In this document: one piece after another, positions 1 to 64,000 of the stretch | How positions within the stretch are numbered: the first letter of the stretch is position 1 | Layout: every line of letters begins with the position of its first letter | Assembly: GCA_000002445.1 (NCBI GenBank) | Contig: CM000208.1 | Coordinates: 3,990,026 to 4,054,025, forward strand | Direction: 5' to 3' | DNA from: Trypanosoma brucei | Taxonomy: Eukaryota | Length of the DNA: 64,000 bases | Translations under genes and position numbers: made by a program | The notes under the pieces: generated by a model | What the model was told of the DNA's origin: nothing | Database searches by the model: none | What the model saw: the letters and a program-made list of their open reading frames with translations, nothing else

Positions 1-230
1 CTGCTAACTTTATGTGTTTGGTAGCATTTTATTATTGATATTTTTACTCAATTTTATTAAATTATATGTTTAGAGGAAATTTTCTAAATTTTTCTGAAAT
101 ACGCTAAAAAATCATAAATTTTACCACATTTATGATGAAAATGTGAAAATGAGTAAAACGTTTTTTGATATTTTTGTGAAATATACATGGTTTTTACCTA
201 CACGTTCAACGTAGTATGGTAATAGTGTAT
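1..230 (+). other. 3' flank of an upstream VSG that lies outside the window (hydrophobic tail coding remnant plus VSG-type 3' UTR)
   Basis: Resembles the downstream regions of other VSGs here, for example the 3550-3620 motif 'tactcaattttattaaatt...tttgatgaaaatg'. A 70-bp repeat follows immediately at 255-345. Confidence 0.4.
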
Positions 231-254
231 GAAAATGTTTTTCTATTTGAATTT

Positions 255-345
255 ATTCATTTTGTCGATATTAGTTAATGTTATAATAGTAATAATGATG
301 ATACTAGTAGGTGAATGTTATGTGTGTGAATGTATTAATACTCTA
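255..345 (+). repeat. 70-bp repeat (single copy)
   Basis: TRR triplet run (taatagtaataatgatgatactagtag) followed by gtgaatgttatgtgtgtgaatgtattaatactc, a divergent match to the 70-bp repeat consensus. Confidence 0.7.
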
Positions 346-2102
346 AGGCCAGCGTGCCTAAGTCTAACTGGACGGGAAAAAATAGAAGCACATAAAATTG
401 ACAGTATTGTTAAATGGAATTAAGTGAGTATATAAATTAATGGGATAAACTAAGAGGTGGAATACGCGCAGTTGAATACGCAAATGCGACTGTTGGTATC
501 ATCATAAAAAAGGAAATGTTGGGTAGACAATTCTGAATACACTAAAGCTAGTGTGCAATCGAAGTAGAGTAGCTAAGTGTTTCGTGGTATCAATGCCGGG
601 CACGATAAGGGAAATGAAATACACCATTCATAGACAGGATGTGCGACTGAGAACCTGAGAGGAAAATAATACATGAAGTGGATTAACCGATGGCACGCTG
701 CATTTTACGCAAATATGGGTATATACTGCTGAAACTTTGATAAAAGCGACTCTCATTTTATGATAATACTGGAAACTTATGGCTAGCTCTAGAGGAAAAA
801 CAGTAGCAAAAGGAGTAAGAAGGGATTTTTTATGAGTGTGGTAATATCGATGTCTTGTTCTCGTCATACATAGTAATCATCTCTAACATTTGTTTGAAAT
901 AATGAAATATTCTCAATACCATATTTTTAAAGAAGTGACCACTTTGGAATTACTGCAGTCATAAAAATGAAAATATAAAACGGAAATTGCTTAAAGTACC
1001 CCATTTGTCTGCCGTTGTAAGAGGTTTATGAAGTACTGAAAGTTTGTAATGACAGTCCTCCAATTCCGTATTGGTTTACTGGACAGATAATTTTTACTTT
1101 CAAGGGGCGAATAATAAACATAAGAGATGTCGCGGATGCGAAACTAACAAATCGCATCAACAAGAGAAAATCAGTAACTAATGAACTTTCTGCATTACAA
1201 TTATACAGTGCAAAACGGCAGCTAACTGAAGAGCAACACAATCTCAACCAGAAGAAAGAAAACAATAGCGTCTATCAAAAAAGAGACCGATACTTTTCTA
1301 TTCCACTAGCGGCAGTCATGGATAAATTTTCACAACATATAACCCAATAAAAACCATAAAGGTAAAAATTTTAATATTTAGGAGGTTTATCAGAAATTTG
1401 GACAGACGAGAGGCCTTGAATGCAGGAGTATAGATGTAAATATAACAGATGGGAAGTGAAGTCAAAGACAGACTGAATTTTTATTAGTAGAGGTATATTG
1501 GTACTTTTAATAAAAAACAATATGTCACCTGTCATCGATTGGCTCAGCGGTAAAAAACGCATATTGAAATAGAAGTATAGAAGCAATATCACTTTCTACA
1601 TTAATACTATGTAAATCCACATGAAGTTCATAAACTCTAACAATCTATGAATTATAGATAACTGCGAGAGTTTACAAAGTCACAGCAAGCAAACTCTATG
1701 TGAGAAAGAAAACAGCAATAGAACTAACTTGAAATAAAGGGCATTTCCGTCAGTAATAGCTAAATTATACAGCTAATATAGTTGAAAAATTTGTACTAAG
1801 AACATGATAATTAGTCGAAATATTTAAACAGTGATATGGCGTTTAAGTATGGAAAATTAAAGAAGTTTAATTTACAGAGGACCGAGAGAGTAGAGAAAGA
1901 AAAAGGGAAATGCAAGGAAAAGTTGTTCCGGAGGTGAAAGGTTCGTATTTTTGAAAATAACTAGACGGCACCATGCTTATTAGACCTTAAAAATAAAATT
2001 TGCTGGAAATGTCATGTGCAAAGACTAAGACAAAACGTACTGTTCTCTGAATCCTCAACGTCATCGCGACAAGTTAAAGCAAGTAAAAGTCAGTGACGGA
2101 AG

Positions 2103-3540
2103 ATGGCTATACAATTAAGTACAGCCCGACTTCTGTTGTACATAGCCACTGTGCTCGTGCTCCAAACTGCAAGAAAAAGCGATGCTGCTAAAGAGGCCCT
2201 AAAATGGAATGAGCTCACAAAACTTTGCAAAATAGCAAATTTTTTAAGAAAAATACCAGCATATGCATTACAAAAAGCAAACGAACAAAATACAGCCTTA
2301 CAAGCAGCGCTCAAAGCCAAGGTAGCGGCAGCGGCGGCGGCGGAAGCACAGACGGACGCCCACATCAGCATGGTGGCAGCAGCAACCGCAGCGGCAGCAG
2401 ACAAATGCATAGAAGACGCAACTGAGCAAGCGTGGAACATCCAAGAAAAAGCGATAAAATCCGCAGCTTTAGGAGCACTTCAAGCTGGACGGATCAGCGA
2501 GCTCGTACATCTTCTAAATAGCATGTCAACTGGTGGAGGGAGCAACGGATACTGTCTAGCACAAGACGGCGACAACGCACAGACGGACACGACAGTCGAC
2601 GGAGTCGGCTGCGCGACTCTAAGCCCCGATTTAGCCGCTGCGCCACTCGCGTACAATGACGCAAAATTCACAGACAAAGGCTTCAGTGAAGTTAAAGCCG
2701 GCACAGCTAAGCACAGCTCACCGACCAAATGCATTTTGCTACACAAAGCAGACACCGATAACCCAGCCGCAGGCGATCTATTTCAGCGCAAGGGACCGCA
2801 CCTATTAGGAGGCGGACTACTGTCAGTCACGGCGCACACAACAGCCATCGAAGCAACGATAACAGGCCTAGACAACATAGCTACTGCAGGCAGAATCGCA
2901 CAAGCCGAAACAGCCGCTCAGCACCTGTACAATGCTGTAGCAGACCTCAAAGCGGCGGTGCCGATTTCCTGCGGCTCATAGCACACCGGCGTTATAGAGG
3001 GCCTTGTAAACGATGGTTCAGTAGCAACACAACTAGCAAACATGATCAAAACAGCAAAGCCAGACCTGCGTGACGGAGAAGATGCCAAGCAGGCGGAGGC
3101 TATTCTCACGGCAATACCAGCAAAAGACAACAACAGAGGCAAAAACATTCGAGAAAAAATCCTAAAAACAAAAATTTACATGGTAAAGAACGGTAACAGT
3201 GTAGAAACGGCAATATCCGACATAAGTTCAGCAGCTGAGAGAAGGACAGGATATCTTTTAGGACACAACAAAACAAGAATTCAGCTGGCAGAATTGTCCA
3301 AGCAGCTGACGGCTGCAAGACAAAAGAAAGAAAAAGCGGACACCCCCAAAACACAAGAAACAGACGAAACTTGCAAAAAAATGGACAGGAGCCGAGTGCA
3401 AAGAAGGCTGAAAATGGGACGGCGAAGGCGACAATGAAAAGTGCGTAAATTATCCGGATTGTACACAAAAAAGGAAGCAAATCAAGATACAAAATACCAT
3501 GGCGAGTACTTCCGTTGTGACTAACGCACTATTTTGCTTT
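2103..3540 (+). pseudogene. VSG: VSG pseudogene with a type A N-terminal domain; frameshifted
   Basis: The 292-aa ORF has a signal peptide (MAIQLSTARLLLYIATVLVLQTA), an Ala-rich helical domain and conserved Cys residues. The reading frame then switches to the 3042-3437 frame, which carries the C-terminal-domain motif ETCKK...KWDGEGDNEKC in a third frame. A 70-bp repeat follows downstream. Confidence 0.8.
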
Positions 3541-3714
3541 TAGGATGCAAAACTTAAGTGTTTTATCATGCTAAGGATTGTTACTCAATTTTATTAAATT
3601 TAATATATTATAACACCTTTTGATGAAAATGCGAAAACTGATGATGAATCAATTAATATGGTATTTTCTACGATAATTTTTTATGAGCGTAATGTTGTAG
3701 GATAACCGGGTGTT

Positions 3715-4300
<586 letters not shown>

Positions 4301-5747
4301 GACTTAATGCATGGACACAATACACAAATTTAAAAATATGGTAAGGTGTAATCAGATCACGTAGCTGAGAACGAACGAGTAGAAACGAGCAGTAGTATTA
4401 TTTTAAAGAGACATGCAGAGGCTGGTGAATCAAACGCGGGTTCCAGCGGCGAAAGTAACAATGATGAATATGCGAAAGAATAGGAAGGCTGAGACCGTGG
4501 AGAGAACGAACGCGACGGAAGAAACAAATGTAGTTATTGCGTTTTATGCAGCGACAGCGAAAGGAAATGCATGACTAAAGTGCAAGGGAAAATAAGAGAC
4601 AAAAGAACAAGAAAGCAGTATATTAATCAGTGAATTATCTCTATGAACTGAACAGAATCGATGCCAGCACAACATTAACTCCGTATTGGTATACTAGGTG
4701 GTCACTAAGCCATTTAAAGAATTGAGTAATTAACATAATATTTTTCGCTGATACAAATCTAACGGAGCCTATTTATAAAGCAAAAGAAGCAAAAAGACAT
4801 TTTTGTACATCAATTCATGAAGCTTAGCCGCCATCTAAGCAACCCGATTGCAGATAATTGAGAGCAGAAGCTAAACCGAATTGCATTCAATAAAAAACAA
4901 CATCACAACTTGGCCATTTTAAGGAAAAATGCAGGCTGAGAATTAACGGAAGATAGTAGGGAGTAAGGGCTGTAAATGATAGGTATTTTAAATAAAAAAA
5001 TAGATTAACTTGCTTTGAATATATAAAGTAGAGATTCCTTAACTAAACTGAATACATTGCTACAAAAATTGTGGAAAAAACAACAGAATAGAACTTCCAC
5101 CCTAAAAACATCTAAATAAAGACACCAAAAGCGATTCAACAACTATAATCGTCGAAATACAAAAAGCAGCCACAAGATGTCACAGGCAAAATCTCTACAG
5201 AACAGTTCGGTCATAGTGAAGAAGCGGCTACGCATAATAGATAATCCAGGTAGAAATTGCCTAACTGTCAGAAAACAAAGCAAACATTGTTGATGACAAG
5301 AAAAAAATTAGAGAGACCAAACCGCACTAAAAGCGGGGCTCTAACATTAGCATGTTTATCTGTAACTGTTCCAGCAACCATTCTGAAAAAAGAAATTCAG
5401 GGAATGGCAAAACTGACTTTAAATGATTTTATAAAGTTGTTAGAAACATTTTTCTTGTAAGAAAATCTTGAGCCAATACAAAAGACCTTAAGCATCAACA
5501 AGTTGTATGTCAAAACATCACAAACAACGCGACGCACCAGCAATGATAGCCGCCTCACCGGAACCGACAAACACGTGTACAGAAACAACGCGGCGCACGC
5601 ACTATCGCTTGAGCCAATGACAGACCAACTGGAACCGCTGTGAAAAATGCGCAACGTCAACAGGATAGTTAGCCAACTAACCTACCACCGAACAACGTCT
5701 AAAAAACCGTCCTTTACAACCCTCATCCTGAAGAAAAAGAAGAAGCA

Positions 5748-7180
5748 ATGCAGTGCCTAGCCACAGCAGTATTTTTTTTGCTAGCATTTCTTTACAGCAC
5801 AGAGCAGGCTGTTGGCTCGAAAAAAGCTAATGCACAGTGCAAAAGCGCCTGCGGCTGTAAATCGCGACTGCTTAAGCGGTTAGACCTTTACACAAGCAAG
5901 TACGCCGACGGCATAAGCAATGAACGCAGAAATACCGAAGCCCACGCAAAACTCGTCGCGGCAGCGCTGGCAGCCCCACCTTCAATGAGGAAGAAGATCT
6001 TACCTTTACTAGTGGCAGCGGGCGATATCCTTGATACTTGTCGGGCTGATCTTGCAACAGCACGGCCCCTTGTGCAAACGGCAATGGCAAAAGTCACAGA
6101 AGCTGCCGGAGTCTACAATACACTGCAGAAGTTAGAAGACAACCTCGGCGAAGTAAAGATCGAATTTGGCGGCAGCGACCTCAACCTACCCGTAACCAAA
6201 TTTACAACAAAATCTCTAGGCGCTCTAAAACAAGCAAGCTGCACTGGCCCGGATGGCGAACCGCAAGGACTCAAACTAGCCTTCGAACACGAAGAAAACG
6301 AACCATAACCAGCAAAACTAATAACACACAGCCACATCGACCTGACCTGCAGGACGGGCGCAAGCCAAAACACGGCCTGCCACGGAAACGTAATCAACAA
6401 CCAAGCTCACATAACAATAGGGCATAGCTTTAGCAAAGCGGCAAAAGACGAAAGCGAATAGTGGGCGGCGGCAGCCGCAAAGAAAAAAAAACCATACACA
6501 GCAACGAAGCCGATTTCCTCGGCGGCAACGCGACGGTGGCGCACGAAGCGCTCAAAGCAATACGGTCAGCAGGAGCCACGACGCCCTGCAGCTCGCTCAT
6601 AACAGATTTCAATGCTGTTAGAAGCAACCCCAAATTCAAAATAATGGTAATCAAGGCATTGCTGAACAAGCCACAAGCGGAGAAGGAAAGTGACGCAACA
6701 CCCGCCGAAGTAACTGAGGCGATTAACACTGCCTACGGTCGGGAAGGCGCCGACTACAAGACCAAAACATGGAAAGATATAGGTTCAACTCTAATTCCCA
6801 AGGCAGATCCGTCAGGGGAAAAAACAGACACAATCGACAAGCTCTCAAGCTTGCCACTATGGGCCGACGCAATAGCACGAATCCTCCTACAACAAACGAC
6901 AAAGCAAGAGGAACAATCAATAAAAACCTCCAGCGACGAAACAACAAACAAAGAATGCGACAAACACACTGCTAAAACCGAAGGAGAGTGCAACAAACTC
7001 GGATGTGACTATGACGCCGAAAATAAAAAATGCAAACCTAAATCAGAAAAAGAAACCACAGCGGCAGGAAAAAAAGATAGAGCTGCGGGAGAAGCTGGAT
7101 GTGCAAAGTATGGAACTGAGAAAACTAAATGCGAAGCTAACAAAAGCTGCAGATGGGAAACCGAAACTTTTAAAAATTAA
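5748..7180 (+). pseudogene. VSG: VSG pseudogene (N-terminal ORF 5748-6308 plus C-terminal-domain ORF 6461-7180, interrupted by a stop or frameshift)
   Basis: Signal peptide MQCLATAVFFLLAFLYS. The C-terminal domain reads CDKHTAKTEGECNKLGCDYDAENKKCKPK...GCAKYGTEKTKCEANKSCRWE. The middle is interrupted, and no hydrophobic GPI tail is present after CRWETETFKN. Confidence 0.8.
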
Positions 7181-7444
7181 ACTTTTCTTTAATAAAATTT
7201 GCTTTGATTTCTTCTACCTTTGTTAGTTTGGCGTAATTCTAACATTTAAAGATATTGTTGCTCAATTCTCTAAAATTTATAAAATTTTATGAAACTTTAC
7301 ACTCTTGTAGCGCTTTTGCGAAATGTGTAAATTTTAAAAATATAAAAATATAATATTTTTGTATGAAAATGACCTATGGGAGAAAGTAATAGGGTTTCAG
7401 TGTCTGCAAAGTGGGTTATATTATGAAATTTAATAAATTTTTAA

Positions 7445-7560
7445 TGGATACTAGTTAGCGTTATAATTGTAAGGCTGATGATAATAATAATAATGATAAT
7501 AATAATAACAATAGAAGAGTGTTGTGACTGTTTGTATATACGAATATTATACTGAAAGTA
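7445..7560 (+). repeat. 70-bp repeat
   Basis: gatgataataataataatgataataataataacaatagaagagtgttgtgactgtttgtatatacgaatattatact. Confidence 0.85.
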
Positions 7561-8929
7561 ATAGAAAAGGCTGAAAGGGCGCTATAATACAAGCACTTAA
7601 AACAATGGTAATTGTGTAATATGAGTAATTTGTAAGTAGAAAAGTGGCTATGAGAACGATTAAAGTAGATTTAATATGTGCAGTTTCAAATACACACATG
7701 ATAATTTACACAATCATAAACAAGAAAATAATGGAAAGAAAAGTAAGGGAGAGAGTGCAGTGTACAGGCTAAATGGAGTTGCTGCGTTAACCGCAGAGAA
7801 TCTAATAGAAGCAGAAAAAGGTACAGAAGGGGAAAATACTGGATTGGGTGACGGAACATGCGGCACCTCGTCGCGAAATAAGAGTGCTAAAGGAGCCATT
7901 TATGCCCAGTATTTCAACAAAAAGTAAATAGATACTACAGCGGAGATGGCGATGGAAACTGTGGTCTTCTTCCGATGGAAGATCCTACTCTCCAGCTGTA
8001 AAAAAACACAACAAGCAGAGGAAGTAGAAAAAGAACGGAGGGGTTGGGTAAGCGTGAGGTAATTTCGTATAGGTCACAATAAATAGAGTAATATTGTTCG
8101 ACTCCTGTGTCCAAAAATATATTTCTATTTTGAGAAATATTTTAAAAATAGGACTGCTAATAGATTTCCATGAATAGAAAAGGAAAAATAAAAACAACAC
8201 CGAAACTGATTAAAACAACTTGTATATGAACACACGGATAATCTTTTTTAAATGAAGAGGGTCAATGGCGATACCACTCCAATTCCGAATTGACATACTA
8301 ACCAGAAATTAAGGGCTTTGACGGAACGAGAGATGCCTATAAAAGCGGTCGCTGACCGCATCATACGGTACAAATTAGCGCAGTAAAAGCACCGAATAAG
8401 GAAGTATATGGACCCAGAGTACCAATTCTTAGACGGCATAGATCTAAAACTACGCATCTCTTTAAGGCATAAAAACGATAAAAGCGAAACAGCAAAGAGC
8501 ATAAGCGTTAGATTGTTATTTATTCGAGATGTATTAATGACAATTAATGTGTAGATAGAACAGATGATAAACTATAAGATTCAAAATTTTAGCCATAAAA
8601 ATATGCAGAGTATTTTTAAAAATTACAGGATTGGGTTGAGCCAGAAACAGATGTAATAGATGCAAAACGACCTGAATTAAGAGCCAAAAATAAACTTAAA
8701 GAAAAATTTAATTTAACTCCTAATAAACATTGGTTTGTATGGTGGAACAACCCCTTTTATAGCTTAAAAATATAAAAAACAACCATTCATAATGATAACT
8801 TACATATCACAAATAGTTTAGTTGTTAGAAACATTGATAGAATGAAGAAACAACGTTTGACACAAAGCGGTTTGATATGGGGCAAATAACAGCTGATATT
8901 AAATGCTATAGTACTCCCAGAAAGTACGC

Positions 8930-10400
8930 CGGCTTTCGCTGCAGTAGCAGACGAAGGCAGCTCCACAGCCGGATTCGCCGTGCTCTGCAGGATCATAAAC
9001 CTGGCCAAGCAAACTCCGCCGCCGCCGCATCTACCGGCGAGCATCGACGACGTAGAGGAAACGATGGCACTAGTAAACCTGACCCTCGCAGCACATGCAG
9101 CGGCCAAGGAGCTAGCAGCTGCGGCGGGCCCAACAGCTGCACTAAAAAGCGAAGGCGGCCAAATAAAGTTACACTGCGCCGCCACGGCTGCTGCGAAATG
9201 AAACGCGGCCGCAAGGAGGCTAAAAAGCCACAAAGCTTCCGTGGAACTCAGAGCTTTACTTGAAGCGGCAACAGACCCTACTTTGGTGCATGCAATAAAT
9301 ACAACACTGCAGGACATGGTGCACAAATTAAGCGAAATAAAACAACAAGAAACTACAGCAAGAGCTGACACCGTGCCCAGCAAGCTAAGACAAGCTCTAG
9401 GAGCTCAACCAGACGGCACAACCTAAATCAAATTAACTGGTGCGACCGGAAACAGAGCTGGAAGCCGCTGGACTCCGAGCACCGATACAGCAGGCACGGC
9501 GGCAGGAAAAACTATAGCTGGCGACGTCGTTTGCACGTGCGCATCCGATAGCATCAACGACAACAACAAAGCGTTATGGAGATAAAGCGCAAACGACCAA
9601 CGTCGACTTCAGCACCGAAGCCGATACTAAATCTCAGTGGAAAACATTAGGCGACGCATGTAAAAACCAGCTATCTTCAGAGAAGCTAACAAGGACAGCG
9701 CTGAGGGCGTTTTTAGCAGCTTTTAACGTAGCAATCAACACAGGACAAGGCACCGACACCAAATTAGCCGGTGTCCTGGAATTGATACAAGGAGCAGGAA
9801 GCACCGGATGCGACGGAAGCAACGCTGGAACAGCCGGCAGCTGTATCTTCTACGGGAGATATCCGTCAACTAAAGCAGTTAAAACACCCGACTGGCTCGC
9901 CCCGCTGACAACCACGGCGGACGAACTAGAAGCACCGAAAAGAGCAGCCAAACACGCACACGCGACCTCAACACAACTAAAAAGCCTAAACGCAACAATT
10001 ACATCACTCATACTGCTCGGAAGCAGTACAAAAAACAGCAAGCAGCAGCGACACAAAAGCCAACTGAAAGCAACACCATTGGCAAGACTGAACAAGAAGC
10101 CGTCTCAAGGGAGTGTGCACAGAACAAAACAACAAAACTACATGCGAAAATGCAGGAAAATGTAAATGGAAAGAAAGAATGAAACAGATGGCCCATGCGA
10201 AGTAGATGAAAGCAAAGTTGCAACTCAGACAAATGCAGCAGGAACAGGAGAGACAGCAAAAGAGGGAGCGAAAACTGGGTGTGCAAGACACAAAACTAAG
10301 GAACCGTGTGAAAATGACAAAACAGGGGCAAGAACAATTGCGCATTTGGAAAGGTAAAGATAACAAAATAAACAAGGAGACAAAAATGCCTAAATGACAG
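8930..10400 (+). pseudogene. VSG: VSG pseudogene (type B N-terminal domain), 5'-truncated with multiple frameshifts
   Basis: VSG-like segments are spread over three frames: ...AAKELAAAAGPTAALKSEGGQIKLHCAATAAAK; MELRALLEAATDPTLVHAINTTLQD; LTGATGNRAGSRW...GDVVCTCASDS; GAGSTGCDGSNAGTAGSCIFYG. C-terminal-domain remnants read PCEVDESKVATQTNAAGTGETAKEGAKTGCARHKTKEPCENDKTGA. Confidence 0.75.
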
Positions 10401-10734
10401 TTTTATAGTAAACAAACAATTGACTTTGATTTCTTTTGTCTTTATCGGTTTGATATCATTTTAGAATTGTAAGGATTTTTACCAATTTTATGAAATTTAT
10501 GAAAATTTGCTTTTTGAGTGAATTTTCAATACTTGATATAATTTAATATATTTTATCACTTTTCGGTAGAGATGTGCGAATTAGCGAATATACAAATGTT
10601 GGAAAATATAAATAAAATGTGGATTATAGAGGAATTTTCGAGAGAGATAGTGTAGTAAAAAGTGTGAAAATTTTACTGTGCTGTTTATTTTTCCTATTTC
10701 CTTATTGCATAGATAATAGGCGTAATTTATGGTT

Positions 10735-10810
10735 ATAGTAGTAACATAAATAATTTTAATTTTGAGGGTGTGTTGTGAGTGTGTATATAATAATATTATA
10801 ATAAAAAATT
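10735..10810 (+). repeat. 70-bp repeat (divergent)
   Basis: gtagtaacataaataattttaattttgagggtgtgttgtgagtgtgtatataataatattataataaaa. Confidence 0.7.
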
Positions 10811-11927
10811 GAAAACTTATTTTCTTGTAAAAATAGAAATGCTAAAAAATTGGAAGGGAAAAGTGAGATTAAGTTATTTTGTGGGATGGTGAATTATAAA
10901 TAAAAAAACAGAGTGTGCGCATGCTCATATACAAAAAGGTAACTAGAGGTCTTTGTACACGAGAACAATAAAATGGCAATTATGAAGGCGGAGAGGTCAG
11001 TATACAAGGAAAGTGGCGTTTCTATGCAAATTTGGAGAAGCAGCATCAGTAAACGAAAAGAAATGAAAATATCGAGTAAAACAAGGGGATCCTTATAATC
11101 ACTGATTAGAAAAAATGATGCGTCAGGATGGGCGGGTGCAACCAATGAAACATCTTATTTAACTCTAAAATGGATAGATGCTGCTGTAGATATGGCGCAA
11201 TTTGTGCTTTTAAACACAGTAATGAAGTTTCAAAAAATCTAGTAATCCACAAACTTATCTTGTGTTTTTACTTTGTGAAAACATGGTCGTGCTGGACTGG
11301 TTTGGCAGGGTAAAAAGAAAATTCTATGTATGGAGTGATGCATTTCGGGAAATTTAACAGCGAGCAGGAAAAACTGAGACTGAAAATATTAAATCAAAAC
11401 AGACAAACGAGTGAAAGAACAAAAGAAAACAACATGCACCAGGGGTTACATTGATACCTAAAATAAAACCGCTTATCAATATACCTAACGTTATCTGAAC
11501 AAAGTTCAGCGACCCTTCATTTTACCTTCCAGACACTGGAAAATAACGTCAATATAACTAACTCGCAGTCTAGCCGGAAGAAAAACATGCCAATGCTCGC
11601 AGCAAGAGATACAGCGCAAAAGCCACCGTTGCTTCTACACCAAATCACAAATAATCTAGGAAGAAACAAAGACAACTCACTCTTATTTTTTATACCAGTC
11701 AATGAACAAAAAACAAGGGTACGCTACAAACCACAACAACGCAATCCTTAAACGACCAGTGGAGGAAATACAACACTTAATGTATGCACTGTCGAAGTGA
11801 TAAGGTTCTTTAATCAAACAAGTATTCATTTAATTTTTAATAGAACGCAATGTCTCCTCATCAACCGCAATACTAATGAACGAAGGTATATTTTCCAAGA
11901 AGAAGAAGAAAAAAGACAAAATCATAC

Positions 11928-12734
11928 ATGTTCCACACAGGGACTTGTTTTTTTCTTTTAGCCATAATAACAACAGACAGATGTGGATCCGCTATCGCTA
12001 AAAACACTAATAAACAGGTCAGGTCTGCCCCATGCAGTATCATAACAATAGGAGGCGCGAGAACGAAGTTTCCGGAAACAGGAAAGGAGCTGCTAATCAC
12101 AGATGCACAGCTGGGCAAGGCGTTGTGTGAAGCCCAAAAGGCCAAACCAGCAACGTACGACTCTCTTTCGACTGAAACTGCAAAAGGGCTAAGCGAGAAA
12201 CCAGAAGTACAAGCGCTAGCACAGCTTATTCTCTCCCCATTAAACAAGCTTTCAGACGACACAGAACAAAGAAAGGCTCTAGCAGCAAAGTTATTCGGGG
12301 GAGAACAAACAAACCTCAAAGAGAAATTTTTCAACTCACTTTCATCGGAAACTATAACCTACACAGCCGGCGCCGAAAAGAAAGAAGGGAAAATAACCGA
12401 CCTCGCTTCTGGAGATGACTTCGCTTCAGCAGTGGCATATTTTGTAGGTAAAGCAACAGTCACAATGCAACAAATTTCAAAAAAATTAAGGGAAAATGGT
12501 AAAGAAAAGGAGACAGGAGATGCAACAGGAGATAAGAAAGACGGGGATAAAAAAGACGAGGTTTGCACAGGCACCGAAGAGGGTAAATGTGACAAAACAA
12601 AGTGTGATTGGAACGCAGAAAAGAAAGAGTGCAAAGTTAAGGAGGGAGCGGTTGTTATTTCTGCAGTAATTAAAGCACCTCTTTTGCTTGCATTTTTGCT
12701 TCTAGCATATAACACTTTTAAGAATTATTTGTAA
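11928..12734 (+). pseudogene. VSG: Chimeric or truncated VSG: non-VSG-like 5' part fused to a VSG C-terminal region with a GPI signal
   Basis: The last ~170 aa (…AVAYFVGKATVTMQQISKKL…EVCTGTEEGKCDKTKCDWNAEKKECKVKEGAVVISAVIKAPLLLAFLLL) parallel the C-terminal third of the VSGs at 23763-24665 and 27009-28532. The N-terminal ~100 aa has no VSG signal peptide or helical-domain signature. Confidence 0.6.
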
Positions 12735-12954
12735 GGGAGTTTTGCTCATCTTTGAGAATTTTATGAGATTTTCTATTTTTCTGAGAATTTTATCACTCTG
12801 TGAAAACTTTTCTAAATGCTAAAATATAAAAATTTTGGTATGATAGTTGTCCGTTGGTGAGAAGTAATAAGTATATGATGTGAAAATGAGTGTTATTCCG
12901 AAGTTTTTTATTTTGTATATTTTTTGTTTATTTTATAGATATTATTTACGGTTG

Positions 12955-13020
12955 TAACTGCAAAGAAGATGATAATAAGGATAATGAAAAACGTATGCAT
13001 ATACTAATATTATAATAAGA
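12955..13020 (+). repeat. 70-bp repeat (divergent)
   Basis: gatgataataaggataatgaaaaacgtatgcatatactaatattataataagagtggcgg. Confidence 0.6.
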
Positions 13021-14076
13021 GTGGCGGTTGTTACTAATTGGACAGCCAAAATTGAAGCACTTACATCATTGTCAGGTGTTCAATTGGAGTGCGTCAGTGT
13101 GGTAACACGATGTATATTATTGGTGAAAGAATTGCAGAAAATGAAATAAGAAATGCGAAACTTTAAACACTAACATGAATATAGGAATAATCATACACAA
13201 GAAAATGATGAAGGGATTAATTAGTGGGAACATAGTCCAGCGTTTAAGACAAATGTATTCTCTATGTTATCCTCACAAGAAACAAAAGAATATGGAAGGA
13301 GTAAAAATACATCAAGAGGAGGAGGAGTAGTCGACAATACTCCGTATTTCATACCTAAATGTATAGATACTATTGCAGAGATTCTGGTGGAATAAATAAT
13401 AGCATTAATTTATAGATCTACGTTGATGGGAGTTATATTACAATTTGAAAATTTGGTAGATGCCACACGAAACTCTTATTATTTTTAGTATATTTGAATC
13501 AATCGGTTGAAAACATTACTGTGATTCAGATAAAAATGCAAGGAATAAATGAATTCATGTAGTGTAAATCAGTTGTTTTTTTAAAAGTTAACTCCTATAC
13601 AGAAACTATTTGACGAATTCTCAAAAAGATATGTTACAAACACATAAAATGCACGCTTCAAAAGATATATTATAAGTATAAGGCATCACCTATATCTACA
13701 AACAGATTTTTTACATAAGACCTTGGTAACAAAACTGACTTCTTTTGTTAATTTTTCCATAATTTTCTTATTAGCCACTCAAATTTAAGGGTATATTAGG
13801 GAATGAAATTTTGTATCTTTATAATTTCACTATTACTATTGATATTACATTTAAGGTTCTTAAATTATTTTGTAAAGATGATGAAATTAATGACGAAACA
13901 AATATAAGACAGAATTATCCAAGAAAACCAAGAGTTTTTGTGGCTGTAGTTGGAGTTCAAACTCATGCAACACAAGGATGATGTAGACTCATATTGAGTG
14001 CCAAACTAAGTAACATTCAAATTGTTACAATTGAAATGGGAGGTTTGTACAGTCATGTTAAAGACCTATATGGGTT

Positions 14077-14838
14077 ATGGAGTTTTTGGAGAGACAGAAT
14101 GCAAGTGATGAGAATATTTTAATAACTGTTGACGGGTCTGATGTTATTGTTTCTGATGGAAATAAGTATGAGAGTGCTGTGAAATATTTTATACAAAATA
14201 CTGCAGCTAATGAGGAAAAATTTAGTGGAGAGGATATAGTCAAAGAAAAGCAAATTTCCCCTATTATGTTCATGACAACATCAGAGTGTTATGCGCCTCA
14301 GTTGGATTTGCTCATGAACTCAGATCACAAGGAGCATGTGCAGAGATGTTTTCGGTTTTTTAATGTGGGCTACAGGAAAGAGGAGGATAAGAAGCTACCG
14401 CATTTACTGAAATTTCCTTCAAGTGGCAAACCTTTTCTTAGTGGGCGGAGGTATAATCATGAGAGTTTGGGAGTTTAATAAATTTGAATATGCTTTTGGA
14501 GAGTTACTAAAGGGAAGTGAGGAGTGGTGGTCAAAGCGGAGTATTTACAAACCATTGCTAATATGGAGTGTCATTCAGGAAGAATATGTTGGACAGAGAT
14601 TTTTCGAGGAGGAGAGGAATTATTTGGCTGGATTATGATGAAAGAATCTTTTCTCAGTCCGTACTTAACTTCTGGCAACGATCTCGCGTTTCTTCAGTTT
14701 CCAGGACGTGCGCTCTTCTGGAAGGCAAAGAATAGAAAAATAATATTCAACTTTACTTGGTATAAGCAGTTGGAGCGAAGGAAATTTACAAATAAAAGTT
14801 TGAGAACAATTTGTATTTATGTAGTTAGTGAAGTGTAA
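14077..14838 (+). pseudogene. Non-VSG degenerate ORF cluster of unknown family (three overlapping frames; candidate ESAG- or RHS-related pseudogene fragment)
   Basis: ORFs 14077-14478, 14423-14638 and 14524-14838 abut in different frames, which is the pattern of a frameshifted gene. The proteins are not Ala-rich or Cys/Lys-rich like VSGs, and no VSG motifs are present. The cluster lies downstream of the 70-bp repeat at 12955. Confidence 0.3.
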
Positions 14839-15072
14839 TTGTATTTGTAATATAAGAATATTTGTGGTGAAGCGTTTAAAGAAAAGGAATTGTTTAATCC
14901 GATCAAGTTGTAATTACTTGGCGACCATTTGCTGGCCGACTAGCTTGGATATTTCAAATTTTCTATAGTGGACATGCAACTGTAAAGTATAAAATGAGCA
15001 AACTAAGAAACAGTGGTCCATAATATCACTCTCTGCGCCTTTCACACAAGCTCTGATATAGAAACGCACAAA

Positions 15073-16632
15073 ATGGACCACAGACCTTCAGGGGAAGTGC
15101 TGACTTTAACAATCGTTGTAACTCTCGCAATATGCAGACCCCAGGTAGCACAGGCCATTGCCGACGAAACAAATGCCGCAGCTTTTGCCGCCGCATGTGC
15201 GTTGCTGCAAATCCAGGAGGCTGTAGCCCCGGCAGATTTACAGCCTGCAGATCCAACAGCGGCTCTTTACGAACTATAAGCCATCAACATGACAGTAAGC
15301 AACGAAAAATGGCAATCCAAATTTATAAAAGGTGAAGGTCAAGGGGTTAAGTGAGAGGATGACGAAAACAAAGATAAAACCACTAGACCAGAATGGAAGA
15401 CTAAATGGGAGGCGTGGGCCAAGGCTCGGCAGGCAATCAAAGATGCAAGCACTGAACCGGCCAAGACAATAAAAACGTCAGCCTTAGCAAAATTAACCGG
15501 TTGTGCGAAGAATCTAGCACAAAAGCGGGTAAATAACATTATAGAGCAGGCAAAGAAACTAGCAGCGTCCGGTAAAAGCGATGAGAACACATGGAAAGAG
15601 ACCACAAAGGAAAAAGTCGACGAAAAGATGTTAGAAGCGGTTTATGGCGATGCTAGCGGCAAAGTGAGTTTCACCACGGGCACACCGACCCTCGCTGCAG
15701 CCAAGTCGGTAGACGCATGCGGTACGGACGGCACAGTAGACAGCAAACAACCACTAGCGTATGTGCTCCTCTGTCTCGCTGCAGAAGCAGGAACCGGCGC
15801 CAACAGCATACACCCAGTTGCCAAAGCAAGTACTCCAGTGGGCTGGACAGCCGTAAACACAGCCCTGAACACACAATTCGCCGCTGTAAAAGGGCTTTGC
15901 CCCGCAAACCCCAAGCTAACTGTAACCCCAGAAGCAATCCGACAGGCACTTAGCGCACTGCAATCACAGATCCGAATAATAGGCAACAAAGGCTACCTTG
16001 GCTACTACGCAGCAAGCGGCTGCGACGGCAGCAGCAACAACGGCGTTTGTGTCAAGTACAGCACAAAAATAACAAATCTAGCGAATAACTTTGACAAACT
16101 CACTTACGTGTCCTCCATGGAAGAAGCAGCCAAGCTACTTGAGCGGCGCCGGGAGGCAGCACAGCGGCGGCAGGCTATAGCTGACCACATTGCGGCGCTG
16201 TTACACGGTGCGTACAACCTGGAGGATAAAGTAAACCAACTTGCAGATGTAGCGGCTATACCAGCCGGCAATCCTCCAGCAAAGCCTAAGTTATTAGACG
16301 CAGAGCTTGGCGCAAGAACAACTGAGTGCGAAGGAATAACCAAAAGTACTAATTGCGATGCCAAAACTTACTGCAGTTATGAAACAGAAAGCGATGGCAG
16401 TAAAAAGTGCAAATATAATGCGACAAAAGCCACAACAAATAGCGTCCCTGCAACGCAACATCAAACAGGAGGGACTGAAACAGCAACAGAGAAATGCAAA
16501 GGCAAACCTGAGAAAGATTGCAAATCTCCGGATTGTAAGTGGGAGGGAACAGATTGCAAGGATTCCAGCTTTCTCGTCAATAAGAAATTTTCTCTGATAG
16601 CTGCTGCTTTTGTGAGCTTGGTGATATTATGA
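15073..16632 (+). pseudogene. VSG: VSG (type B N-terminal domain) with a frameshift near 15280-15350 and an otherwise complete C-terminal domain and GPI signal
   Basis: Signal peptide MDHRPSGEVLTLTIVVTLAICRPQVAQA. A shifted frame reads DDENKDKTTRPEWKTKWEAWAKARQAIKDAS...; the 15628-16632 ORF ends CKGKPEKDCKSPDCKWEGTDCKDSSFLVNKKFSLIAAAFVSLVIL. A stop (G Q G V K *) lies at about 15350 between the segments. Confidence 0.85.
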
Positions 16633-16864
16633 GAATTTTATGGATTGTTGCTTAATTATATAAAGTTTATAATTTATATAATTTTTTATTTTAATATATT
16701 TAGCACTTTTTGATGAAAATATTCAAATAAATGAAAATATTAGTAATTTTGAAATATATAAAATTTTGGCATGAAAGCTCCTCATATATGTAAAGTATAA
16801 TTTGATAGGGTGAAATGTTAGCGCTGTTACGAGAGTTTCACATCCATAATTATTTTATGAATGC

Positions 16865-17015
16865 TAATTATGGTAAAAATAGTAATAATAATAATAATGA
16901 TTATGATAAGAGAGTGTTTTGAGTATCTGTATATACAAATATTATAATAAGATTATTAATGATAATAATATTATAGTAATAATAATAGTAGGTGTGTGTG
17001 GTATGAGTGAGTGGC
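16865..17015 (+). repeat. 70-bp repeats (about 2 copies)
   Basis: agtaataataataataatgattatgataagagagtgttttgagtatctgtatatacaaatattataataagattattaatgataataatattatagtaataataatagtaggtgtgtgtggtatgagtg. Confidence 0.8.
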
Positions 17016-18695
17016 ATTAAAAGAGAGCACGGGGACTTTTATTAACAGAGCAAACGCAAAAAGACAAAGTATATTATGTAGATATAATATGCGTAGTTTA
17101 ATACACAAAACGCGGCTGTTACCGTCATCATATAAAAGAATATGGAGGAGAAAGATGTTTTACTGTACAAGCCAACTGATTTATTACGTTATTCATGTAA
17201 GAAACGAAATAAAAAAGAAGGAAGCAACTACGGAATTAAACAAGGTTATAAGTGAAAGCATATCATAGAAAGAAATGATAAATCCGGAGGAGATGATGCT
17301 CCGTGTTTCTAACAAAAGTGGATAGACGCTGCTTTAGTGATGATGGTGGATACTTTAGTTTATAATTTGATTATGAATCATAATATTCATTTATAAAATA
17401 ATATAAAGAGGAACGGAATGAAGAAGTGATTGGATAGCTGTAAGGAAATATTAAAGTCTTCTTTCCATAAGATATAGTATTAATAGTCAACATTTGTGGG
17501 CAAAAATATAATATTATTTGAAGGAGGATTTTTAAAACTATGATTGCTAGTGAATTAGTGTGAAAATTAAAAGACGAAATTTATGGCCTAAAACGCTTGA
17601 AATAGCCCATACATAAACATAATTAAGAACTTTATGAAGTGGACAAAACGTTCTTAATTATGCTCCTTCAATTCCGTATTGGTACACTGGGGAAACGTTA
17701 AGAGCTCTAAAGGAGCTTTTAATTAATATAAAAAATTGTTTACTAATGCAAGAATAACAGAACGTATTGGCGAAAGAAAACCAACGAACAACGCAGTTTC
17801 CATCTGCGAATTACATAGTCTGAGACCCAGGTGAAAGAAAACGAAGCAATATTATAGACAGTAGGAGCAGTAGGCGAACTGTATTCATAAAAACACGTTG
17901 TTCTTTTATTTCAGTAGAAGAATTTGGGAATGAAACTATACAAAATGAACACATTAACAGCCATAAATGATGAATTATGAGATATAAAAAGTTTCATAAT
18001 GTTTTGGTGAGATAAGAGTCTGGAATTCTTGATTGCATATGGGAATTTGAAAGTTGACGATAGAGAATAGTTAAAATTTTATAAATGGATGTAACTTAGA
18101 GTTTTGGATTACAGAACAAGCCTTCATCTGTCAACAATTTTTTATACACTAAACATACGTGTCACATAAAAAATCCCGGCTGCAGTATCATTTATGACAA
18201 CAAGACCATATAAAGTCGCAGTGAATTCAAAACTTAAAAAAATCTACAAAGCACATCCAATGGAGGAGTTGGCTTCTGAACTACGAGGACCTCCAATTAA
18301 ATAAGAGACTAGAAATGTAGCTAAAAAGAAAACAGCTGCACTTAGCTCAGCGACGGAGATATGGTATGACTGAATTAGCCGCGAAACTGGCTGTAAAATC
18401 CATGAAAACTACGGAAGATATTCGCATCGTTTTGTAAAATACAACAGTGTGAAAATGCGGGTAAGTGGCATAAAGACAATAAAGGAGATAGAAGAGATAC
18501 AAAAGATAGAGGGTAATTAATACAGGGGTTGTTTTGGCCGTCACTATAACCGAATGAAGCCGCTCTCTAAGCCCAGAGCACAGCGTGACTCTAAATAGGC
18601 TACGCATCCCCAAGGGTGCAAAATTCGTTACTCCTCTTTTTTTCTTTTCAATTACAACCGCAGACCCAGGGAAAGAGACTACCATCAATTCACAA

Positions 18696-20201
18696 ATGAC
18701 AGCAGCAATCCAATTTCTTGTAGCAGCATGCGCCGTGATAAGCGTCGCACGACCCGACGACACTAAGCCAGCCAATGTCATGACAACAGCAACTTCGGCG
18801 GCACTCGTTCTTTCAGACGTAACAGCTCAGATGGCGGAGGCCCTAACACCTGCGTCAGCAGAAGCAGACAAACTAAGACAGGCGCTCGCGCAAGCGGCCG
18901 GAGCAGCACTTTACGACAATAGTCGACTCGGCACGGCGGCACTACCGGTCGCAATAGTTCTCTCTAAGCGGCTCACAGCATGGACGCAAGGGAGGCTGGA
19001 ACTGGCACCGCGACTAATACGAGCAGTGGCCAAACTAGCAAATCTCACAGGCCACCAATTCGATGCGGCATTGATGCAGGACCTCCGTATACCGAATATT
19101 GACACCGGAAACACGGACCCACAAACGGCAGCGGCGGCGTCAAATCTCTATGTAACAGCTGGAGACAACACTTTCAGCAGCAAATCAGTAACAGCTTTCA
19201 ACAAAGAGCGCGCCCAAAAACACGAGTGGATAAAGCCCGCGAACTTCGAAAGCTTAAATATATTCCTTCCAAATCCGAAAACCAGGGACACGGGGACGGC
19301 AGCAGCGCCGACCATCGGCAAAGAACAAAACGACGGCGGCAACAAGTGCAAAAATGGAGACGTGACAACAGACGCCGACGAGCAAGGCGGCGAAATCTGT
19401 GTCATTGGAGGAACGGTCGTCAATACGGAAAAGATAACAATAACCAAGGGAAGTAACAACTTCGGAAACCCCGAGGGCGAGGCTTTCAACGACGGCAATT
19501 TCGAACATCACGCGCGGAGCGCCGTCGCGACAGCCTACGCAGTATTAAAGGAGCTAACACCACCGCCCACCTTCGACATCGATAATGCAGAAAGCTTTAA
19601 AGCTGACACCGACTTCAAGGCGGCGGTAGGCGCAATTTTTGGCAATCTCGACAAAAAAACGAGCTTAGCAGCAGACGACGACAAAATTACAACCATAATC
19701 AAAAACATCTACGGAGAAGGTACCGAAACGAAAACCAAGTTCTGGGAGAAACTGAAAACGATCAAAAAGCCATCAAAAATACTGGGCGAAGATGCTTCAG
19801 GGGATATAACAACCGTATCGGACTTAGGCACAGCATTCAAACTGCTTTTGGAGACAAAAGTCAAGGAAAGCAAACACAAACAACAAGCGGCCGCCCCTGT
19901 AACCGCGACTACAGGAAGTGAGAAAGAAACAGAAACCAAAAAAGAAGACGAATGCAAAAAGCATAAAACAAGCGAAGATTGCAAAAAGGAAAAAGGTTGT
20001 GATTTTGATGATAAAAAGCCTGACGGTGAAAGATGCTTTCCTAAAGTTGAAACTGAAAGAAAAGATGAAAAGTCATTTTCTAGCAATTTGAGAGTTTCTG
20101 TTTCTCAGATATTTGCTGCGTTCTTTTGGTTGCATTTTAATCATTTTTGTTTCTATAAAATTTTTATGATTTTTGCTACTCTGATATATTTTAACACGTA
20201 A
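18696..20201 (+). CDS. VSG: VSG (type B N-terminal domain) with an atypical read-through C-terminus
   Basis: Start MTAAIQFLVAACAVISVA lies inside the 538-aa ORF 18585-20201. The N-terminal domain is long and Ala-rich. The C-terminal domain reads ECKKHKTSEDCKKEKGCDFDDKKPDGERCFPK. The stop at the canonical position is missing, so the ORF continues through a hydrophobic tail and through a perfect 16-mer TGATATATTTTAACAC at 20181-20196. Confidence 0.7.
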   Translation: MTAAIQFLVAACAVISVARPDDTKPANVMTTATSAALVLSDVTAQMAEALTPASAEADKLRQALAQAAGAALYDNSRLGTAALPVAIVLSKRLTAWTQGRLELAPRLIRAVAKLANLTGHQFDAALMQDLRIPNIDTGNTDPQTAAAASNLYVTAGDNTFSSKSVTAFNKERAQKHEWIKPANFESLNIFLPNPKTRDTGTAAAPTIGKEQNDGGNKCKNGDVTTDADEQGGEICVIGGTVVNTEKITITKGSNNFGNPEGEAFNDGNFEHHARSAVATAYAVLKELTPPPTFDIDNAESFKADTDFKAAVGAIFGNLDKKTSLAADDDKITTIIKNIYGEGTETKTKFWEKLKTIKKPSKILGEDASGDITTVSDLGTAFKLLLETKVKESKHKQQAAAPVTATTGSEKETETKKEDECKKHKTSEDCKKEKGCDFDDKKPDGERCFPKVETERKDEKSFSSNLRVSVSQIFAAFFWLHFNHFCFYKIFMIFATLIYFNT

Positions 20202-20789
20202 GCAAACTGGAAAATAATTTTTTTCGGTTCTGCCAACGCGTGTAAATTTTTTGTTGATAGCCAAAAAACTATCCTTTTTTCTGTTGAATTTTTTATGAAT
20301 TCTTTTTGTCCTGCAACCTAAAACTATAAAAAAAGAATGAAGGAGGATAGATAGGAAGGATAAAGAATGCTATTGTGGTTTAAATTATGTTTATTTCTCC
20401 TCTTACTAATAATTTTATTTTTATTATCAGTGAAGCGTCACGACTTTAGTTTTTTATTTTTTGGTGATGCAGAGACTCTATCTTGATGCGGAGCCTAACC
20501 CTCATTCGACAGACGCACATCTTCGCTTGCTTTTGGCGACACCACCTCGCTGTAAGCTTGTTGCGATTCCCCTTTTTATGCTTTTCTGAATGTCAGCTCT
20601 GCCTCATGCTGTGCGATTTTTTTGTTTCAAACTTTACTTTTTTCCGCCGTCTTTTAATTAAATATTGATACCACGGTTTTTTTTTAAAAACGAAACCACA
20701 AGCTTTTGTTCGACGAGAAGCCGATCAACCTTTTTTTTTTTGTAAATTATTTTTTGTTGAATCCAGGTGCTTAACCGTCACACACTTAA

Positions 20790-21004
20790 ACACAACGAAA
20801 GATCCCCAAAAGATACAGAAAATGCAAGGGAGAAACCGACGAGGGTAAATGCAACAAAAGGATGGGTGCGATTTCAGATATGGAAAATGAAAACTTAAGA
20901 AGGTAGTTAAATTGGAAGACGAAAAAGCCACAAACACCACAGGAAGCAATTCTTTTGTCATTAACAAGGCTCCTCTTTCGATTACATTTTTTGTTCTAGC
21001 ATAA
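20790..21004 (+). pseudogene. VSG: Orphan VSG 3' fragment (C-terminal domain and GPI-signal remnant)
   Basis: Reads ...TTGSNSFVINKAPLSITFFVLA*. Compare the terminal VSG ending TTGSNSFVISKGPLLLAFLLF and the copy at 57159 ending NSFVIHKAPLLLAVLIIA. No N-terminal domain lies upstream. Confidence 0.7.
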
Positions 21005-21284
21005 CAATTATAAGAAATATTTTTAAAAGCTTTTTACTCAATTTTTTAAAGCTTATAAAAGCTAATAAACATTTTTTTGAGGAGACAATTTTTTTAATTT
21101 CATAAATATTAAGATAGTATCACACTTTTTGATGAAAGTCAAAAAAATAGTGGAAATTGGAAGTGTGAAAAATATGATATAAAATTCCAGTAAAATGTGT
21201 ATAACAGTGGCTTCCGGATGTAAAGTAGTAGGGAGGTAGTGTTTGAATGTGAGTGCTTTTATAATTTCCATTATTTTCTTTATA

Positions 21285-21375
21285 TTATGAATTTCAGTTG
21301 TGGTGATAATAATGATAATAATAATAATAGGAGAGTGTTGTGAGAATGTATATACTAATGTTATAAGGACATTAG
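21285..21375 (+). repeat. 70-bp repeat (1 copy). This is the 5' boundary of duplicated cassette copy 1.
   Basis: gtggtgataataatgataataataataataggagagtgttgtgagaatgtatatactaatgttataaggacattagtc. Confidence 0.85.
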
Positions 21376-23172
21376 TCAAGACTAAATAGGTGGGGAAAAT
21401 AGAACTAGACAAAACAGTGGTTAGTGTGCTGTAGGAGTAAATTAGTGGGAGATTACAAGAAATATTATTGAAAGAAACTTAAAGAATACAAATGAAGAGG
21501 GGGGTATGGAATTGTGCAGTTTAAGGCGTACAGACGGCGGCAACAATAACTATACACGTGAACACGATAGAGGAGAAAGTAAGAGAGACAAAATCTACTG
21601 TACAGAACAAGTGAAGGCACTACATTATACGCATTGATAGAAACAGTATGCAAAAATGAGGAAATAAAAAGCGGAGTAAAATAAGAAAAGGTGTGGCAAA
21701 TGACCACGGATGACAGTAGCACAGAAGGAGAAAGGGATTTTGCTCCACATTTCACACATAAATTGATAGATGCTACTGAAGAGATAATACTGATTTTAAT
21801 TTTAAATTTGATGATGCATCCTAATATTACGATTTAAAGATTGTAATGTACGAAGGGGTAATAATTTTCAGGTCACATTGAAGTCTTTTATCATATATTT
21901 TAACAGCCAATAACATTTGTGGCCAATAATTTAAGATAAGTAAATTTTTAAGCTTTAACTACTGATGAACTAGTGTGGACAGAAAAAATTAACAAAAAGC
22001 AGAAGCTGCTTAAAATGAAACATTTATGTACCTTTATAGAAAAATTGTGAAGTACGATAAGTTTTCAATTACTCTAATACAATTCAGCATTGGTGTACTG
22101 GCTAAAAACTAAGACCTTTGAAGGAGCGAGTAATTCATATAAAATTGGTTGCCAATGCACAACAATTAAGAATATTAATAAAACAATAGCATAGATAAAG
22201 GCGCTTCTTGTCCACAAATTTCCTAGGCTTAACATTCGACGAGCCAACTTGTAGCGAAGCAAAAACAAGAAGGAGGGAAAATCGTATCCGTGAACAATTA
22301 ACACCGTTACTTTGTTTTTCCAGGAGCATAGATTAAACTGTATAAAATTGAACCAACTAGCAGCCAAAATGGTTAAAGTGTAGATACAGAAAGTTTTCAA
22401 ATAATTAGAGACATAGAGGATTGAATGAGGGAGCGTATATGGAAATTTAATAGATGATGACAAATACGTGACAAAATGTCATAAATGGAAGTAGATTGGA
22501 GTTTTAATTACAAAGTGAACTGGAACCTATCAACAATTGCTTCTCCGCTAAAAAAAAGACGTATCAAAAATAAGTCCAGTATCAGTATCGAACACAAAAA
22601 AATAAAAGTCATAGAAAATGCAAAAACTCTCATAATATATGAAGCGCAACTAAATAAAAGATTATCTCCAGTTGTCGAACGAGAAATACAAGCTTAAGCA
22701 ATGAGGACTGCAATGGAATCGGCCGGCAGACAGAAAGGGGTTAGAAAGAGGTGGGTGATCTTAGTAGCGTAAATCGTTTTGAAACAAGTACTAAGAGGTA
22801 TGATCACTGGAAAAGATATTCCTGTGGTGTGATGGCCTGCAAGTGTGGGAAATCAAATAAGTTTAACATAGAATAAATAGAGGAGATAAGTTCAATAGAA
22901 GAGAAAGTTTCTTCCTTAATTAGACGAATAAATTTAAAATAACAGCAGAATTTAACAAGAGTCTGAAAAAAATGCAACCAGAACAAAAACTTCCCCCTGA
23001 CGAAATCACAGGCAACCTTGGAAAACCAAACCAGAACAGAGTTACTCGTCAATGCTATCAATTCGAATACCAAAGAAGTAAGAGACACTTTTCCTGTTTT
23101 TTAAAAACAAAAAGAAGCACCTAAAGGCAACTCAGCACGACCTCAAACCAGACGTTAATACAGTAAGGACGC

Positions 23173-24665
23173 ATGGCGGCTAGCAGGCTAACGGTAGTTC
23201 TCGTCTGTTACTATATCGCAGGGCAAACATCGGCCCAAACCACGGAAGACACTGCAAACAGCGCCTCTAAAACGCCCTGTACACTAAATGCATACTACAG
23301 AGCTATAGAAAGCAAACTAACAAGTTGGATAAACGACGCAGCAGCCGCGCCGCAAAAATTGAACCTGCAGCTAAATGAATTGCAGTTGGCGGCGCTAAAA
23401 CACGCAGGCACAAAAAAAGGGGTTTCGTACACAGTACTAGCGGCAATCATCCGAAGGCGCCAAGCAGGCGCGATCACCTACACACAAACGGCAGTACCAA
23501 AGTTTGCAGCGGCCCTAGAACTAGTAGCCACAAAAAGGGCAGAAACTCTAGTCTTAACAGGCGCAGCGGCTGCTACCACATCATCAGCGGTTAAACACGA
23601 GCAGGCGACCGCCGAACTTACCAAAGTATTGATGCAGGGAACCGGCAACAACAACGTCGGCTGCAAAGTAACGACAACGCCTACTATAGTAACTCAAACA
23701 AACTGCATTTCAGAGGCGACGGACGTCACTAACGCACAGAAAATAGCAGACAACCTCAAGACATGAAAAAAATGGCGATAATAAAGCAGACGGCCATGAC
23801 GCTACCCGAAGTAACCGCGCTCATAGAGGCACGAGGAACGATCAACAATCCCTCTCAATGGCTAGCCGGCACCAGCGCAACTCACTGCGAGCAGAATGCC
23901 AGCCCACAAGGCGCGACCGAAGCGCAACACGCCGTAGCGGCCCAGAAAATAAAGCTAACTGCAAAGACCACACCAACAATCGAAACGCTAGCAGACCTCA
24001 CACAAGCTCAACAGCAACAGCAACCTGCCGGCACCGCCGACACAACAGCGCTACTAACAAGCGACAGCGACCTAGCAACGGCTCTAACAGCAGCAACAGC
24101 GGCACAAAGCGAACAGCCGGGAACACTAGCGACCGAAGCACTAGAGGCCCTAGCAGGGGAGCCAGAGGCCACGGACATGTACAACTTTATGCGGCAAAGC
24201 ACAGGAGCAGGAAGCAAAAAGACCCCAACAGCAAAAGAGGTTGCAAATTTAGTTTTTGGCACTGCAACAGCCACAGTAGACAAAGCCTTTTTGCAACCCC
24301 TCAGCACGGACGCAGTTTCTATCCCAACAGCCGGCAACGACATCAAAACGAACATAAAAGCAATTGCAGTCCAAGAAGGTTTCGAACAAGCAATGGCTTA
24401 TTACTATGTTCAGAACATGCAAAAGCTAACAAAAGCTGTAGAAGGAGTCAAAAAAGAAGAAAAAGAAAAAGCAGATGCAACAGAAAAAACAGAAGAAAAG
24501 AAAGACGGGGAGACAAAAGAGGAGTGTACAGGCACCGTTGAAACTGATTGTGACAAGACAAAATGCACTTGGAATAAGGAAAAGAATGAGTGCAAAGTCA
24601 AAGAAAGTGCATATATTTCATCTGTGACTAAAGTCCCTCTTTTGCTTGCATTTTTGCTTCTATAA
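23173..24665 (+). pseudogene. VSG: VSG, copy 1 of a tandemly duplicated cassette; single-base frameshift near 23757
   Basis: ORF 23173-23766 (MAASRLTVVLVCYYIAGQTSA...) joins ORF 23763-24665 in the +1 frame. The sequence ...ctcaagacatgaaaaaaatg has lost a g relative to copy 2 (ctcaaggacatgaaaaaaatg). The C-terminal half is nearly identical to copy 2 and ends VTKVPLLLAFLLL. Confidence 0.9.
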
Positions 24666-24954
24666 TTAAGTTTTTAAAAGATTTTTGATCAATCTTATGA
24701 AACTCATAAAATTTGGTATTTTGACAGGATTTTCTAAAAAGGTGCAAATTAAGAAATTTTGAGAAAAAAAGTTAACATTTTCTCAAATATGTAAGAAACT
24801 GTCCTTTGGATGCAACATAATATGGTGATAATGCATTCAAAGAGATTAAAGTTATAAGAATGTTGCTATTTTGGTTCATATTATTTTATTTGTGTACATT
24901 AAGAGAAATTTACGGTTATCATAGCAATAGTTATAGCATCAAGAAAGAAATATA

Positions 24955-25245
24955 AGTAGTGACACTGATAACACTGATGAAACTGATGATGATAATGATA
25001 GGAGAGTGTTGTGAGTGTGCATATACAAATATTATAATAAGAGCAGTAATAATAATAATGATAATGATGATGATAATAATAGGAGAGTGTTGTGAGTGTG
25101 CATATACAAATATTATAATAAGAGCAGTAATAATAATAATAATGATAATGATAATAGTAATGATAATAATAATGATGATAATAATAATGATGATAGGAGA
25201 GTGTTGTGAGTGTGTATATACTAATGTTATAAGGACATTAGTCAA
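24955..25245 (+). repeat. 70-bp repeats (3 copies). This is the 5' boundary of duplicated cassette copy 2.
   Basis: The unit ggagagtgttgtgagtgtgcatatacaaatattataataagagcagtaataataataatgataatga occurs three times. Confidence 0.9.
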
Positions 25246-27038
25246 GACTAAATAGGTGGGGAAAATAGAACTAGACAAAACAGTGGTTAGTGTGCTGTAG
25301 GAGTAAATTAGTGGGAGATTACAAGAAATATTATTGAAAGAAACTTAAAGAATACAAATGAAGAGGGGGGTATGGAATTGTGCAGTTTAAGGCGTACAGA
25401 CGGCGGCAACAATAACTATACACGTGAACACGATAGAGGAGAAAGTAAGAGAGACAAAATCTACTGTACAGAACAAGTGAAGGCACTACATTATACGCAT
25501 TGATAGAAACAGTATGCAAAAATGAGGAAATAAAAAGCGGAGTAAAATAAGAAAAGGTGTGGCAAATGACCACGGATGACAGTAGCACAGAAGGAGAAAG
25601 GGATTTTGCTCCACATTTCACACATAAATTGATAGATGCTACTGAAGAGATAATACTGATTTTAATTTTAAATTTGATGATGCATCCTAATATTACGATT
25701 TAAAGATTGTAATGTACGAAGGGGTAATAATTTTCAGGTCACATTGAAGTCTTTTATCATATATTTTAACAGCCAATAACATTTGTGGCCAATAATTTAA
25801 GATAAGTAAATTTTTAAGCTTTAACTACTGATGAACTAGTGTGGACAGAAAAAATTAACAAAAAGCAGAAGCTGCTTAAAATGAAACATTTATGTACCTT
25901 TATAGAAAAATTGTGAAGTACGATAAGTTTTCAATTACTCTAATACAATTCAGCATTGGTATACTGGCTAAAAACTAAGACCTTTGAAGGAGCGAGTAAT
26001 CCATATAAAATTGGTTTCCAATGCACAACTAATTAATAATATTAATAAAACAATAGCATAGATAAAGGCGCTTCCTGTCCACAAATTTCCTAGGCTTAAC
26101 ATTCGACGAGCCAACTTGTAGCGAAGCAAAAACAAGAAGGAGGGAAAATCGTATCCGTGAACAATTAACACCGTTACTTTGTTTTTCCAGGAGCATAGAT
26201 TAAACTGTATAAAATTGAACCAACTAGCAGCCAAAATGGTTAAAGTGTAGATACAGAAAGTTTTCAAATAATTAGAGATATAGATGATTGAATGAGGTAG
26301 CGTATATGGAAATTTAATAGATGATGACAAATACGTGACAAAATGTCATAAATGGAAGTAGATTGGAGTTTTAATTACAAAGTGAACTGGAACCTATCAA
26401 CAATTGCTTCTCCGCTAAAAAAAAGACGTATCAAAAATAAGTCCAGTATCAGTATCGAACACAAAAAAATAAAAGTCATAGAAAATGCAAAAACTCTCAT
26501 AATATATGAAGCGCAACTAAATAAAAGATTATCTCCAGTTGTCGAACGAGAAATACAAGCTTAAGCAATGAGGACTGCAATGGAATCGGCCGGCAGACAG
26601 AAAGGGGTTAGAACGAGGTGGGTGATCTTAGTAGCGTAAATCGTTTTGAAACAAGTACTAAGAGGTATGATCACTGGAAAAGATATTCCTGTGGTGTGAT
26701 GGCCTGCAAGTGTGCGAAATCAAATAACTTTAACATAGAATAAATAGAGGAGATAAGTTCAATAGAAGAGAAAGTTTCTTCCTTAATTAGACGAATAAAT
26801 TTAAAATAACAGCAGAATTTAACAAGAGTCTGAAAAAAATGCAACCAGAACAAAAACTTCCCCCTGACGAAATCACAGGCAACCTTGGAAAACCAAACCA
26901 GAACAGAGTTACTCGTCGATGCTATCAATTCGAATACCAAAGAAGTAAGAGACACTTTTCCTGTTTTTTAAAAACAAAAAGAAGGCCGTAGAGAGAGTTC
27001 AGCACTCGGTGGAAGCTGGATTATTACACTCATACAAA

Positions 27039-28532
27039 ATGCCAACAAAAAGGCTCGCGTTAGTTCTCGTCTTCTGCTATCTCACAGACCAAACGACATG
27101 TGAAACAACGGAAGACACTGCAAACCGCGCCGCCAAAACGCCCTGTACACTAAGTGCATACTACAGAGCTATAGAAACCAAACTAACAAGCTGGATAAAC
27201 GAAGCAGCAGCCGCGCCGCAAAAATTGAACCTGCAGCTAAATGAATTGCAGTTGGCGGCGCTAAAGCACGCAGGCACAACCAAAGGAATTTCGTACACAG
27301 TACTAGCGGCAATCATCCGAAGGCGCCAAGCAGGCGCGATCACCTACACACAAACGGCAGTACCAAAGTTTGCAGCGGCCCTAGAACTAGTAGCAGCAAA
27401 AAGGGCAGAAACTCTAGTCTTAACAGGCGCAGCGGCTGCTACCACATCATCAGCGGTTAAACACGAGAAGGCAACCGCCGCACTCACAAAAGTATTGATA
27501 CAGGGCAGCGGCAGCAACAACGTCGGCTGCAAAGTAACGGCAACGCCTACTATAGTAACTCAAAAGAGCTGCGATTCAGAGGGGACGGCAATAACCAACG
27601 CACAAAAAATAGCAGAGAACCTCAAGGACATGAAAAAAATGGCGATAATAAAGCAGACGGCCATGACGCTACCCGAAGTAACCGCGCTCATAGAGGCACG
27701 AGGAACCATCGACGACGCCTCCCAATGGCAAACAGGAACAGGCGAACCTCACTGCGAACAGAATGGAAGCCCACAGGCCGCAAGCGCAGCACAGCACGCC
27801 GTATCAGCACAACAAATAAAACTAACTGCAAAAGCCACACCAACAATCGCAGCGCTAGCAGACCTCGCACAAGCGCAACAGCAACAGCAGCCTGCCAACC
27901 GCGCCGACACAACAGCGCTACTAACAAGCGACAGCGACCTAGCAACGGCTCTAACAGCAGCAACAGCGGCACAAAGCGAACAGCCGGGAACACTAGCGAA
28001 CGAAGCGCTGGAGGCCCTAGCAGGGGAACCAGAGGCCACGGCCATGTACAACTTTATGCAGCAAAGCACAGGAGCAGGAAGCAAAAAGACCCCAACAGCA
28101 AAAGAGGTTGCAAATTTAGTTTTTGGCACTGCAACAGCCACAGTAGACAAAGCCTTTTTGCAACCCCTCAGCACGGACGCAGTTTCTATCCCAACAGCCG
28201 GCAACGACATCAAAACGAACATAAAAGCAATTGCAGTCCAAGAAGGTTTCGAACAAGCAATGGCTTATTACTATGTTCAGAACATGCAAAAGCTAACAAA
28301 AGCTGTAGAAGGAGTCAAAAAAGAAGAAAAAGAAAAAGCAGATGCAACAGAAAAAACAGAAGAAAAGAAAGACGGGGAGAAAAAAGAGGAGTGTACAGGC
28401 ACCGTTGAAACTGATTGTGACAAGACAAAATGCACTTGGAATAAGGAAAAGAATGAGTGCAAAGTCAAAGAAAGTGCATATATTTCATCTGTGACTAAAG
28501 TCCCTCTTTTGCTTGCATTTTTGCTTCTATAA
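27039..28532 (+). CDS. VSG: VSG, intact (copy 2 of the tandem duplication), about 497 aa
   Basis: Uninterrupted ORF. Signal peptide MPTKRLALVLVFCYLTDQTTC, type A-like N-terminal domain, C-terminal domain ECTGTVETDCDKTKCTWNKEKNECKVKE, and GPI signal SAYISSVTKVPLLLAFLLL. The upstream 1.8 kb (25245-27008) duplicates 21375-23172. Confidence 0.9.
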   Translation: MPTKRLALVLVFCYLTDQTTCETTEDTANRAAKTPCTLSAYYRAIETKLTSWINEAAAAPQKLNLQLNELQLAALKHAGTTKGISYTVLAAIIRRRQAGAITYTQTAVPKFAAALELVAAKRAETLVLTGAAAATTSSAVKHEKATAALTKVLIQGSGSNNVGCKVTATPTIVTQKSCDSEGTAITNAQKIAENLKDMKKMAIIKQTAMTLPEVTALIEARGTIDDASQWQTGTGEPHCEQNGSPQAASAAQHAVSAQQIKLTAKATPTIAALADLAQAQQQQQPANRADTTALLTSDSDLATALTAATAAQSEQPGTLANEALEALAGEPEATAMYNFMQQSTGAGSKKTPTAKEVANLVFGTATATVDKAFLQPLSTDAVSIPTAGNDIKTNIKAIAVQEGFEQAMAYYYVQNMQKLTKAVEGVKKEEKEKADATEKTEEKKDGEKKEECTGTVETDCDKTKCTWNKEKNECKVKESAYISSVTKVPLLLAFLLL

Positions 28533-28814
28533 TTAAGTTTTTAAAAGATTTTTGATCAATCTTATGAAACTCATAAAATTTGGTATTTTGACAGGATTTT
28601 CTAAAAAGGTGCAAATTAAGAAATTTTGAGAAAAAAAGTTAACATTTTCTCAAATATGTAAGAAACTGTCCTTTGGATGCAACATAATATGGTGATAATG
28701 CATTCAAAGAGATTAAAGTTATAAGAATGTTGCTATTTTGGTTCATATTATTTTATTTGTGTACATTAAGAGAAATTTACGGTTATCATAGCAATAGTTA
28801 TAGCATCAAGAAAG

Positions 28815-28995
28815 AAATATAAGTAGTGACACTGATAACACTGATGAAACTGATGATGATAATGATAGGAGAGTGTTGTGAGTGTGCATATACAAATATT
28901 ATAATAAGAGCAGTAATAATAATAATGATAATGATGATGATAATAATAGGAGAGTGTTGTGAGTGTGTATATACTAATATTATAATAAAAGTGGT
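28815..28995 (+). repeat. 70-bp repeats (2 copies)
   Basis: gatgatgataatgataggagagtgttgtgagtgtgcatatacaaatattataataagagcagtaataat... occurs twice. Confidence 0.9.
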
Positions 28996-30402
28996 GGTCA
29001 ATACAAAATGGAACCCAAATAGAGGCACAAAAACAAGAGAAAGTGTCTAATTACAGTAAGTTAGTAGGAAATTGAAAGAAGTAGATGTAGTGTGAACGGT
29101 TTCAAGCGCAAAAATGGCAATGCGTACAATCTTACAAAAGAAGATGATAGAAACGACAATCAGACAGAGAAAGAATGCAGTGTACTGGCAAAAGGATGTC
29201 GCTGTGCTTTCCGTACAGAAAGCTACAGAAAAATAAAAGGAAAAAGGGAATGAAATAACTGAATATTAAATACCAGCAAACAAAGCAGGAGAAAATGAAA
29301 CAGGAGGAGAGGATATTGGTTACGTGGTTTTATAATATGATGGCATATCCTAGTATCAAGCTGTGAATAAGCATAAGATGAATTGTATAGGTGTGATAGA
29401 ATGTAAAAGTTTTTTCTTTTTAAGTATAGTAATAATGGCAATATTTTGTTGAATAATATTATTTTATTGAAGATGTGTTTTAGAAAGAAGGATACTAATG
29501 GATTGTAGTAGAAAACAAAACATGAATAAAACTAAAAAAACCTGCTAGTATAGCTTATATGTGAAGAAATGGAAAGATTTTGTGAGGTAGAGAGAATTAA
29601 TGGCAATACTTTATCAACTCCGTGTTATCATACAAAACAGAAGTTAAGAGCTTTAAAAGAACGAATAATTAACATAAGAGTTGATGCTCTTTCGGAGCTG
29701 ATAGAACGGACTAACAAAGTGTGGATAAATCACTTTTAGCGCCGAACCCACTCAAAATTAAACGAAGACGATACAAAACATTAGCATCTGGGAAAAAATA
29801 GAGACCGACATTTGGACACGCGAGCGAGACGCACTAACGGTATCTTTTTATTCCAAGACAAAACAAAGCTCCGGATTAACAGATTATAATCAACTGCAGT
29901 GTGCAAATGACATATGTTTAGATATAGATATATAATGCTATAAATTAGATTTGAAGTGTAATTTTTTTGCGCAACTAAGTGTTGGTTTGAACCGCTACTG
30001 AGCAACCGTAGAACACTGATATTCAAACTTTATTTCCCCTTTACAATACTCCAGTAAACGGCCGCGAGTTGCGACATCCATCATTGGTTGAACATTTGAC
30101 TATATCACTGTTTGTTTTAGACATGATAATAAGAAAAGTAAGTTGCAGCTAGTCTTTGGGTGCAACCCAAAAAAAGAAATGGAACCTGAGGTCAAAACCC
30201 TAGAACAGCCGAGAAGATAGAACACACATCAGCAGTGCACTTTACTCAAACTCAAGCCTTTTTTTCGCGGAGACGAAACACTCACTTTGCAGCGATCAAC
30301 CCAAAGTAAGTAGACTACATAGGTTGTTCTTTCAAGGTTCTGACGTCAATAACGCAGCTTCATTTTGTAAACAGCATTACTTCACGAAGAGTAACGCTAG
30401 AG

Positions 30403-32013
30403 GTGCAGCAAGAGATGCACAAGTCCAAGATATTCAACCTCATAACTAAAATTCTGCTGACTCTTGCAGTCATCAAAACCATCGAGTCAGCGAGCAAGGG
30501 CCCGATAACACATGCAGCGTGGAGCCCGCTCTGCACACTGAGCAAAGATAAGCAAAAGCTATACAACAGGGCAAACAAACTTCAAGACGACATCAGCAAC
30601 TTCTTCCAAACTGCGGCGAAGGCGTCCATTAAAGCGGCAATCGTCGCGGTCAAACTAAACTCAGCAGATGCAATGAAAGCGGCGATGGGTCTACAAGCAA
30701 AAATAAAGGCAGATGTGACTGCGAAAATGGCTGCAGCTGAGCAGTGTCGCACAATATCAACGGTGGTGACGCTGAGGTCAGCTTACTTACACGGGCGGAT
30801 AGCTGAATTCATCGAAATGATGACAGCCATGAGGGGAAAGACCAACGAGCACGCCTGTTTAAGCAAGCAAGGCGACGGTACCGACAGAGCCGCAGGCGAG
30901 ACGATCACCAAGCAACAAGCGACCTGCAAGCTTCATTCGGAGGAACTAACAAAACATAGCGAGGAGCTAACCGAACTCACGGCAACAGGATACCCAAAAC
31001 TAACACTGCCCACGGGCCTCACGACCAGCGAACAAGGAGGAGACACCAACCCCAACTGCATTTTCCTAACGACAACCGCAAACGAGCTAAACGGCAACGG
31101 CGGTTTCAAAGAAGCGATACCGCTGGCGGCGGGGTACTTGCTTAGAAAAGAGGACATGACCGCAAACTCAAAACAGGCGATTAATCAACTTCAAACCGTT
31201 GATGAGCCGGCAAGCGCCAAAACGACTGTAAGGCCCTACGTAGAACTTTGGAAGGCGTTCAAGCAACTGACAAACTGCGAAGCGATGTTCAGCGCGGCGT
31301 ACACACTGCCAACAGCGGAAGCATTAGTGGACAGCCCGGAAGTCAAAACGGCAATAAAGAATCACTTCCTACGAAAAGAAGGCCAGTATGAAGACAGTAA
31401 AGACAGCAAGGACGTCAACCCGATAGTAAAGCGTTTGTATAAACCAGACGATGAACACTATCCCAAAAAGTTCTGGCAGGAAACCGCCAAAAAGGACACA
31501 CCCCAAGCAGCCACTGGGAAAGCAGAGCTTTCTAAACTAGACGACATAGTGACTGAAGAAGAGTTAGCCCAGGTTCTGAGCTATTACACAAACATGCAGA
31601 TCCAAAATTTACACAAAGAACTAAAAGAAGCTCAAGAAAAAGCCTCACAGGCGAACCAGAGCGACGCTGCAGCCAAAGCAGCAGAAGACGCTTGCAATAA
31701 ACTAGATAACGAAGAAAAATGCAACAACGAGAAAAAGTGCAGTTATGACGATTCTAAGGAAAGTGGCAAAAAGTGCAAATATAATGCCACAAAAGCAAAA
31801 TCAAAAGTAAATGGTGTCCCTGTAACACAAACTCAAGATGGAGGAGCAATAACTGTAAACTGTGGCCAACATGCCGACAAGACTAAATGTGAGGAAAAAA
31901 CAAGGGAAAAACAACCCCTGTTTGTGTATGGAGAAAAGGCAAAGAGGGTGAACCTGATCAAGATAAAGAAATGTGCCGAAATGGTAGTTTCGTCAATAAA
32001 AAATTTACTCTGA
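30403..32013 (+). CDS. VSG: VSG (type A N-terminal domain). The C-terminal domain is frameshifted; the canonical end continues in another frame to about 32080.
   Basis: 536-aa ORF with signal peptide MQQEMHKSKIFNLITKILLTLAVIKTIESA. The C-terminus ...KCEEKTREKQPLFVYGEKAKRVNLIKIKKCAEMVVSSIKNLL* is out of frame. The +2 frame reads ...CVWRKGKEGEPDQDKEMCRNGSFVNKKFTLIAAVFMSFVCF. Confidence 0.85.
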   Translation: MQQEMHKSKIFNLITKILLTLAVIKTIESASKGPITHAAWSPLCTLSKDKQKLYNRANKLQDDISNFFQTAAKASIKAAIVAVKLNSADAMKAAMGLQAKIKADVTAKMAAAEQCRTISTVVTLRSAYLHGRIAEFIEMMTAMRGKTNEHACLSKQGDGTDRAAGETITKQQATCKLHSEELTKHSEELTELTATGYPKLTLPTGLTTSEQGGDTNPNCIFLTTTANELNGNGGFKEAIPLAAGYLLRKEDMTANSKQAINQLQTVDEPASAKTTVRPYVELWKAFKQLTNCEAMFSAAYTLPTAEALVDSPEVKTAIKNHFLRKEGQYEDSKDSKDVNPIVKRLYKPDDEHYPKKFWQETAKKDTPQAATGKAELSKLDDIVTEEELAQVLSYYTNMQIQNLHKELKEAQEKASQANQSDAAAKAAEDACNKLDNEEKCNNEKKCSYDDSKESGKKCKYNATKAKSKVNGVPVTQTQDGGAITVNCGQHADKTKCEEKTREKQPLFVYGEKAKRVNLIKIKKCAEMVVSSIKNLL

Positions 32014-32254
32014 TTGCTGCTGTCTTTATGAGTTTTGTATGCTTTTATAATTCAAGCGTTTTGCGTATTTTTGCTCAATTTTGTGGAATTTATGAAGTTT
32101 GATATACTTTAACGCTTTTGTAAAGCTTTTGAAAAATATGAAATTTTTAAAATATTGTGGCTTATGAGTATAAAGTAGTAGAGTGATATGGTATGAAAGA
32201 TGGGTAAAATTCTAAATTTTTCATATTTTGTTTATTGTAGGGATGTTGCTTAAG

Positions 32255-32430
32255 GTCATTGTAGGAATAATGATGATGATAAGATAGTTGTGAGTGTGTA
32301 TATATACGAATTTTATGATAGGAGCAGTAATAATGATAATAATGATAATAATAATAGTGATAATAATAATAGGAGAGTGTTGTGAGTGTGTATATATACG
32401 GATATTATAATAAGAGCAATGATGGCAGAG
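32255..32430 (+). repeat. 70-bp repeats (about 2 copies)
   Basis: ggaataatgatgatgataagatagttgtgagtgtgtatatatacgaattttatgataggagcagtaataatgataat...aggagagtgttgtgagtgtgtatatatacggatattataataagagc. Confidence 0.85.
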
Positions 32431-33336
32431 AAAAAATTTACAGTCTAATTAGAGGCATTAAACAATGATAAGAGTGTAGTAGGAAGAAGTGAGTGACACA
32501 GAATGTCCAGTAGCGGATAATAATATCACTTTAGAGGTAATAACTAAAGGAGAGCGGAATACAGCTACTTTAACAGTAGAGATAAAACATGAACCAATAA
32601 CATGAAGTAATATTCGTCCACTATCATGAAAAGACGCAGGCCAAAAGGTAGGAGCCTCTGTATCTACTTCCTTGTACGTAACGGCAGAAACTCAGATGGT
32701 ACTGATAAAAGGTAAAGGAAAATGTGTCCCTAAAAAGGTAAGAAAACGCAAATAAATTAACGGAAGATCTTTAAGAAGTGTGGTAAATTAATTAAGATAT
32801 CCAATCAATTTCGTATAAGTATAAACACCAGACATTAATACATTTGTTGAAGAAAATAACCCATGTAAAAGTTTTTGTTGATACGAAGCTGAAATAATGA
32901 TTGATAAACAAAACGGTAAAAAAATACTTTGTGGTTCAAAAATTAAACGTATTAAAAGTCATAAAACTAAACTGACGTCATATAATCACAAACGGAAACA
33001 ATAAGTCGATAGGGTCTTCCAGAAAGAGAAGTGTTACCTTGTTATTCTTAGTCAAACCGAACCTTCAAATTAAAAGAAGATAGAAGAAAGTGAGAACCTC
33101 AAATTTAGATGCAATAGATGCAGATAGAAAGATGTGGCTTAAAAAATCTCAATATTGTTGAAGATAAAATCTCGCTCATAGTTGCAATTCTTCTCATGAA
33201 GTTTTTGTTTTGCATCTGCACTTGATGTTCCGTCTGGGAGCTCATCTGATATTCCCACTTTTTCTCATCCTCACACGTTGGGCGACTAAATTCTGAAAGA
33301 ACGACCATATACAGCCTAAGACAAAAACCTTTCAAG

Positions 33337-34875
33337 ATGACGGCACTTCGAACAGCAGCCGTTTGTGTTATTGTATTACTATCCATGCGACCCGGAAGTG
33401 ATGGGGCAGGCCAAGCCGGTTTGCTCAAAACGGTGTGGCAACCAGTATGCGGACTTTCAGAAGAACTAGATGTTGTCGGCGGAAATAGCCTGCGAATAAT
33501 AGATGACATACTCTCCGCGGCAACAAACCAAACCAACACCGCGATTCGCTTGCGCATCTACGCCCTAAAAAACATTGAGGAGAAGCCTGTCAAGGAGATC
33601 AGTGCTTTAGCGTCCTACTATGCCGCGCGCGGCCACGCAGCGATAATGGACATGCAAGCTACAGAGTTAGCAAAACATATAGCCGCGGTGCGGTCAGCCA
33701 CATACCTGAAGGGCAGAATCGACGAAGGGATAAACATGCTAGAACAGGTCAAAGGTGGGCAAAACGGCTGCCTAGTCGCCACCGCAGCTGACGACACCAC
33801 CGAGGTCAGAACAGGGACAAGGATAGGAGGCGTCGAATGCAAGCTGAAGCTGAGCGAACTTTCCAAGACAACATGGAGCAAAGCCAACATCGACGAAACC
33901 GGCTACCCAAACTTAAAGGAAGGAGGAACAACGTCGGGAACTGCCGTCCAGCCAACCGATAGCAACAACGTGTGCCGGCTGTTACACCACTCGAGCGCAC
34001 ATGGCCTAGGCAACAGTGCAAACCTAGACACCGCAGTCAAGAGCCTCGCCGGCTACATAACAACGGGCGCGACTGCAGCGCCAACACTAGCAGCAAGGGC
34101 AAGCTTAACAACAACTAAAACAAGCGCCACAGGCGCGTGGGTCGACGCCTACGAACGCGCCGGCAAATATCGGCCGAAATTAAACACAGAGTACTCAAGC
34201 GATACGAGCCCCCTGGACAAGCGCCCAGATTTAGTAAAAGCCGTACGTTCAACGGAAACAAAACTTGAAGGTGAAGGTGAAGAACCAGCAGCAAAGCTAG
34301 TAACAGCTTATTTTGGGGGCACAGAACCAAATAAACTAGACGCTTTCCTGAAACTCGTCGAACAAGACAAGATACCCAAAGGCATCGCCGGGTTACAAAA
34401 AGACACTTTCATCGGGCAGATCACAAACACCGAGCAACTAAACCAAATTCTTTCTTATTATGTGTACCATGCCAGCCTCAACTATAATGCACTGCAGAAA
34501 AAACTAGATGAAGCAACAAAGAAAAAAGACACAAAAGCAGCGGAAGATACCTGCAACAAAATAAAGGATGAAACAGCCTGCAGCAACAAGCCTTTTTGCA
34601 CCTATAACACAACAGAAACCGACGAAAATAAAAAGTGCAAATTTGATGAAACAAAAGCAAAATCAAAAGTAAATGGTGTCCCTGTAACACAAACTCAAGA
34701 TGGAGGAGCAATAACTGTAAACTGTGGCCAACATGCCGACAAGACTAAATGTGAGGAAAAAACAAGGGAAAAACAACCCCTGTTTGTGTATGGAGAAAAG
34801 GCAAAGAGGGTGAACCTGATCAAGATAAAGAAATGTGCCGAAATGGTAGTTTCGTCAATAAAAAATTTACTCTGA
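33337..34875 (+). CDS. VSG: VSG (type A N-terminal domain). Its 3' end is identical to that of the VSG at 30403 and carries the same frameshifted C-terminal domain.
   Basis: 512-aa ORF with signal peptide MTALRTAAVCVIVLLSMRPGSDGA. Its N-terminal domain is unrelated to that of 30403-32013, but from about 34650 the nucleotide sequence equals 31790 onward (...KAKSKVNGVPVTQTQDGGAITVNCGQHADKTKCEEKTREKQPLFVYGEKAKRVNLIKIKKCAEMVVSSIKNLL*). Confidence 0.85.
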   Translation: MTALRTAAVCVIVLLSMRPGSDGAGQAGLLKTVWQPVCGLSEELDVVGGNSLRIIDDILSAATNQTNTAIRLRIYALKNIEEKPVKEISALASYYAARGHAAIMDMQATELAKHIAAVRSATYLKGRIDEGINMLEQVKGGQNGCLVATAADDTTEVRTGTRIGGVECKLKLSELSKTTWSKANIDETGYPNLKEGGTTSGTAVQPTDSNNVCRLLHHSSAHGLGNSANLDTAVKSLAGYITTGATAAPTLAARASLTTTKTSATGAWVDAYERAGKYRPKLNTEYSSDTSPLDKRPDLVKAVRSTETKLEGEGEEPAAKLVTAYFGGTEPNKLDAFLKLVEQDKIPKGIAGLQKDTFIGQITNTEQLNQILSYYVYHASLNYNALQKKLDEATKKKDTKAAEDTCNKIKDETACSNKPFCTYNTTETDENKKCKFDETKAKSKVNGVPVTQTQDGGAITVNCGQHADKTKCEEKTREKQPLFVYGEKAKRVNLIKIKKCAEMVVSSIKNLL

Positions 34876-35119
34876 TTGCTGCTGTCTTTATGAGTTTTGT
34901 ATGCTTTTATAATTCAAGCGTTTTGCGTATTTTTGCTCAATTTTGTGGAATTTATGAAGTTTGATATACTTTAACGCTTTTGTAAAGCTTTTGAAAAATA
35001 TGAAATTTTTAAAATATTGTGGCTTATGAGTATAAAGTAGTAGAGTGATATGGTATGAAAGATGGGTAAAATTCTAAATTTTTCATATTTTGTTTATTGT
35101 AGGGATGTTGCTTAAGGTC

Positions 35120-35200
35120 ATTGTAGGAATAATGATGATGATAAGATAGTTGTGAGTGTGTATATATACGAATAATATAATAAGAGCAATGATGGTGTAT
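35120..35200 (+). repeat. 70-bp repeat
   Basis: ggaataatgatgatgataagatagttgtgagtgtgtatatatacgaataatataataagagcaatgatgg. Confidence 0.8.
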
Positions 35201-35945
35201 AATAACTACAAACCTAAGAGAAAGGCACTTAAAACAGTGGCAAAGTGAAATGGGAGTACATAATGGAGTCAAATAGAATACAAGAAATATTATTATTTAA
35301 AAGTTGCAGAAACGGAAAGTAAAGATGATAGAATGTGGTCATGTTAAAACATATACGGGACTATTGCATCATGATATCGACAGACTTGATGAAGGGTACA
35401 ATTAAGGAAAGAGTGAGTCCAGTATAGAATTATAATGCAGGCGCTACTTAATCATTAGTAATATAAGCATAAGAAAAGAGGAAGAAACATAATATGGAAT
35501 GAGACAATGCAATTAGCAAAAGCACAACGCAGAAAGAAAATTGTACAGGGGGAGATTGTGCTCCACATTTCACACACAAATGGATAGATGCAATTTCGGA
35601 AATGGTGGAGGCAGTGGTGTTCAACTTTATTGTGCAGTAACATGTCAAACATTAAACTCAGGTAGCTGAAAATGATGGCCTGCACATGGGTGTTTTCCAT
35701 AAAAGCAGAAAATCAGGAGCTCTAGAGTCCATTTGTTACCTGATTGTGAGTGTTTAGTTAGAGTGCTTCAAACGAATGTAAATTTTAATTTGAGGTGTAA
35801 AGAATACCGTGCCAGAGGAAATGGCAAATCACAAACAAAAAACATCAAAATGACTTACTTGGTTAACCATAATGAACTCAACTTTAACTGTCACTTTGGT
35901 AAGTGGACCTAAATCAAAGTCAATTACCAGGTTCATCAGCGGATT

Positions 35946-37461
35946 TTGACGGAACATAAAATTCTGCTTTCAGTGGCCTTGACAACCTTAGTAGCACCGC
36001 GCAGAGGTTACGGGGACGACGTTGCGGTGTTGCAAAAGGAACAGGTGGAGCAGCTGTGCAGCCTAGCAACGGAGCTGGCAGCGTACCATGCGTTATACAT
36101 CTCAGACTTTGTCGGACACGTTAGAGATGAGTAGAAAATTCAGCGCACGGAGCTCAAGTTCAGAATATATGCAGCCCAACGCAGCGCAGAAGAGGCGAAG
36201 CTGATGCTTTCAATAATGGTTGCGTGCACAAAAAAGTGCAAAGGTAGCTTATCTTTTCTCATGATGACGATCAAGCCTGGCTTCAAAGCGTTTGATGCCA
36301 GTTCATACCTGTCGGGAAGAATAATGGAAAGCCTAGAATTTTTAGCAGAACTTCATCAAGACGGTGGCACGGGCAATTCTGCCGGATGTCTGTCAGAAAG
36401 CAACTCAAAAGTAATTGAAGGCAAAGCTAATCTACGAGGATGTCCAAAAGGAAGCCGAAAAATAACCAGCGTTGCGAAACAGCCTTCAGCGCACCTTACA
36501 GCTAAAGGATTCATAAACCTGCCAACAGCTGTAAGCAGCAGTAACCACCAAATGCGATATAGTAGGCACGCAAAGCGGCAACAGTGCTTAACGCAGCGCA
36601 GGTGACAAATGGCGCAACACTACTAGCAGGGTACGTCCACCTAGGCAAAACAGCCAGACATATGGCGTAACAGACCTAAGCAACTTACAGGCTAACGGCA
36701 AAGCAAATGACGCGCCTCATTTTCAAACGGCATACGACAAGCACAAGGCCTACACACCCATATCCAAAGCACCCTGCGATATCGCGGAATTTTCAGTAGC
36801 GGACATAGTAGAGGATGAAACAGCCACACAACTCTTCGCCGAGCTACTAATGAATAAAACCAGCAAAGTCACTGGCTCCGACGCACAGGCAATCAAACAA
36901 AAAATAGAGAAAACCTACAACAAGAGCAATGACTTCCAAAAACACTGGGTCTAGAAGGAAACAAAAAATAAAGTGCCCAAAGAGGCAGCCAGAGAACAAG
37001 GAAGCGGCCAACTCAACCTCGAATCGGACGACGACATAGATAAGCTTCGGAGAATATTAAACTGTTATAGCGCACAAGCAATAAAGAGGGAACTGATGGC
37101 AGCAGCGGCAGGGACAGGAAGCAATCCATCTTGCACATCCGATACAGAGGCAAGCAAAAAAGCGTCTTCCAAGGAAGATTGCAAGGAAAACAAAGACAAA
37201 GGACCCTGCCAAGAAGCGGGATGCAAATTTGATGGTAACAAAAAAGATGGTGAAAAATGCTTTCCAGAGACACACACAAAAACAGACAAGAGAGATGGCA
37301 AATATGGGAAAAATACCTCAAATTGCGCAGTGAAATACAAGGTCCAATGCAAATCTCCGGAGTTTAAATGGGAAGGTGAAAGTTGCAAAGATTTCAGTTT
37401 TCTCGTCAATAAGACACTTGCTATGATGGCTGCTGTTTTTGTGAGTTGGGTAATATTTTAA
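35946..37461 (+). pseudogene. VSG: VSG pseudogene (frameshifts and stops; C-terminal domain and GPI signal intact)
   Basis: N-terminal fragment MTEHKILLSVALTTLVAPRRGYG...; middle ORF 36204-36605; C-terminal ORF 36973-37461 ending CKFDGNKKDGEKCFPE...VQCKSPEFKWEGESCKDFSFLVNKTLAMMAAVFVSWVIF. A near-perfect 16-mer tgatatattttaacat lies at 37547-37562. Confidence 0.8.
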
Positions 37462-37704
37462 AGATTCTAAGGATTTTTGATTATTTTTCTTTAATTTTTT
37501 TCAGTGTATGAAAATTTACTATTTTTATTGAGAATACGGTAAATTATGATATATTTTAACATTTTTTGATTAAAATTTGAAAAATAATGAAAATGTAAAA
37601 AATATGAAAATTTAGCATAATAGTAATTTATAGATGTAAAGCAGCACTGTGACAGGCTATAAACATGTGTTTCATTGTAAGTTGGTTTATTTTGTTTATT
37701 TTAT

Positions 37705-37800
37705 GGATATTAATAGTTAGGGTTATGTCAGAAATAGCAATGGAAACGATGATGATAATAGTAAAGCGTTCTGAGTGTGTATATACGAATATTATAATAG
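37705..37800 (+). repeat. 70-bp repeat (divergent)
   Basis: gttagggttatgtcagaaatagcaatggaaacgatgatgataatagtaaagcgttctgagtgtgtatatacgaatattataatagg. Confidence 0.7.
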
Positions 37801-39084
37801 GAGAGGTGAACAAGAAATGGAAGGAAAAGACAAGCAGTTAAAAGTATTGCAATTGTGCAATAAGAGAACTAGGTAAATCTGAAGGATTGTAAGAAAGAAG
37901 GGCGGTGCCGCCACTTCCAGAAGCGGCAGCGAAAAGAAGATGATGTAACATGCGGCATTTAAAGCACAAATATGAGGATGAGCATAATCATAGACAGGCA
38001 GGCAATGGAGGAGACAGCGACGGAGAAAGAGTACAGTGTGTGGGAAAATGGAGTTGCAACGTTATCTGTAGAAAAATAACCTGATAAGTAAAAAGGAAAA
38101 AATATGAAATGACGTAACAAAATAAGCGGTAACACGGAACACCACAGAAGGAACTAATACAAAAGATTGTGCTCCATATTTTACTGTCTAAATAGACAGA
38201 TTCCACTGTGTATATCGTCGAGACTTTAGTTTTTAATATAATTGAGATCATAATATTCACCTGTAAAGTAAAAGTAAAAGAGGAAGGAGGAAGACATTGA
38301 GTGAGTGTGAGGCAATTTCTAAGTCTTATTTTTATTAAATATAGTAATAATGATCATCATATCCTTGAGACAATATAATATTATCGAAATGGGAATTTTA
38401 AAATAAGGAATATCAATTTATTACCGCGTACAATCTAAAACGTAAAAAACTCTAAATATGCTTCTAATACCGCATATATAAAGCTATGAAATAGATTTAT
38501 GAAATACGAATAATAACTGTAGAAGAGACCCGAATTTTATAGGGCCACAGAGGCCAAAATTCAGCTTATTGAACGGCCATCTGCGGCATATTAAGCCAAC
38601 CCTTGATACACATTTAATGTGAATGTTAAAGAAGATGAACCAGTAAAGCAAGTGTAAAAGAGACAGAAAGTGCAATATTTAAGCGGAAGCCCTATCAAAT
38701 CACACAGACTTATAAACTAGTACAAGGAAAATCCCGCATTCTCCAAAAACAGAGTACTATCATAACTCCATCTAGAAGTAGAAACGAAGACTAATCCATA
38801 AATTAAACAGATTATAAACTATAAACTTCAAGCCTCCTAGATTAGATGTTTGTGTGGAAATTCAAACGGTTGGATGGTTGGAACTTTGGCGACAGGTAGA
38901 TACAAGAAACCAAACAAATGAGAACATCTTTAAGAAAATCGTTAATAAAAGAACACATGTATATAGAAAACTTAAATCATCGAATAACAGAAGTGTTCTT
39001 TTTACTGACCAACGGCTAAAAAATAGTCGCTGTACGATTACAACATTTAGAAGTTTCAAAACTTACAGAAAAAGACGATAGAAA

Positions 39085-40640
39085 ATGTATAAAATAACTA
39101 CAAACTCTGCGCTGATTCTTATGTTGACGCATCTGATCCTGATGCGTTTACCGGTGCTGCGTGCCACAGGACGCACCCCGGCGCCAGACACAGCAGGCGG
39201 AAAAGTCGCAGACCTTTGCGGCGATGCCCGTTACACCAGGTTCCTAGTCGACAAGTTGATAGAAGATTACAAGGAAGCTTTAGCGGCTCTACCGGCCTTA
39301 TCAAGGGCGGCGAATTCTTATACAATAGCTGCGGGCAACCCCGCTACCCCAACAACGCAAGCCGCCATGCATGTACTGGCAGAAGTGCAAACAATGAAAG
39401 CGAATGCAGCAGCAGCAGAGCTAGCGACAGTAAACCCCCGCTACGACCTAGCAATAAAGCTACTCAAACAAAGGGAAGGCCGACTGCACGCAACCATCCA
39501 GTCGAGCTATAACCAAGTGACGCAAAGTGACGGCGCGACGATCGGCTCTGACACGGTAAAAGAGAAAGCCAGCACAGTAGGCTGCAAAGCAACAGCCACT
39601 CTCGTGCCAGACCAGTCAAAAAACTGCAGTTTAGCACGAGATGCAGACCACGCCGTAAAATACGCCGACGTTAATTTGAACAGCGCCACACAACTCCAGC
39701 ATGTAACGGAAGATTCGCTAAAACACCAAAAGATGATAGCCAAGGCGTTCGGCACAAGCACAGCCACGACAGCAACAACAGCGTCAACTCACCATCACGG
39801 ATTCTGCGTAGGTGCAAGCGACGGCCCCAGGTTAAACGGCGCGGGCGCGATACTAGGAGCCGAACTAGCAATTGAAGAGCGAACGGTAAACATAAAGCAG
39901 ACAAATCTTCACGAAATCGGCACAACAGGCACATGCACAGCAACAAAGATTACGGAACCATGGGGCAAGCAAGAAGAAGATACACTAGCATCTACACTTT
40001 GTACTATCAAGCAGCAAAAAGTAGCAAAAAGTCTGCCACTCCACAAGCAGCCACTAACAAACCTTGATATTAGTGTACAAATAGCAGAGGCTCTAAATCA
40101 GGTACAATCACCAGGATCACCACTAACAGATGACGCCAAAGAGAAAAAACAGCTTGTTAATAAGTATTTCGGGAGCAGTGACAACGAGTAAAAGCAAAGA
40201 TAGAGAAAGCAATCGAGACAACGGAGGTTGATGTGACAATCGGCAAAACAAAGATAAAAAAGTCACCCTTAGCACTTGCTGGAACAGATGAAGGTATTCA
40301 AGTCTTATCGTATTACTTTGGGAAGGATTTGGCTGCTAAAGCAGAGACAACTGTACTCGGACCTGTTCCTACAATGAACAAAGAAGCCAGCGACAAATTC
40401 AAAACAATAACAGACAAAGAGATATGAAAAACAACGGACGGATGTAAATATAAAAAATGCGTGGTAGGGGGTAAAGGTGAAGAAAAGAGGGGTGAATTTT
40501 CAGTGAAATTGCAAAATGCCCCCACTAAGACTACTTGATGCAAATGGGATAGAAAATAGTTCAAGGATTCCAGTTTTCTCGTAACTGAGAAATTTTCTTT
40601 GCTGTTGCTTTCGTGGGTTTGTTGCATATTCTCATTATAA
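39085..40640 (+). pseudogene. VSG: VSG pseudogene (type B N-terminal domain, 368-aa ORF, followed by frameshifted C-terminal remnants)
   Basis: The N-terminal domain ORF 39085-40191 (signal peptide MYKITTNSALILMLTHLILMRLPVLRA) stops prematurely. Downstream fragments in other frames read SYYFGKDLAAKAETT, CKYKKCVVGGKGEE and KDSSFLVTEKFSLLL. Confidence 0.8.
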
Positions 40641-40849
40641 AAATAAAGGATTTTTTTAAAACTTTATTATTTTATAACATTTTACTAATATTTGATTTCT
40701 CATAACACTTTTTTGTGGAAATGTTCAAATTAGTGAAAATTTTGGGAATTTAAAAAATCTGAAAACTTGGCGTGATAGTAGTACATCGGTTTAACGTATT
40801 AGGGATAAAGAGTATGAAAAAATGAATATTATTATAATTTTTTGTTTAG

Positions 40850-40915
40850 TTTATTGATCTCAGAAGTTAGGGTAATAATAATTATAATAGGAAAGTGTTG
40901 TGAGAGAGTTAAAAA
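40850..40915 (+). repeat. 70-bp repeat (divergent)
   Basis: gttagggtaataataattataataggaaagtgttgtgagagag. Confidence 0.6.
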
Positions 40916-42039
40916 TGTCGAAGAATATTTTTTAAAAACAAAAAAACAGTGTGTGAGAAGAAGAGATGGGATGTCCGCTGTTTCATACAAAAACATTACG
41001 ATGAGCACCATTATATAGTAAGATGATGGTGATAAAATGAGGAGGAGAGAAAATGCAATGGAAATAACAAATGGAAGCACTATATCAGCCCCAAAGCAGC
41101 TATATAACAAAATAAAATTCAGAATTAATTAAACAATAAGCGACAACATAGCACAGAAGAAAATGACACACGAAACATGGTGAAATTGTATAGCACATTT
41201 TGCTCAATAATTGACAGACTCTGTTGCAGAGATGGTGACGATTATAGTTTTCAGTCTTATTACAGATCTTAATATCAGATGAAAGAAGAATTAAAAAGAA
41301 TGGAAACTTGTAGAAGAGGTGCTTGGGCTAATTTGAGGTAATATCGAAGTATTATCATATATAATTTCCAACATTTGTGGACAACGATACAATATGTCTG
41401 GGAGGAGCATGTTAAAAATATTTTTACCAATGTATTGCTGTAGATGGCAAAGGTAGATAAAAGTAGCGGACACTGCTTCAAAAAAAAGTATTTATAATCA
41501 TTTTGATGGCCATTATTAGTTTTTAAAAATGTGTAGCGATTCCTCTTCCAATTCCGTATTGGTATACTGGAAAACAATTAGGTGTTTTTGAAAAGCGAGT
41601 AATACATATAAAAGTGGCTCTTATTAGCAACTAACGAATCGTATTAAGACAAGGCACAAGTTTTGAGTCTCAGCGGAGGGAGATTGGCACTCAATTTTCA
41701 AGTTACAAAGCATTGGATTGAATCAAGAGTGAATCCGATAGATATAGAAGAAACTGTCTCGTAATTAAATACTGTAATTCATTGCCTGAACTATGAGCTT
41801 TTTCCAGAAAAAAAATGTTTCCAAACAACATTACTGCAAAGATAATCTATTTTTATTAACAAAAACACCGGCAGACAAGGCGTTAGCATACAACAGCCAA
41901 ACTAGGCAGAGACAGCAACGCTGCGGTGAAGAGGCCAGCTTGAGAAAGCACTTTAGATTTTTAAACCCGCCACAAAAAAACGGTGACAGGAAGCTCCAAG
42001 AACATGACGGCAACAAAAGTTCTGTTTAGTGTACTCTAT

Positions 42040-43431
42040 ATACTCGCCTCTCCATGAAGTGCAAAACTGGAGGATTGTGCATCTCCATGTACCTGCCAGG
42101 CTCGAGCAGCCGCGCTTGCGGGCGACCTAAAAGCAAAGCTCGACTCAGCGACAACCACGGCAGCCGCCAATACAAAGCAAGCGCTGCAGCTGACGGCGGC
42201 CGCAGCCTCAGCCACCGGCGAAAAGCAGAAATTTTTAGCGCCTGTAGCGGCGCTAGCCCTAGGAATAATAGCTAAGGATACAGAAGCGTTAAAAGAAGCG
42301 ATCCCAACGATAACAAAGGCGATCGAAACTTTCACACAACTTTCAAGCCACTATGCCATGGTGGCCAAGCTAGCAGTAGAAGTGACAGCAGCAGCGCTGG
42401 ATGCATCAGGCAGCAACCATTACGGCGACGCAACCGTAACCGCGGCGGATATACGGCCGAAGCCGGCTCAGGTCTGTGAAGGCGGCGCGGCAGAACAGCC
42501 GATGTCAGCCAAAGCGGCACAGTTTCCGGCGGACCTCAAGTTTAAGCAGACCGACCTACACATGGCAATCCAAATAGCATGTGCGCAAGACAACGGAGCA
42601 GCCTGTAGCGCAGCAACAGCAGGAAACAAAATTAAAAGCAAAGCCAGTTTCTCAACCAGCGCCATCAAGAAAGCCGACGGTGCGCTAAGCGGGGGCCAGT
42701 ACAAGCCGATAGCAACGGGGACGCTGCTCACGCAGGAAACCACTCCACAGACGCTAAATGCCGGCAGCAAATCCATACAGGAAGCAGTAACTAAGGTAGA
42801 GCAAATAAAGGCCCTAGCCGACAGCGACGTCTTCACAAATAACGGTAAGCTGCGCGATTACATTAAAACACAAATCTACAACCTGCAACCAGCAGATAAA
42901 GAACAACAAGCAGTAGCAACGCAAATAACCGAACATATTTCGAAAAATTACGGCGCAGGCTCGACTGGTTTTTCCGACAAAATTTGGAAAGCAGCAAAAG
43001 ACACACCACTCGAGTACTTAACCGCCAAACAAATTGAGAGGAAAAAACTCGAAATAGTGACTGACATCGACGATCTCACCGCAGCTTTAGCATTGTCTTT
43101 AAGCGAAGAGGACACCAAACTAGAAAATACGTGTGAAACTGAATCAATAGCCAAAAAGCCCAAGGGGTATTGCAGTGCGATAACTGACAAAACTCAGTGT
43201 AACGGGAAACCTGGCTGTAAATTTAATGACGTAGAGAAGAAATGCGAAACTGACCCTGAAATAAAAACAGAGAAGAAAGCTGAAGGAGATGATGGGAAAG
43301 CAAGCTCCGACTGCAAAGATAAACAACAAAAAGATTGTACTGACAATTGCAAATGGGAAAATAATGCTTGTAAGGATTCCAGTTTTTCCTCAACAAACAA
43401 TTCGCTCTCAATGTGGCTGCTGCAATTTTAA
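42040..43431 (+). pseudogene. VSG: VSG pseudogene (5' frameshift, and the C-terminal GPI signal is also frameshifted)
   Basis: The upstream frame reads ...LAGDLKAKLDSATTTAAANTKQALQLTAAAASATGEKQKFLAPVAALALGIIAKDTEALKEAIPTITKAIETFTQLSSHYA, then switches to the 357-aa ORF 42358-43431. That ORF has C-terminal-domain motifs CNGKPGCKFNDVEKKCETDPE and CKDKQQKDCTDNCKWENNACKDSSF and ends in the non-canonical tail SSTNNSLSMWLLQF. Confidence 0.8.
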
Positions 43432-43679
43432 GTTTGGTAGTATTTTAGTATTTCATATATTTTGCCCAACTTTATGAATATTTGCGAAGTTGAATGAAAT
43501 TTAATATAGTTCAACACTTTTGTGAAACCTTTGATAATTTTGAAAATTAGTGAAAAAAAATGAAAATATTAGAAACATGCATCTTATGGCGGCATATAGG
43601 TGTAACTTAACAGTGTGTTAAGTATTATAGTGTATATTGCACAAAAATTAGTGTTATTCTACTTTTGTTTAGTTTTTCT

Positions 43680-43760
43680 CATTTTATTGATAATAATGAT
43701 AATAATAATAATGATATTAAGAGAGTTTTGTGAGTGTGCATAATATTATAACAAGAGCAC
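43680..43760 (+). repeat. 70-bp repeat
   Basis: gataataatgataataataataatgatattaagagagttttgtgagtgtgcataatattataacaagagcac. Confidence 0.8.
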
Positions 43761-44700
43761 TTAAACCAACTTCAAGGATGCAATGGAAGCAACTTAGAGA
43801 AAGAGAGAGTAAAAGTATGCAGAATATTATTAAGGGAAACACAGAAAGACAAAAAGAGAGAGAGAAAGAGAGAGAACATGTATAGTCAAAAAAATAAATG
43901 ACAATGAGGAAAATCATACAAAAGATAATGTAGAAAACAATAAAGTAGGCACAACTGTAGTGTAGAGACCATATGGAGTCGCTAATTCATATGTAGAAGA
44001 ATAAACAGAAGCAGAAAAGAAAAGGCAAAGAAGAAAAAAGACGGAAGGAAAAAACAGAATAGAAAACATAACGGCACAGAAGAAAACGATACAGTAGGAT
44101 ATGATGCTCTATGTTTCACACAAACAATGGACAGATCTTACTGTAGATATGATGGGAGCGACTGTGATTCTTAATGTGATAACGGAGGATAGTCTAAAGA
44201 GATACCTACTGAAAATGATGAGTCATAGAGTTTTCAGGCTTCATATGGACAAGAATGGAAGAGATTAAAAAAGCATTGAAAATAAAAGAAAATGTGTTTA
44301 TACGGGATAATGTTTGAAAGTGTTAACAAGTAGCCGAGAGATCATTTCGAGACGAGTAAGAGTTACAACCTAGTAATATTGAGCGGTTTCTTAGAGATGG
44401 GCAGCCAAGCACCAACAAACGTGTGGAAAAACCTTCTTTTCTTATAACCAGGCAAACCGGCCTCAGCCATCTAGACCAATCTCAGACCAAGTGGACATCC
44501 ACCATAAGAAAAAAAAACAAGGTCTACAAACGTTTTCCTATAACCAAAATTGGTCACACACGTACCTGTGACTGAATATAACAGAAATCTTAGAAAGTTT
44601 TTAAAAATTACAATCGTTTCCGCTACAGCTGCAAGCAACAATAAGACTTTGAATATCCACACGATATCAGCAGGGAAACAGGAAGACTGTACCAGAAAAT

Positions 44701-45740
44701 ATGGTGACATTCACTTCAGTGATGCTGTTAGTCATAGTTTTACAATTCGGATTCAGCGCCCCAGCAGCCGACAAGGACGCAGAAGTGTTCCATGCATTCT
44801 GCAGCATCTTGCAGTTAGGCGACACAACGCAGCCAATCCAGCCACCACTGGAGCCGGAACCTTCAGACCCCGAAGAACTGTTCAAATTGAACATGAAGCT
44901 AGCACAACCAGCATGGGTAGCCAAATTCCTAGACAACACGAATCCAGCAACACCGCAAGCGAAAAAAAGCCAACGACGAGCCTAGACGAAACACAAGCAA
45001 AAATGTGGGACACATGGGCAAAGCACGCAGCTAACGTAGAAAAAGCCGAAGGAAACGGTAAAACTGCAGCAGACGAAATTAAAGCCAAGTATGGTACGAC
45101 CGCTTCATCGGAAGCACAGCTCCTTCATTTAGTCATGACATAGCTAAACTCGCAGACGAAGCGCACGCAATAGCCTGTCACAGCGATTCTGGAATCAAAC
45201 GAACGGACGTCAGTGACGCTTCAATCTTAGCAGCCCTACAGAAGCGACAGATATACAATGTAGAAACAAAAGCAAAGAAAGCTACGCTAAACAAGTTGTT
45301 GCAGGAAGCGGAGACGATAGCACGGCGGGCACAATACGACCCGGCATATCCGAAGCCAGCAACCCAAGAAGCGGGCACCAAAGTCATGAAAAACGCAGGG
45401 TCAAAAGATTGCACAACGATAGCAAAGTCAGAGGAATGCAAACCTGAAGTGGGATGAAAATATAATGAAACAACTAGCAAATGCGAAAAAGATCCAAAAA
45501 GTCCAGTTGTACAAGCCACAGGATCAGAATGGGTAGGTATAGTCGTAGATTGCGGTAAAAACCAAACTCAAAAAGCTTTTGAGGTAGAAAACAATAATGT
45601 AAAAGCAGGTGCCAAAATGGTTTGTGGTGGGATAACTTACGTGAACAGTACAGAAAAACTTTCCAAACCTGAGTGCCGCTCCTCCAGCTTCCTCGTAAGT
45701 AAAAAACTTTGCTCTGATTGTTCCCGCTTTCGTGAGTTTG
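44701..45740 (+). pseudogene. VSG: VSG pseudogene (frameshifted); an ingi-type element sits in its 3' flank
   Basis: Signal peptide MVTFTSVMLLVIVLQFGFSAPAADKDAE. Later frames carry C-terminal-domain motifs (…CTTIAKSEECKPEVG-KYNETTSKCEKDPKSP…CGKNQTQ…) and a GPI-signal remnant CRSSSFLVSKKL. A VSG-type 3' UTR (aattttatgaaaattatgaaacat) follows and runs directly into the retroelement. Confidence 0.7.
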
Positions 45741-45785
45741 GTAGAGTTTCAGCATTAAAAGGATATTTCCCAATTTTATGAAAAT

Positions 45786-48700
45786 TATGAAACATCACTG
45801 GTGAAACCGGCCACCTCATCATGGGACCCAGTGCCTAGTACTTCATCCAGGAGGAAGCTAAGTGCTCGCATTAAACCAGGCCCGACAGGATTGTGGTGGG
45901 CAAAAAGCTTTCGGTGACCAGAGAATGAGAAAGCAGCGGTATAGGCATCTGCGGTGAAGAAATACATTAGACTAATCTTCTGCACGTGCAAGTGTGCCTA
46001 TATTGGGATCCATAGGCTTATATTACTTCTTATAGTAGATTTGGAACGGAATTCCTGTCCTGTCCTTTGTGGAGCCCAGTGGAATTCTGTGGATTTCTCC
46101 AGGGCAAAGTGGAACGCCTTAGAGAAGAAACTCCACGAGTATATGGTAGTCTTCTGTCTATTGCGGGAGATTCACTTGGCAGTAGAAGAATACTGCGCAT
46201 TGAAAATTAGTAGATACCAACACATGGTGTCACATTCTCCGCATGGTGGTAAGGTATTAATTCTAGTGAGAGAACGCGTGAAAATCATCTAAGGTCCGAA
46301 GGAGGAAGCACTGCCGGAAAGAGTCTTGGAAAGCTAATGTTTTCATCTGATCTAATGTTAACTATAAAATCAGCTTACTTCACACGAAAGAAAATGTCAT
46401 TACCTCCACGGTTGAGTGCCTTGAAAGCTCAACAGTATCAGCGGTGATAGGATTTGATACAAACGCACATCACGAGTTATGGGACCCACTTCGCCCAAAT
46501 GGTACAGCAGGAGAATGCATTATAGGCTGATGTCTACGAAATGATATCAAAATTTCAAATGATGGCACCCCAACGAGAAGAATGACTCACACTGCAACCA
46601 TGTCGTCTCCAGATGTTACGATGTACAGAGACTGCGAATTCACAAGATGGAAGGCAAGCATCAGTCCGGATATTGACCACTACTGGATAACGTTTGAGGT
46701 ATGTATTGGGATTGATGTAGAAATGATCGCCATCACTAAGTCACGAAGTACGTTGCATGTTTTTAACGAAGCAAATTGGCAGGAGTTTCGAAAAGTGTAT
46801 GATGCCACAAAGGTGAAAAATTAAGGAATCGAAAAAGAAAGTGGATGCCATGAATGAGGCAGTGACTAAAGTCATTCGCACAGCAGCAAAGAAAACGATA
46901 ACGAAATGTAAGTGAGTATTGCTACAGTTCCGGACACAAGAACTGGCCGAAATGGACATAAAAATAAGAGAATGTACAAATGAAAAGCACAGAGATATTC
47001 TTATACACAAGAGAAGGAAGGTTTTTGCCGAAAATTCCCTACAGCGATGGAAGGAAAATGCGTTGAAGATGTCAGTGATTGACACAAAAAGTTGGAGTGT
47101 AGTCATGTCGGTGTATGCACTAAGGTCACTGTCATCTCCGGTTATGGTAGTGAATGACCACCCCCTAACACGCAGACAGCAAGCCAATAAGCTAGCATAG
47201 ACGTATTGAGAGAGCGGTTGACAAGAGCACTAGATGCTCCTCCCATGAGTACACCATATCGAGTGAGCGTAGAATTCGCACCAATAACGATTTAAGAACA
47301 TGAGACAGCACCAAAAGACCTCTATTCAGGCACTGCCACCGGTAAAGACAATACACATTGTGAACTGTTGAATTAATCAGGACGCCGTAGCAAGAAATGT
47401 GTCATACAGTTCTTCAACTGCGCCCTACAGGGACACAAGGTGCCGAAGAAGTGGAATCAGGAAGTTATCGTCTAACTGCTCAAACACGACAAACCGGTCA
47501 AGTGTATATCATCGTTTCGGCACATCACGGTCACTAGCATGCACTGTAAGTTCATGGACAGGATTGTAGAGAGACGCATACAGGACACAGTAGAATGTAA
47601 GCTACAAATACAGTAAGCTGGTTTTCGTCCAGAGAGGTCTACGTTAGAGGCCCTGATGGCACTCACAGACTTCGTGACACATAGAATAGCAGGAGAGACA
47701 GCCGCAGCGGTATTCATATATTATGTGGGGGCATTTGACTCTGTAGAGCACAGGTATATAATAGAATCACTAAAAAAATATGAGGTAGACATGCACCTCA
47801 TTACATGTGTTGCAAATTTCCTGGATGGATGGACTGCAGTAGCAAGAATAAACAACACCCTTTCAAATAAAATACAATTCACATGTGGTGTTCCGCAAGG
47901 GTCTGTATTGGGGCCGTTACTATTCATTATCTCAATGCACTCCTTTAGCGCGAAATTGAATGCCATACCAGTCCTTAAACACTGCTTCTTCGCAGAAGAC
48001 CTCACAATAGTATGCTCTTACACTGACCGGAAAGCTATTAGGAAGACACTACAAACAGGATGAGATTGCATAGCAAGCTGCTCGACAGAGCATTAAATAG
48101 AGGTGTCCGCCGATAAAACGGAGTACACGTTCTTCAAGGTTAGAAAGACAGAGACTCATTACATCTAATGATGTGAGAACACAGATTAAATGAGACGAGA
48201 AATCCCATAATCCTTGGGGTGACGATGCAGCCACACAGTGGTGTAAGAAAACATGCTCACAACATACAAACAGCAGCAAATACAAAATTAATGAAACTAC
48301 GGGCCGTTGCATTACCTGAATGAAGGGTGAGCAAAGAAAGCTTCCGAGCATTTTACGTAGCCTAATCCAGATAAAGTTATGTTATGGGATAGCTGCGTGG
48401 TGGTTAAATGCTTCTTCATCTATCAAGAAGAAGCTTGAACGAGTACAAACGCAGGCTTCACATGTTGTCGCGGGTATTTCAAAGTGCGCGAATCGGCATG
48501 ATGTTATGAAGGAGTCTCACCTTCACACGATAGATGATATTGATCATAGACGAACAATAGAATACTGTTGAACAAGGAAGGTGAACGGTAAGGCATCAGC
48601 CGATACAGTGGGGAAAATGTTCCCACCCAGTCATCCAATACACACGCACCTGCAAAGCGTATCACACTTGTATGAGGAAGTAGACAGACCGGAAAAGTCA

Positions 48701-51100
48701 CACACGGCAAGCGTATTGCAACCGATGAAGATATCGTACTTCAATACCATAACATCAGGTGGTCTCCATTATGACTCTTCAGACAGCGAAAAGAAAAGAC
48801 ACACAATGCAAATGGTATGTAGATTCAGAGACTACGATTATCAAGTGTAGACGGATGGGTCGGTAATACTGTACGAATCCTCTGGCACCACCGTAATAAT
48901 ATACCCTAGACAAGGTAATGCAGTAAGGGTGAAGAAGGGAACAAGCAGGTTATCGTGCAGCTACAGAGCCGAGTGTGCAGCTATGGATGCAGGAATTATA
49001 AAACTTAAGACAACAATAAAGATCAATGAGAGCAGAAAAATGAAAGTGTAAATATTCACAGAATCGTTGCCCTTATTAATGGAGCTCAAAACAGGTCCTG
49101 CAGCAGTGACTGATTTTATTCTACGACGCATATGGGATCTGATCATACACTTCATGAAACTGAGAGTAGCCATGTCGTTTCAGCTTGTGTTTTGGCATTG
49201 CGGTATGCAGAGAAATGACAAAGTAGACACGCTCACAAACAAAGGAAACCACGTGCCGCAACCCTACCCTGCACGGATTACCCACATTGTCACGGGTATA
49301 ACACGCCAATTACTTAATCAGGAACAATGCGAATTTGCGGAAGGCTGAGGCCCAAACACACACCACAGTGCGTTACTAAGCTATATAAAAACGACCCAAA
49401 AATAAAGCAGCTAGGAAGGGAAGATGAGTCACCTTTAGCTCAATTTAAACGAGGGACTTAAAAACATTTTTGGTAGTTACATAGGGTGATCACATGAAAG
49501 ATTAAAGAAGTGGAGTGTAGATGGTATAAAAATCACCATGGGAAATTTTTTTAATAATTCCCCTGCCCCACTCAAAACACTGTAAAGATAGAAGAAACTG
49601 AGGAAGGCAAGATGGTATTAGCTACAAGACAGAATAACTAGATCATATGCACAGTGTGCAATATCGTGTGTGCGAGAAGACAAGCAGGGGCTGTTCACAT
49701 GATGAAAATACATCAGTGTGTTCGTGAAAATGCACTAGCTGTATTAACGATTGCTCCAAGAGCAGAACAGGTATATGATGGTGTCTATCGATGTCACGTA
49801 TGCGGTAAAGTATTCGACAGAAAGTAGCTACTGCAAGAACAAATCCCACAACACCCTCCAACAGATCAATTAGTATGTACAGAGCAGCAAAAGAGGAAAC
49901 GGGAAGAAGAAAAACAGTCGTTACCAACTGTTCACAAGTTTCAGTGGTGCCCAAAGCAGTATGGCAGGCATGGCTGGTTTTCTAGACATATACATCTGAC
50001 ACGTCCTGAAAAGCAAACCGATTTGACAAAACAAACGGAAATACAGGATGTGAGCAGGGAAGATGAACAAGCGCAAGCACTACAAGCATATGAACGTCTC
50101 AACTGCAAACAGGTGTATAGAAACAAAACCTGGTTCACCAGACATAAGTGCATACCGGAGCTGAGTGAACGGGAACCAAGCGCACCACTACAATAAATAC
50201 TGTTGGAGAGAGAAACATGTAAGATATGCAGTAAAGAATACCACCACAGCTGGATGTTGAGCCATATGACTGCAAAACATCCCGGGAACGACATTTCACT
50301 CAGACCACAGCCGATAAAGATAAGAAAAGTGAAGAAGGAGATATCAAAGTTTCAAACAAAGAAGAACACCGGTGGTGAAAACAAAAATAATGATGACAAT
50401 AATACACCACGTTATGTTTGTGACAAATGTAATAGGGTTTTCAAAAGCAGGCATGGCTAACACACCACAAGTGCGTGATCATCGAGAACGCGGACCTAAA
50501 AATGGGAGAAAGTGAACAATCCCCATGGATAAGCTACACATCTAGAAACCACTACCAAAAATGGATTGAATCCCGGCACCATGGATAGAGCGCTTCTCAA
50601 CTCAGACTTGTTACACACAACAAAACTTGAGCTCCACGACAAGAAAGAGAGAAAGAGGAACCGAGCATGACACGTCAGCAGATGAAATGAATATATGCGA
50701 TCAGAAAGAGGAGCCGAAAAACAAACGGCATAAGGATCAATGGCACACAGATAACCCCGTAGAGAGTTTGCATGTGGAAGGCGTAAGAACACCTACATGT
50801 CATGGTGTACACCAGTTTGGCATACCAACACACACCACAAAAGTGCAATCACTTTAAAGAGGGAGTGTGAAAAAGGACCCCTTTAAATCACACCGCTAGC
50901 CCCTCTCAGCCACCAATGCCCACTCTGCTCGAAGGTATGTTCACACAAGCAATATCTAACAATGCATGTCCAAGCAGAAAATGCGGAGACACGTAGCTTT
51001 TATAGGCGAAATGAGCTAAAAGAGATATGTAAAGAAACATCGATTCACCTGTTACAGTGTCCGGCTTTGAGTAAACTCAGGTATTAGCATGTAGTAGACA
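45786..51100 (+). mobile_element. Degenerate ingi-type (ingi/RIME/DIRE family) non-LTR retrotransposon; 3' boundary uncertain
   Basis: AP-endonuclease-like ORFs 45954-46292 (...FCLLREIHL...GGKVLILVRE) and 46582-46824. Reverse transcriptase motifs in 47656-48063 (AFDSVEHRYIIESL; GVPQGSVLGPLLF; FFAEDLTIV, the YxDD-box position). RNase H-like motif HCGMQRNDKVDTLTNKG in 49067-49348. C2H2 zinc finger (CKICSKEYHHSWMLSHMTAKH; YVCDKCNRVFKSRHG) in 50203-50460. All are + strand in different frames with many stops, so the element is degenerate. Confidence 0.75.
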
Positions 51101-51479
51101 GTCTGATAGGGGAAGATATATACTTCAGTGTTAAGCTGGTAAACTTCTTAAATGCACTCTTCTTTTCGCCAGAAAATTGGACTCCCACAATAGACACTAA
51201 AAAAATTGATAAACAGACCGCAAATAAAAAGAGAAATGTCGCCATCATGCTAAATATCCACTGACCACATACGATACATTCGGATGAGCACCAGTGGGAT
51301 TTATTTAAAATGATGGAAGGCAATATCCAAATGGGGGATTCCCAAAAAATAAAACTTTATCCAAGCCCTGCAGAAGGGAGTGAATGACAAATTGTGAAGA
51401 TTATAAACATATCATCGAAAAAAGTAGCTGAAATGGAAGCGTATATTGATATATTGAGGTGTGTGCAGGTTAATGAACA

Positions 51480-51660
51480 ATGAAAAATTTAAGAAATTTT
51501 TAATAATTTCCACTTTTTTGTCGGTTTGGTAGCACTTTATAAATCTAAAGATTTTTGCTCTACTCTATGAAATTTACTGAACTTGTTAAAGCGTTATACA
51601 TTTTCACGCTTTTTGATGAAATATGCAAATTTTGAACAACTCAAAAAAATATTTTGTAAT
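51480..51660 (+). other. VSG 3'-end fragment (hydrophobic tail remnant plus VSG-type 3' UTR) just downstream of the retroelement
   Basis: aagaaatttttaataatttccacttttttgtcggtttggtagcactttataaatctaaagatttttgctctactctatgaaatttactgaacttgttaaagcg resembles other VSG 3' ends, for example 32000-32100. Confidence 0.45.
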
Positions 51661-51734
51661 GTACCCTACTAATGAAATGTAGTATGGTAATATGGTATGG
51701 AATGTGAGGGTTATTATGAAATTAATTTATAATT

Positions 51735-51850
51735 TAGTTTGTTTAGAATTATTATATGTATAATAGTTAGTGTTATAAGAATAATAGTAACGAAAACAGT
51801 GATAGAAGAGTGTTGTCAACATGTATATGCTAATATTATGACATAGATAG
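51735..51850 (+). repeat. 70-bp repeat (divergent)
   Basis: gttagtgttataagaataatagtaacgaaaacagtgatagaagagtgttgtcaacatgtatatgctaatattatgac. Confidence 0.7.
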
Positions 51851-53122
51851 CGACGAAGATAAAACAGAAGGGAAAATACAAGCACTTAAAACAATGGCAG
51901 GGTGCAATAGGAGGAAGTTAGTCAGTTGTAGATAGCGTGAGGAATAGTAACATCTCTAAAGGAGTGAAAGAAAGAAATGAAGATAGTATATGCACGGTTT
52001 TAAATACAACCATGCAGGTAGATATCGTAACACGCAAGAAAGGAATGAAGGCAACAATAAGAAAAAAGAGTCCAGTGTGCAGTGCACATACAAAATCGAA
52101 TCTGTACATTATATTCGTAAAGACTGTCAAGGCGAAAAAATGTAAATAAAATGTACAATGAAACAGCTGTACGCGATGCAGCGTAGAACAGAAAAAATTA
52201 TATATCAGGAAGAGAAGACGCCAATAAATTGCTGAATATTAATGAAAAAATAAATGAAACAACTGCTATAGTAGCAACTGTGCATTTTTACCTTATAGTG
52301 GATCCCAAATTTAAGAATTTAACTCACGTGGTGGTTCTCTTTTATAAAATGAATGCGAGGCTTTTGGTTGGAAAAATGAGGAGTTGTAGGGGAACTGTTA
52401 AAGATGAGGAATGAATATGGTTTGGTACATTATACCTGCAGGTAGCTCGAAGTCAGGGTTTTTAAAAGCCCTTACTTGTCAAAAGTTGGTTCTACAGAAA
52501 AAACAATCAAATATTATAAAAAGTGCAACAGTAACCCCAGAAATAGCAAGTAAGGCATATACGCCAAGTATCAAAAAACACAAGCAATCCATGAAATTCA
52601 ACTAACTGCAAGATTAGCATAAGCAGTATTACAGGAGATACAATAAAAACCGAAAATAGAAATGACACTAAATTCCAAGATAGTGCAGTTTAGTAAGTGA
52701 CGGATGACAGAAGCAGCTAAATTAGTGGCTAAACTCGTACGAAGACAAACAGCAACTGGAAAAGATATTCCTGTGGTGTGATGGCCTGCATGTGTGGGAA
52801 ATCAAATAAGTTTAACATAGAATAAATAGAGGAGATAAGTTCAATAGAAGAGAAAGTTTCTTCCTTAATTAGACGAATAAATTTTAAATATAACAACAAA
52901 ATTTAAAAAGTCGGAAGAAATTGAAATCAGAACAAAAGAGTTTTACCCCTGAAAAAAACACCGACACCTCTAAAAAGCCAAACAGAAGCAGAATTACTCG
53001 TCAATGCTATTAATGTGAATAGAAAAGAATTAAGAGACACTTTTCCTGTTTTTAAAAACAAAAAGAAGGACGTAGAGAGAGTTCAGCACTCGGTGGAAGC
53101 TGGATTATTACACTCAGACAAA

Positions 53123-54360
53123 ATGCCAGCAAAAAAGTTTGCGGTAATTCTCGTCTGCTGCTACCTCACAGACCAAACGGCGTCTGAAACGACGGAGGAC
53201 ATTGCAAACGCCACCGCGACGACACCTTGTACACTGAGTGCATACTACAGAGCTATAGAAACCAAACTAACTAACTGCATAAACGATGCGGCAGCCGCTC
53301 CTCAAAAATTAAACACGAAGCGGGCGCCGAAGCCCTAATGAAAATTCTAACACAAAGCGGCGGGGGAAACAACGTGGGCTGCAAAGTAACGACGACGTCG
53401 ACGTTAACCACTGAGACCTAATTAGAAAGGGGAAGAAATGGAAGTAATAAAGGCCCAAAAGATAGGAGAAAGTCTCAAAACAATCACAAAACTGACGATC
53501 TACAAAAAGGAAAGCCTCAAGATGCCGGACCTAAGCGCGATAATCGAGGCCCAGGCACCATAGCAGGCGACACCAACTAGAAAGCAGGGAACGGCGACAT
53601 GCAATTCCAAAAATCCATGGCAGTGGAAGCAGTGGCCCAAGCCCAGAACACGGTAGCAGTCTAGCAGATAAAACTAACAGCAAAGGTGGAGGCAACAATC
53701 GAAACATTAGCTGATATCATCCAGGCAGAGCCACAAGAACAAAACAGGGGTCACAGCGAAAAACTGCCGCCACAGACGCCGCCAAAAACCCACCGGTAGT
53801 ACTGATGGACGAACAGCTAGAAACGATAGCAGTGGATTCAGAAGCAACAGCTACGCACACCTTCATGCAGAAGCCTACGGGTGCTGGCCTCAAAAAGTCC
53901 CCCTAAGCAAAAGAAGTCTCAATTTTGATTTTTGGCACTGCAACTGGCGCAGTGGACAACGTTTTTCTGTAACCCGTCAGAACGGACGCAGTTTCAGTCC
54001 CTACAGCTGGAAACGACATCAAAACGAACATAAAAGCAATTGCAGTCCAAGAAGGTTTCTAACAAGCGATGGCTTATTACTAAGCACTTAACAGGAAAAA
54101 ACAGCAGCTAATGGAGCAGGAACAAAGCCTGAAGGAGACGAAAAAACAGATACAACAGAAGAAATAGTAAAAATAAAGAGGGGGGATAATAAATCCGCAA
54201 CTGCAAATTGCACCAGCTATTCAACACAAGATGCCTGTACAAAAGGGAAGAATTACAAATGGGAAAATAACGCATTCAAGGATTCCAGTTTGCTGATCAA
54301 TAAGAAATTGGCTCTGATGGTTTCTGCTGCATTTGTGAGTTTTCTGCTTTTAATTTTTCA
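53123..54360 (+). pseudogene. VSG: VSG pseudogene: third, heavily decayed member of the 23173/27039 family, with a different C-terminal domain and GPI tail
   Basis: Upstream 52740-53100 matches 22790-23170 and 26660-27010 (ctggaaaagatattcctgtggtgtgatggcctgca...gacgaataaat). The N-terminus MPAKKFAVILVCCYLTDQTASETTEDIANATATTPCTLSAYYRAIETKL matches copy 2. After that there are many in-frame stops, frameshifts and an internal deletion. It ends CTKGKNYKWENNAFKDSSLLINKKLALMVSAAFVSFLLLIF. Confidence 0.85.
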
Positions 54361-54544
54361 CACTCTAGTTCTTTCTATTTGGTATATTTTAAAACGTTTG
54401 TAAAATCTTTCCAAAATGTAAAGATTTTGATAATATGAAGTTTTGGCTTTAAATTTACCCGAGAGTTTTATGTATTAATTTGATAAGTGTGAAAAATGTG
54501 TGCTCATCTCAATTTGTTTAATTTATTAGATATTAGGAGTAATT

Positions 54545-54615
54545 TAGGGTTACAACAATAATAATAATGATGATAATTGGAGAATGTTTTGAGTGTGTTT
54601 ATACTAATATTATAA
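54545..54615 (+). repeat. 70-bp repeat (1 copy). This is the 5' boundary of the duplicated telomeric-type cassette.
   Basis: aataataataatgatgataattggagaatgttttgagtgtgtttatactaatattataacaataattg. The same junction recurs at 60980-61045. Confidence 0.85.
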
Positions 54616-55707
54616 CAATAATTGTGGTGAAAACCGAATGCGCGGAAAAATAGAGGAAGTTAAAATAAAGTTTAGAATATATAAAAATAATTGAACCTGT
54701 TGGAGAAAGAGCACAAAAATTACTATTTTAAAGAAAATTTTGATAAGAAGGGCAATTATGTGCGGTTTAAGTGCAGAAATGACAAAAGGTATTATAACAA
54801 ACAAGAAGAAGGTTGAAATATGAAAGACACAGTAAAAAGCTGTGGTGTGAAGTTTTCACGGTTTACTAAAAAATATAAGTAACAGAATCTGTAGAATAAA
54901 GTGGAAGAAAAACAAGAAACCTTAAAATAATAAGAAAATACTTTGATGGGTAATAAGTGGAAAAATTTTATATAAAGTAGGAAAAAGTTTCAATGATACA
55001 TTGCTAATTTTATACTTATATAAGGGTAATAAGGTAACACTATTTAGCGAGCAGGTGCTCCATATTAGTATTTGGTCTTGTCTTCAATTTATGAAGAGAT
55101 TTAACAAGTTACAACATTTAAGATAGGGTAAGACATTCCAAAAATTAACGATTCATAAATGGAAACAACCTGAAAGAAACAAAGTTTTGAACGAGCGATA
55201 AACAAACTAGTTTCTTTTCAAAAACCTAAGATGTTTTATTCTCACAAAAATAACATGTAACAAATCAAAATTAGCAGCGTACGAAAGTAGTTAAAATAAG
55301 TAAGGTTTGAAATTCTAAAAATAAAAAAATATGTGATACTTTAAAGATTGACAGGAGTGGATTGAGTCAGCGATAAATTCAATATATATGTATAAAAAAC
55401 ATAGAATTAATGGCATACTGTGGTTGACAAACAAAAGTGAGGCTAAATTTTTTTCATGATAACCATGAGGTTCTATAGTGAAACCCTCATTTTGACAGTT
55501 TGAACATAAAACACATACAACCATTTAGACAAATAATTCACACATCACAAAAAAAGGGTATAGTAACTTTGGGCTTTTTGAATATTATTTCAACAAAAAT
55601 ATGCGAATTATTTAACTTTACAGAACCCAGACCATCTTTAAAAGCCCAAACCCTAGTCTCAACTTTGCAGCAAACACAACGCTAAAGATCAGAGGTCTAA
55701 CTTTAAA
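54616..55707 (+). other. Upstream block (co-transposed-region-like) of VSG cassette copy A; duplicated at 61041-62139
   Basis: Minus-strand ORF 54610-54804 is identical to 61041-61235. ORF 55500-55685 is about 90% identical to 61932-62132 (MNIKHIQPFRQIIHTSQKKGIVTLGFLNIISTKICELFNFTEPRPSLKAQ…). Confidence 0.8.
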
Positions 55708-57159
55708 ATGCGTTTAGAGGTGCGACAAGCAGTTAGCAAAAGCCTGCCCGTGCACGCAATCGACTTTCTGATCGTGTTCGTGACTCTAACAATGCGTACG
55801 GATGCAGCGTTTAAAGAAGATGCGGCGGCCGACATGCACCTTCTTTGCGAGGCAATGGCGTTGGAAAACGTAGAACCAGCAGCGCCGACACTAGCTGACA
55901 ACTTCGACAATGATATTAGCGAATTGCGCATAATGAATATGTTTACAGCCGACGATAGCTGGCGAAGCAATTTCAAAGGCGACCCCAAAACGGACACATG
56001 GGAAGCCCGTAGCAAGGGCTGGTGCAACAGAGCCATTTGTATCTCATTGGCAAGGCGAATTCACCAAGTGGCAGCAGGACTACCAAACGGCGGAGGTTGC
56101 AAACAATCCGAAAACCTGACTAGCAAACAACCCACCACCGCAGGGACCGTACGCCAAAAGACTGGAGCACAGACAGATCAACGACACACTAGTGGAAGTA
56201 GCAGCCAAGATTGAGAGCTACAGGAAAAGTAAACAAAAGATAGTGCCGGACGGCGTCAAGAAAGTGAAGGAGCTTATTTCAGAGGCACTGTACGGCATTG
56301 GTCAAACAGATTACACGGAAAAGACAGGCAGCACGTACACTTCCTCTACCATTTACACGGCCGCGTGCGGCGTGAACGGCGGCAAGAGCATCGTAGGAGA
56401 TCTGCTATGTATATGTTGCCAAGCCGCATCCGGCACAACCAATGCATGCAACAACAGCGGCGTAAGCTGCAACTGGACCGGCGCAATGACAACTCACGTC
56501 ACCACCCTCAAAGCCAAATGTCCATCAAAGAAGCCGACTAAACCAACCTTAGCGACGTTAATGCAATTGTCGTACAGCTCAAGAGCGGCATCCGTAAGGG
56601 CAAAAAGTGGAACGCAATCAAATTCTACCTCAGCGGCGACCTCGCCACCTGTGACGGCGCAACAGACAAAACTTGCGTTGACTACAGCGCGCACTACGCT
56701 GCTGGCAGCAGCAAGAGTGGAGTCGACAGCATACCATGGATAGCCAAACTCAACGACGCCATCACCGCCATGGAAGAGATGGAGAAAGATGCCCAGAAAG
56801 CCAGAGAAGAAGCAAAGGAAGTACGGATGCTAATAGCCGCTGCGAAAAGAGCGTACAGGATTGCCATCGAGCCTTAAATGAAACAAAGCAACGAACCAGC
56901 CAAAAGCAGTGAAGCAGAAACAAAAATGCAGCAGCCAACCGAAACAGAAGATAGATGCAACAAAAAGGGGCAAAATGAATGCAACTCCCCATGCAAGTTG
57001 GTTGAAGAAGGTGGCACAAAGAAGTGCAAATTGGATAAGGAGGAAGTAAAAAAGATAACAGATGAGGCTGCAAAGGATGCAAAAACAAACACCACAGCCA
57101 GCAATTCTTTCGTCATTCACAAGGCCCCTCTTTTGCTTGCAGTTTTGATTATAGCATAA
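55708..57159 (+). pseudogene. VSG: VSG pseudogene (type B), a paralogue of the terminal VSG, with at least two frameshifts
   Basis: MRLEVRQAVSKSL...AFKEDAAADMHLLCEAMALENVEPAAPTLADNFDNDISELRIMNMFTADDSWRSNFKGDPKTDTWEARSKG matches the terminal VSG, then falls into the frame that the terminal gene uses only as an alternative ORF (GWCNRAICISL…). The middle ORF 56192-56743 and the C-terminal-domain ORF 56878-57159 (…CNSPCK…KCKLDKEEVKKITDEAAKDAKTNTTASNSFVIHKAPLLLAVLIIA) continue the alignment. Confidence 0.85.
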
Positions 57160-57394
57160 GGCTTTTAATAACTACTGGCAAAAGCTTTTCTCAAAATTAA
57201 AAATTTATTTTTTTTATTTTGAGAGGGATTGTTTAAATCGTTTAAATTTGACATATTTTTAACACTTTGGGATAGAAATGTAAAAATTCGAAACATTATG
57301 CTCGATTTTGACATCTTTGTGTAAAGTAAAACTGTGACAGAGTACAGAAAATGAATGGCATTATGAAATTTCATAGTTAGATTTATTTTGTTTA

Positions 57395-60335
57395 TTTGTG
57401 AATAGTAACAGTAATAGTAATAATAATAGGAGAGTATTGTGAGTGTGTGTATATACGAATATTATAGTAAGAGCAGTAATAATAATAATAATGATAATAG
57501 TAATAATAATAATAATAATAGGAGAGTATTGTGAGTGTGTATATATACGAATATTATAATAAGAGCAGTAATAATAATGATGATAATAATAATAATAGGA
57601 GAGTGTTGTGAGTGTGTGCATATACGAATATTATAATATGAGCAGTAATAATAATAATAATGATAATAGTAATGATAATAGGAGAGAGTGTTGTGAGTGT
57701 GTGTATATACAAATACTATAATAAGAGCAGTAATAATAATACTGATAATAATAATAGGAGAGTGTTGTGAGTGTGTTTATACTAATATTATAATAAGAGC
57801 AGTAATAATAATGATGATAATAATAATAATAGGAGAGTGTTGTGAGTGTGTGCATATACGAATATTATAATATGAGCAGTAATAATAATAATAATGATAA
57901 TAGTAATGATAATAGGAGAGAGTGTTGTGAGTGTGTGTATATACGAATATTATAATAAGAGCAGTAATAATAATAATAATGATGATATAATAATGATAGG
58001 AGAGAGTGTTGTGAGTGTGCGTATATACGAATATTATAATAAGAGCAGTAATAATAATAATAATGATAATAATGATAATAATAATAATAATAGGAGAGTA
58101 TTGTGAGTGTGTATATATACGAATATTATAATAAGAGCAGTAATAATAATGATGATAATAATAATAATAGGAGAGTATTGTGAGTGTGTATATACAAATA
58201 CTATAATAAGAGCAGTAATAATAATAATAATGATAATAATAATAATAATAATAATAATAGGAGAGTATTGTGAGTGTGTATATATCCGAATATTATAATA
58301 AGAGCAGTAATAATAATGATGATAATAATAATAATAGGAGAGTATTGTGAGTGTGTATATACAAATATTATAATAAGAGCAGTAAAATAATAATACTAAT
58401 GATAATAGTAATAATAATAATAATAGAAGAGTGTTGTGAGTGTGTGTATATACGAATATTATAATTAGAGCTGTATTAATAATAATGAAAATAGAAGAGT
58501 GTTGTGAGTGTGTGTATATACGAATATTGTAATAAAAGCAGTAATAACAGTAATGATAATAATAATAATGATAGGAGAGTGTGTTGTGAGTGTGTGTATA
58601 TACGAATATTATAATGAGAGCAAAAATAATAATACTAATAATGATAATAATAATGATAGGAGAGTGTGTTGTGAGTGTGTGTATATACGAATATTATAAT
58701 AAGATCAGTAATAATGATAGTAATAATGATAATAATAATGATAATAATAATAGGAGAGTGTTGTGGCTGTGTATATACGAATATTATAATGAGAGCAAAA
58801 ATAATAATACTAATAATGATAATAATAATGATAGGAGAGTGTGTTGTGAGTGTGTGTATATACGAATATTATAATAAGAGCAGTAATAATAATAATAATA
58901 ATGATAGGAGAGTGTTGTGAGTGTGTGTATATACGAATATTATAATAAGAGCAGTAATAATAATGATGATAATAATAATAATAGGAGAGTATTGTGAGTG
59001 TGTATATACAAATACTATAATAAGAGCAGTAATAATAATAATAATGATAATAATGATAATAATAGGAGAGTATTGTGAGTGTGTATATACAAATACTATA
59101 ATAAGAGCAGTAATAATAATAATAATGATAATAATAATAATAATAATAATAATAGGAGAGTATTGTGAGTGTGTATATATACGAATATTATAATAAGAGC
59201 AGTAATAATAATGATGATAATAATAATAATAGGAGAGTATTGTGAGTGTGTATATCCAAATATTATAATAAGAGCAGTAAAATAATAATACTAATGATAA
59301 TAGTAATAATAATAATAATAGAAGAGTGTTGTGAGTGTGTGTATATACGAATATTATAATTAGAGCTGTATTAATAATAATGAAAATAGAAGAGTGTTGT
59401 GAGTGTGTGTATATACGAATATTGTAATAAAAGCAGTAATAACAGTAATGATAATAATAATAATGATAGGAGAGTGTGTTGTGAGTGTGTGTATATACGA
59501 ATATTATAATGAGAGCAAAAATAATAATACTAATAATGATAATAATAATGATAGGAGAGTGTGTTGTGAGTGTGTGTATATACGAATATTATAATAAGAT
59601 CAGTAATAATGATAGTAATAATGATAATAATAATGATAATAATAATAGGAGAGTGTTGTGAGTGTGTGTATATACGAATATTATAATAAGAGCAGTAATA
59701 ATAATGATGATAATAATAATAATAGGAGAGTATTGTGAGTGTGTATATACAAATATTATAATAAGAGCTGTATTAATAATAATGAAAATAGAAGAGTGTT
59801 GTGAGTGTGTGTATATACGAATATTATAATTAGAGCAGTAATAATAATGATGATAATAATAATAATAGGAGAGTATTGTGAGTGTGTATATACAAATACT
59901 ATAATAAGAGCAGTAATAATAATAATAATGATAATAATAATAATAATAATAATAATAGGAGAGTATTGTGAGTGTGTGTATATACGAATATTATAATAAG
60001 AGCAGTAATAATAATAATAATGATAATAGTAATAATAATAATAATAATAGGAGAGTATTGTGAGTGTGTATATATACGAATATTATAATAAGAGCAGTAA
60101 TAATAATGATGATAATAATAATAATAGGAGAGTATTGTGAGTGTGTATATACAAATACTATAATAAGAGCAGTAATAATAATAATAATGATAATAATGAT
60201 AATAATAGGAGAGTATTGTGAGTGTGTATATACAAATACTATAATAAGAGCAGTAATAATAATAATAATGATAATAATGATAATGATAGGAGAGTGTTGT
60301 GAGTGTGTATATACGAATATTATAATAAGAACAGT

Positions 60336-60370
<35 letters not shown>

Positions 60371-60424
60371 TAATAGGAGAGTGTTGGGAGTGTGTGTATA
60401 TACAAATATTATAATAAGAGCAGT

Positions 60425-60465
<41 letters not shown>

Positions 60466-61040
60466 TAGGAGAGTGTTGGGAGTGTGTGTATATACAAATA
60501 CTATAATAAGAGCAGTAATAATAATGATGATAATAATAATAGAAGAGTGTTGTGAGTGTGTTTATACTAATATTATAATAAGAGCAGTAATAATAATGAT
60601 GATAATAATAATAATAGGAGAGTGTTGTGAGTGTGTGCATATACGAATATTATAATATGAGCAGTAATAATAATAATAATGATAATAGTAATGATAATAG
60701 GAGAGAGTGTTGTGAGTGTGTGTATATACAAATACTATAATAAGAGCAGTAATAATAATACTGATAATAATAATAGGAGAGTGTTGTGAGTGTGTTTATA
60801 CTAATATTATAATAAGAGCAGTAATAATAATGATGATAATAATAATAATAGGAGAGTGTTGTGAGTGTGTGCATATACGAATATTATAATATGAGCAGTA
60901 ATAATAATAATAATGATAATAGTAATGATAATAGGAGAGAGTGTTGTGAGTGTGTGTATATACGAATATTATAATAAGAGCAGTAATAATAATACTGATA
61001 ATAATAATAGGAGAGTGTTGTGAGTGTGTTTATACTAATA
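57395..61040 (+). repeat. 3.6-kb array of 70-bp repeats (about 50 units) with higher-order duplicated blocks
   Basis: Continuous reiteration of (TAA/TGA)n + AGGAGAGTGTTGTGAGTGTGTATATACGAATATTATAATAAGAGCAGTAATAATAAT. Exact block repeats show in the ORF track: 57631-57855 = 60650-60874; 58107-58298 = 59805-59996; 58508-58699 = 59403-59594. Confidence 0.95.
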
Positions 61041-62139
61041 TTATAACAATAATTGTGGTGAAAACCGAATGCGCGGAAAAATAGAGGAAGTTAAAATAAA
61101 GTTTAGAATATATAAAAATAATTGAACCTGTTGGAGAAAGAGCACAAAAATTACTATTTTAAAGAAAATTTTGATAAGAAGGGCAATTATGTGCGGTTTA
61201 AGTGCAGAAATGACAAAAGGTATTATAACAAACAAGAAGAAGGTTGAAATATGAAAGACACAGTAAAAAGCTGTGGTGTGAAGTTTTCACGGTTTACTAA
61301 AAAATATAAGTAACAGAATCTGTAGAATAAAGTGGAAGAAAAACAAGAAACCTTAAAATAATAAGAAAATACTTTGATGGGTAATAAGTGGAAAAATTTT
61401 ATATAAAGTAGGAAAAGTTTCAATGATACATTGCTAATTTTATACTTATATAAGGGTAATAAGGTAACACTATTTAGCGAGCAGGTGCTCCATATTAGTA
61501 TTTGGTCTTGTCTTCAATTTATGAAGAGATTTAACAAGTTACAACATTTAAGATAGGGTAAGACATTCCAAAAATTAACGATTCATAAATGGAAACAACC
61601 TGAAAGAAACAAAGTTTTGAACGAGCGATAAACAAACTAGTTTCTTTTCAAAAACCTAAGATGTTTTATTCTCACAAAAATAACATATAACAAATCAAAA
61701 TTAGCAGCGTACGAAAGTAGTTAAAATAAGTAATGTTTAAAATTCCAAAAATAAAAAAATATGTGACACTTTAAAGATTGACAGGAGTGGATTGAGTCAG
61801 CGATAAATTCAATAGATATGTATGAAAGAAGCTTGGGATTAAAGACGCAGAGCTTTTAAAAAACAAAATTTATGCTAAATTTTTGTCATTATAACCATGA
61901 GGTTCTATAGTGAAACCCTCATTTTGACAGTTTGAACATAAAACACATACAACCATTTAGACAAATAATTCACACATCACAAAAAAAGGGTATAGTAACT
62001 TTGGGCTTTTTGAATATTATTTCAACAAAAATATGCGAATTATTTAACTTTACAGAACCCAGACCATCTTTAAAAGCCCAAAGCCTAATCTCAACTTTAA
62101 ACCAAGCACAACGACGAATATCAGAGGTCTAACTTTAAA
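61041..62139 (+). other. Co-transposed-region-like upstream block of the terminal VSG (copy B of 54616-55707)
   Basis: See 54616-55707. It lies between the 70-bp array and the VSG start, as in expression-site-type cassettes. Confidence 0.8.
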
Positions 62140-63591
62140 ATGCGTTTAGAGGTGCGTCAAACACTTAAGCCAAATGTGACAAAACGCGCACTCGCAACTC
62201 TGACCGTACTCACGACGGCCGCACTGCGGGCCGAAGCTGCGTTCAAAGCGGACGCAGCCGCCGACATGCACCTTCTTTGCGCAGCAATGGCAATCGAAAA
62301 AGTAGAACCAGCAGCGCCGACACTAGCTGACAACTTCGACAATGATATTAGCGAATTGCGCAGAATGAATATGTCGACAGCCGACGACAGCTGGCGAAGC
62401 AATTTCAAAGGCGACCCCAAAACGGACACATGGGAAAGCCGCAGCAAGGCTGGTGCAACAGAGCCATTTGTATCTCATTGGAAAGCCGACTTCGGCAAGT
62501 GGCAGCAAGACTACCAAACGGCGGAGGTCGCAAACAAGCCGAAAACCTGGCTAGCAGACAACCCACAACCGCAGGGAACATACGCCAAAAAAGTAGCGCA
62601 CAAACTAATAAACGATACCCTAACTGAACTGATAACCAAGATCGCGGACTACGCACAAACCAAACACAAGATAGCCCAAGCAGGTGCAACGAAGGTGAAA
62701 GAGCTAATCTCAGAAGCACTATACGGCGCCGGCCAGACAAGCTTCGAACCGAAAAGCGACGCTACGTACAAGTACTCCAGCAACTACGGCACCGCCTGCG
62801 GCGGCAACGGAGGCATGAGCATCGCAGGCGACTTACTCTGCATATGCTGCCAAGCCACAACCGGCACTACCAATGCGTGCGACAATAGCGGTATACAATG
62901 CGACTGGTCATCAAACAACATGAACAATCACATCGCCACAGTAAGAAAGAAGTGCCCCACAAGCAAGCCATCTAAGCTAACCTTAGCAGGACTCATACAG
63001 CTAGCAGCTCAACTAAAAGCCGGCATCAGGAAGGGAGCCAAAGGCACCGCAGTCGCCTTCTACCTCGGCGGAAGCCACGACACCTGCGACGGCACCACCG
63101 ACCAAACTTGCGTTGACTACACCGCACATTACGGCGCTGGCGGCACCAAAAGCGGAGTCAACAGCATACCATGGATAGTCAAGCTCAACGACGCCATCGA
63201 AACCATGGAAGAGATGGAGAAAAATGCCCAGAAGGCCAGAGAAGAAGCAAAGGAAATCCGGATGCTAATAGCCGCTGCGAAAAGAGCGTACAGGACCGCA
63301 ATCGAGCCTTCAATGAAACAAAGCAACGAACCAGCCAAAAGCAGTGAAGGCCAGACGAAGATGCAGCAGCCCAGCGAAACAGAAGATAGCTGCAACAAAA
63401 AGGGGCAAAATGAATGCAACTCTCCATGCAAATGGAATCCCGAAGCAGAGGGGAAAAAATGCAAATTGGACAAGGAGGAAGTAAAAAAGATAGCAGATGA
63501 GGTTGCAAAGGATGCAAAAACAAACACCACAGGAAGCAATTCGTTTGTCATTAGCAAGGGCCCTCTTTTGCTTGCATTTTTGCTTTTTTAA
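62140..63591 (+). CDS. VSG: Intact telomere-adjacent VSG (type B N-terminal domain), 483 aa
   Basis: Uninterrupted ORF with signal peptide MRLEVRQTLKPNVTKRALATLTVLTTAALRAEA, Cys pattern GTACGGNGG…LLCICCQATTG…CDNSGIQC, C-terminal domain CNKKGQNECNSPCKWNPEAEGKKCKLDKEE, and GPI signal GSNSFVISKGPLLLAFLLF. A perfect 16-mer TGATATATTTTAACAC lies at 63643-63658, and the telomere repeats begin about 130 bp after it. Confidence 0.95.
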   Translation: MRLEVRQTLKPNVTKRALATLTVLTTAALRAEAAFKADAAADMHLLCAAMAIEKVEPAAPTLADNFDNDISELRRMNMSTADDSWRSNFKGDPKTDTWESRSKAGATEPFVSHWKADFGKWQQDYQTAEVANKPKTWLADNPQPQGTYAKKVAHKLINDTLTELITKIADYAQTKHKIAQAGATKVKELISEALYGAGQTSFEPKSDATYKYSSNYGTACGGNGGMSIAGDLLCICCQATTGTTNACDNSGIQCDWSSNNMNNHIATVRKKCPTSKPSKLTLAGLIQLAAQLKAGIRKGAKGTAVAFYLGGSHDTCDGTTDQTCVDYTAHYGAGGTKSGVNSIPWIVKLNDAIETMEEMEKNAQKAREEAKEIRMLIAAAKRAYRTAIEPSMKQSNEPAKSSEGQTKMQQPSETEDSCNKKGQNECNSPCKWNPEAEGKKCKLDKEEVKKIADEVAKDAKTNTTGSNSFVISKGPLLLAFLLF

Positions 63592-63642
63592 GTTTTTCCC
63601 CTCTTTTTCTTGCTAAATTTTCTTGCTACTTGAAAAAGTTTC

Positions 63643-63658
63643 TGATATATTTTAACAC
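63643..63658 (+). promoter_or_regulatory. Conserved VSG 3' UTR 16-mer, the known mRNA stability element of VSG transcripts
   Basis: Exact TGATATATTTTAACAC 52 nt after the stop codon of the terminal VSG. The same exact 16-mer occurs at 20181-20196. Degenerate versions follow most other VSGs, for example 37547-37562. Confidence 0.85.
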
Positions 63659-63789
63659 CTAAAAATTTACCCGAAAAAAATTGAGCTGTTTTTTTGTAAG
63701 TTGTAAACTCTCTGATTGTCTAGAAATTTTTTCTGACAACTAAAATTTTTTCCTTTTCCTGTTTTTTTTGAGAAAGTGGGGGGGGTAGT

Positions 63790-64000
63790 TAGGTAGGTTA
63801 GGGTTAGGGTTAGGGTTAGGGTTAGGGTTAGGGTTAGGGTTAGGGTTAGGGTTAGGGTTAGGGTTAGGGTTAGGGTTAGGGTTAGGGTTAGGGTTAGGGT
63901 TAGGGTTAGGGTTAGGGTTAGGGTTAGGGTTAGGGTTAGGGTTAGGGTTAGGGTTAGGGTTAGGGTTAGGGTTAGGGTTAGGGTTAGGGTTAGGGTTAGG
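63790..64000 (+). repeat. Telomere: about 34 TTAGGG repeats, with the G-rich strand running 5' to 3' to the end of the window (a chromosome right end)
   Basis: gggggggtagttaggtaggttagggttagggttaggg..., then perfect hexamers to position 64000. Confidence 0.97.

What the first reader, a model, noticed from the sequence alone, without database searches (positions are those of the whole stretch)
13020..14838. Non-VSG degenerate gene in a VSG cassette position (family unknown)
After the 70-bp repeat at 12955, where a VSG would be expected, a 1-kb unique spacer is followed by three abutting ORFs in different frames: 14077-14478, 14423-14638 and 14524-14838. Their composition is unlike VSGs. They are not Ala-rich and have no Cys/Lys C-terminal domain or GPI tail: MEFLERQNASDENILITVDGSDVIVSDGNKYESAVKYFIQ…FFNVGYRKEEDKK…; …EWWSKRSIYKPLLIWSVIQEEYVGQRFFEEERNYL…; …GEELFGWIMMKESFLSPYLTSGNDLAFLQFPGRALFWKAKNRK…. 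The frame-hopping pattern indicates a frameshifted remnant of a roughly 250-aa protein. It is probably an ESAG- or RHS-like pseudogene or another array-associated family, but the family cannot be assigned from the sequence alone.
Basis: inference. Interest (0 to 1): 0.5.

Follow-up and report, generated by a model that had tools for sequence, protein, structure and literature searches.

The report
Dead ESAG3 gene beside silent VSG
The three abutting reading frames are the middle of a full-length but broken copy of ESAG3, the trypanosome enzyme that adds glucose to the VSG coat protein. It lies just upstream of a silent VSG pseudogene, a kind of relic already well documented in Trypanosoma brucei subtelomeres, so the finding is ordinary.

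Summary
The ORFs are real, but they are only part of the feature. Window 13803-14913 (+) is a complete, colinear ESAG3 pseudogene covering aa 1-368 of expression-site ESAG3. The repaired translation hits only the ESAG3 cluster (E=7.7e-105) and is 67% identical.

It carries five frameshifts and three in-frame stops. Three active-site residues are also replaced (H297Q, E244K, Q245R).

It does not take the place of a VSG. A full-length b-type VSG pseudogene starts 159 bp downstream, at 15073-16632. The layout is therefore a partial 70-bp repeat, a 781-bp spacer, the ESAG3 pseudogene, then the VSG pseudogene.

The window is the right telomeric end of T. b. brucei TREU927 chromosome 10.

The literature already reports ESAG3 pseudogenes throughout VSG arrays, and ESAG3 pseudogenes 3' of the 70-bp repeats in expression sites BES7 and BES15. 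I found an ESAG3 pseudogene directly upstream of a VSG pseudogene at two more loci, in T. b. gambiense and T. b. equiperdum. The gambiense locus also has 70-bp repeats about 0.86 kb upstream.

ESAG3 itself is a GT-A glucosyltransferase related to LH3/PLOD3. This rests on a 2026 preprint and was reproduced here by profile and fold search.

One thing remains unexplained. The copy is 85% identical to expression-site ESAG3 over aa 43-266 but only 35% over aa 267-355, which suggests a mosaic.

Verdict: already known, low interest.

The parts
12955..13021 (+). Single, partly degenerate 70-bp repeat unit, the 5' boundary element of the VSG cassette
   Evidence: Exact ATATTATAATAAGAG at 13007-13021. 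12999-13021 is 95.7% identical to consensus positions 40-62 of the repeat derived from the 57.4-61 kb array. The 5' half (12955-12998) is a degenerate TAA/TGA-rich stretch.
13022..13802 (+). AT-rich spacer (31% GC) with no coding signal; its last ~70 nt belong to the conserved 5' flank of ESAG3
   Evidence: No paralogue elsewhere in the window. GC is 0.307. Only short ORFs. 13733-13802 aligns with the stretch directly upstream of the T. b. gambiense ESAG3-like copy, as part of a 73%-identical blastn match 13733-14571 vs L001 5428-6257.
13803..14913 (+). Full-length ESAG3 pseudogene (aa 1-368 plus the native TAA stop at 14911-14913). Segments by frame: 13803-13853 (+3, aa 1-17), 13856-14059 (+2, aa 19-85), 14062-14442 (+1, aa 87-213), 14444-14605 (+2, aa 214-266), 14607-14654 (+3, aa 267-282), 14656-14913 (+1, aa 283-368).
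   Evidence: The repaired translation hits only the ESAG3 cluster: E=7.7e-105, 66% identity, 99% coverage. The cluster members are named ESAG3 from T. brucei expression sites. tblastn pieces are. The frameshift-aware alignment scores 1186 with 245/364 identical. Identity to 13 expression-site ESAG3 proteins is 66-68%.
13854..14655 (+). Five frameshifts: 1-nt deletions at about 13854 and 14060, and 1-nt insertions at about 14443, 14606 and 14655
   Evidence: Frameshift-aware protein-to-DNA alignment; sequence context at each site. The sites are not long homopolymer runs, so assembly error is an unlikely cause.
13979..13981 (+). In-frame TGA replacing Trp59 (TGG to TGA)
   Evidence: W59 is invariant in 13 expression-site ESAG3 proteins.
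14131..14142 (+). The metal-binding DxxD motif (D110-G-S-D113) is still encoded
   Evidence: Codons GAC at 14131 and GAT at 14140. The motif is defined in the ESAG3 cryo-EM preprint, doi 10.64898/2026.01.27.701950.
14534..14539 (+). The active-site acidic-polar pair E244/Q245 is replaced by K/R (AAG CGG)
   Evidence: residue roles.
14695..14697 (+). The C-terminal metal-binding His297 is replaced by Gln (CAG)
   Evidence: His is kept in every relative aligned, including the genes related to ESAG3 (GRESAG3) of other trypanosome species. Its role is given.
14836..14850 (+). Two in-frame TAA stops: 14836-14838 replaces the dimer-interface Trp345, and 14848-14850 is an inserted codon
   Evidence: the role of W345 is.
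14914..15072 (+). 159-bp gap between the ESAG3 pseudogene stop and the VSG start codon
   Evidence: No similarity elsewhere in the window.
15073..16632 (+). The cassette's own VSG: a full-length b-type VSG pseudogene in one frame. It has two premature stops (TAA at 15277-15279 and a second at about 15352), a C-terminal domain and a GPI signal.
   Evidence: Pfam VSG_B 2.7e-35 and Trypan_glycop_C 5.4e-26 on 15628-16632; VSG_B profile positions 1-50 on 15073-15279. Single-frame translation ending ...SSFLVNKKFSLIAAAFVSLVIL*.

Best explanation
Window 13803-14913 (+) is a dead copy of ESAG3 (expression-site-associated gene 3). ESAG3 encodes the Mn2+-dependent, GT-A-fold UDP-glucose:VSG O-glucosyltransferase of Trypanosoma brucei.

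The copy lies in a silent subtelomeric VSG array at the right end of TREU927 chromosome 10. It is in the same orientation as the VSGs, inside the spacer that separates a cassette's 70-bp repeat from its VSG pseudogene.

Shown:
- Full-length colinear homology to ESAG3.
- Five frameshifts and three premature stops.
- Loss of three catalytic residues.
- An intact cassette architecture around it.

It therefore cannot make the enzyme.

Inferred:
- It is a passenger. It came from the recombination traffic between telomeric expression sites and arrays.
- It would be copied along with the VSG whenever this cassette is duplicated by gene conversion starting in the 70-bp repeat.
- That is the simplest origin of the 'ESAG3 pseudogene 3' of the 70-bp repeats' seen in expression sites BES7 and BES15.
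- Its uneven divergence suggests it is a recombinant: a 5' two-thirds like expression-site ESAG3, joined to an old, divergent ESAG3-like 3' third.
For: Homology:
- The ESAG3 cluster is the only hit, at E=7.7e-105. Cluster members are named ESAG3 from Lister 427, TREU927 and T. b. gambiense expression sites.
- tblastn and the frameshift-aware alignment cover aa 1-368 in order and end at the native stop.

Inactivation:
- Five frameshifts and three stops.
- H297Q, E244K, Q245R, W59stop and W345stop, set against the residue roles in the preprint.

Subfamily:
- 67% identity to expression-site ESAG3, against 23-40% (by region) to GRESAG3-type relatives.

Enzyme fold of the family:
- Pfam GT_PLOD matches 8 of 46 family representatives, best E=3.2e-10.
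- The family profile hits LH3 in the PDB at E=1.4e-11.
- The AlphaFold2 model has pLDDT 89.7, and its top Foldseek hits are LH3 at E=3e-9.
- The preprint shows the activity experimentally.

Context:
- 70-bp repeat and VSG pseudogene.
- This cassette's repeat-to-VSG spacer is the longest in the window, about 2.0 kb against 0.74-1.76 kb. Without the 1.1-kb pseudogene it falls in the normal range.

Precedent:
- ESAG3 'is also in VSG arrays' (PMC3607257).
- BES7 and BES15 carry an ESAG3 pseudogene 3' of the 70-bp repeats, and ESAG3 loci coincide with recombination breakpoints (PMC2567434).

Recurrence:
- T. b. gambiense L001 shows 70-bp repeats, an ESAG3 pseudogene, then a VSG pseudogene 233 bp later.
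- T. b. equiperdum L003 shows an ESAG3 fragment immediately upstream of a VSG pseudogene.
Against: Nothing contradicts the identification. The weak points concern the inferred history.
- No expression-site ESAG3 DNA could be fetched. The mosaic idea therefore rests on protein identities only.
- No flanking duplications or repeats mark an insertion event.
- The 781-bp spacer and the 159-bp gap have no detectable relatives, apart from the ~70 nt of 5' flank shared with the T. b. gambiense copy. The direction of transfer, array to expression site or the reverse, is therefore unknown.
- I could not read the TriTrypDB annotation to confirm that the pseudogene is already annotated.
Confidence: 0.93

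Rival explanations
1. A functional ESAG3 or ESAG3-like gene whose apparent lesions are assembly or sequencing errors.
For: The DxxD motif, G215-G216, W242, H54, Y82, H84, Y163 and the conserved cysteines are still encoded. The native start and stop positions are kept.
Against: Eight independent disabling lesions, three of them substitution-type stop codons that indel errors cannot create. The frameshift sites are not long homopolymers. The catalytic residues H297, E244 and Q245 are replaced. The sequence comes from the finished TREU927 chromosome 10.
Confidence: 0.01
2. Chance ORFs in unique spacer DNA.
For: No Pfam family for any of the three ORFs. No paralogue in the window. ORF length alone is only mildly unusual: 12 of 1000 shuffles reach 138 aa.
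Against: E=7.7e-105 to ESAG3, with colinear coverage of all 368 residues across frames.
Confidence: 0.002
3. A member of the older GRESAG3 / ESAG3-like branch of the family (Fam53) rather than ESAG3 in the strict sense.
For: The 3' third (aa 267-355) is only 35% identical to expression-site ESAG3, about as far as it is from other array lineages at 35-38%. At nucleotide level it is barely above shuffled controls against two other array copies.
Against: Over aa 43-266 it is 85% identical to expression-site ESAG3, against 27-46% to GRESAG3-type proteins of T. brucei, T. vivax and T. congolense. Overall it is uniformly 66-68% identical to every expression-site copy. At most the 3' third could come from another lineage.
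Confidence: 0.04
4. The coding function is dead, but the copy is retained because it is useful as recombination homology. Its roughly 750 bp of ESAG3-like sequence would give a second upstream pairing site with ESAG3 genes in expression sites, or donate segments to them.
For: ESAG3 loci coincide with recombination breakpoints between expression sites (PMC2567434). The copy looks mosaic: 188/220 against 30/86 identical, Fisher p=1.7e-17, whereas the control copy P0016 shows no contrast. An ESAG3 pseudogene directly upstream of a VSG pseudogene recurs at two other loci.
Against: There is no evidence of selection for retention, and the recurrence can be simple hitch-hiking during cassette duplication. 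Conversion from an ESAG3 in an expression site would delete ESAG2, ESAG11, ESAG1 and the 70-bp array; that outcome was neither searched for nor seen in the papers read here. Not testable with these tools.
Confidence: 0.08

Closest known systems
Expression-site ESAG3 of T. brucei (e.g. Q26748/AAA63784, CAQ57304, CAD21886), the VSG O-glucosyltransferase
   Same: Colinear over all 368 codons with the same start and stop positions. 67% amino-acid identity overall and 85% over aa 43-266. The hydrophobic N-terminal leader, the DGSD motif and the conserved cysteines are recognisable.
   Different: Five frameshifts and three stops; H297Q and E244K/Q245R. It lies about 49 kb from the telomere in a silent VSG array, not in a promoter-driven expression site. 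The C-terminal third is far more diverged than in any expression-site copy; those are at least 92% identical to one another.
ESAG3 pseudogenes lying 3' of the 70-bp repeats in Lister 427 BES7 and BES15 (Hertz-Fowler et al. 2008, PMC2567434)
   Same: The same unusual position, between a 70-bp repeat and a VSG and in the VSG's orientation.
   Different: Those lie in telomeric expression sites next to long 70-bp arrays. This one is in an internal array cassette with a single partial repeat.
Array ESAG3-like pseudogenes in T. b. gambiense DAL972 (FN554968.1, locus L001) and T. b. equiperdum (CM010678.1, locus L003)
   Same: In both, an ESAG3 pseudogene lies a few hundred bp upstream of a VSG pseudogene (233 bp in L001; roughly 0.2 kb in L003, VSG start not mapped). 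L001 also has 70-bp repeats about 0.86 kb upstream. Homology extends about 70 nt into the 5' flank.
   Different: Only 73-80% nucleotide identity in the 5' and middle parts, and about 61% in the 3' third. The lesions differ: a GTG start and one frameshift in L001, and a 5' truncation with an internal deletion in L003.
GRESAG3 / ESAG3-like genes of the chromosome core (e.g. XP_823173.1 on TREU927 chromosome 10; homologues in T. vivax, T. grayi and T. conorhini)
   Same: Same protein family and predicted GT-A fold.
   Different: Only 23-40% identical by region. Those genes are intact and about 380-410 aa long, with N-terminal extensions.
Glycosyltransferase domain of human LH3/PLOD3 (PDB 6FXR, 6WFV)
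   Same: Closest solved fold for the ancestral protein: GT-A fold with a DxxD metal site, a glycine loop and a C-terminal His.
   Different: About 15% sequence identity, a different acceptor (collagen galactosyl-hydroxylysine rather than VSG Ser/Thr), and no octadecameric ring. The window copy is a pseudogene in any case.

Membership tests
ESAG3 in the strict sense (Fam53, T. brucei expansion) | Significant, colinear, full-length sequence homology to expression-site ESAG3 | tested here: met
   E=7.7e-105. aa 1-368 aligned in order, 245/364 identical.
ESAG3 in the strict sense (Fam53, T. brucei expansion) | Closer to expression-site ESAG3 than to the GRESAG3 / ESAG3-like branch | tested here: met
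   66-68% identity to 13 expression-site copies, against 23-40% by region to GRESAG3-type proteins. The 3' third taken alone is ambiguous (35%).
ESAG3 as a working O-glucosyltransferase | Uninterrupted 368-codon reading frame | tested here: not met
   Five frameshifts and three in-frame stops.
ESAG3 as a working O-glucosyltransferase | Complete GT-A catalytic set: D110xxD113, G215-G216, W242, E244/Q245 and H297 (preprint) | tested here: not met
   D110, D113, G215, G216 and W242 are kept. E244K, Q245R and H297Q are lost. The interface residue W345 is a stop codon.
ESAG3 as an expression-site-associated gene | [quoted passage not shown] | tested here: not met
   It lies about 49 kb from the telomere repeats, downstream of a single partial 70-bp repeat, among VSG pseudogene cassettes with no other ESAG nearby. 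Transcription is not testable here.
VSG | VSG N-terminal (a- or b-type) or C-terminal domain, plus a GPI signal | tested here: not met
   No VSG Pfam domain in the three ORFs. The neighbouring gene at 15073-16632 has them.
RHS (retrotransposon hot spot) protein | RHS Pfam domains or similarity to RHS proteins | tested here: not met
   No Pfam hit even at E<=10 apart from a chance DUF7674 match. The only protein hit is ESAG3.
GT-A glycosyltransferases related to the PLOD/LH3 GT domain (ancestral protein) | GT-A Rossmann-like fold with a DxxD motif; profile or structure match to LH3 | tested here: met
   Tested on intact ESAG3 and its family. GT_PLOD matches 8 of 46 members. The family profile hits LH3 at E=1.4e-11. 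The model has pLDDT 89.7 and hits LH3 at E=3e-9. A single sequence alone is below the Pfam threshold (16.5 bits against 27).

The most novel reading that the evidence does not exclude
The pseudogene is a true mosaic. Its 5' two-thirds were recently overwritten by, or donated to, an expression-site-type ESAG3, while its 3' third preserves an old, otherwise unsampled ESAG3 lineage.

If so, array ESAG3 pseudogenes that travel with VSG cassettes would form a segmental-conversion archive. That archive could diversify the VSG O-glucosyltransferase in the way VSG pseudogenes diversify the coat.
Probability: 0.07. Interest if true: 0.5.

Novelty: already known. Interest (0 to 1): 0.1.

Why it matters
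It matters mainly for correct annotation.
- The cassette is an ordinary VSG cassette that carries an ESAG3 relic, not a cassette lacking its VSG.
- ESAG3 was recently shown to be the enzyme that O-glucosylates VSGs and changes antibody epitopes. Cataloguing where its dead copies lie, and whether they exchange sequence with live copies, therefore has some value for understanding how that enzyme family turns over.
- The cassette layout also offers a simple origin for the odd ESAG3 pseudogenes downstream of the 70-bp repeats in BES7 and BES15.

None of this is surprising to a specialist.

Tried and rejected
- Pfam on the three ORFs gave nothing, so a domain scan alone would wrongly suggest there is no family.
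- blastn of 13020-14900, 13022-13802 and 14900-15100 against the window found no paralogue.
- Exact look-ups for DNA encoding five expression-site ESAG3 proteins and ORF1 all failed. No nucleotide comparison with expression-site ESAG3 and no dN/dS estimate was therefore possible.
- A second word-indexed protein search with intact ESAG3 returned only its own cluster. The exhaustive HMMER search was needed to reach the family.
- The first AlphaFold run, on 13 near-identical sequences, was useless (pLDDT 32.6). The 46-sequence alignment worked.
- An Rfam scan of the whole window found nothing.
- A search for flanking direct or inverted repeats around the pseudogene found only chance-level matches.
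- Global nucleotide alignments of the 3' third with two other array copies were barely above shuffled controls and did not identify a donor lineage.
- Rejected readings: chance ORFs, VSG, RHS, an intact gene with sequencing errors, and GRESAG3.

Full report
**Observation**

The three ORFs are at the stated coordinates with the stated translations.
- ORF1 (14077-14478) and ORF3 (14524-14838) are in the same frame, separated by stop codons. Only ORF2 (14423-14638) is in another frame.
- The 70-bp repeat is real but partial. The hallmark ATATTATAATAAGAG is exact at 13007-13021.
- 12999-13021 matches the 3' half of the repeat consensus at 96%.
- ORF length alone is only mildly unusual for this AT-rich DNA. 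The longest open stretch is 138 aa, and 12 of 1000 shuffles reach it.
- No paralogue of the region exists elsewhere in the window, and Pfam finds nothing in the ORFs.

**Identification**

I joined the three ORFs into a conceptual translation and searched it against the large protein collection.
- It gave one hit at E=7.7e-105, with 66% identity over 99% of the query.
- That cluster's 15 members are ESAG3 proteins from T. brucei bloodstream expression sites. A few old GenBank entries in it are mislabelled 'variable surface glycoprotein'.
- tblastn with a 368-aa ESAG3 showed that the homology starts upstream of ORF1 and ends downstream of ORF3.
- A frameshift-aware protein-to-DNA alignment places aa 1-368 colinearly on 13803-14910, followed by the native stop at 14911-14913. 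245 of 364 aligned codons are identical.

The frame path is +3, +2, +1, +2, +3, +1.

| Lesion | Position |
|---|---|
| 1-nt deletion | about 13854 |
| 1-nt deletion | about 14060 |
| 1-nt insertion | about 14443 |
| 1-nt insertion | about 14606 |
| 1-nt insertion | about 14655 |
| In-frame TGA, replaces W59 | 13979 |
| In-frame TAA, replaces W345 | 14836 |
| In-frame TAA, inserted codon | 14848 |

It derives from a 368-aa protein, not a 250-aa one.

**What the ancestral gene does**

A 2026 preprint (doi 10.64898/2026.01.27.701950) covers function and structure.
- It describes a GT-A fold closest to human LH3/PLOD3 and an octadecameric ring.
- It names D110xxD113, G215-G216, W242, E244/Q245 and H297 as the catalytic set, and H54/W345 as interface residues.

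I reproduced the fold assignment independently.
- Intact ESAG3 alone only grazes Pfam GT_PLOD (E=0.005, below the cut-off) and LH3 in the PDB (E=0.029).
- The exhaustive HMMER search found 46 family representatives, and 8 of them match GT_PLOD (best E=3.2e-10).
- The family profile hits LH3 at E=1.4e-11.
- An AlphaFold2 model built on that alignment has pLDDT 89.7. Its top Foldseek hits are all LH3, at E=3e-9.

Mapping the key residues onto the window gives the following:

| Residue | State in the window copy |
|---|---|
| D110, D113, G215, G216, W242, H54, Y82, H84, Y163, conserved cysteines | still encoded |
| E244 | K |
| Q245 | R |
| H297 | Q |
| W59 | stop |
| W345 | stop |

With the frameshifts, this rules out an active enzyme.

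**Context**

Exact look-ups show that three intact VSGs of the window are XP_828092, XP_828093 and XP_828094 of T. b. brucei TREU927. They lie on a 4,054,025-bp contig, which is chromosome 10. The window ends in telomere repeats, so this is that chromosome's right end.

The pseudogene does not occupy a VSG slot.
- 159 bp after its stop codon, a full-length b-type VSG pseudogene begins. It spans 15073-16632, reads in one frame with two premature stops, and has a C-terminal domain and a GPI signal.
- Across the window's cassettes, the distance from the 70-bp repeat to the VSG body is 0.74-1.76 kb.
- Here it is about 2.0 kb, the longest. Removing the 1.1-kb pseudogene brings it into the normal range.
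- No flanking repeats mark an insertion, and no Rfam family is present.

**Comparison with what is known**

The literature already covers this.
- Tiengwe et al. 2012 note that ESAG3 'is also in VSG arrays' (PMC3607257).
- Abbas et al. [quoted passage not shown]
- Sistrom et al. 2016 say that pseudogenic ESAG copies are prevalent in subtelomeric VSG arrays (PMC4766357).
- Hertz-Fowler et al. 2008 list an 'ESAG3 pseudogene 3' of 70-bp repeat' in BES7 and two in BES15. They also note that ESAG3 loci coincide with recombination breakpoints between expression sites (PMC2567434).

Two further loci that I could fetch also place an ESAG3 pseudogene directly upstream of a VSG pseudogene.
- In T. b. gambiense DAL972 (L001), two 70-bp repeats at 4470-4640 are followed by an ESAG3-like pseudogene at 5501-6564. 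A VSG pseudogene follows at 6797-8287.
- In T. b. equiperdum (L003), a truncated ESAG3 at 5989-6787 lies just upstream of a frameshifted VSG.
- Homology between the window and the gambiense copy extends about 70 nt upstream of the start codon.

**Mechanism**

It is shown that this is a non-functional relic inside an otherwise standard cassette. The rest is inferred.
- VSG cassettes are duplicated by gene conversion bounded upstream by 70-bp repeats and downstream by the VSG 3' end. That is established knowledge of VSG switching.
- An ESAG3 pseudogene lying between those boundaries would therefore be copied passively with its VSG.
- This accounts for the recurrence of the layout and for the BES7 and BES15 structures.
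- The direction of the original transfer, from expression site to array or the reverse, cannot be decided here.

**Unexplained residue**

Divergence from expression-site ESAG3 is strikingly uneven.
- 188 of 220 residues are identical over aa 43-266, but only 30 of 86 over aa 267-355 (Fisher p=1.7e-17). The switch falls near the frameshift at 14606.
- Expression-site copies are at least 92% identical to each other throughout. A gambiense array copy shows no such contrast.
- Family-wide anchor residues survive in the diverged third. This argues for long divergence under constraint rather than local decay.
- The simplest reading is a recombinant between an expression-site-like ESAG3 and an old divergent lineage.
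- I could not test this at nucleotide level, because no expression-site ESAG3 DNA was retrievable.
- Comparison with two other array copies was uninformative.

**Verdict**

This is a correctly spotted but ordinary feature: an ESAG3 pseudogene in a silent VSG cassette of the TREU927 reference genome. Its novelty is 'already known' and its interest is low.

Noticed in passing
window 63796-64000: 34 perfect GGTTAG telomere repeats run to the end of the window. Exact VSG matches to XP_828092, XP_828093 and XP_828094 on a 4,054,025-bp contig place the window at the right end of T. b. brucei TREU927 chromosome 10.
   Followed up: partly
window 57400-61000 and 62140-63591: About 3.6 kb holding some 53 tandem 70-bp repeats (GC 22-23%, GC skew +0.7) precedes an intact telomeric b-type VSG. 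No ESAGs lie upstream, and the silent VSG array runs right up to the repeat array, so this telomere does not look like a canonical bloodstream expression site.
   Followed up: partly
window 55601-57150 vs 62033-63585: The VSG pseudogene immediately upstream of the long 70-bp array is 80% identical at nucleotide level, over 1562 bp, to the telomeric VSG downstream of it. A paralogous pair brackets the repeat array.
   Followed up: partly
window ~45800-51000 (RVT_1 hit at 47656-48063): A degenerate non-LTR retroelement, probably ingi-type, interrupts the VSG array. It has a reverse-transcriptase domain hit at E=3.3e-14 and sustained 41-45% GC with many broken ORFs.
   Followed up: no
window 3776-4249: A near-perfect (ATA)158 trinucleotide tract (98% matches) adjoins a 70-bp repeat remnant at 4233-4274. 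It generates long spurious ORFs on both strands.
   Followed up: no
L001 4470-8287 (T. b. gambiense DAL972 FN554968.1) and L003 5989-8500 (T. b. equiperdum CM010678.1): Independent loci where an ESAG3 pseudogene lies a few hundred bp upstream of a VSG pseudogene. In L001 it is also preceded by two 70-bp repeats, and its start codon is GTG. The ORFs called on these relics are in public databases as 'hypothetical protein, unlikely'.
   Followed up: partly
window 11928-12734: The cassette upstream holds only the C-terminal part of a VSG. The Trypan_glycop_C match is weak (E=0.0012), and the ORF has a GPI-type tail and a non-VSG-like N-terminus, so it is a truncated or chimeric VSG pseudogene.
   Followed up: no

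What the first reader, a model, noticed from the sequence alone, without database searches (positions are those of the whole stretch)
17640..17725. Recurrent ~80-bp conserved non-coding element with a CCAAT-N5-ATTGG mini-palindrome about 0.5-1.1 kb upstream of many VSG start codons
The motif …C(T)CCAATTCCGTATTGGTA(T/C)ACTGG…AAGAGCTTTAAAGGAGC(G/T)…AATTAACATAA… recurs at about 1056-1135, 4676-4750, 8268-8345, 17645-17725, 22072-22150 (with its duplicate at 25952-26030), 29615-29690 and 41543-41625. In each case it lies about 1.0-1.1 kb upstream of a VSG ATG: 2103, 5748, 18696, 23173, 27039. The distance is shorter for 8930, 30403 and 42040. The intervening sequence is otherwise not conserved between cassettes. 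The core CCAATTCCGTATTGG is a near-palindrome with 5-bp arms. Other VSGs in the window, at 15073, 33337, 39085, 44701 and the terminal gene, lack it. A positionally conserved element in otherwise divergent upstream regions suggests a cis-acting function. It could act in recombination, in replication or as a protein-binding site. It could also be a small non-coding RNA or a remnant of a mobile element.
Basis: seen in the sequence. Interest (0 to 1): 0.5.

Follow-up and report, generated by a model that had tools for sequence, protein, structure and literature searches.

The report
Conserved stretch of VSG upstream flank
The recurring 80-bp motif is real, but it is only one well-matching stretch of a roughly 1-kb upstream flank that is copied along with one class of trypanosome surface-antigen (VSG) genes, and nothing tested here points to a function of its own.

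Summary
The window is the telomeric end of a Trypanosoma brucei TREU927 chromosome and carries a head-to-tail array of VSG cassettes. The motif recurs far above chance: 11 matches to the 15-mer against 1.4 expected. A profile finds 9 clear copies in the window, all on the + strand, and 8 more in T. equiperdum VSG arrays.

It is not an island in unconserved DNA. A co-linear homologous flank of about 1.1 kb runs from the 70-bp repeats towards each VSG at 55-60% pairwise identity. The motif is only its second-best 80-bp window. The 350 bp upstream are equally conserved.

- The CCAAT-N5-ATTGG palindrome shows no covariation.
- There is no consensus RNA fold and no Rfam match.
- An open frame in the consensus has no homologues and no stop-codon depletion beyond control frames.
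- In recent duplicate cassettes the motif is no better preserved than its neighbours.

Presence tracks VSG type. Seven of 9 typed A-type cassettes have it and none of 10 B-type cassettes has a clear copy. Most B-type cassettes carry a different conserved flank.

Best reading: it is part of the A-type VSG 5' flank (the co-transposed region), inherited by cassette duplication. Interest is low. A binding-site role, for example for ORC1/CDC6, remains untested.

The parts
17609..17798 (+). Reference copy (c4) of the roughly 190-bp conserved block that contains the reported 80-bp motif. The core TCAATTCCGTATTGG is at 17668-17682.
   Evidence: nhmmer E 6e-36. It corresponds to positions 780-970 of the full-flank profile and is 73% identical to the consensus.
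1003..1188 (+). Copy c1, 1043 bp upstream of the A-type VSG at 2103.
4618..4800 (+). Copy c2, in a short-form flank where the core lies only 420 bp after the 70-bp repeat. It is upstream of the VSG pseudogene starting at 5748.
8222..8405 (+). Copy c3.
22022..22206 (+). Copy c5, upstream of VSG 23173.
25888..26073 (+). Copy c6, a recent tandem duplicate of c5 with 4 mismatches in 187 bp.
29557..29722 (+). Copy c7, upstream of the A-type VSG at 30403.
32758..32892 (+). Diverged copy c9, upstream of the A-type VSG at 33337.
   Evidence: nhmmer E 7e-9 in the first round and 1e-20 in the second
41490..41656 (+). Copy c8, which carries the exact 15-mer.
38464..38651 (+). Degraded homologue of the block in the cassette of VSG 39085. 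It is 56% identical to the consensus, while the upstream flank modules are 66-69% identical.
54958..55103 (+). Very diverged homologue upstream of the B-type VSG at 55708.
   Evidence: element profile E 0.004; full-flank profile E 1.7e-13
61389..61533 (+). Very diverged homologue upstream of the telomeric B-type VSG at 62140. It is identical to the copy at 54958.
16865..17013 (+). The 70-bp repeats that open the c4 cassette.
17014..17398 (+). Proximal 5' flank. This part is shared by all 34 cassettes examined, whatever the VSG type.
17399..18017 (+). Distal 5' flank, found in the A-type and untyped cassettes that carry the block and in a much more diverged form in two B-type cassettes. The conserved block lies within it. 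Conservation falls to background by about 18100.
18696..20201 (+). The intact VSG served by this flank.

Best explanation
The motif is the part of the VSG 5' flank that is easiest to see by eye. [quoted passage not shown]

Shown here: each cassette reads 70-bp repeats, then about 300-450 bp of flank shared by all cassettes, then about 0.6-1.2 kb of further flank that differs between cassette families, then the VSG. The motif sits inside the version of that further flank carried mainly by A-type VSG cassettes.

Inferred: the motif recurs because VSG cassettes multiply by duplication and gene conversion. Those events have their upstream boundary in or near the 70-bp repeats, so the flank is copied with the gene. 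The flank changes more slowly than the VSG N-terminal domain, so old flank homology (55-60% identity) is still visible where the coding sequences no longer align. The motif therefore persists by hitch-hiking, not because anything tested here selects for it. Its exact 12-21-nt matches are a by-product, although they could occasionally serve as microhomology in recombination.
For: - Co-linear homology spans about -1000 to +800 around the core.
- The full-flank profile aligns whole flanks and every hit is on the + strand, one per cassette.
- Mean pairwise identity by profile segment is 0.47 (140-425), 0.55 (425-780), 0.54 (780-970, the block), 0.44 (970-1200) and 0.38 (1200-1900). The motif is therefore not a unique peak.
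- Flank similarity tracks VSG similarity (Spearman 0.59, P=0.0009).
- In recent duplicates the flank is 98-100% identical while the VSG N-terminal domain is 76-90% identical. In the c5/c6 pair the block has 4 mismatches in 187 bp, against 0 in 320 and 2 in 365 in the adjoining modules.
- In the VSG 39085 cassette the block has decayed more than the upstream modules.
- Seven of 9 A-type cassettes have a clear copy and 0 of 10 B-type cassettes do.
- Five cassettes in front of B-type VSGs share a different 1.2-kb flank at 66-81% identity.
- The same architecture appears in T. equiperdum arrays L001-L004.
- The literature treats the 'VSG 5' flank' or co-transposed region as a cassette component that is copied with the VSG (PMC3607257, PMC2900300, PMC1904282).
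Against: - The central 550 bp of the flank, including the motif, is significantly more conserved than a column shuffle allows (P<=0.0005 for 80-bp and 190-bp windows). Rates along the flank are therefore uneven, and some constraint cannot be excluded.
- The block is free of insertions and deletions in all 15 copies in the alignment, but those copies were chosen because they contain it.
- Deleting the co-transposed region in an active expression site causes rapid switching (Davies 1997, as cited in PMC2900300 and PMC8612549). ORC1/CDC6 sites are over-represented in VSG 5' flanks (PMC3607257). Some flank function therefore exists, and the conserved core is a natural candidate for it.
- Only about 130 kb from two very close taxa was examined.
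Confidence: 0.75

Rival explanations
1. The conserved core of the A-type 5' flank, motif included, is a sequence-dependent protein-binding site. One candidate is ORC1/CDC6 or a silencing or chromatin factor in silent arrays. Another is the part of the co-transposed region needed for stable expression-site activity.
For: - Conserved columns cluster along the flank.
- ORC1/CDC6 sites are enriched in VSG 5' flanks: 53% of array sites fall in 40% of the sequence (PMC3607257).
- Deleting the co-transposed region destabilises the active expression site (cited).
- Outside the 70-bp repeats, 17 of 31 exact in-register runs of 12 nt or more fall in the block region.
Against: - The ORC1/CDC6 study found no consensus binding sequence in the arrays.
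- The motif is no better conserved than the 350 bp upstream of it.
- It is not protected in recent duplicates.
- It is absent or degraded in about half of all cassettes, with no clear copy in any B-type cassette.
- The palindrome arms vary independently.
- After correcting for the number of sequence pairs, the density of exact runs is about the same as in the upstream module.
Confidence: 0.12
2. [quoted passage not shown] The consensus frame reads ...YEVKKVNGDTPPIPYWYTGQKLRPLKERVIHIKVVADAKLTERINK....
For: - The consensus has an 84-codon open frame across the block.
- Copy c1 has a 109-codon stop-free frame at 1021-1347.
- Codon position 2 is the most conserved and position 3 the least (0.547, 0.496 for position 1, 0.469 for position 3).
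- There are fewer stops than when the same substitutions are placed at random (35 against 53, P about 0.002-0.005).
Against: - There are no Pfam or PDB matches.
- phmmer of the c1 frame against 1.84 billion representative proteins returned only three hits; the two inspected by BLASTP are internally repetitive proteins matched through weak repeated stretches.
- The consensus contains 20 other open frames of at least 40 codons on both strands. They show similar stop depletion (median ratio about 0.78, range 0.53-1.34), so a ratio of 0.66 is not an outlier.
- Individual copies are full of stops and frameshifts.
Confidence: 0.06
3. The block is a remnant of a mobile element, such as a short retroposon, that inserted upstream of VSGs.
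For: It is a dispersed repeat. A degenerate non-LTR retroelement is present in the same window at about 45.9-51 kb, with a reverse-transcriptase domain at 47656-48063.
Against: - All 17 or more copies have the same orientation and the same position within a co-linear flank, one per cassette.
- Homology runs on without a break on both sides, with no element boundaries.
- There is no DNA or peptide similarity to the retroelement in the window.
- No copy was found outside a cassette in 130 kb.
Confidence: 0.04
4. The block encodes a structured non-coding RNA or forms a hairpin or cruciform at the CCAAT-N5-ATTGG palindrome.
For: A 5+5 palindrome is present in the best copies. The c4 copy folds somewhat better than its shuffles (z = -2.3).
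Against: - No Rfam family reaches threshold anywhere in the window.
- RNAalifold predicts 0 pairs on 16 copies.
- The palindrome is paired in 79.7% of cells against a shuffled mean of 81.3%, with a single double-sided change.
- Other copies fold differently, with z-scores of +0.4, -0.5 and -1.05.
Confidence: 0.02

Closest known systems
[quoted passage not shown]
   Same: The position is the same: after the 70-bp repeats and 0.5-1.1 kb before the VSG start. The orientation matches the VSG, there is one per cassette, and it is copied together with the VSG.
   Different: The literature describes each cassette's co-transposed region as unique (PMC2900300). Here the flanks of silent-array cassettes fall into diverged but recognisable families: one carried by A-type and some untyped VSGs that contains the motif, and another found in front of B-type VSGs. 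All cassettes also share the 300-450 bp next to the repeats. I could not check whether the flank in front of an expression-site VSG, such as VSG2, carries the block.
70-bp repeats (the upstream recombination boundary of VSG cassettes)
   Same: Both are cassette-associated non-coding repeats upstream of VSGs, and the motif lies 415-760 bp downstream of the last repeat.
   Different: The sequence is unrelated. The motif is single-copy per cassette and not tandem. It is much less conserved (about 0.55 mean pairwise identity against 0.66-0.72) and is present in only about half of cassettes.
ORC1/CDC6 binding regions in VSG arrays (Tiengwe et al. 2012, PMC3607257)
   Same: Those sites are enriched in the same cassette component, the VSG 5' flank, in the same strain (TREU927).

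Membership tests
VSG cassette 5' flank / co-transposed region | [quoted passage not shown] | tested here: met
   The core lies 415-760 bp after the last 70-bp repeat and 490-1094 bp before the VSG start. All copies are on the + strand, as are all VSGs.
VSG cassette 5' flank / co-transposed region | Is duplicated together with its VSG | tested here: met
   The cassette pairs c5/c6 and 55708/62140 share 98-100% identical flanks. Flank similarity and VSG similarity correlate (rho 0.59, P 0.0009).
VSG cassette 5' flank / co-transposed region | Present upstream of the VSG in bloodstream expression sites, where the co-transposed region was defined | not testable with these tools
   VSG2 (P0045) has no contig on record. 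Only a telomeric VSG with a 3.6-kb array of 70-bp repeats is available, and it carries a very diverged homologue of the block.
Structured non-coding RNA | Match to a curated RNA family, or a conserved secondary structure with compensatory changes | tested here: not met
   Rfam gave 0 matches. RNAalifold predicted 0 pairs. The palindrome shows no covariation above shuffles.
Protein-coding gene or pseudogene | Reading frame maintained across copies, and detectable protein homologues | tested here: not met
   Copies carry 0-5 stops in 84 codons, plus frameshifts. Pfam, PDB and 1.84 billion representative proteins gave no true homologue. Stop depletion is within the range of control frames.
Retroposon or mobile-element remnant (ingi, RIME or SIDER type) | Dispersed independently of host genes, in both orientations, with element boundaries or similarity to a known element | tested here: not met
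   The copies have one orientation and a fixed place within a co-linear flank, and show no similarity to the reverse-transcriptase-bearing element in the window. The core genome could not be scanned.
ORC1/CDC6-bound site in VSG arrays | Overlap with ChIP-defined binding sites | not testable with these tools
   The supplementary files held for PMC3607257 contain no site coordinates.

The most novel reading that the evidence does not exclude
The roughly 550-bp conserved core of the A-type VSG 5' flank, which includes the motif, is a functional cis-element. It would be a sequence-dependent landing site for ORC1/CDC6 or a silencing or chromatin factor in silent arrays. After transposition it would be the part of the co-transposed region whose loss destabilises the active expression site. 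B-type VSGs would use a different flank for the same purpose.
Probability: 0.1. Interest if true: 0.6.

Novelty: new member of a known kind. Interest (0 to 1): 0.2.

Why it matters
As an independent element it matters little, because it is part of a known cassette component.

Two by-products may be useful to people who study antigenic variation:
1. The flanks in front of silent-array VSGs are usually called 'unique', but here they fall into old families, and which family a cassette carries correlates with its VSG N-terminal type. All cassettes also share 300-450 bp next to the 70-bp repeats.
2. Between recent duplicates the flank is nearly identical, while the N-terminal domain and the roughly 500 bp in front of it are 6-24% diverged. 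This marks where conversion patches begin.

These flank profiles could help annotate degenerate cassettes. They could also help map the boundaries of gene-conversion events, and they give defined candidates for testing what the co-transposed region does.

Tried and rejected
- Expression-site flank: I recovered the VSG2 sequence and confirmed it against PDB entry 1VSG, but no contig encodes it in the collection.
- Locating the window in its chromosome record: look-ups for the terminal VSG (P0019), P0026 and the VSG at 18696 found nothing on record. The TREU927 origin therefore rests on the 100% protein match.
- Marcello & Barry 2007 is the paper most likely to describe VSG flanks. It is not held under the PMC identifier I tried from memory.
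- The ORC1/CDC6 paper's supplementary files have no coordinates.
- Coding hypothesis: it looked promising from the consensus frame and the first stop-depletion test. I rejected it after control frames showed the same bias and no homologues appeared.
- Palindrome or hairpin, and RNA structure: rejected.
- Link to the retroelement in the window: rejected.
- Homology-driven (RAD51) recombination between unrelated cassettes through this flank: rejected as implausible. Identity is only 55-60%, and 11% divergence already lowers T. brucei recombination about 100-fold (PMC1904282).
- Typing of VSGs 23173/27039, 5748, 8930, 39085 and 42019 failed with Pfam, the labelled VSG set and PDB. The A/B association therefore rests on 19 typed cassettes.

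Full report
**Context.** The window is 38% G+C and carries about 16 VSG genes and pseudogenes, all on the + strand. Each is preceded by one to three 70-bp repeats. The window ends in a 3.6-kb array of 70-bp repeats, a terminal VSG and (GGTTAG)n telomere repeats. The terminal VSG is 100% identical to a T. b. brucei TREU927 protein from a 4.05-Mb contig. The window is therefore a TREU927 chromosome end.

- The 15-mer core has 11 matches with up to 3 mismatches, against 1.43 expected, and none of 100 shuffles reached 11.
- A profile built from the eight reported copies finds them all at E<1e-35.
- After one iteration the profile adds a diverged copy upstream of VSG 33337 and weak copies upstream of VSGs 55708 and 62140.
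- Eight further copies occur in four T. equiperdum / T. b. equiperdum VSG-array loci (L001-L004) fetched through VSG homologues.
- All copies are on the VSG strand.
- The reported distances to the VSG start hold: 1028-1094 bp for five cassettes and 490-790 bp for three others.

**Is it an isolated element?** No.
- Sensitive pairwise blastn shows co-linear homology from about 1 kb upstream to about 0.8 kb downstream of the core for many cassette pairs. Identity is 55-60%, with E-values down to 1e-90.
- A 15-copy alignment gives this profile of mean pairwise identity: 0.66-0.72 in the 70-bp repeat, 0.40-0.52 in the next 250 bp, 0.50-0.63 across c4 coordinates 17290-17740, then a decline to the 0.33-0.40 background by about 18100.
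- Segment means along the 1928-position flank profile are 0.47 (positions 140-425), 0.55 (425-780), 0.54 (780-970, the block), 0.44 (970-1200) and 0.38 (1200-1900).
- The best 80-bp window lies about 230 bp upstream of the motif (0.603). The motif's own window is second (0.589).
- Conserved columns do cluster more than a column shuffle allows (P<=0.0005), but the cluster is the whole central 550 bp and not the motif.
- Outside the 70-bp repeats, exact in-register runs of 12 nt or more between independent copies are concentrated in the block region (17 of 31). That is why it catches the eye. Once the number of sequence pairs is taken into account, the upstream module is just as rich.

**Cassette anatomy.** The full-flank profile shows the following.
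- All 34 cassettes in the 130 kb examined share about 300-450 bp directly downstream of the 70-bp repeats, at a mean pairwise identity of about 0.5.
- About half then continue into the distal flank that contains the block. Some of these have a 350-bp deletion of profile positions 425-780. This explains the two spacings between repeat and core, about 420 bp and about 650-760 bp.
- Other cassettes switch to different sequence at about profile position 550-590.
- Five of these others form a second family that shares about 1.2 kb at 66-81% identity. They lie in front of the VSGs at window 15097, L001 2096, L001 7785, L002 14954 and L004 2369.

**Correlation with VSG type.** VSGs were typed with Pfam and with tblastn against labelled VSGs. 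Seven of 9 A-type cassettes have a clear block. None of 10 B-type cassettes does: eight lack it and two carry a very diverged version (Fisher P=0.0007). All five cassettes of the second flank family precede B-type VSGs. Several VSGs could not be typed.

**Tests for a function of the block itself.**
- *RNA and palindrome.* No Rfam family matches. RNAalifold predicts no pairs on 16 copies. The CCAAT/ATTGG arms pair in 79.7% of cells against a shuffled mean of 81.3%, with one double-sided change. Single copies fold differently and unremarkably.
- *Coding.* The consensus has an 84-codon open frame through the block and copy c1 has a 109-codon one. The first tests looked suggestive: codon position 2 was the most conserved, and there were 35 stops against 53 expected. 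However, 20 other consensus-open frames on both strands show comparable depletion. Individual copies carry stops and frameshifts. Neither Pfam, PDB nor a phmmer scan of 1.84 billion representative proteins finds a true homologue. I do not regard coding as supported.
- *Mobile element.* All copies have one orientation and a fixed place in the cassette, and homology continues on both sides. There is no similarity to the degenerate element at about 45.9-51 kb that carries a reverse-transcriptase domain.
- *Constraint in recent duplicates.* In the c5/c6 pair the block has 4 mismatches in 187 bp. The adjoining modules have 0 in 320, 2 in 365 and 4 in 493. In the VSG 39085 cassette the block position is more degraded (56% identical to the consensus) than the upstream modules (66-69%). 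A paralogue of c5/c6, VSG 53123, keeps the last roughly 370 bp of flank but has no block. None of this suggests that the block is specially protected.

**Why old flank homology is still visible.** Between recent duplicates the flank is 98-100% identical. The N-terminal domain and the roughly 500 bp before the ATG are 76-93% identical. The coding region therefore diverges, or is patched by conversion, much faster than the flank. At greater depth the VSGs no longer align at the DNA level while the flanks still do.

**Literature.**
- The 'VSG 5' flank' is a recognised cassette component, and ORC1/CDC6 ChIP sites in TREU927 arrays are over-represented there.
- The co-transposed region is described as unique to each VSG cassette, and disrupting it causes rapid switching (PMC2900300, PMC8612549).
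- Unstable transcripts arise from it in the active expression site (PMC5698767).
- The 70-bp repeats usually lie about 1.5 kb upstream of VSGs (PMC4858185).
- T. brucei homologous recombination falls about 100-fold at 11% divergence (PMC1904282). The 55-60% identity between unrelated flanks therefore cannot support RAD51-driven pairing. Only the short exact runs could serve as microhomology.
- I found no paper that describes the flank families or this block. The most relevant paper, Marcello & Barry 2007, could not be read.

**Verdict.** The recurrence is real and tied to VSGs. It is one stretch of a flank that is co-inherited with A-type and some untyped VSG cassettes, and it is not a discrete element. 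The most likely reason it persists is hitch-hiking with cassette duplication and conversion (confidence about 0.75). A sequence-dependent binding role for the conserved flank core is not excluded (about 0.1) and can be tested against existing ChIP data. Interest is low at 0.2. The flank-family structure and its link to VSG type are a modest, possibly undescribed, detail of a known system.

Noticed in passing
window 57400-64000: The chromosome end consists of a 3.6-kb array of 70-bp repeats (57400-61050), a B-type VSG (62140-63591) and (GGTTAG)n telomere repeats (63796-64000). The arrangement resembles a telomeric VSG site directly downstream of a silent array, with no expression-site-associated genes.
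   Followed up: partly
window ~45900-51000: A degenerate non-LTR retroelement, with a reverse-transcriptase (RVT_1) domain at 47656-48063 and many broken reading frames, interrupts the array just after the truncated VSG that starts at 44701.
   Followed up: partly
window 21250-24900 and 25116-28770: These are tandem duplicate cassettes. Their flanks, C-terminal domains and 3' flanks are 99-100% identical. A block running from about 470 bp upstream of the ATG through the N-terminal domain is only 90-93% identical, which looks like a gene-conversion patch. VSG 53123 is a third paralogue, 86% identical from -366 to +190.
   Followed up: partly
window 54600-57300 and 60930-63730: The cassettes of VSG 55708 and the telomeric VSG 62140 share about 530 bp of 100% identical 5' flank. 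Their N-terminal domains are 76% identical, their C-terminal domains 84%, and their 3' flanks are unrelated.
   Followed up: partly
window 12911-15097; L001 334-2096 and 6172-7785; L002 12131-14954; L004 565-2369: Five cassettes in front of B-type VSGs share their own distal 5' flank of about 1.2 kb. It is 66-81% identical among them, which is better conserved than the A-type flank, and it has no detectable similarity to the A-type flank.
   Followed up: partly
all cassettes, e.g. window 17014-17398, 10770-11210, 43757-44211: About 300-450 bp directly downstream of the 70-bp repeats is homologous in all 34 cassettes examined, whatever the VSG type (mean pairwise identity about 0.5). This extends the shared upstream homology beyond the repeats themselves.
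   Followed up: partly
window 3776-4249: There is a perfect-looking (ATA)158 tract next to the 70-bp repeat of the second cassette. This is the TAA/ATA run typical of 70-bp repeat regions, but it is unusually long here.
   Followed up: no
window 31990-32100 and 34852-34962: VSGs 30403 and 33337 have unrelated N-terminal domains but identical C-terminal ends. They also share the same variant of the 3'-UTR 16-mer (TGATATACTTTAACGC), which suggests a shared 3' conversion tract.
   Followed up: no
window 16000-24000: The whole 5' flank is purine-rich on the VSG strand, with positive GC skew and AT skew. [quoted passage not shown]
   Followed up: no

What the first reader, a model, noticed from the sequence alone, without database searches (positions are those of the whole stretch)
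21285..28532. Tandem 3.8-kb VSG cassette duplication: one copy intact, one inactivated by a 1-bp deletion, and mosaic divergence confined to the N-terminal domain
Cassette 1 (70-bp repeat 21285, upstream 1.8 kb, VSG 23173-24665) and cassette 2 (70-bp repeats 24955, identical upstream 1.8 kb, VSG 27039-28532) are direct tandem copies. The upstream regions and the C-terminal roughly 300 codons are nearly identical. The N-terminal roughly 200 codons are only about 90% identical: MAASRLTVVLVCYYIAGQTSAQ versus MPTKRLALVLVFCYLTDQTTCE, with scattered substitutions. Copy 1 carries a single missing g at about 23757 (aagacatg versus aaggacatg) that splits it into two ORFs. The 70-bp repeat copy number also differs, 1 versus 3. 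A third, heavily decayed relative with the same upstream block and a different C-terminus lies 26 kb away at 52740-54360. The pattern indicates a recent duplication followed by segmental conversion, or diversifying change restricted to the exposed N-terminal domain. This is the raw material for mosaic VSG formation.
Basis: seen in the sequence. Interest (0 to 1): 0.55.

Follow-up and report, generated by a model that had tools for sequence, protein, structure and literature searches.

The report
Tandem VSG cassette duplication, patchily converted
Two neighbouring copies of a silent trypanosome surface-coat (VSG) gene arose by a recent 3.9-kb tandem duplication, after which patches from related VSG genes were pasted into the antigen-coding half of one copy, a real but well-known way this parasite diversifies its antigen archive.

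Summary
Window 21306-25121 and 25169-28988 are direct tandem copies (3,863-bp unit, 95.9% identical) in a subtelomeric VSG array of Trypanosoma brucei brucei TREU927, about 35 kb from a telomere.

Divergence is strongly clustered: 136 of 160 differences lie in c1 23118-24190 (12.7% versus 0.87% elsewhere). A 2-state HMM resolves four tracts of 23-195 bp. Synonymous divergence is equally clustered (dS 0.26-0.33 versus 0), and 28 of the 55 non-coding bases before the ATG differ, so this is imported sequence, not diversifying selection.

In the 5' tract copy 2 switches sharply at 23117/23118 from copy-1-like to resembling the decayed third relative at 52755-54395 (permutation p <= 0.0005). Copy 1 is collinear with EATRO1125 VSG 1125.265, so the intact copy 2 is probably the recipient, though this is not proven.

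The 1/3/2 count of 70-bp repeats is the duplication junction itself. Copy 1 lacks one G at 23760/23761, outside the A7 run; reads were not available. Both copies have only a degenerate 3'UTR 16-mer.

This is a known kind of event in an annotated genome, so interest is low to moderate.

The parts
21296..21366 (+). J0: single 70-bp repeat at the 5' edge of cassette 1. Homology between the two units begins at 21306, inside its TAA/TGA-rich part.
21306..25168 (+). Duplication unit 1 (3,863 bp): 70-bp repeat, 1.8-kb upstream block, VSG pseudogene, 3' flank, two 70-bp repeats.
   Evidence: Self-BLAST and global alignment
21891..21906 (+). 16-mer-like relic TCATATATTTTAACAG inside the upstream block (twin at 25757-25772). 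Probably the remnant of an older VSG 3' end carried within the duplicated unit.
   Evidence: 10 hits at <=2 mismatches versus 0.17 expected; no VSG protein similarity around it
22806..23117 (+). Family-specific conserved upstream block shared with the third relative. c1-c2 99.0%, c1-c3 86.2%, c2-c3 85.2%. Ends in a polypyrimidine tract plus AG (putative trans-splice acceptor region).
23118..23268 (+). High-divergence tract 1 (55 mismatches in 151 columns): 55 nt of 5'UTR, the signal peptide and the first mature residues. Copy 2's version (26985-27134) is like the third relative (c2-c3 96% in the 55 non-coding nt).
23173..24665 (+). Copy 1 VSG pseudogene: two ORFs (23173-23766 and 23763-24665) split by one missing G. 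Collinear with EATRO1125 VSG 1125.265 (90.5% aa).
23400..23422 (+). High-divergence tract 2 (5 mismatches in 23 bp).
23602..23759 (+). High-divergence tract 3 (24 mismatches in 159 columns). Its last 'mismatch' is the frameshift indel.
23760..23761 (+). Frameshift site in copy 1: one G of GG is missing (CTCAAG^ACATG). Copy 2 (G at about 27626) and P0001 read K-D-M here.
23840..24034 (+). High-divergence tract 4 (41 mismatches in 195 bp). Six further sparse differences at 24133-24193 mark the 3' limit of divergence (codon ~341).
24714..24727 (+). Degenerate relic of the VSG 3'UTR 16-mer (TGGTATTTTGACAG, 5 edits) about 50 nt after the stop codon. Identical relic in copy 2 at 28581-28594.
24968..25232 (+). 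J1: three 70-bp repeats between the copies. The first two match J2; the third matches J0.
25169..28988 (+). Duplication unit 2.
27039..28532 (+). Copy 2 VSG, intact 497-aa ORF. Carries 50 of the 58 amino-acid differences as states unique to it. Its divergent tracts lie at 26985-27134, 27266-27288, 27468-27626 and 27707-27901.
28835..28990 (+). J2: two 70-bp repeats after copy 2. Homology with unit 1 ends at 28988, inside the second repeat.
52755..54395 (+). Third relative (c3), a decayed pseudogene: upstream block 52755-53122; codons 1-64 at 53123-53314 (77% aa to copy 2); about codons 65-133 deleted; three reading frames; a different C-terminal type; 16-mer-like sequence at 54380.

Best explanation
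This is a silent array of VSG cassettes in the right-hand subtelomere of a T. brucei brucei TREU927 megabase chromosome.

Step 1 (anatomy shown, mechanism inferred). A complete 3,863-bp cassette (70-bp repeat, 1.8-kb upstream block, class-A VSG, 3' flank, 70-bp repeats) was duplicated in tandem by recombination between the 70-bp repeats that flank it. Unequal sister-chromatid exchange or a similar event is the likely route.

Step 2 (shown that the sequence has a different ancestry; donor and direction inferred). After the duplication the background diverged by only about 0.7%. One copy then received three or four patches of 23-195 bp from related, lower-identity VSG family members by segmental gene conversion. 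The patches span from 55 nt upstream of the ATG to codon ~341, which covers the 5'UTR, the signal peptide and the N-terminal domain. The 5'-most patch begins exactly where a family-specific conserved upstream block ends, and that block would supply the 5' homology. Copy 2 is most likely the recipient. Its patch resembles the third relative at 52.7 kb, but at 87% identity, so that relative is not the immediate donor.

Step 3. Copy 1 carries a 1-bp deletion and is a pseudogene.

Step 4 (inferred from the literature). Both copies have a degenerate 3'UTR 16-mer. Neither is likely to be expressed well as a whole cassette. They would contribute to antigenic variation as N-terminal-domain donors, through mosaic formation and/or 3' donation in an expression site.
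For: - Tandem duplication and its junctions.
- Clustering: 136 differences in 1,073 bp versus 24 in 2,748 bp, Fisher p = 2.7e-53. HMM background 0.7% versus tract 22.5% mismatch, lnL -510 versus -664.
- Different ancestry rather than selection: dS 0.33 and 0.26 in the divergent blocks versus 0.05 in the cool block and 0 of 100 synonymous sites in codons 342-497; dN/dS 0.37-0.54; 28 of 55 non-coding bases before the ATG differ.
- Recombination breakpoint: informative sites group c1 with c2 at 43 of 43 sites upstream of 23078. From 23118 they group c2 with c3 at 45 sites versus 19 for c1 with c2. Max chi-square 52.2, permutation p <= 0.0005. c2-c3 identity is 96% in 23118-23172 versus 85% in the block just upstream.
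- Discordant trees with EATRO1125 VSG 1125.265. In codons 342-497, c1-c2 is 99.4% and each is about 94% to P0001. In codons 1-341, c1-P0001 is 89% but c2-P0001 is 76%. Unique residues: c1 6, c2 50, P0001 39.
- Several copy-2-specific states (GSGSNN, WQTGTG) recur in more distant family members P0002-P0004.
- VSG identity. TREU927 origin.
- The 16-mer is absent from both 3' flanks but present 3' of eight other units, and it is essential for VSG mRNA stability (PMC5698767).
- The same kind of clustered mismatch in TREU927 VSG triplets has been attributed to conversion by lower-identity donors, with a mismatch density of about 0.255 inside tracts (PMC3472502).
Against: - No donor at near-identity was found for any tract. 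The third relative is only 87% identical to copy 2 in tract 1 and uninformative for tracts 3 and 4. Two protein-database searches found nothing closer than P0001.
- Direction therefore rests on parsimony with one orthologue from another strain, known only as protein.
- The tracts (up to 195 bp) are much longer than the 14-25 nt average inferred by Gjini et al. What I call several patches could be one long (~1.08 kb) conversion from a donor with patchy similarity.
- Neither the tandem arrangement nor the 1-bp deletion could be checked against reads.
Confidence: 0.8

Rival explanations
1. Same events, opposite direction. The ancestral cassette was copy-2-like. After duplication, copy 1's 5'UTR and N-terminal domain were converted by a TREU927 orthologue of VSG 1125.265 located elsewhere, possibly in a single ~1.08-kb event. 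The 1-bp deletion was either imported with the tract or created at its edge.
For: - Copy 2 and the anciently separated third relative are collinear through the upstream block, 5'UTR and signal peptide. Copy 1's 55 nt before the ATG are unrelated to both (50-54% identity), so copy 1 looks like the rearranged arrangement at 23117/23118.
- The frameshift lies at the 3' edge of tract 3.
- One donor could explain every tract, because copy 1 matches P0001 in all of them.
Against: - Copy 1 is collinear with P0001 along its whole length at a fairly even ~90%, and has only 6 unique residues versus 50 for copy 2. That is simplest if copy 1 is unrecombined.
- No second 1125.265-like protein from TREU927 appears in the database, although pseudogenes would not be listed there.
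Confidence: 0.3
2. Old paralogues with homogenised flanks. Two adjacent family members that had long been about 85-88% identical were made nearly identical in their upstream 1.8 kb, codons ~57-143 and C-terminal/3' regions by later conversion between them (concerted evolution). The N-terminal patches are what was left unconverted.
For: - Conversion between neighbouring cassettes does happen in this window. The otherwise different VSGs at 30415-32013 and 33337-34875 share a 576-bp 3' block at 97.7%.
- Background divergence is not perfectly even: 0.76% upstream, about 2.7% in the cool coding block, 0.2% downstream.
Against: - Near-identity covers the entire unit from 70-bp repeat to 70-bp repeat, including 1.7 kb of non-coding upstream sequence that no other cassette in the window shares.
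- The J1 = J2 + J0 junction is what a whole-unit duplication predicts.
- No copy-2-type orthologue was found among EATRO1125 VSGs.
Confidence: 0.12
3. In-situ diversification: hypermutation and/or positive selection acting on the exposed N-terminal domain after duplication, with no foreign sequence involved.
For: Differences are concentrated in the N-terminal domain, which is the antibody target.
Against: - dN/dS is below 1 and synonymous divergence is equally clustered.
- The densest divergence (51%) is in non-coding 5'UTR, and the signal peptide is not exposed.
- Copy 2's states match the third relative at 44 of 56 differing sites in 23097-23296.
- The genes are silent array copies, so selection cannot act on them directly.
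Confidence: 0.02
4. Assembly artefact. Two haplotypes (or a mis-joined clone overlap) of a single cassette were placed in tandem through the repetitive 70-bp region, and/or the 1-bp deletion is a sequencing error.
For: - The join lies in repetitive 70-bp/TAA-rich sequence.
- Subtelomeres of this diploid can differ between homologues (my own knowledge).
- No reads were available, and none of the exact-protein lookups found an independent assembly.
Against: - J1 contains a complete second repeat with its own 3' half and a long TAA/TGA tract, present in neither J0 nor J2, so it is not a simple overlap of the two ends.
- The deleted base is in a GG dinucleotide, not in the A7 run.
- Frameshifted VSGs are common in this archive: 42% of the N-terminal-domain donors identified in TREU927 infections were pseudogenes (PMC3708902).
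Confidence: 0.05

Closest known systems
High-identity VSG pairs/triplets of the TREU927 silent archive, diversified by point mutation plus short gene-conversion imports (Marcello & Barry 2007 as cited in, and Gjini et al. 2012, PMC3472502)
   Same: Same genome and same pattern. Closely related array VSGs, mostly pseudogenes, show sparse isolated mismatches on a low background plus clusters of dense mismatch attributed to conversion from lower-identity archive donors. The within-tract mismatch density here (22.5%) is close to their estimate of about 0.255.
   Different: - This pair is physically tandem, with the whole cassette duplicated, including the 70-bp repeats and the 1.8-kb upstream block.
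- Tracts are 23-195 bp rather than the 14-25 nt average.
- One tract extends into the 5'UTR.
- For one tract a relative of the donor lineage can be pointed to in the same array.
- This pair is not among their five triplets: no Tb10 identifiers occur in the paper.
Mosaic VSG formation by segmental gene conversion during infection (Hall et al. 2013, PMC3708902)
   Same: Both involve segmental conversion among family members sharing at least ~73% nucleotide identity. Pseudogene donors are used, and 3' donation supplies the C-terminus and 3' end. c1 and c2 (89% nt identity in the N-terminal domain, one frameshifted, both with a defective 16-mer) fit the profile of such donors.
   Different: Those mosaics are assembled in the expressed gene during infection. 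Here the mosaic is fixed in a silent array copy in the germline archive. I could not map c1 or c2 to any donor in their Table S1.
Duplicative transposition (gene conversion) of a VSG cassette bounded upstream by 70-bp repeats (established knowledge; background in PMC8612549's abstract)
   Same: The copied unit is delimited by 70-bp repeats, the known 5' recombination substrate for VSG cassettes.
   Different: The copy was placed next to its source inside the array rather than into a telomeric expression site. Here the 3' boundary is also a 70-bp repeat rather than the VSG 3' end or the telomere.
Class A VSG N-terminal domain of the VSG13/VSG397/VSGsur structural group (PMC10501684; PDB 8b3e)
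   Same: A profile of c2 and its four homologues matches VSG397 over profile positions 11-426 at E = 2.5e-18.
   Different: Pfam Trypan_glycop, VSG_B and Trypan_glycop_C do not detect c1 or c2. A TREU927 relative is annotated 'VSG, atypical'. The fold itself was not predicted here.

Membership tests
Variant surface glycoprotein (VSG) gene of Trypanosoma brucei | N-terminal domain homologous to known VSG N-terminal domains | tested here: met
   The family profile (A1) hits PDB 8b3e VSG397 at E = 2.5e-18 over 416 positions. The nearest database proteins are named VSG: 1125.265 at 82% and 1125.4195 at 56%. Pfam VSG models give no hit, and a single-sequence phmmer search against PDB gives none.
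Variant surface glycoprotein (VSG) gene of Trypanosoma brucei | N-terminal signal peptide, cysteine-containing C-terminal domain and hydrophobic GPI-anchor signal | tested here: inconclusive
   By inspection only: a hydrophobic N-terminus (MPTKRLALVLVFCYL...), four Cys at 452/460/465/474 and the tail ...SAYISSVTKVPLLLAFLLL. No predictor was run. A TREU927 relative with a similar tail is annotated 'atypical', and Hall et al. note atypical GPI signals of uncertain function.
Variant surface glycoprotein (VSG) gene of Trypanosoma brucei | Cassette context: 70-bp repeat(s) upstream, in a subtelomeric array oriented towards the telomere | tested here: met
   70-bp repeats lie at 21296-21366, 24968-25232 and 28835-28990. 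Fifteen further repeat sites occur on the + strand. GGTTAG x34 lies at 63796-64000.
Variant surface glycoprotein (VSG) gene of Trypanosoma brucei | Conserved 16-mer TGATATATTTTAACAC in the 3'UTR (required for functional expression, PMC5698767) | tested here: not met
   No match within 4 edits in either 3' flank. Only a 5-edit relic occurs about 50 nt past the stop codon, while eight other units in the window have it at <=2 mismatches. This argues against c2 being a fully functional VSG, not against VSG ancestry.
Segmental gene conversion (recombinant/mosaic origin of the divergent tracts) | Significant spatial clustering of differences with sharp boundaries | tested here: met
   Fisher p = 2.7e-53. 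HMM delta-lnL = 154, with tracts at 23118-23268, 23400-23422, 23602-23759 and 23840-24034.
Segmental gene conversion (recombinant/mosaic origin of the divergent tracts) | Phylogenetic discordance across a breakpoint with a third sequence | tested here: met
   Triplet c1/c2/c3: max chi-square 52.2, permutation p <= 0.0005, breakpoint between 23078 and 23118. Discordance with P0001 between codons 1-341 and 342-497.
Segmental gene conversion (recombinant/mosaic origin of the divergent tracts) | Identification of the donor at near-identity | tested here: not met
   The best candidate, c3, is 87% identical over tract 1. There is nothing in the window for tracts 3 and 4 and nothing in the protein database. 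The rest of the TREU927 genome was not searchable with these tools.
Tandem duplication via 70-bp repeats | Both ends of the duplicated unit lie in the repeat, and the internal junction is a composite of the outer junctions | tested here: met
   Homology runs from 21306 (inside the J0 repeat) to 25121/28988 (inside the second repeat of J1/J2). J1 is R1 and R2 (as in J2) followed by R3 (as in J0).

The most novel reading that the evidence does not exclude
The 1-bp deletion predates the duplication, so both daughter copies were pseudogenes. Copy 2's reading frame was then restored inside the silent array by the imported conversion tract 27468-27626, whose 3' edge coincides with the frameshift site. 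That would be a documented case of archival 'pseudogene repair' by segmental conversion outside an expression site. It would show that the silent archive itself, not only the expressed copy, is remodelled by tracts of about 150-200 bp, ten times longer than current model estimates.
Probability: 0.25. Interest if true: 0.45.

Novelty: already known. Interest (0 to 1): 0.25.

Why it matters
The locus is a clean, textbook-quality example of how the T. brucei VSG archive evolves. A whole cassette is duplicated through its 70-bp repeats, then related sequence is imported patchwise into the antigenic half of one copy, and frameshift decay follows. The recent duplication gives a near-zero background (0.7%), so the imported tracts, a breakpoint and a donor lineage can be read directly. 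That could help calibrate models of conversion tract length in silent arrays. It does not change current understanding: high-identity VSG pairs, conversion imports and pseudogene donors are all established for this very genome.

Tried and rejected
- Pfam on c1, c2 and the 18585-20201 ORF gave no VSG hit, even at E <= 10 for c2. Single-sequence phmmer against PDB gave only a spurious hit. Both were resolved by the homologue search and the profile search.
- Exact-protein lookups to obtain independent assemblies, annotation or orthologous loci (c2, the 30415-32013 VSG, P0001, P0002) found nothing on record. The frameshift, the tandem arrangement and the orthologue's 5' flank therefore could not be cross-checked.
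- The c1 ORFs and c2 are not in the 15-billion-protein collection.
- A second database search with copy 2's N-terminal domain alone, meant to avoid crowding by C-terminal-domain matches, returned only P0001, so no donor was found.
- Hall et al. Table S1 was read to see whether this pair had served as mosaic donors. Without gene identifiers for c1 and c2 no mapping was possible, and no adjacent Tb10.v4 pair is listed.
- RNA-templated conversion was considered because tract 1 starts at the putative splice-acceptor region. It was rejected: no spliced-leader sequence occurs anywhere in the window, even with 6 mismatches, and the conserved upstream block explains the boundary.
- The third relative as the direct donor was rejected because c2-c3 identity in the tract (87%) is far below the 99% expected from the post-duplication background.
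- Structure prediction was not run, because the profile hit to VSG397 was sufficient for membership.

Full report
**Source and context**

Three ORFs of the window are exact matches to deposited proteins of Trypanosoma brucei brucei TREU927 on a 4,054,025-bp contig: 30415-32013 = EAN78980, 33337-34875 = EAN78981 and 62140-63591 = EAN78982. By its size this is chromosome 10; that is my own knowledge and was not tested.

The window ends in 34 GGTTAG telomere repeats at 63796-64000. Before them lie a B-type VSG (Pfam VSG_B, E = 5.7e-73) and a 45-copy 70-bp-repeat array at 57412-61060. The rest of the window is a head-to-tail array of VSG genes and pseudogenes on the + strand, each preceded by one to a few 70-bp repeats. 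The finding lies about 35 kb from the telomere.

**Checking the observation**

Self-BLAST and global alignment show that 21306-25121 and 25169-28988 are direct tandem copies. Identity is 95.9% over 3,821 columns, with 154 substitutions and four indels, and the period is 3,863 bp.

Copy 1 holds two overlapping ORFs (23173-23766 and 23763-24665). Copy 2 holds one ORF of 497 aa from the ATG at 27039 to 28532. Copy 1 lacks one G of the GG in CTCAAGGACATG, between 23760 and 23761, 5 nt upstream of the A7 run and not inside it. Restoring that G gives a 497-aa ORF collinear with copy 2.

The third relative is real and lies at 52755-54395:
- Its upstream block is 85-86% identical to both copies.
- Codons 1-64 are 77% identical to copy 2.
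- About codons 65-133 are deleted.
- The remaining segments lie in three reading frames.
- It has a different C-terminal type.

**Is it a VSG?**

Pfam's three VSG models do not hit either copy, although they hit the neighbouring genes strongly. A database search nevertheless finds these homologues of copy 2:

| Protein | Source | Identity to copy 2 |
|---|---|---|
| VSG 1125.265 (P0001) | T. brucei EATRO1125 | 82% |
| VSG 1125.4195 (P0002) | T. brucei EATRO1125 | 56% |
| 'VSG, atypical' (P0003) | TREU927 | 39% |
| P0004 | T. equiperdum | 33% |

A profile built from these five sequences matches the solved structure of VSG397 (PDB 8b3e) over 416 positions at E = 2.5e-18. VSG397 is a class A representative (PMC10501684). 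So the gene belongs to a class-A VSG subfamily that Pfam does not detect.

**Distribution of divergence**

Of the 160 differing columns, 136 lie in c1 23118-24190 (12.7%), against 24 in the other 2,748 columns (0.87%); Fisher p = 2.7e-53.

A two-state HMM fits far better than one rate (lnL -510 versus -664). It gives a background mismatch rate of 0.7%, a tract rate of 22.5%, and four coding-region tracts:

| Tract (c1 coordinates) | Mismatches / columns |
|---|---|
| 23118-23268 | 55 / 151 |
| 23400-23422 | 5 / 23 |
| 23602-23759 | 24 / 159 |
| 23840-24034 | 41 / 195 |

A few sparse differences continue to 24193.

But the divergent zone continues to codon ~341, and only codons 342-497 are essentially identical (99.8% nt). 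The divergent zone also begins 55 nt upstream of the ATG.

**Imported sequence or in-situ diversification?**

Four results favour imported sequence.

1. Synonymous divergence is as clustered as non-synonymous divergence. dS is 0.33 (codons 1-56) and 0.26 (codons 144-341), against 0.05 (codons 57-143) and 0 of 100 synonymous sites (codons 342-497). dN/dS is 0.37-0.54.
2. The densest divergence is in non-coding sequence: 28 of the 55 bases before the ATG differ, against 13 of 1,715 further upstream.
3. In a three-way alignment with the third relative, all 43 informative sites upstream of 23078 group c1 with c2. From 23118 on, 45 sites group c2 with c3 and 19 group c1 with c2 (max chi-square 52.2, permutation p <= 0.0005). 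c2-c3 identity is 96% in 23118-23172, against 85% in the block immediately upstream. The run of c3-like sites fades at about 23240.
4. Relationships with the EATRO1125 orthologue are discordant. In codons 342-497, c1 and c2 are 99.4% identical and each is about 94% identical to P0001. In codons 1-341, c1 is 89% identical to P0001 and c2 is 76%. Residues unique to one sequence number 6 for c1, 50 for c2 and 39 for P0001.

In addition, some copy-2-specific motifs (GSGSNN, WQTGTG) recur in the more distant family members P0002-P0004. That is hard to obtain by new point mutation.

**Direction**

Copy 1 is collinear with one known gene at an even ~90% identity and has almost no unique residues. The simplest reading is that copy 1 is the unconverted copy and copy 2, the one with the intact ORF, is the recipient.

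This is not proven. Copy 2 and the anciently diverged third relative are collinear from the upstream block through the 5'UTR and signal peptide, whereas copy 1's 55 nt before the ATG are unrelated to both. A reverse scenario, in which copy 1 was converted by a TREU927 orthologue of VSG 1125.265, therefore remains possible; I put it at roughly 30%.

No near-identical donor was found in the window or in the protein database. The rest of the genome could not be searched with these tools.

**Junctions**

- J0, before copy 1, has one good 70-bp repeat.
- J2, after copy 2, has two.
- J1, between the copies, has three: two that match J2 followed by one that matches J0.

Homology between the units starts inside the J0 repeat and ends inside the second repeat. 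J1 also contains a full second repeat and a long TAA/TGA tract found in neither J0 nor J2, which argues against a trivial assembly join.

**5' boundary**

All three relatives share ...CTTTTCCTGTTTTTTAAAAACAAAAAGAAG and diverge immediately after it. This is a polypyrimidine tract followed by AG, so I infer it is the trans-splice acceptor region. The window contains no spliced-leader sequence, so I read the boundary as the end of the conserved block that supplies 5' homology, not as evidence for an RNA template.

**The frameshift**

The frameshift lies at the 3' edge of tract 23602-23759. P0001 and copy 2 both read K-D-M there, so the deletion is derived. It may have arisen in copy 1 after the duplication. 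Alternatively it arose before the duplication and was repaired in copy 2 by the imported tract. Tracts cover about a third of the coding sequence, so the coincidence is not statistically significant.

**Functional status**

The conserved 3'UTR 16-mer TGATATATTTTAACAC occurs ten times in the window at <=2 mismatches, against 0.17 expected by chance. Eight of these sites lie 3' of VSG units. Neither copy has a match within four edits in its 3' flank; there is only a five-edit relic about 50 nt after the stop codon.

The 16-mer is essential for VSG mRNA stability (PMC5698767). Copy 2 is therefore intact as an ORF but probably not competent as a whole cassette. It would need a 3' end from elsewhere, which 'mosaicism' and '3' donation' provide during TREU927 infections. 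In those infections donors share at least 73% identity, and 42% of N-terminal-domain donors are pseudogenes (PMC3708902). The exact copy 2 protein is absent from the deposited TREU927 protein set. I infer it may be annotated as a pseudogene or atypical gene, but I could not see the record.

**Comparison with what is known**

The TREU927 archive is known to be structured. About 40% of VSGs sit in high-identity pairs or triplets. Clustered mismatches between such relatives have been modelled as conversion imports from lower-identity donors, with a within-tract mismatch density of about 0.255 and a mean tract length of 14-25 nt (PMC3472502).

The present pair fits that picture, with a within-tract density of 22.5%. 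It differs in four respects:
- It is a physically tandem whole-cassette duplicate.
- Its tracts are longer.
- One tract reaches into the 5'UTR.
- A donor-lineage relative is visible in the same array.

**Verdict**

The conversion interpretation is supported and the diversifying-selection alternative is rejected. The event is of a known kind in a published, annotated genome, so interest is low to moderate.

Noticed in passing
window 57412-64000: This is a chromosome end. A 45-copy (~3.6 kb) 70-bp-repeat array (57412-61060) is followed by a B-type VSG (62140-63591 = EAN78982) with an exact 16-mer at 63643, then GGTTAG x34 (63796-64000). A VSG array, not ESAG-like genes, lies upstream, so this telomeric VSG does not look like part of a canonical bloodstream expression site.
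   Followed up: partly
window 55708-57153: A frameshifted paralogue of the telomeric VSG (three reading frames, 57-75% aa identity) sits immediately upstream of the long 70-bp array. This is a second related pair within the window.
   Followed up: partly
window 31768-32342 and 34630-35205: The two adjacent, otherwise different A-type VSGs (EAN78980, EAN78981) share a 576-bp 3' block at 97.7% identity. It covers the last ~80 codons, which give an odd C-terminus ...CAEMVVSSIKNLL with no hydrophobic tail, and a degenerate 16-mer TGATATACTTTAACGC. This looks like a 3' conversion between neighbouring cassettes.
   Followed up: partly
window 21891-21906 and 25757-25772: A 16-mer-like sequence TCATATATTTTAACAG lies about 585 bp downstream of the 70-bp repeat inside the duplicated 'upstream' block. 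It is probably the relic of an older VSG 3' end, though no VSG coding similarity was detected around it.
   Followed up: partly
window 44701-52755: There is a 10.8-kb stretch without a + strand 70-bp repeat (43727-54586). It holds a VSG_B N-terminal fragment (44701-44985, E = 6e-9) and an ORF with a reverse-transcriptase domain (47656-48063, RVT_1, E = 3e-14). A degenerate retroelement is likely inserted between VSG units just upstream of the third relative.
   Followed up: partly
window 18585-20201: A 501-538-aa VSG-like ORF has no Pfam hit. Its reading frame runs through the exact 16-mer at 20182, so the normal stop or C-terminus has been lost. It is not in the protein collection.
   Followed up: partly
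window 11928-12734: A C-terminal fragment related to c2 (34% identity over aa 294-487) has the same C-terminal-domain/tail type (...ECKVKEGAVVISAVIKAPLLLAFLLL). It reads 9 codons past the usual end, and a degenerate 16-mer lies at 12782.
   Followed up: no
window 3776-4249: A near-perfect (ATA)158 microsatellite, 474 bp long, lies next to a 70-bp repeat site.
   Followed up: no
window 27039-27110 versus 23173-23244: The conversion changed the cysteine pattern of the signal-peptide region. Copy 1 and P0001 have Cys12; copy 2 has Cys13 and Cys21. The mature-domain cysteines (36, 164, 178, 239, 452, 460, 465, 474) are unchanged.
   Followed up: no

What the first reader, a model, noticed from the sequence alone, without database searches (positions are those of the whole stretch)
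31780..35200. Two unrelated VSGs share an identical 3' block, including the same frameshifted C-terminal domain, the downstream region and the 70-bp repeat
The VSGs at 30403 and 33337 have unrelated N-terminal domains. From ...TKAKSKVNGVPVTQTQDGG onward (31790 and 34660) they become nucleotide-identical through the stop, the 3' UTR and the following 70-bp repeat (32255 and 35120). The shared block contains a frameshift. The canonical C-terminus CVWRKGKEGEPDQDKEMCRNGSFVNKKFTLIAAVFMSFVCF is in the +2 frame, so both genes end in KIKKCAEMVVSSIKNLL* without a GPI signal. A defective 3' end has therefore been copied between neighbouring array genes by 3'-boundary gene conversion, or by duplication of a unit consisting of the 3' end and the next 70-bp repeat. 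This homogenises C-terminal domains while the N-terminal domains stay distinct. On activation, either gene would need 3' repair by conversion.
Basis: seen in the sequence. Interest (0 to 1): 0.5.

Follow-up and report, generated by a model that had tools for sequence, protein, structure and literature searches.

The report
Two neighbouring VSGs share defective tail
Two adjacent silent surface-coat (VSG) genes of Trypanosoma brucei carry an identical 523-base 3' segment containing the same frameshift, which is a clear but ordinary example of the recombination known to shuffle this gene family.

Summary
Window 31789-32311 and 34651-35173 are identical over 523 nt with no mismatch or gap. The sequence on both sides of each copy is unrelated. 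The window is the telomeric end of a 4.05-Mb T. brucei brucei TREU927 chromosome, and the two genes are annotated as EAN78980.1 and EAN78981.1.

The shared block covers only the second cysteine subdomain of the C-terminal domain (CTD), the 3' UTR, the spacer and the head of the next 70-bp repeat. Its left edge lies in a conserved CTD linker motif. Its right edge lies inside a 70-bp repeat unit.

The block has at least three defects:
- a 1-nt loss in an A6 run, with the ancestral frame confirmed by 68 in-frame VSG homologues;
- no stop codon at the canonical position even after the frameshift is repaired;
- a degenerate 3'-UTR 16-mer.

The best explanation is a recent homologous-recombination event in the silent array, anchored on those two homology patches. 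It was either a short-tract conversion of the 3' block between neighbours, which I favour, or a replacement of a cassette in front of a duplicated 3' block. The window alone cannot separate these two.

The phenomenon is well known from work on 3' donation, N-terminal/C-terminal domain reassortment and array conversion. Interest is low.

The parts
30415..32013 (+). VSG1, silent array VSG (EAN78980.1 / XP_828092.1), 532 aa from the first ATG, with a frameshifted tail
   Evidence: ORF. Pfam PF00913 E=4e-94 and PF10659. Exact match to the TREU927 protein.
33337..34875 (+). VSG2, silent array VSG (EAN78981.1 / XP_828093.1), 512 aa, with the same frameshifted tail
   Evidence: ORF. Pfam PF00913 E=2e-102 and PF10659. 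100% identical to P0001.
31789..32311 (+). Shared 3' block, copy 1: CTD linker and subdomain 2, 3' UTR, spacer and the head of the 70-bp repeat
   Evidence: 523-nt exact identity with 34651-35173.
34651..35173 (+). Shared 3' block, copy 2
   Evidence: 523-nt exact identity with 31789-32311.
31771..31796 (+). Left junction zone in VSG1: conserved CTD linker motif AAGTGCAAAT..ATG..ACAAAAGC (encodes KCK-Y/F-N/D-x-TKA). The last VSG1/VSG2 mismatch is at 31788. The equivalent zone in VSG2 is 34633-34658.
   Evidence: The motif is also present in a third VSG at 16405-16430 and none is expected by chance. Three-way alignment.
31895..31900 (+). Frameshift site in copy 1: an A6 run, a 1-nt loss relative to in-frame homologues (CEEENKGK). 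The same site in copy 2 is 34757-34762.
   Evidence: Three-frame translation. In-frame homologues P0008 and P0016-P0022. Adding one A restores the CTD frame.
31893..32045 (+). Ancestral coding frame (+2) of CTD subdomain 2 plus the GPI signal: GKNKGKTTPVCVWRKGKEGEPDQDKEMCRNGSFVNKKFTLIAAVFMSFVCF. It is not followed by a stop codon. Copy 2 is 34755-34907.
   Evidence: 68 in-frame hits at VSG C-termini, best 77% identity, E=3e-16. The repaired CTD scores better on PF10659. Read-through shown.
32100..32115 (+). Degenerate VSG 3'-UTR 16-mer TGATATACTTTAACGC (2 mismatches to TGATATATTTTAACAC). Copy 2 is 34962-34977.
   Evidence: Motif scan. No 9-mer within 1 mismatch.
32266..32427 (+). 70-bp repeat downstream of VSG1 and upstream of VSG2, two units. 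Identity with copy 2 ends after GTGAGTGTGTATATATACGAAT at 32311.
   Evidence: BLASTN to the 70-bp array at 57.4-61.1 kb. Gapped alignment. Sequence.
35128..35195 (+). 70-bp repeat downstream of VSG2, one unit. Its tail resembles the tail of unit 2 of copy 1.

Best explanation
A single, very recent short-tract gene conversion (gap repair) occurred between two neighbouring silent VSG cassettes in a subtelomeric array of T. brucei TREU927.

The inferred sequence of events is as follows. A break in or near the fragile 70-bp/TAA-rich repeat between the two genes was resected upstream, through the unique spacer and 3' UTR. Resection continued until it reached the conserved CTD inter-subdomain linker (KKCK-x-x-x-TKA). 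The other end paired within the 70-bp repeat. Copying from the neighbour filled the gap, about 0.5 kb. Both genes now carry the same CTD subdomain 2, 3' UTR, spacer and 70-bp-repeat head, including its defects: a -1 frameshift, a lost stop codon and a degenerate 16-mer.

The donor was probably VSG2 and the recipient VSG1. The consequence is that neither gene can make a GPI-anchored VSG as it stands. Their intact A-type N-terminal domains are usable only if a switch event supplies a functional 3' end (3' donation).

Shown: the identity, the boundaries, the frame defects and the homology at both junctions. Inferred: the break site, the direction of transfer, and that one event rather than two produced the pattern.
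For: - The 523-nt exact identity is flanked on all four sides by sequence with no detectable similarity.
- The left edge lies in a linker motif conserved in three VSGs of the window.
- The right edge lies inside a 70-bp repeat unit.
- The tract is short and the partners are 2.86 kb apart, so one event suffices.
- Patchy conversion and recombination at 70-bp repeats are visible elsewhere in the same window. The 3.87-kb tandem duplication has its endpoints in 70-bp repeats and a mosaic NTD interior. The telomeric VSG and its upstream pseudo-copy are also mosaic.
- Zero substitutions in the block, against 95.8% identity for the neighbouring duplication, implies a recent event.
- Lean on direction: the VSG2-type subdomain 1 is contiguous, in frame, with this type of subdomain 2 in Lister 427 VSG-736 (74% over 97 aa) and in P0018. 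The nearest full-length relative of VSG1 (P0085) has a different subdomain 2.
- Literature: conversions within coding sequences and ectopic conversion in arrays (PMC3467770); 3' donation rescuing damaged CTDs in TREU927 (PMC3708902); C-terminal bias of recombination (PMC13233330).
Against: - The end state is identical to that expected from a tandem duplication followed by canonical cassette replacement, so the window cannot discriminate between them.
- The extra 70-bp unit at the middle repeat (2 units against 1) is what unequal crossover at 70-bp repeats produces, as seen in the neighbouring duplication. It needs an extra slippage step, or out-of-register pairing, under simple patch conversion.
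- The direction of transfer rests on distant homologues. This subdomain 2 is paired with many subdomain-1 and NTD types.
- No T. brucei genome was searchable. A third, ectopic donor for one or both copies cannot be excluded.
Confidence: 0.5

Rival explanations
1. This is a two-step origin. First, a cassette was tandemly duplicated by unequal recombination between 70-bp repeats, giving two identical units. Then one unit underwent a canonical VSG cassette conversion from an ectopic donor, with its 5' limit in the 70-bp repeat and its 3' limit in the CTD linker. That conversion replaced the upstream region, the NTD and CTD subdomain 1, and left the recipient's 3' block in place. On this reading the shared block is the unconverted residue, the array equivalent of 3' donation.
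For: - Both steps are documented kinds of event. Step 1 has a precedent about 3 kb upstream: 21306-25124 = 25169-28991, with endpoints in 70-bp repeats, flanks about 100% identical and an already mosaic NTD interior.
- The middle 70-bp repeat has one more unit than the distal one, as in that duplication.
- The boundaries are exactly those of the canonical cassette.
- Published work describes ectopic conversion of individual VSGs between subtelomeres (PMC3467770).
Against: - It needs two events, both recent enough to leave 0/523 substitutions.
- It requires a much longer conversion tract, 2.3-2.9 kb of fully heterologous sequence.
- No second copy of either NTD was found among TREU927 proteins, although pseudogenes are not in those libraries.
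Confidence: 0.35
2. Both genes acquired the block independently from a third copy elsewhere in the genome, so the block belongs to a dispersed 3'-end family.
For: This type of CTD subdomain 2 is widespread and is combined with many NTDs. Ectopic subtelomeric conversion is known.
Against: It needs two independent events with the same two breakpoints to the base at the left edge. There is no other copy in the 64-kb window. No identical in-frame or out-of-frame protein was found in the libraries; the best is 77%.
Confidence: 0.07
3. This is an assembly or finishing artefact. Reads from one 3' end were used for both genes, so the identity is overstated or one junction is chimeric.
For: Subtelomeric VSG arrays are hard to assemble, and this cannot be tested here.
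Against: - Each copy has its own unique flanks on both sides and a different number of 70-bp units.
- The 523-nt repeat is shorter than a typical Sanger read (general knowledge of the method, not tested here).
- Both genes are separately annotated in the GenBank record.
- Collapse of a repeat would give one copy, not two.
Confidence: 0.04
4. The identity reflects purifying selection on a functional non-coding element or hidden gene in the block.
For: None found.
Against: Perfect identity at every position, including a broken reading frame and a degenerate 16-mer, with abrupt edges at recombination-prone motifs, indicates copying rather than constraint. There is no other conserved copy in the window.
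Confidence: 0.01

Closest known systems
3' donation during VSG switching in the expression site (Hall, Wang & Barry 2013, PMC3708902)
   Same: One VSG 3' end is combined with unrelated NTDs. The conversion boundary lies inside the CTD-coding region. It explains how genes with damaged CTDs can still be used.
   Different: In 3' donation the retained 3' end is the functional one of the active telomeric expression site, and the product is selected by expression. Here both partners are silent array genes, the shared 3' end is defective, and the block extends through the 3' UTR into the downstream 70-bp repeat.
Canonical VSG duplicative transposition cassette (upstream 70-bp repeat to the 3' end of the gene)
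   Same: It uses the same two homology anchors, the 70-bp repeat and the conserved CTD/3' region.
   Different: The shared segment is the complement of the cassette: from the CTD anchor rightwards to the next 70-bp repeat. It is either the converted tract (mirror image) or the unconverted residue.
NTD/CTD reassortment in the VSG family (no domain exclusion: Hutchinson et al. 2003 as cited in PMC9765701; Marcello & Barry 2007 from my own knowledge, paper not held)
   Same: The same CTD type is found behind unrelated NTDs. This subdomain 2 is found behind A- and B-type NTDs.
   Different: Those are family-level patterns at 50-80% identity. Here the event is caught fresh, at 100% DNA identity between physical neighbours, and the breakpoint lies between the two CTD subdomains.
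Tandem cassette duplication by unequal recombination at 70-bp repeats (example in this window, 21306-28991)
   Same: The junction lies in a 70-bp repeat, the 3' block is identical in both copies, and the event is recent.
   Different: In that case the whole unit, including the upstream region and most of the NTD, is shared. In the finding only 0.52 kb is shared.

Membership tests
T. brucei VSG gene (A-type) | A-type N-terminal domain (Pfam PF00913) | tested here: met
   E=4e-94 for VSG1 and 2e-102 for VSG2, over the full profile length.
T. brucei VSG gene (A-type) | VSG C-terminal domain with conserved cysteines (PF10659) | tested here: met
   E=3e-9 and 9e-11 as encoded. The repaired 86-aa fragment scores E=9e-15. 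There are two 4-Cys subdomains once the frame is repaired.
T. brucei VSG gene (A-type) | In-frame hydrophobic C-terminal GPI-anchor signal ending at a stop codon | tested here: not met
   The encoded tail ...KIKKCAEMVVSSIKNLL* is not hydrophobic (mean Kyte-Doolittle hydropathy 0.43, against about 2 for real signals). The signal lies in the +2 frame and lacks its stop codon. These are therefore atypical or pseudogene VSGs, not functional ones.
T. brucei VSG gene (A-type) | Conserved 3'-UTR 16-mer TGATATATTTTAACAC, essential for mRNA stability (PMC5698767) | tested here: not met
   2 mismatches in both copies. The telomeric VSG in the same window has a perfect copy.
T. brucei VSG gene (A-type) | 70-bp repeat upstream of the gene (array cassette structure) | tested here: met
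   28850-28990 lies upstream of VSG1 and 32266-32427 upstream of VSG2.
Segmental gene conversion / non-allelic homologous recombination product | Abrupt switch from unrelated sequence to identity at both edges | tested here: met
Segmental gene conversion / non-allelic homologous recombination product | Breakpoints located in pre-existing homology between the partners | tested here: met
   Left: the conserved linker motif. Right: the 70-bp repeat core.
Segmental gene conversion / non-allelic homologous recombination product | Non-reciprocal transfer: donor unchanged, recipient's original tract lost, and direction identified | not testable with these tools
   This needs the pre-event allele or orthologous loci. 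The orthologues of VSG1 in the protein libraries stop before the CTD. No contig was on record for the four related proteins looked up, and no T. brucei genome collection is among the DNA search tools.
Whole-cassette tandem duplication | Identity spanning the whole unit from one 70-bp repeat to the next | tested here: not met
   Only 0.52 of 2.86 kb is shared, and there is no similarity elsewhere.
Retroelement (RIME/ingi) insertion | Element-specific sequence, poly(A) tail and target-site duplication | tested here: not met
   The block consists of VSG CTD coding sequence, a VSG 3' UTR and a 70-bp repeat. No flanking duplication is seen in the alignment.

The most novel reading that the evidence does not exclude
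The segment from the CTD linker to the next 70-bp repeat may be a discrete mobile recombination module of silent arrays, the mirror image of the classical cassette. Breaks in 70-bp repeats inside arrays can be repaired in either direction, so this module would spread preferentially between neighbours. Defective 3' ends would then propagate and homogenise locally. That would systematically make array VSGs dependent on 3' donation and would shape the order in which they can be expressed.
Probability: 0.08. Interest if true: 0.5.

Novelty: new member of a known kind. Interest (0 to 1): 0.2.

Why it matters
This is a base-pair-resolution snapshot of recombination acting on silent VSG array genes rather than on the expression site. 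Both junctions sit in the two homology patches that define VSG cassettes. It shows how a damaged 3' end can come to sit behind two intact N-terminal domains, and why much of the archive is usable only through 3' donation. It does not change current understanding. Its value is as a worked example, and as a marker locus for comparing strains to date and orient array conversions.

Tried and rejected
**Searches that found nothing**
1. A search for an in-frame copy of the block using a repaired 86-aa CTD found no word-sharing candidates. I used the +2-frame window peptide instead. It found only relatives at 77% identity or less, and no identical in-frame copy.
2. Attempts to fetch DNA around the genes or their homologues for synteny found nothing on record. 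I tried the window protein, P0001, P0013 and P0008.
3. The orthologues of VSG1 in EATRO1125 and Lister 427 are truncated before the CTD, so they say nothing about its original 3' end.
4. Marcello & Barry 2007 and Weirather et al. 2012 are not held in the library. What I say about them rests on my own knowledge.

**Explanations rejected**
- Chance, or generic CTD/3'-UTR conservation: other VSG 3' ends in the window are 66-74% alike.
- A simple unequal crossover between the two CTDs: this would carry the identity beyond the 70-bp repeat into the next cassette, and it does not.
- A retroelement, and conservation by selection (see the rival explanations and membership tests).
- A long-read homopolymer error as the cause of the frameshift. 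From my own knowledge the TREU927 reference was sequenced by the Sanger method, where such errors are rare. Independently of the frameshift, the block has two further defects.
Full report
**What the window is**

The ORF at 33337-34875 is 100% identical over its full length to GenBank EAN78981.1 / XP_828093.1, annotated 'variant surface glycoprotein (VSG), putative [Trypanosoma brucei brucei TREU927]', on a 4,054,025-bp record. The ORF at 30415-32013 is EAN78980.1. The last gene of the window, 62140-63591, is EAN78982.1.

The window ends in (TTAGGG)n. It is therefore the telomeric end of a TREU927 megabase chromosome, made up of a silent VSG array on the + strand followed by a telomeric VSG. 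From my own knowledge, this reference genome was produced by Sanger sequencing.

**Check of the observation**

An exact, ungapped identity of 523 nt joins 31789-32311 to 34651-35173, at an offset of 2862. BLASTN reports 31768-32342 against 34630-35205 at 97.7%.

Outside this block the two cassettes have no detectable DNA similarity. This holds for the upstream regions plus NTD-coding parts (28989-31788 against 32437-34650) and for the sequence downstream of the two 70-bp repeats.

Apart from its 70-bp-repeat portion, the block has no other copy in the 64 kb. Other pairs of VSG 3' ends in the window reach only 66-74% identity over 200-470 nt. At the 95.8% identity of the neighbouring tandem duplication, 523 straight matches would have P ~2e-10.

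**Anatomy of the block**

- *Left edge.* VSG1 and VSG2 share a 13-nt stretch, AAAAAGTGCAAAT (31768-31780 / 34630-34642). They then differ at five positions up to 31788 and are identical from 31789. This lies in a linker motif, AAGTGCAAAT..ATG..ACAAAAGC, which encodes KCK(Y/F)(N/D)xTKA. The motif also occurs in a third VSG at 16405, and none is expected by chance.
- *Position in the protein.* The breakpoint falls after the fourth cysteine of the first CTD subdomain. Only the inter-subdomain linker and the second 4-Cys subdomain are shared, not the whole CTD.
- *Right edge.* Identity ends at 32311/35173, inside a 70-bp repeat unit, just after GTGAGTGTGTATATATACGAAT. Copy 1 continues with the rest of that unit and a second unit. 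Copy 2 has a single unit whose tail resembles the tail of unit 2 of copy 1. After that the sequences are unrelated.

**The defects**

1. Both ORFs read ...KCEEK|TREKQPLFVYGEKAKRVNLIKIKKCAEMVVSSIKNLL*. The +2 frame reads GKNKGKTTPVCVWRKGKEGEPDQDKEMCRNGSFVNKKFTLIAAVFMSFVCF (31893-32045). An exhaustive HMMER search with this out-of-frame peptide found 68 significant hits. Those examined align to the extreme C-terminus of 500-570-aa VSGs. The best is P0016...KCEEENKGKTTPVCGWRKGKDGEPDQDKEMCRNGSFLVNKKFALMVSAFVALLF, at 77% identity and E=3e-16. Lister 427 VSG-736 (P0008) shows the same segment in frame. The ancestral frame is therefore +2, and the lesion is a 1-nt loss at the A6 run 31895-31900 / 34757-34762. 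Adding one A restores the CTD, and the repaired fragment scores better on Pfam PF10659 than the encoded proteins do.
2. Even after that repair, the frame lacks a stop after ...FVCF and runs on for 18 codons (YNSSVLRIFAQFCGIYEV*) into the 16-mer.
3. The 3'-UTR 16-mer is TGATATACTTTAACGC, with 2 mismatches. No 9-mer-like element is present within one mismatch. The 16-mer is essential for VSG mRNA stability (PMC5698767).

The block is therefore a thoroughly degenerate 3' end. Every lesion is shared by the two copies, so the block was copied after it decayed.

**The N-terminal domains**

Both NTDs are A-type (PF00913, E=4e-94 and 2e-102). They share 25% amino-acid identity across the domain. They are distant family members rather than 'unrelated', but they are unalignable at the DNA level. 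Both are uninterrupted.

**Mechanism**

The island of identity is bounded by the only two sequence patches that these cassettes have in common. This is the signature of homologous recombination anchored in limited homology.

A simple unequal crossover between the two CTDs is excluded. It would extend the identity past the 70-bp repeat into the next cassette.

Two routes give exactly the observed structure:

- **(H1) A single short-tract conversion, or gap repair.** About 0.5 kb is copied between neighbours. This would plausibly start from a break in the 70-bp/TAA repeat between the genes, resected leftwards to the CTD linker.
- **(H2) Tandem duplication followed by cassette replacement.** A cassette is duplicated by unequal recombination at 70-bp repeats. 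One unit is then replaced by a canonical cassette conversion (70-bp repeat to CTD linker). The shared block is what was left unconverted.

The same window shows that both kinds of process operate here:

- 21306-25124 = 25169-28991 is a 3.87-kb tandem duplication. Its endpoints lie in 70-bp repeats. Its flanks, including the 3' end, are about 100% identical, while the NTD interior is a mosaic of 66-98% identity.
- The telomeric VSG and a frameshifted copy about 6.4 kb upstream also show patchwise identity of 56-100%.

I favour H1 at 0.5. It needs one event and a short tract, and the partners are 2.86 kb apart. H2 is at 0.35. It is helped by the extra 70-bp unit in the middle repeat, which parallels the neighbouring duplication.

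The direction of transfer is weakly indicated. The VSG2-type subdomain 1 is contiguous, in frame, with this subdomain-2 type in VSG-736 (74% over 97 aa) and in P0018. The closest full-length relative of VSG1 (P0085, 40% identity) carries another subdomain-2 type. However, this subdomain 2 is combined with many partners.

An ectopic third donor (0.07) and an assembly artefact (0.04) cannot be excluded without the whole genome and the reads.

**Comparison with what is known**

- Retention of a 3' end while the NTD is exchanged, with the boundary inside the CTD, is the '3' donation' pattern. It was documented in this very strain in 57% of the unique expressed VSG sequences examined, and was proposed to allow use of genes with damaged CTDs (PMC3708902).
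- A strong C-terminal bias of natural recombination events was reported recently (PMC13233330).
- Any CTD type can pair with any NTD type (PMC9765701).
- Ectopic conversion of single VSGs or blocks between subtelomeres, and conversions within coding sequences of silent genes, are described (PMC3467770).

This finding is an instance of those processes caught at 100% identity between neighbours in a silent array. Two minor points stand out: the junction lies between the two CTD subdomains, and the block runs into the downstream 70-bp repeat.

As encoded, the two genes fail two defining features of a functional VSG, the in-frame GPI signal and the intact 16-mer. They are best described as atypical or pseudogene VSGs with intact NTDs, although GenBank annotates them as 'VSG, putative'.

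**Verdict**

This is a new example of a known kind of event, not a new phenomenon. Interest is 0.2.

The most novel reading still open is that the segment from the CTD linker to the next 70-bp repeat is a preferentially spreading module that propagates defective 3' ends through arrays. That would need a genome-wide survey. I give it about 8%.

Noticed in passing
window 57364-64000: The window ends in a telomere, with (TTAGGG)n from about 63797. The last gene is an intact VSG (62140-63591, EAN78982.1) with a perfect 16-mer at 63643. It is preceded by about 3.7 kb of 70-bp repeats (57364-61100). No ORF of 200 aa or more lies between 43431 and 62140, so no ESAG-sized gene is apparent upstream of the 70-bp repeats. 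This looks like a telomeric VSG sitting directly behind a silent array.
   Followed up: partly
window 54554-57200 vs 60985-63600: A frameshifted pseudogene copy of the telomeric VSG, with about 1.1 kb of its upstream region, lies just upstream of the long 70-bp array. The upstream region is about 100% identical. The coding part is a mosaic of 56-100% identity per 100-nt block, which suggests repeated patch conversion or point-mutation clusters.
   Followed up: partly
window 21306-28991: A 3.87-kb tandem duplication of a whole VSG cassette has its endpoints inside 70-bp repeats: 1 unit before it, 3 at the junction and 2 after it. The flanks and the 3' end are about 100% identical, but the NTD interior is 66-98% identical in patches. 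One copy is an open 497-aa ORF and the other is disrupted.
   Followed up: yes
window 3790-4245: About 450 bp of pure (TAA)n is fused to a single 70-bp repeat core. This is a greatly expanded version of the triplet part of the repeat.
   Followed up: no
window 47656-48063: An ORF resembling a reverse-transcriptase fragment, by eye only (a FAEDL motif reminiscent of the RT catalytic motif). It suggests a degenerate ingi/DIRE-type retroelement in the 44-54 kb region, which has no ORF of 200 aa or more.
   Followed up: no
window 18696-20201: Another VSG whose reading frame runs through the normal stop into the 3' UTR and the perfect 16-mer (...FMIFATLIYFNT*). Lost or overrun stop codons are therefore not unique to the shared block.
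   Followed up: no
window 30415-31500 (VSG1 NTD): The VSG1 NTD has orthologues at 91% and 95% identity to VSG1 in EATRO1125 (VSG 1125.1428) and Lister 427 (VSG 1889). Both are deposited as truncated proteins that end before the CTD. These strains could therefore reveal the 3' end before the event.
   Followed up: partly

What the first reader, a model, noticed from the sequence alone, without database searches (positions are those of the whole stretch)
54545..63591. A 2.6-kb cassette (70-bp repeat, upstream block and VSG) is directly duplicated on both sides of the 3.6-kb 70-bp array, consistent with a duplicative gene-conversion footprint
Block 54545-57159 (single 70-bp repeat, ~1.1-kb upstream block, VSG) is repeated at 60980-63591. 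Homology starts at a 70-bp repeat and ends at the VSG 3' end, which are the classical boundaries of VSG duplicative transposition. The array-side copy is a pseudogene with at least two frameshifts, one just after ...WEARSKG and one before the C-terminal domain, plus amino-acid divergence. The telomeric copy is intact. There are two possible explanations. The internal cassette may be the decayed donor, or a relative of the donor, of the telomeric gene. Alternatively, segmental conversion may have repaired a pseudogene template into an intact telomeric VSG. The two direct repeats could also mediate loop-out or deletion of the whole 70-bp array.
Basis: seen in the sequence. Interest (0 to 1): 0.7.

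Follow-up and report, generated by a model that had tools for sequence, protein, structure and literature searches.

The report
Patchwork duplicate of a telomeric VSG cassette
At a Trypanosoma brucei chromosome end, the last surface-antigen (VSG) gene cassette and the broken one before it are true 2.6-kb duplicates, but their similarity runs from 100% to about 58% in blocks, the expected trace of repeated patchwise gene conversion in this gene family and not a single copy-and-decay event.

Summary
Window 54554-57150 aligns with 60985-63585 as one 2,611-column match at 86.6% identity. The match starts inside a 70-bp repeat and ends at the VSG stop codon. It flanks a 3.65-kb 70-bp array, and TTAGGG repeats lie 205 bp past the second VSG. 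The window is a chromosome end of T. brucei TREU927, and the telomeric VSG is the annotated XP_828094.1.

The single-event interpretation is not supported. Identity is strongly blocky:
- non-coding upstream block: 99.2% over 795 bp, then a 76-bp patch at 68%, then 100% over 192 bp
- signal-peptide region: 58%
- codons about 41-150: 92%
- core of the N-terminal domain: 65%, with synonymous divergence above 1
- C-terminal domain: about 90%, with a 28-bp patch at 43%

Synonymous divergence spans 0.09 to above 1, against under 1% in the upstream block. The two cassettes are therefore old paralogues, or an old duplication, later reshaped by several segmental conversions. The newest tract begins in the 70-bp repeat.

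The pseudogene has two frameshifts, two nonsense codons and a 3-nt deletion. Most of these are isolated changes inside high-identity blocks, which points to decay in place.

This is a good example of known VSG biology, and its interest is modest.

The parts
54554..54618 (+). Single 70-bp repeat at the 5' edge of the inner (pseudogene) cassette. Its 3' half, from 54590, is identical to the last repeat of the big array.
54619..55707 (+). Non-coding upstream block (co-transposed region), copy A. It is 96.3% identical overall to 61050-62139. Within that, 54590-55384 is 99.2%, 55385-55458 is 68%, 55459-55650 is 100% and 55651-55728 is 86%.
   Evidence: no ORF of 67 aa or more and no Rfam match
55708..57158 (+). 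B-type VSG pseudogene. Lesions: +1 (extra G at 56016), TGA at 56117-56119, 3-nt deletion at 56476, -1 at about 56568, TAA at 56875-56877. The repaired reading is 71% identical in protein and 79% in DNA to the telomeric VSG.
57159..57400 (+). 3' flank of the pseudogene. It is not homologous to the telomeric 3' UTR and carries a degenerate copy of the VSG 16-mer (TGACATATTTTTAACAC, 57249-57265).
57401..61049 (+). 70-bp repeat array of about 46 units. A 234-bp higher-order unit (75/85/74 bp) sits at both ends, and there is an internal 895-bp duplication. The last unit (60985-61049) is the 5' edge of the telomeric cassette.
61050..62139 (+). Non-coding upstream block (co-transposed region), copy B.
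62140..63591 (+). Intact telomeric B-type VSG of 483 aa, identical to XP_828094.1 / EAN78982.1 of T. brucei brucei TREU927. Its C-terminal domain resembles that of MITat 1.2.
63643..63658 (+). Perfect copy of the conserved VSG 3' UTR 16-mer TGATATATTTTAACAC.
63796..64000 (+). Telomere repeats, (TTAGGG)n, running to the window end.

Best explanation
These are the last two cassettes of a subtelomeric VSG array on a TREU927 megabase chromosome. Each is a standard unit of 70-bp repeat, co-transposed region (CTR) and VSG. The two VSGs belong to one B-type family.

The pair began either as a cassette duplication bounded by 70-bp repeats or as two family members that came to lie side by side. It was then reworked several times by homologous recombination in short to medium tracts (segmental gene conversion). 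Some tracts passed between the two copies. Others came from family members elsewhere in the genome. This left at least three age classes:
- a very recent tract from the middle of the 70-bp repeat through most of the CTR (under 1% divergence)
- intermediate tracts in codons about 41-150 and in the C-terminal domain (dS about 0.1-0.35)
- old or imported blocks in the signal peptide, the N-terminal core and two short patches (dS about 1 or more)

The inner copy then decayed in place by point lesions.

Shown here: the block structure, the boundaries and the lesions. Inferred: the conversion mechanism, which rests on established RAD51/BRCA2-dependent VSG recombination. Weakly inferred: the direction of the newest tract, from the telomeric cassette to the inner one.
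For: The match and its boundaries:
- There is one contiguous 2.6-kb HSP.
- The newest tract starts exactly at the GAGTGTG core of the 70-bp repeat, and homology ends at the stop codon.

The block structure:
- Change-point analysis finds 11 blocks from 100% to 43% identity.
- The longest identical run is 392 bp, against a maximum of 98 in 5,000 permutations.
- P(1 or fewer differences in 667 bp) is 3e-26 even at the lowest coding dS.
- The index of dispersion of differences within the CDS is 4.4, against a permutation maximum of 1.7.
- dS per 40-codon bin runs from 0.09 to above 1.

No other cause for CTR identity:
- The CTR has no sizeable ORF and no Rfam match, so coding or RNA constraint does not explain it.

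Comparison with a relative from another strain:
- In residues 61-150 the two copies are closer to each other (83-93%) than either is to the Lister 427 relative VSG-3073 (63-77%).
- In the core, all three are about equally distant from one another.

Lesions:
- Three of the four disabling lesions are single-base differences inside 90-92% blocks.

The same process is visible elsewhere:
- A second tandem cassette pair (21.3-29.0 kb) has 100% identical flanks and diverged coding patches. In one patch, one twin matches a third relative 25 kb away at 86-96% but matches its own twin at only 54-72%.
- A deposited expressed T. brucei VSG (AGQ50253.1) is the telomeric VSG at both ends with a middle section from a third family member.

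Literature:
- VSG pseudogenes sandwiched between two 70-bp tracts next to a telomeric VSG occur in Lister 427 BES1, 14 and 15 (PMC2567434).
- Family-restricted, short, templated mosaic conversion has been shown experimentally (PMC12137147; PMC13233330).
Against: - No third-party donor for the diverged blocks was found, because only this window could be searched. Imported blocks therefore cannot be separated from old, unconverted blocks.
- The direction of each tract is unresolved. The telomeric-to-inner direction for the CTR rests only on the junction half-repeat being in phase with the array's 234-bp higher-order pattern.
- I could not test whether this CTR is shared by all members of the family genome-wide.
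- Misassignment of reads between near-identical CTR copies in a Sanger-era assembly cannot be formally excluded.
Confidence: 0.75

Rival explanations
1. A single duplicative gene conversion copied the internal cassette into the telomeric site, or the reverse. All later differences are point-mutation decay of the unexpressed inner copy.
For: The boundaries are at a 70-bp repeat and the VSG 3' end. The inner copy carries disabling lesions.
Against: Divergence differs by more than 100-fold between neighbouring blocks. The CTR has 1 difference in 667 bp, while the core has dS above 1. Block edges are sharp, and diverged patches of 28-99 bp are embedded in near-identity. Point decay cannot produce this pattern.
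Confidence: 0.04
2. Pseudogene repair. The telomeric gene was built from the inner pseudogene template, and its defective parts were overwritten by segments from other family members. That would be stepwise mosaic assembly at a silent telomere.
For: The telomeric gene is intact and the inner copy is not. The -1 frameshift at about 56568 lies inside the 65% core block, which could be a replaced segment. Mosaic assembly in silent telomeric sites has been proposed (PMC2567434).
Against: The +1 frameshift and both nonsense codons are isolated single-base differences inside 90-92% blocks. That is what later decay of the inner copy would look like, and not what repair by patch replacement would look like. 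No donor for the supposedly repairing segments was identified.
Confidence: 0.12
3. The near-identity of the upstream block reflects functional constraint on the co-transposed region and not recent recombination.
For: The CTR is known to influence expression-site behaviour (Davies et al. 1997, cited in PMC4858185). The block is 96% identical overall, against 79% for the coding sequence.
Against: A 76-bp patch at 68% sits inside it. It has no sizeable ORF and no Rfam match. No other cassette in the window shares it. The identity begins exactly inside the 70-bp repeat, a recombination boundary and not a functional one. A second cassette pair in the window shows the same identical flanks.
Confidence: 0.05
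4. Assembly artefact. Reads from one CTR were used to build both copies, or the cassette was artificially duplicated across the repetitive 70-bp array.
For: The 70-bp arrays are hard to assemble (PMC2567434). The 100% stretches are shorter than a Sanger read.
Against: The two VSG bodies are clearly different genes. The CTR copies differ at 40 of 1,091 columns, including a 1-nt and a 2-nt indel and a diverged patch, so they were resolved separately. The region contains no Ns.
Confidence: 0.03

Closest known systems
VSG pseudogenes sandwiched between two 70-bp repeat tracts upstream of the telomeric VSG in Lister 427 expression sites BES1, BES14 and BES15 (Hertz-Fowler et al. 2008, PMC2567434; '70.I/70.II' in PMC4858185)
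   Same: Both have a short upstream 70-bp tract, then a VSG pseudogene, then a long 70-bp array (here about 46 units; 39 in BES1), then the CTR, an intact VSG and the telomere. The same explanations have been proposed: a cassette copied next to another instead of replacing it, a partly assembled mosaic, or decay in place.
   Different: No expression-site-associated genes were found in the 62 kb upstream. The site is the end of a silent VSG array, not an expression site. Here the sandwiched pseudogene is a paralogue of the telomeric VSG and shares a nearly identical CTR with it.
Mosaic VSG formation by segmental gene conversion among family members (Hall et al. 2013, PMC3708902; PMC12137147; PMC13233330)
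   Same: Both show alternating blocks of different ancestry between genes 73-90% identical, short patches of tens of bp, and participation of pseudogenes. The telomeric VSG also appears as the backbone of a deposited expressed mosaic.
   Different: The published mosaics were read from expressed genes in an active expression site. Here the patchwork is fixed in two silent genomic copies and extends into the non-coding upstream block.
Classical duplicative transposition of a VSG cassette, with the 5' limit in 70-bp repeats and the 3' limit in the VSG 3' end
   Same: The outer limits of homology are exactly these.
   Different: A fresh duplicative transposition gives uniform near-identity. Here only about 1 kb at the 5' side is near-identical.
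Tandem cassette duplicates within silent VSG arrays
   Same: The two copies are adjacent, in the same orientation and separated by 70-bp repeats. A second such pair lies at 21.3-29.0 kb in this window with the same patchy pattern.
   Different: The spacer is a 3.65-kb 70-bp array where the other pair has a few repeats, and the distal copy is telomeric.

Membership tests
VSG gene cassette | One or more 70-bp repeats upstream of the gene | tested here: met
   There is a single repeat at 54554-54618, and a 3.65-kb array ends at 61049.
VSG gene cassette | ORF with a VSG N-terminal domain and a C-terminal domain with a hydrophobic GPI signal | tested here: met
   Pfam VSG_B scores E = 6e-73 for the telomeric copy and 2e-61 for the repaired pseudogene. 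Residues 399-483 match the MITat 1.2 C-terminal domain at E = 2e-27. The tail ...SNSFVISKGPLLLAFLLF was read from the sequence.
VSG gene cassette | Conserved 16-mer TGATATATTTTAACAC in the 3' UTR | tested here: met
   A perfect copy lies at 63643-63658. The pseudogene has only a degenerate 17-nt version at 57249-57265.
Telomeric VSG | TTAGGG repeats within about 0.2-1.6 kb downstream | tested here: met
   (TTAGGG)n starts at 63796, which is 205 bp after the stop codon. The published range is in PMC2567434.
Bloodstream expression site (BES) | ESAG genes between a promoter and the 70-bp array | tested here: not met
   The large ORFs tested with Pfam gave VSG domains or no match, apart from one reverse-transcriptase remnant. 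No cyclase, LRR or transferrin-receptor hits were found. Promoter motifs were not tested.
Simple donor and copy pair from one duplicative transposition | Uniform near-identity across the whole transposed unit | tested here: not met
   There are 11 blocks from 100% to 43% identity, and dS runs from 0.09 to above 1.
Mosaic (segmentally converted) VSG pair | Statistically significant clustering of differences into blocks | tested here: met
   Permutation and binomial tests and change-point segmentation.
Mosaic (segmentally converted) VSG pair | Identified donors for the imported blocks | tested here: inconclusive
   No donor lies within the window. The rest of the genome could not be searched with these tools.
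70-bp / pseudogene / 70-bp sandwich next to a telomeric VSG | A VSG pseudogene flanked on both sides by 70-bp repeats immediately upstream of the terminal cassette | tested here: met
   Described for BES1, 14 and 15 in PMC2567434.

The most novel reading that the evidence does not exclude
The nearly identical upstream block may be kept homogenised between the two neighbouring cassettes. It would then serve, with the shared C-terminal end, as a pair of homology arms that make this silent, non-expression-site telomere a local workshop. Segments of the adjacent pseudogene and of distant family members would be shuffled into the telomeric gene before it is ever expressed. This would be direct genomic evidence for the long-proposed assembly of mosaic VSGs outside the active site.
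Probability: 0.1. Interest if true: 0.55.

Novelty: new member of a known kind. Interest (0 to 1): 0.28.

Why it matters
The locus gives a clean, quantifiable genomic example of how silent VSG cassettes evolve. The outer limits are set by the 70-bp repeat and the VSG 3' end. Inside those limits lies a patchwork of conversion tracts of very different ages, reaching into the non-coding co-transposed region. A pseudogene sits one repeat array away from an intact telomeric family member that appears to have been used as a mosaic backbone in infection. It adds no new mechanism. It is a useful test locus for three things: the direction and tract length of conversion between silent copies, deletion between direct repeats that would remove a whole 70-bp array, and the question of whether mosaics are pre-assembled at silent telomeres.

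Tried and rejected
- Exact-protein look-ups for independent assemblies of this locus found nothing on record for either the telomeric VSG or the first pseudogene ORF. Presence or absence in other assemblies could not be checked.
- LaCount et al. 2001 (looked up by DOI) and Marcello and Barry 2007 (looked up under a PMC id recalled from memory) were not found in the paper library.
- I considered that the telomeric gene might be GUTat 10.1, the VSG expressed by the genome strain. I rejected this because that gene is listed as A-type (Tb10.v4.0001) and this one is B-type.
- I could not match the gene to a Tb927 or Tb10.v4 identifier, nor to a set in Hall et al.'s Table S1.
- I searched the window for donors of the diverged patches and found none.
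- I looked for pseudogene-specific residues in the expressed mosaic AGQ50253.1. There are only 3, so there is no evidence that the pseudogene contributed to it.
- An Rfam scan and a small-ORF scan of the upstream block were both negative.
- A 2026 preprint on telomeric VSGs concerns another strain and says nothing on this locus.
- That AGQ50253.1 comes from Hall et al. 2013 is inferred from its date and accession neighbourhood. It was not verified.
Full report
**Provenance and setting**

The 483-aa ORF at 62140-63591 is 100% identical to XP_828094.1 / EAN78982.1. That protein is a putative VSG of Trypanosoma brucei brucei TREU927 on a 4,054,025-bp record. (TTAGGG)n runs from 63796 to the window end, so the window is a chromosome end.

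Upstream lie several VSG genes and fragments in the same orientation. Pfam finds VSG A-type, VSG B-type and VSG C-terminal domains in them. There is also a reverse-transcriptase remnant at 47656-48063. I found no ESAG-like genes. The 292-aa ORF at 2103 matches SRA/VSG and not the transferrin receptor. The site is therefore the telomeric end of a silent VSG array and not a bloodstream expression site.

**Checking the observation**

blastn of the two regions gives a single HSP, 54554-57150 vs 60985-63585, at 86.6% over 2,611 columns.
- a single 70-bp repeat at 54554-54618
- a 1,089-bp non-coding block at 54619-55707, matching 61050-62139, with only these two copies in the window
- a B-type VSG
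- a 3,649-bp 70-bp array between the copies, 57401-61049, of about 46 units

The inner gene is a pseudogene. It has an extra G at 56016, directly after ...WEARSK, and a 1-nt deletion at about 56568. It also has TGA at 56117-56119, TAA at 56875-56877 and an in-frame 3-nt deletion at 56476.

**Boundaries**

At the 5' side the first 36 columns (54554-54589) are 78% identical, which is the level of any two 70-bp repeats. From 54590, the GAGTGTG core of the repeat, identity jumps to 99%.

At the 3' side, homology ends in the last codons of the GPI signal. The 3' UTRs do not align. The telomeric copy has a perfect VSG 16-mer at 63643-63658. The pseudogene has only a degenerate version at 57249-57265.

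**The key result: identity is blocky**

A penalised change-point analysis gives the following blocks, in A coordinates:

| Block (A coordinates) | Identity | Note |
|---|---|---|
| 54590-55384 | 99.2% | |
| 55385-55458 | 68% | |
| 55459-55650 | 100% | |
| 55651-55728 | 86% | |
| 55729-55827 | 58% | signal peptide |
| 55828-56159 | 92% | |
| 56160-56668 | 65% | N-terminal core |
| 56669-56996 | 90% | |
| 56997-57024 | 43% | |
| 57025-57150 | 90.5% | |

Within 54590-55256 (667 bp) the only difference is a 1-nt change in the length of an A-run.

Nei-Gojobori dS in 40-codon bins runs from 0.09 to above 1, which is saturated. The statistics are:
- The longest identical run is 392 bp, against a maximum of 98 in 5,000 column permutations.
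- P(1 or fewer differences in 667 bp) is 3e-26, even at the lowest coding dS.
- Within the CDS alone, the index of dispersion of differences is 4.4, against a permutation maximum of 1.7.

The upstream block has no ORF of 67 aa or more and no Rfam match. Coding or RNA constraint therefore does not explain its identity.

**Interpretation**

A single duplication followed by decay cannot leave non-coding DNA at under 1% divergence next to synonymous sites at saturation. The pair is either an old duplication or two family members lying side by side. In either case it has been reworked by several conversion tracts of different ages.

The newest tract starts in the 70-bp repeat and covers most of the co-transposed region. 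It is interrupted by a 76-bp unconverted or imported patch. Older tracts cover codons about 41-150 and the C-terminal domain.

A comparison with the Lister 427 relative VSG-3073 supports this. In residues 61-150 the two copies are 83-93% identical to each other, but each is only 63-77% identical to the relative. In the core, all three are about equally distant. The pseudogene's signal-peptide block is the outlier: it is 30% identical to the relative, against 67% for the telomeric copy.

Three of the four disabling lesions are single-base differences inside 90-92% blocks. This favours decay of the inner copy in place over repair of the telomeric copy.

**Direction of the newest tract (weak inference)**

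The end of the array has a 234-bp higher-order pattern of three unit types (75/85/74 bp). The half-repeat that joins the telomeric CTR at 61022 is the in-phase next unit of that pattern. The same variant occurs at 57769, 60554 and 60788. The inner cassette's single repeat carries this variant only in its 3' half, behind a different 5' half. One step explains this if the tract was copied from the telomeric cassette into the inner one. The reverse direction needs later spread of the variant through the array.

**Supporting context**

A second tandem cassette pair, 21306-25124 vs 25169-28991 at 95.8%, has 100% identical flanks and diverged coding patches. In patch 23097-23247 the second twin is 86-96% identical to a third relative at 52755-54184, but only 54-72% identical to its own twin. 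Segmental exchange between cassettes is therefore visible elsewhere in this same subtelomere.

A deposited expressed T. brucei VSG, AGQ50253.1, equals the telomeric VSG over residues about 1-140 and about 390-482. Its middle section resembles the VSG-3073 lineage. Only 3 of its residues are pseudogene-specific. It is probably from the TREU927 infections of Hall et al. 2013, but I did not verify this. The telomeric gene, or an identical copy, has therefore served as a mosaic backbone. There is no evidence that the neighbouring pseudogene has been used.

**Comparison with what is known**

The layout of short 70-bp tract, VSG pseudogene, long 70-bp array, VSG and telomere is described for Lister 427 BES1, 14 and 15. 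The authors proposed the same candidate explanations there (PMC2567434; 70.I/70.II in PMC4858185).

Mosaic formation restricted to family members, by short templated tracts, needing about 100 bp of imperfect homology and dependent on RAD51 and BRCA2, has been shown experimentally (PMC12137147; PMC13233330). It has also been documented in TREU927 infections (PMC3708902).

This locus differs in three ways. The site is not an expression site. The pseudogene is a paralogue of the terminal gene. The patchwork reaches into the non-coding upstream block.

**Loop-out**

Direct repeats of 795 bp at 99.2% and 192 bp at 100%, 6.4 kb apart, are plausible substrates for deletion of the pseudogene plus the whole 70-bp array. 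Nothing here tests whether that deletion occurs.

**Limits**

Only this window could be searched for DNA. No donor for the diverged blocks was found in it. Exact-protein look-ups for other assemblies found nothing. Two key older papers were not found in the library. Promoter content was not tested.

**Verdict**

The duplication is real and well bounded. The single gene-conversion footprint reading is only partly right. The pair is a multi-layer mosaic of a known kind in a published genome, and its interest is modest.

Noticed in passing
window 21306-25124 vs 25169-28991: A second tandem VSG cassette duplication: 95.8% over 3.8 kb, with 100% identical flanks and coding patches at 72-88%. In patch 23097-23247 the second twin matches a third relative at 52755-54184 (86-96%) far better than it matches its own twin (54-72%).
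   Followed up: partly
window 57401-61049: The 70-bp array has internal higher-order structure. A 234-bp unit of three repeat variants (75/85/74 bp) occurs at both ends (57610-57928 and 60554-61021). An 895-bp block is duplicated (units from 58182 repeated from 59077).
   Followed up: partly
window 31768-32342 vs 34630-35205: The 3' ends and downstream flanks of two adjacent A-type VSGs (30403-32013 and 33337-34875) are 97.7% identical over 576 bp. This suggests a shared or converted 3' segment.
   Followed up: no
window 45900-51000 (RT domain at 47656-48063): An ORF-poor stretch carries a reverse-transcriptase fragment (Pfam RVT_1, E = 3e-14). It is probably a degenerate retroelement, located about 1.8 kb upstream of a VSG relic (52755-54184) and about 3.6 kb upstream of the pseudogene cassette.
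   Followed up: no
window 3739-4292: A 550-bp tract is about 70% identical to the 70-bp array. It looks like an old, degenerate 70-bp repeat block far from the telomere.
   Followed up: no
protein P0002 (AGQ50253.1) vs window 62140-63591: A deposited expressed VSG is identical to the telomeric VSG at both ends. Its central part (about 250 residues) comes from a third family member related to Lister 427 VSG-3073/393.
   Followed up: partly
window 18585-20201, 27009-28532, 39085-40191: Long ORFs with no Pfam match at E of 0.01 or better. Two show VSG 3'-end features in the DNA: a GPI-signal-like match at 28502-28542 and the VSG 16-mer at 20182-20197. For 39085-40191, VSG character rests only on its position in the array. 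They may be VSG types that the Pfam models recognise poorly.
   Followed up: no
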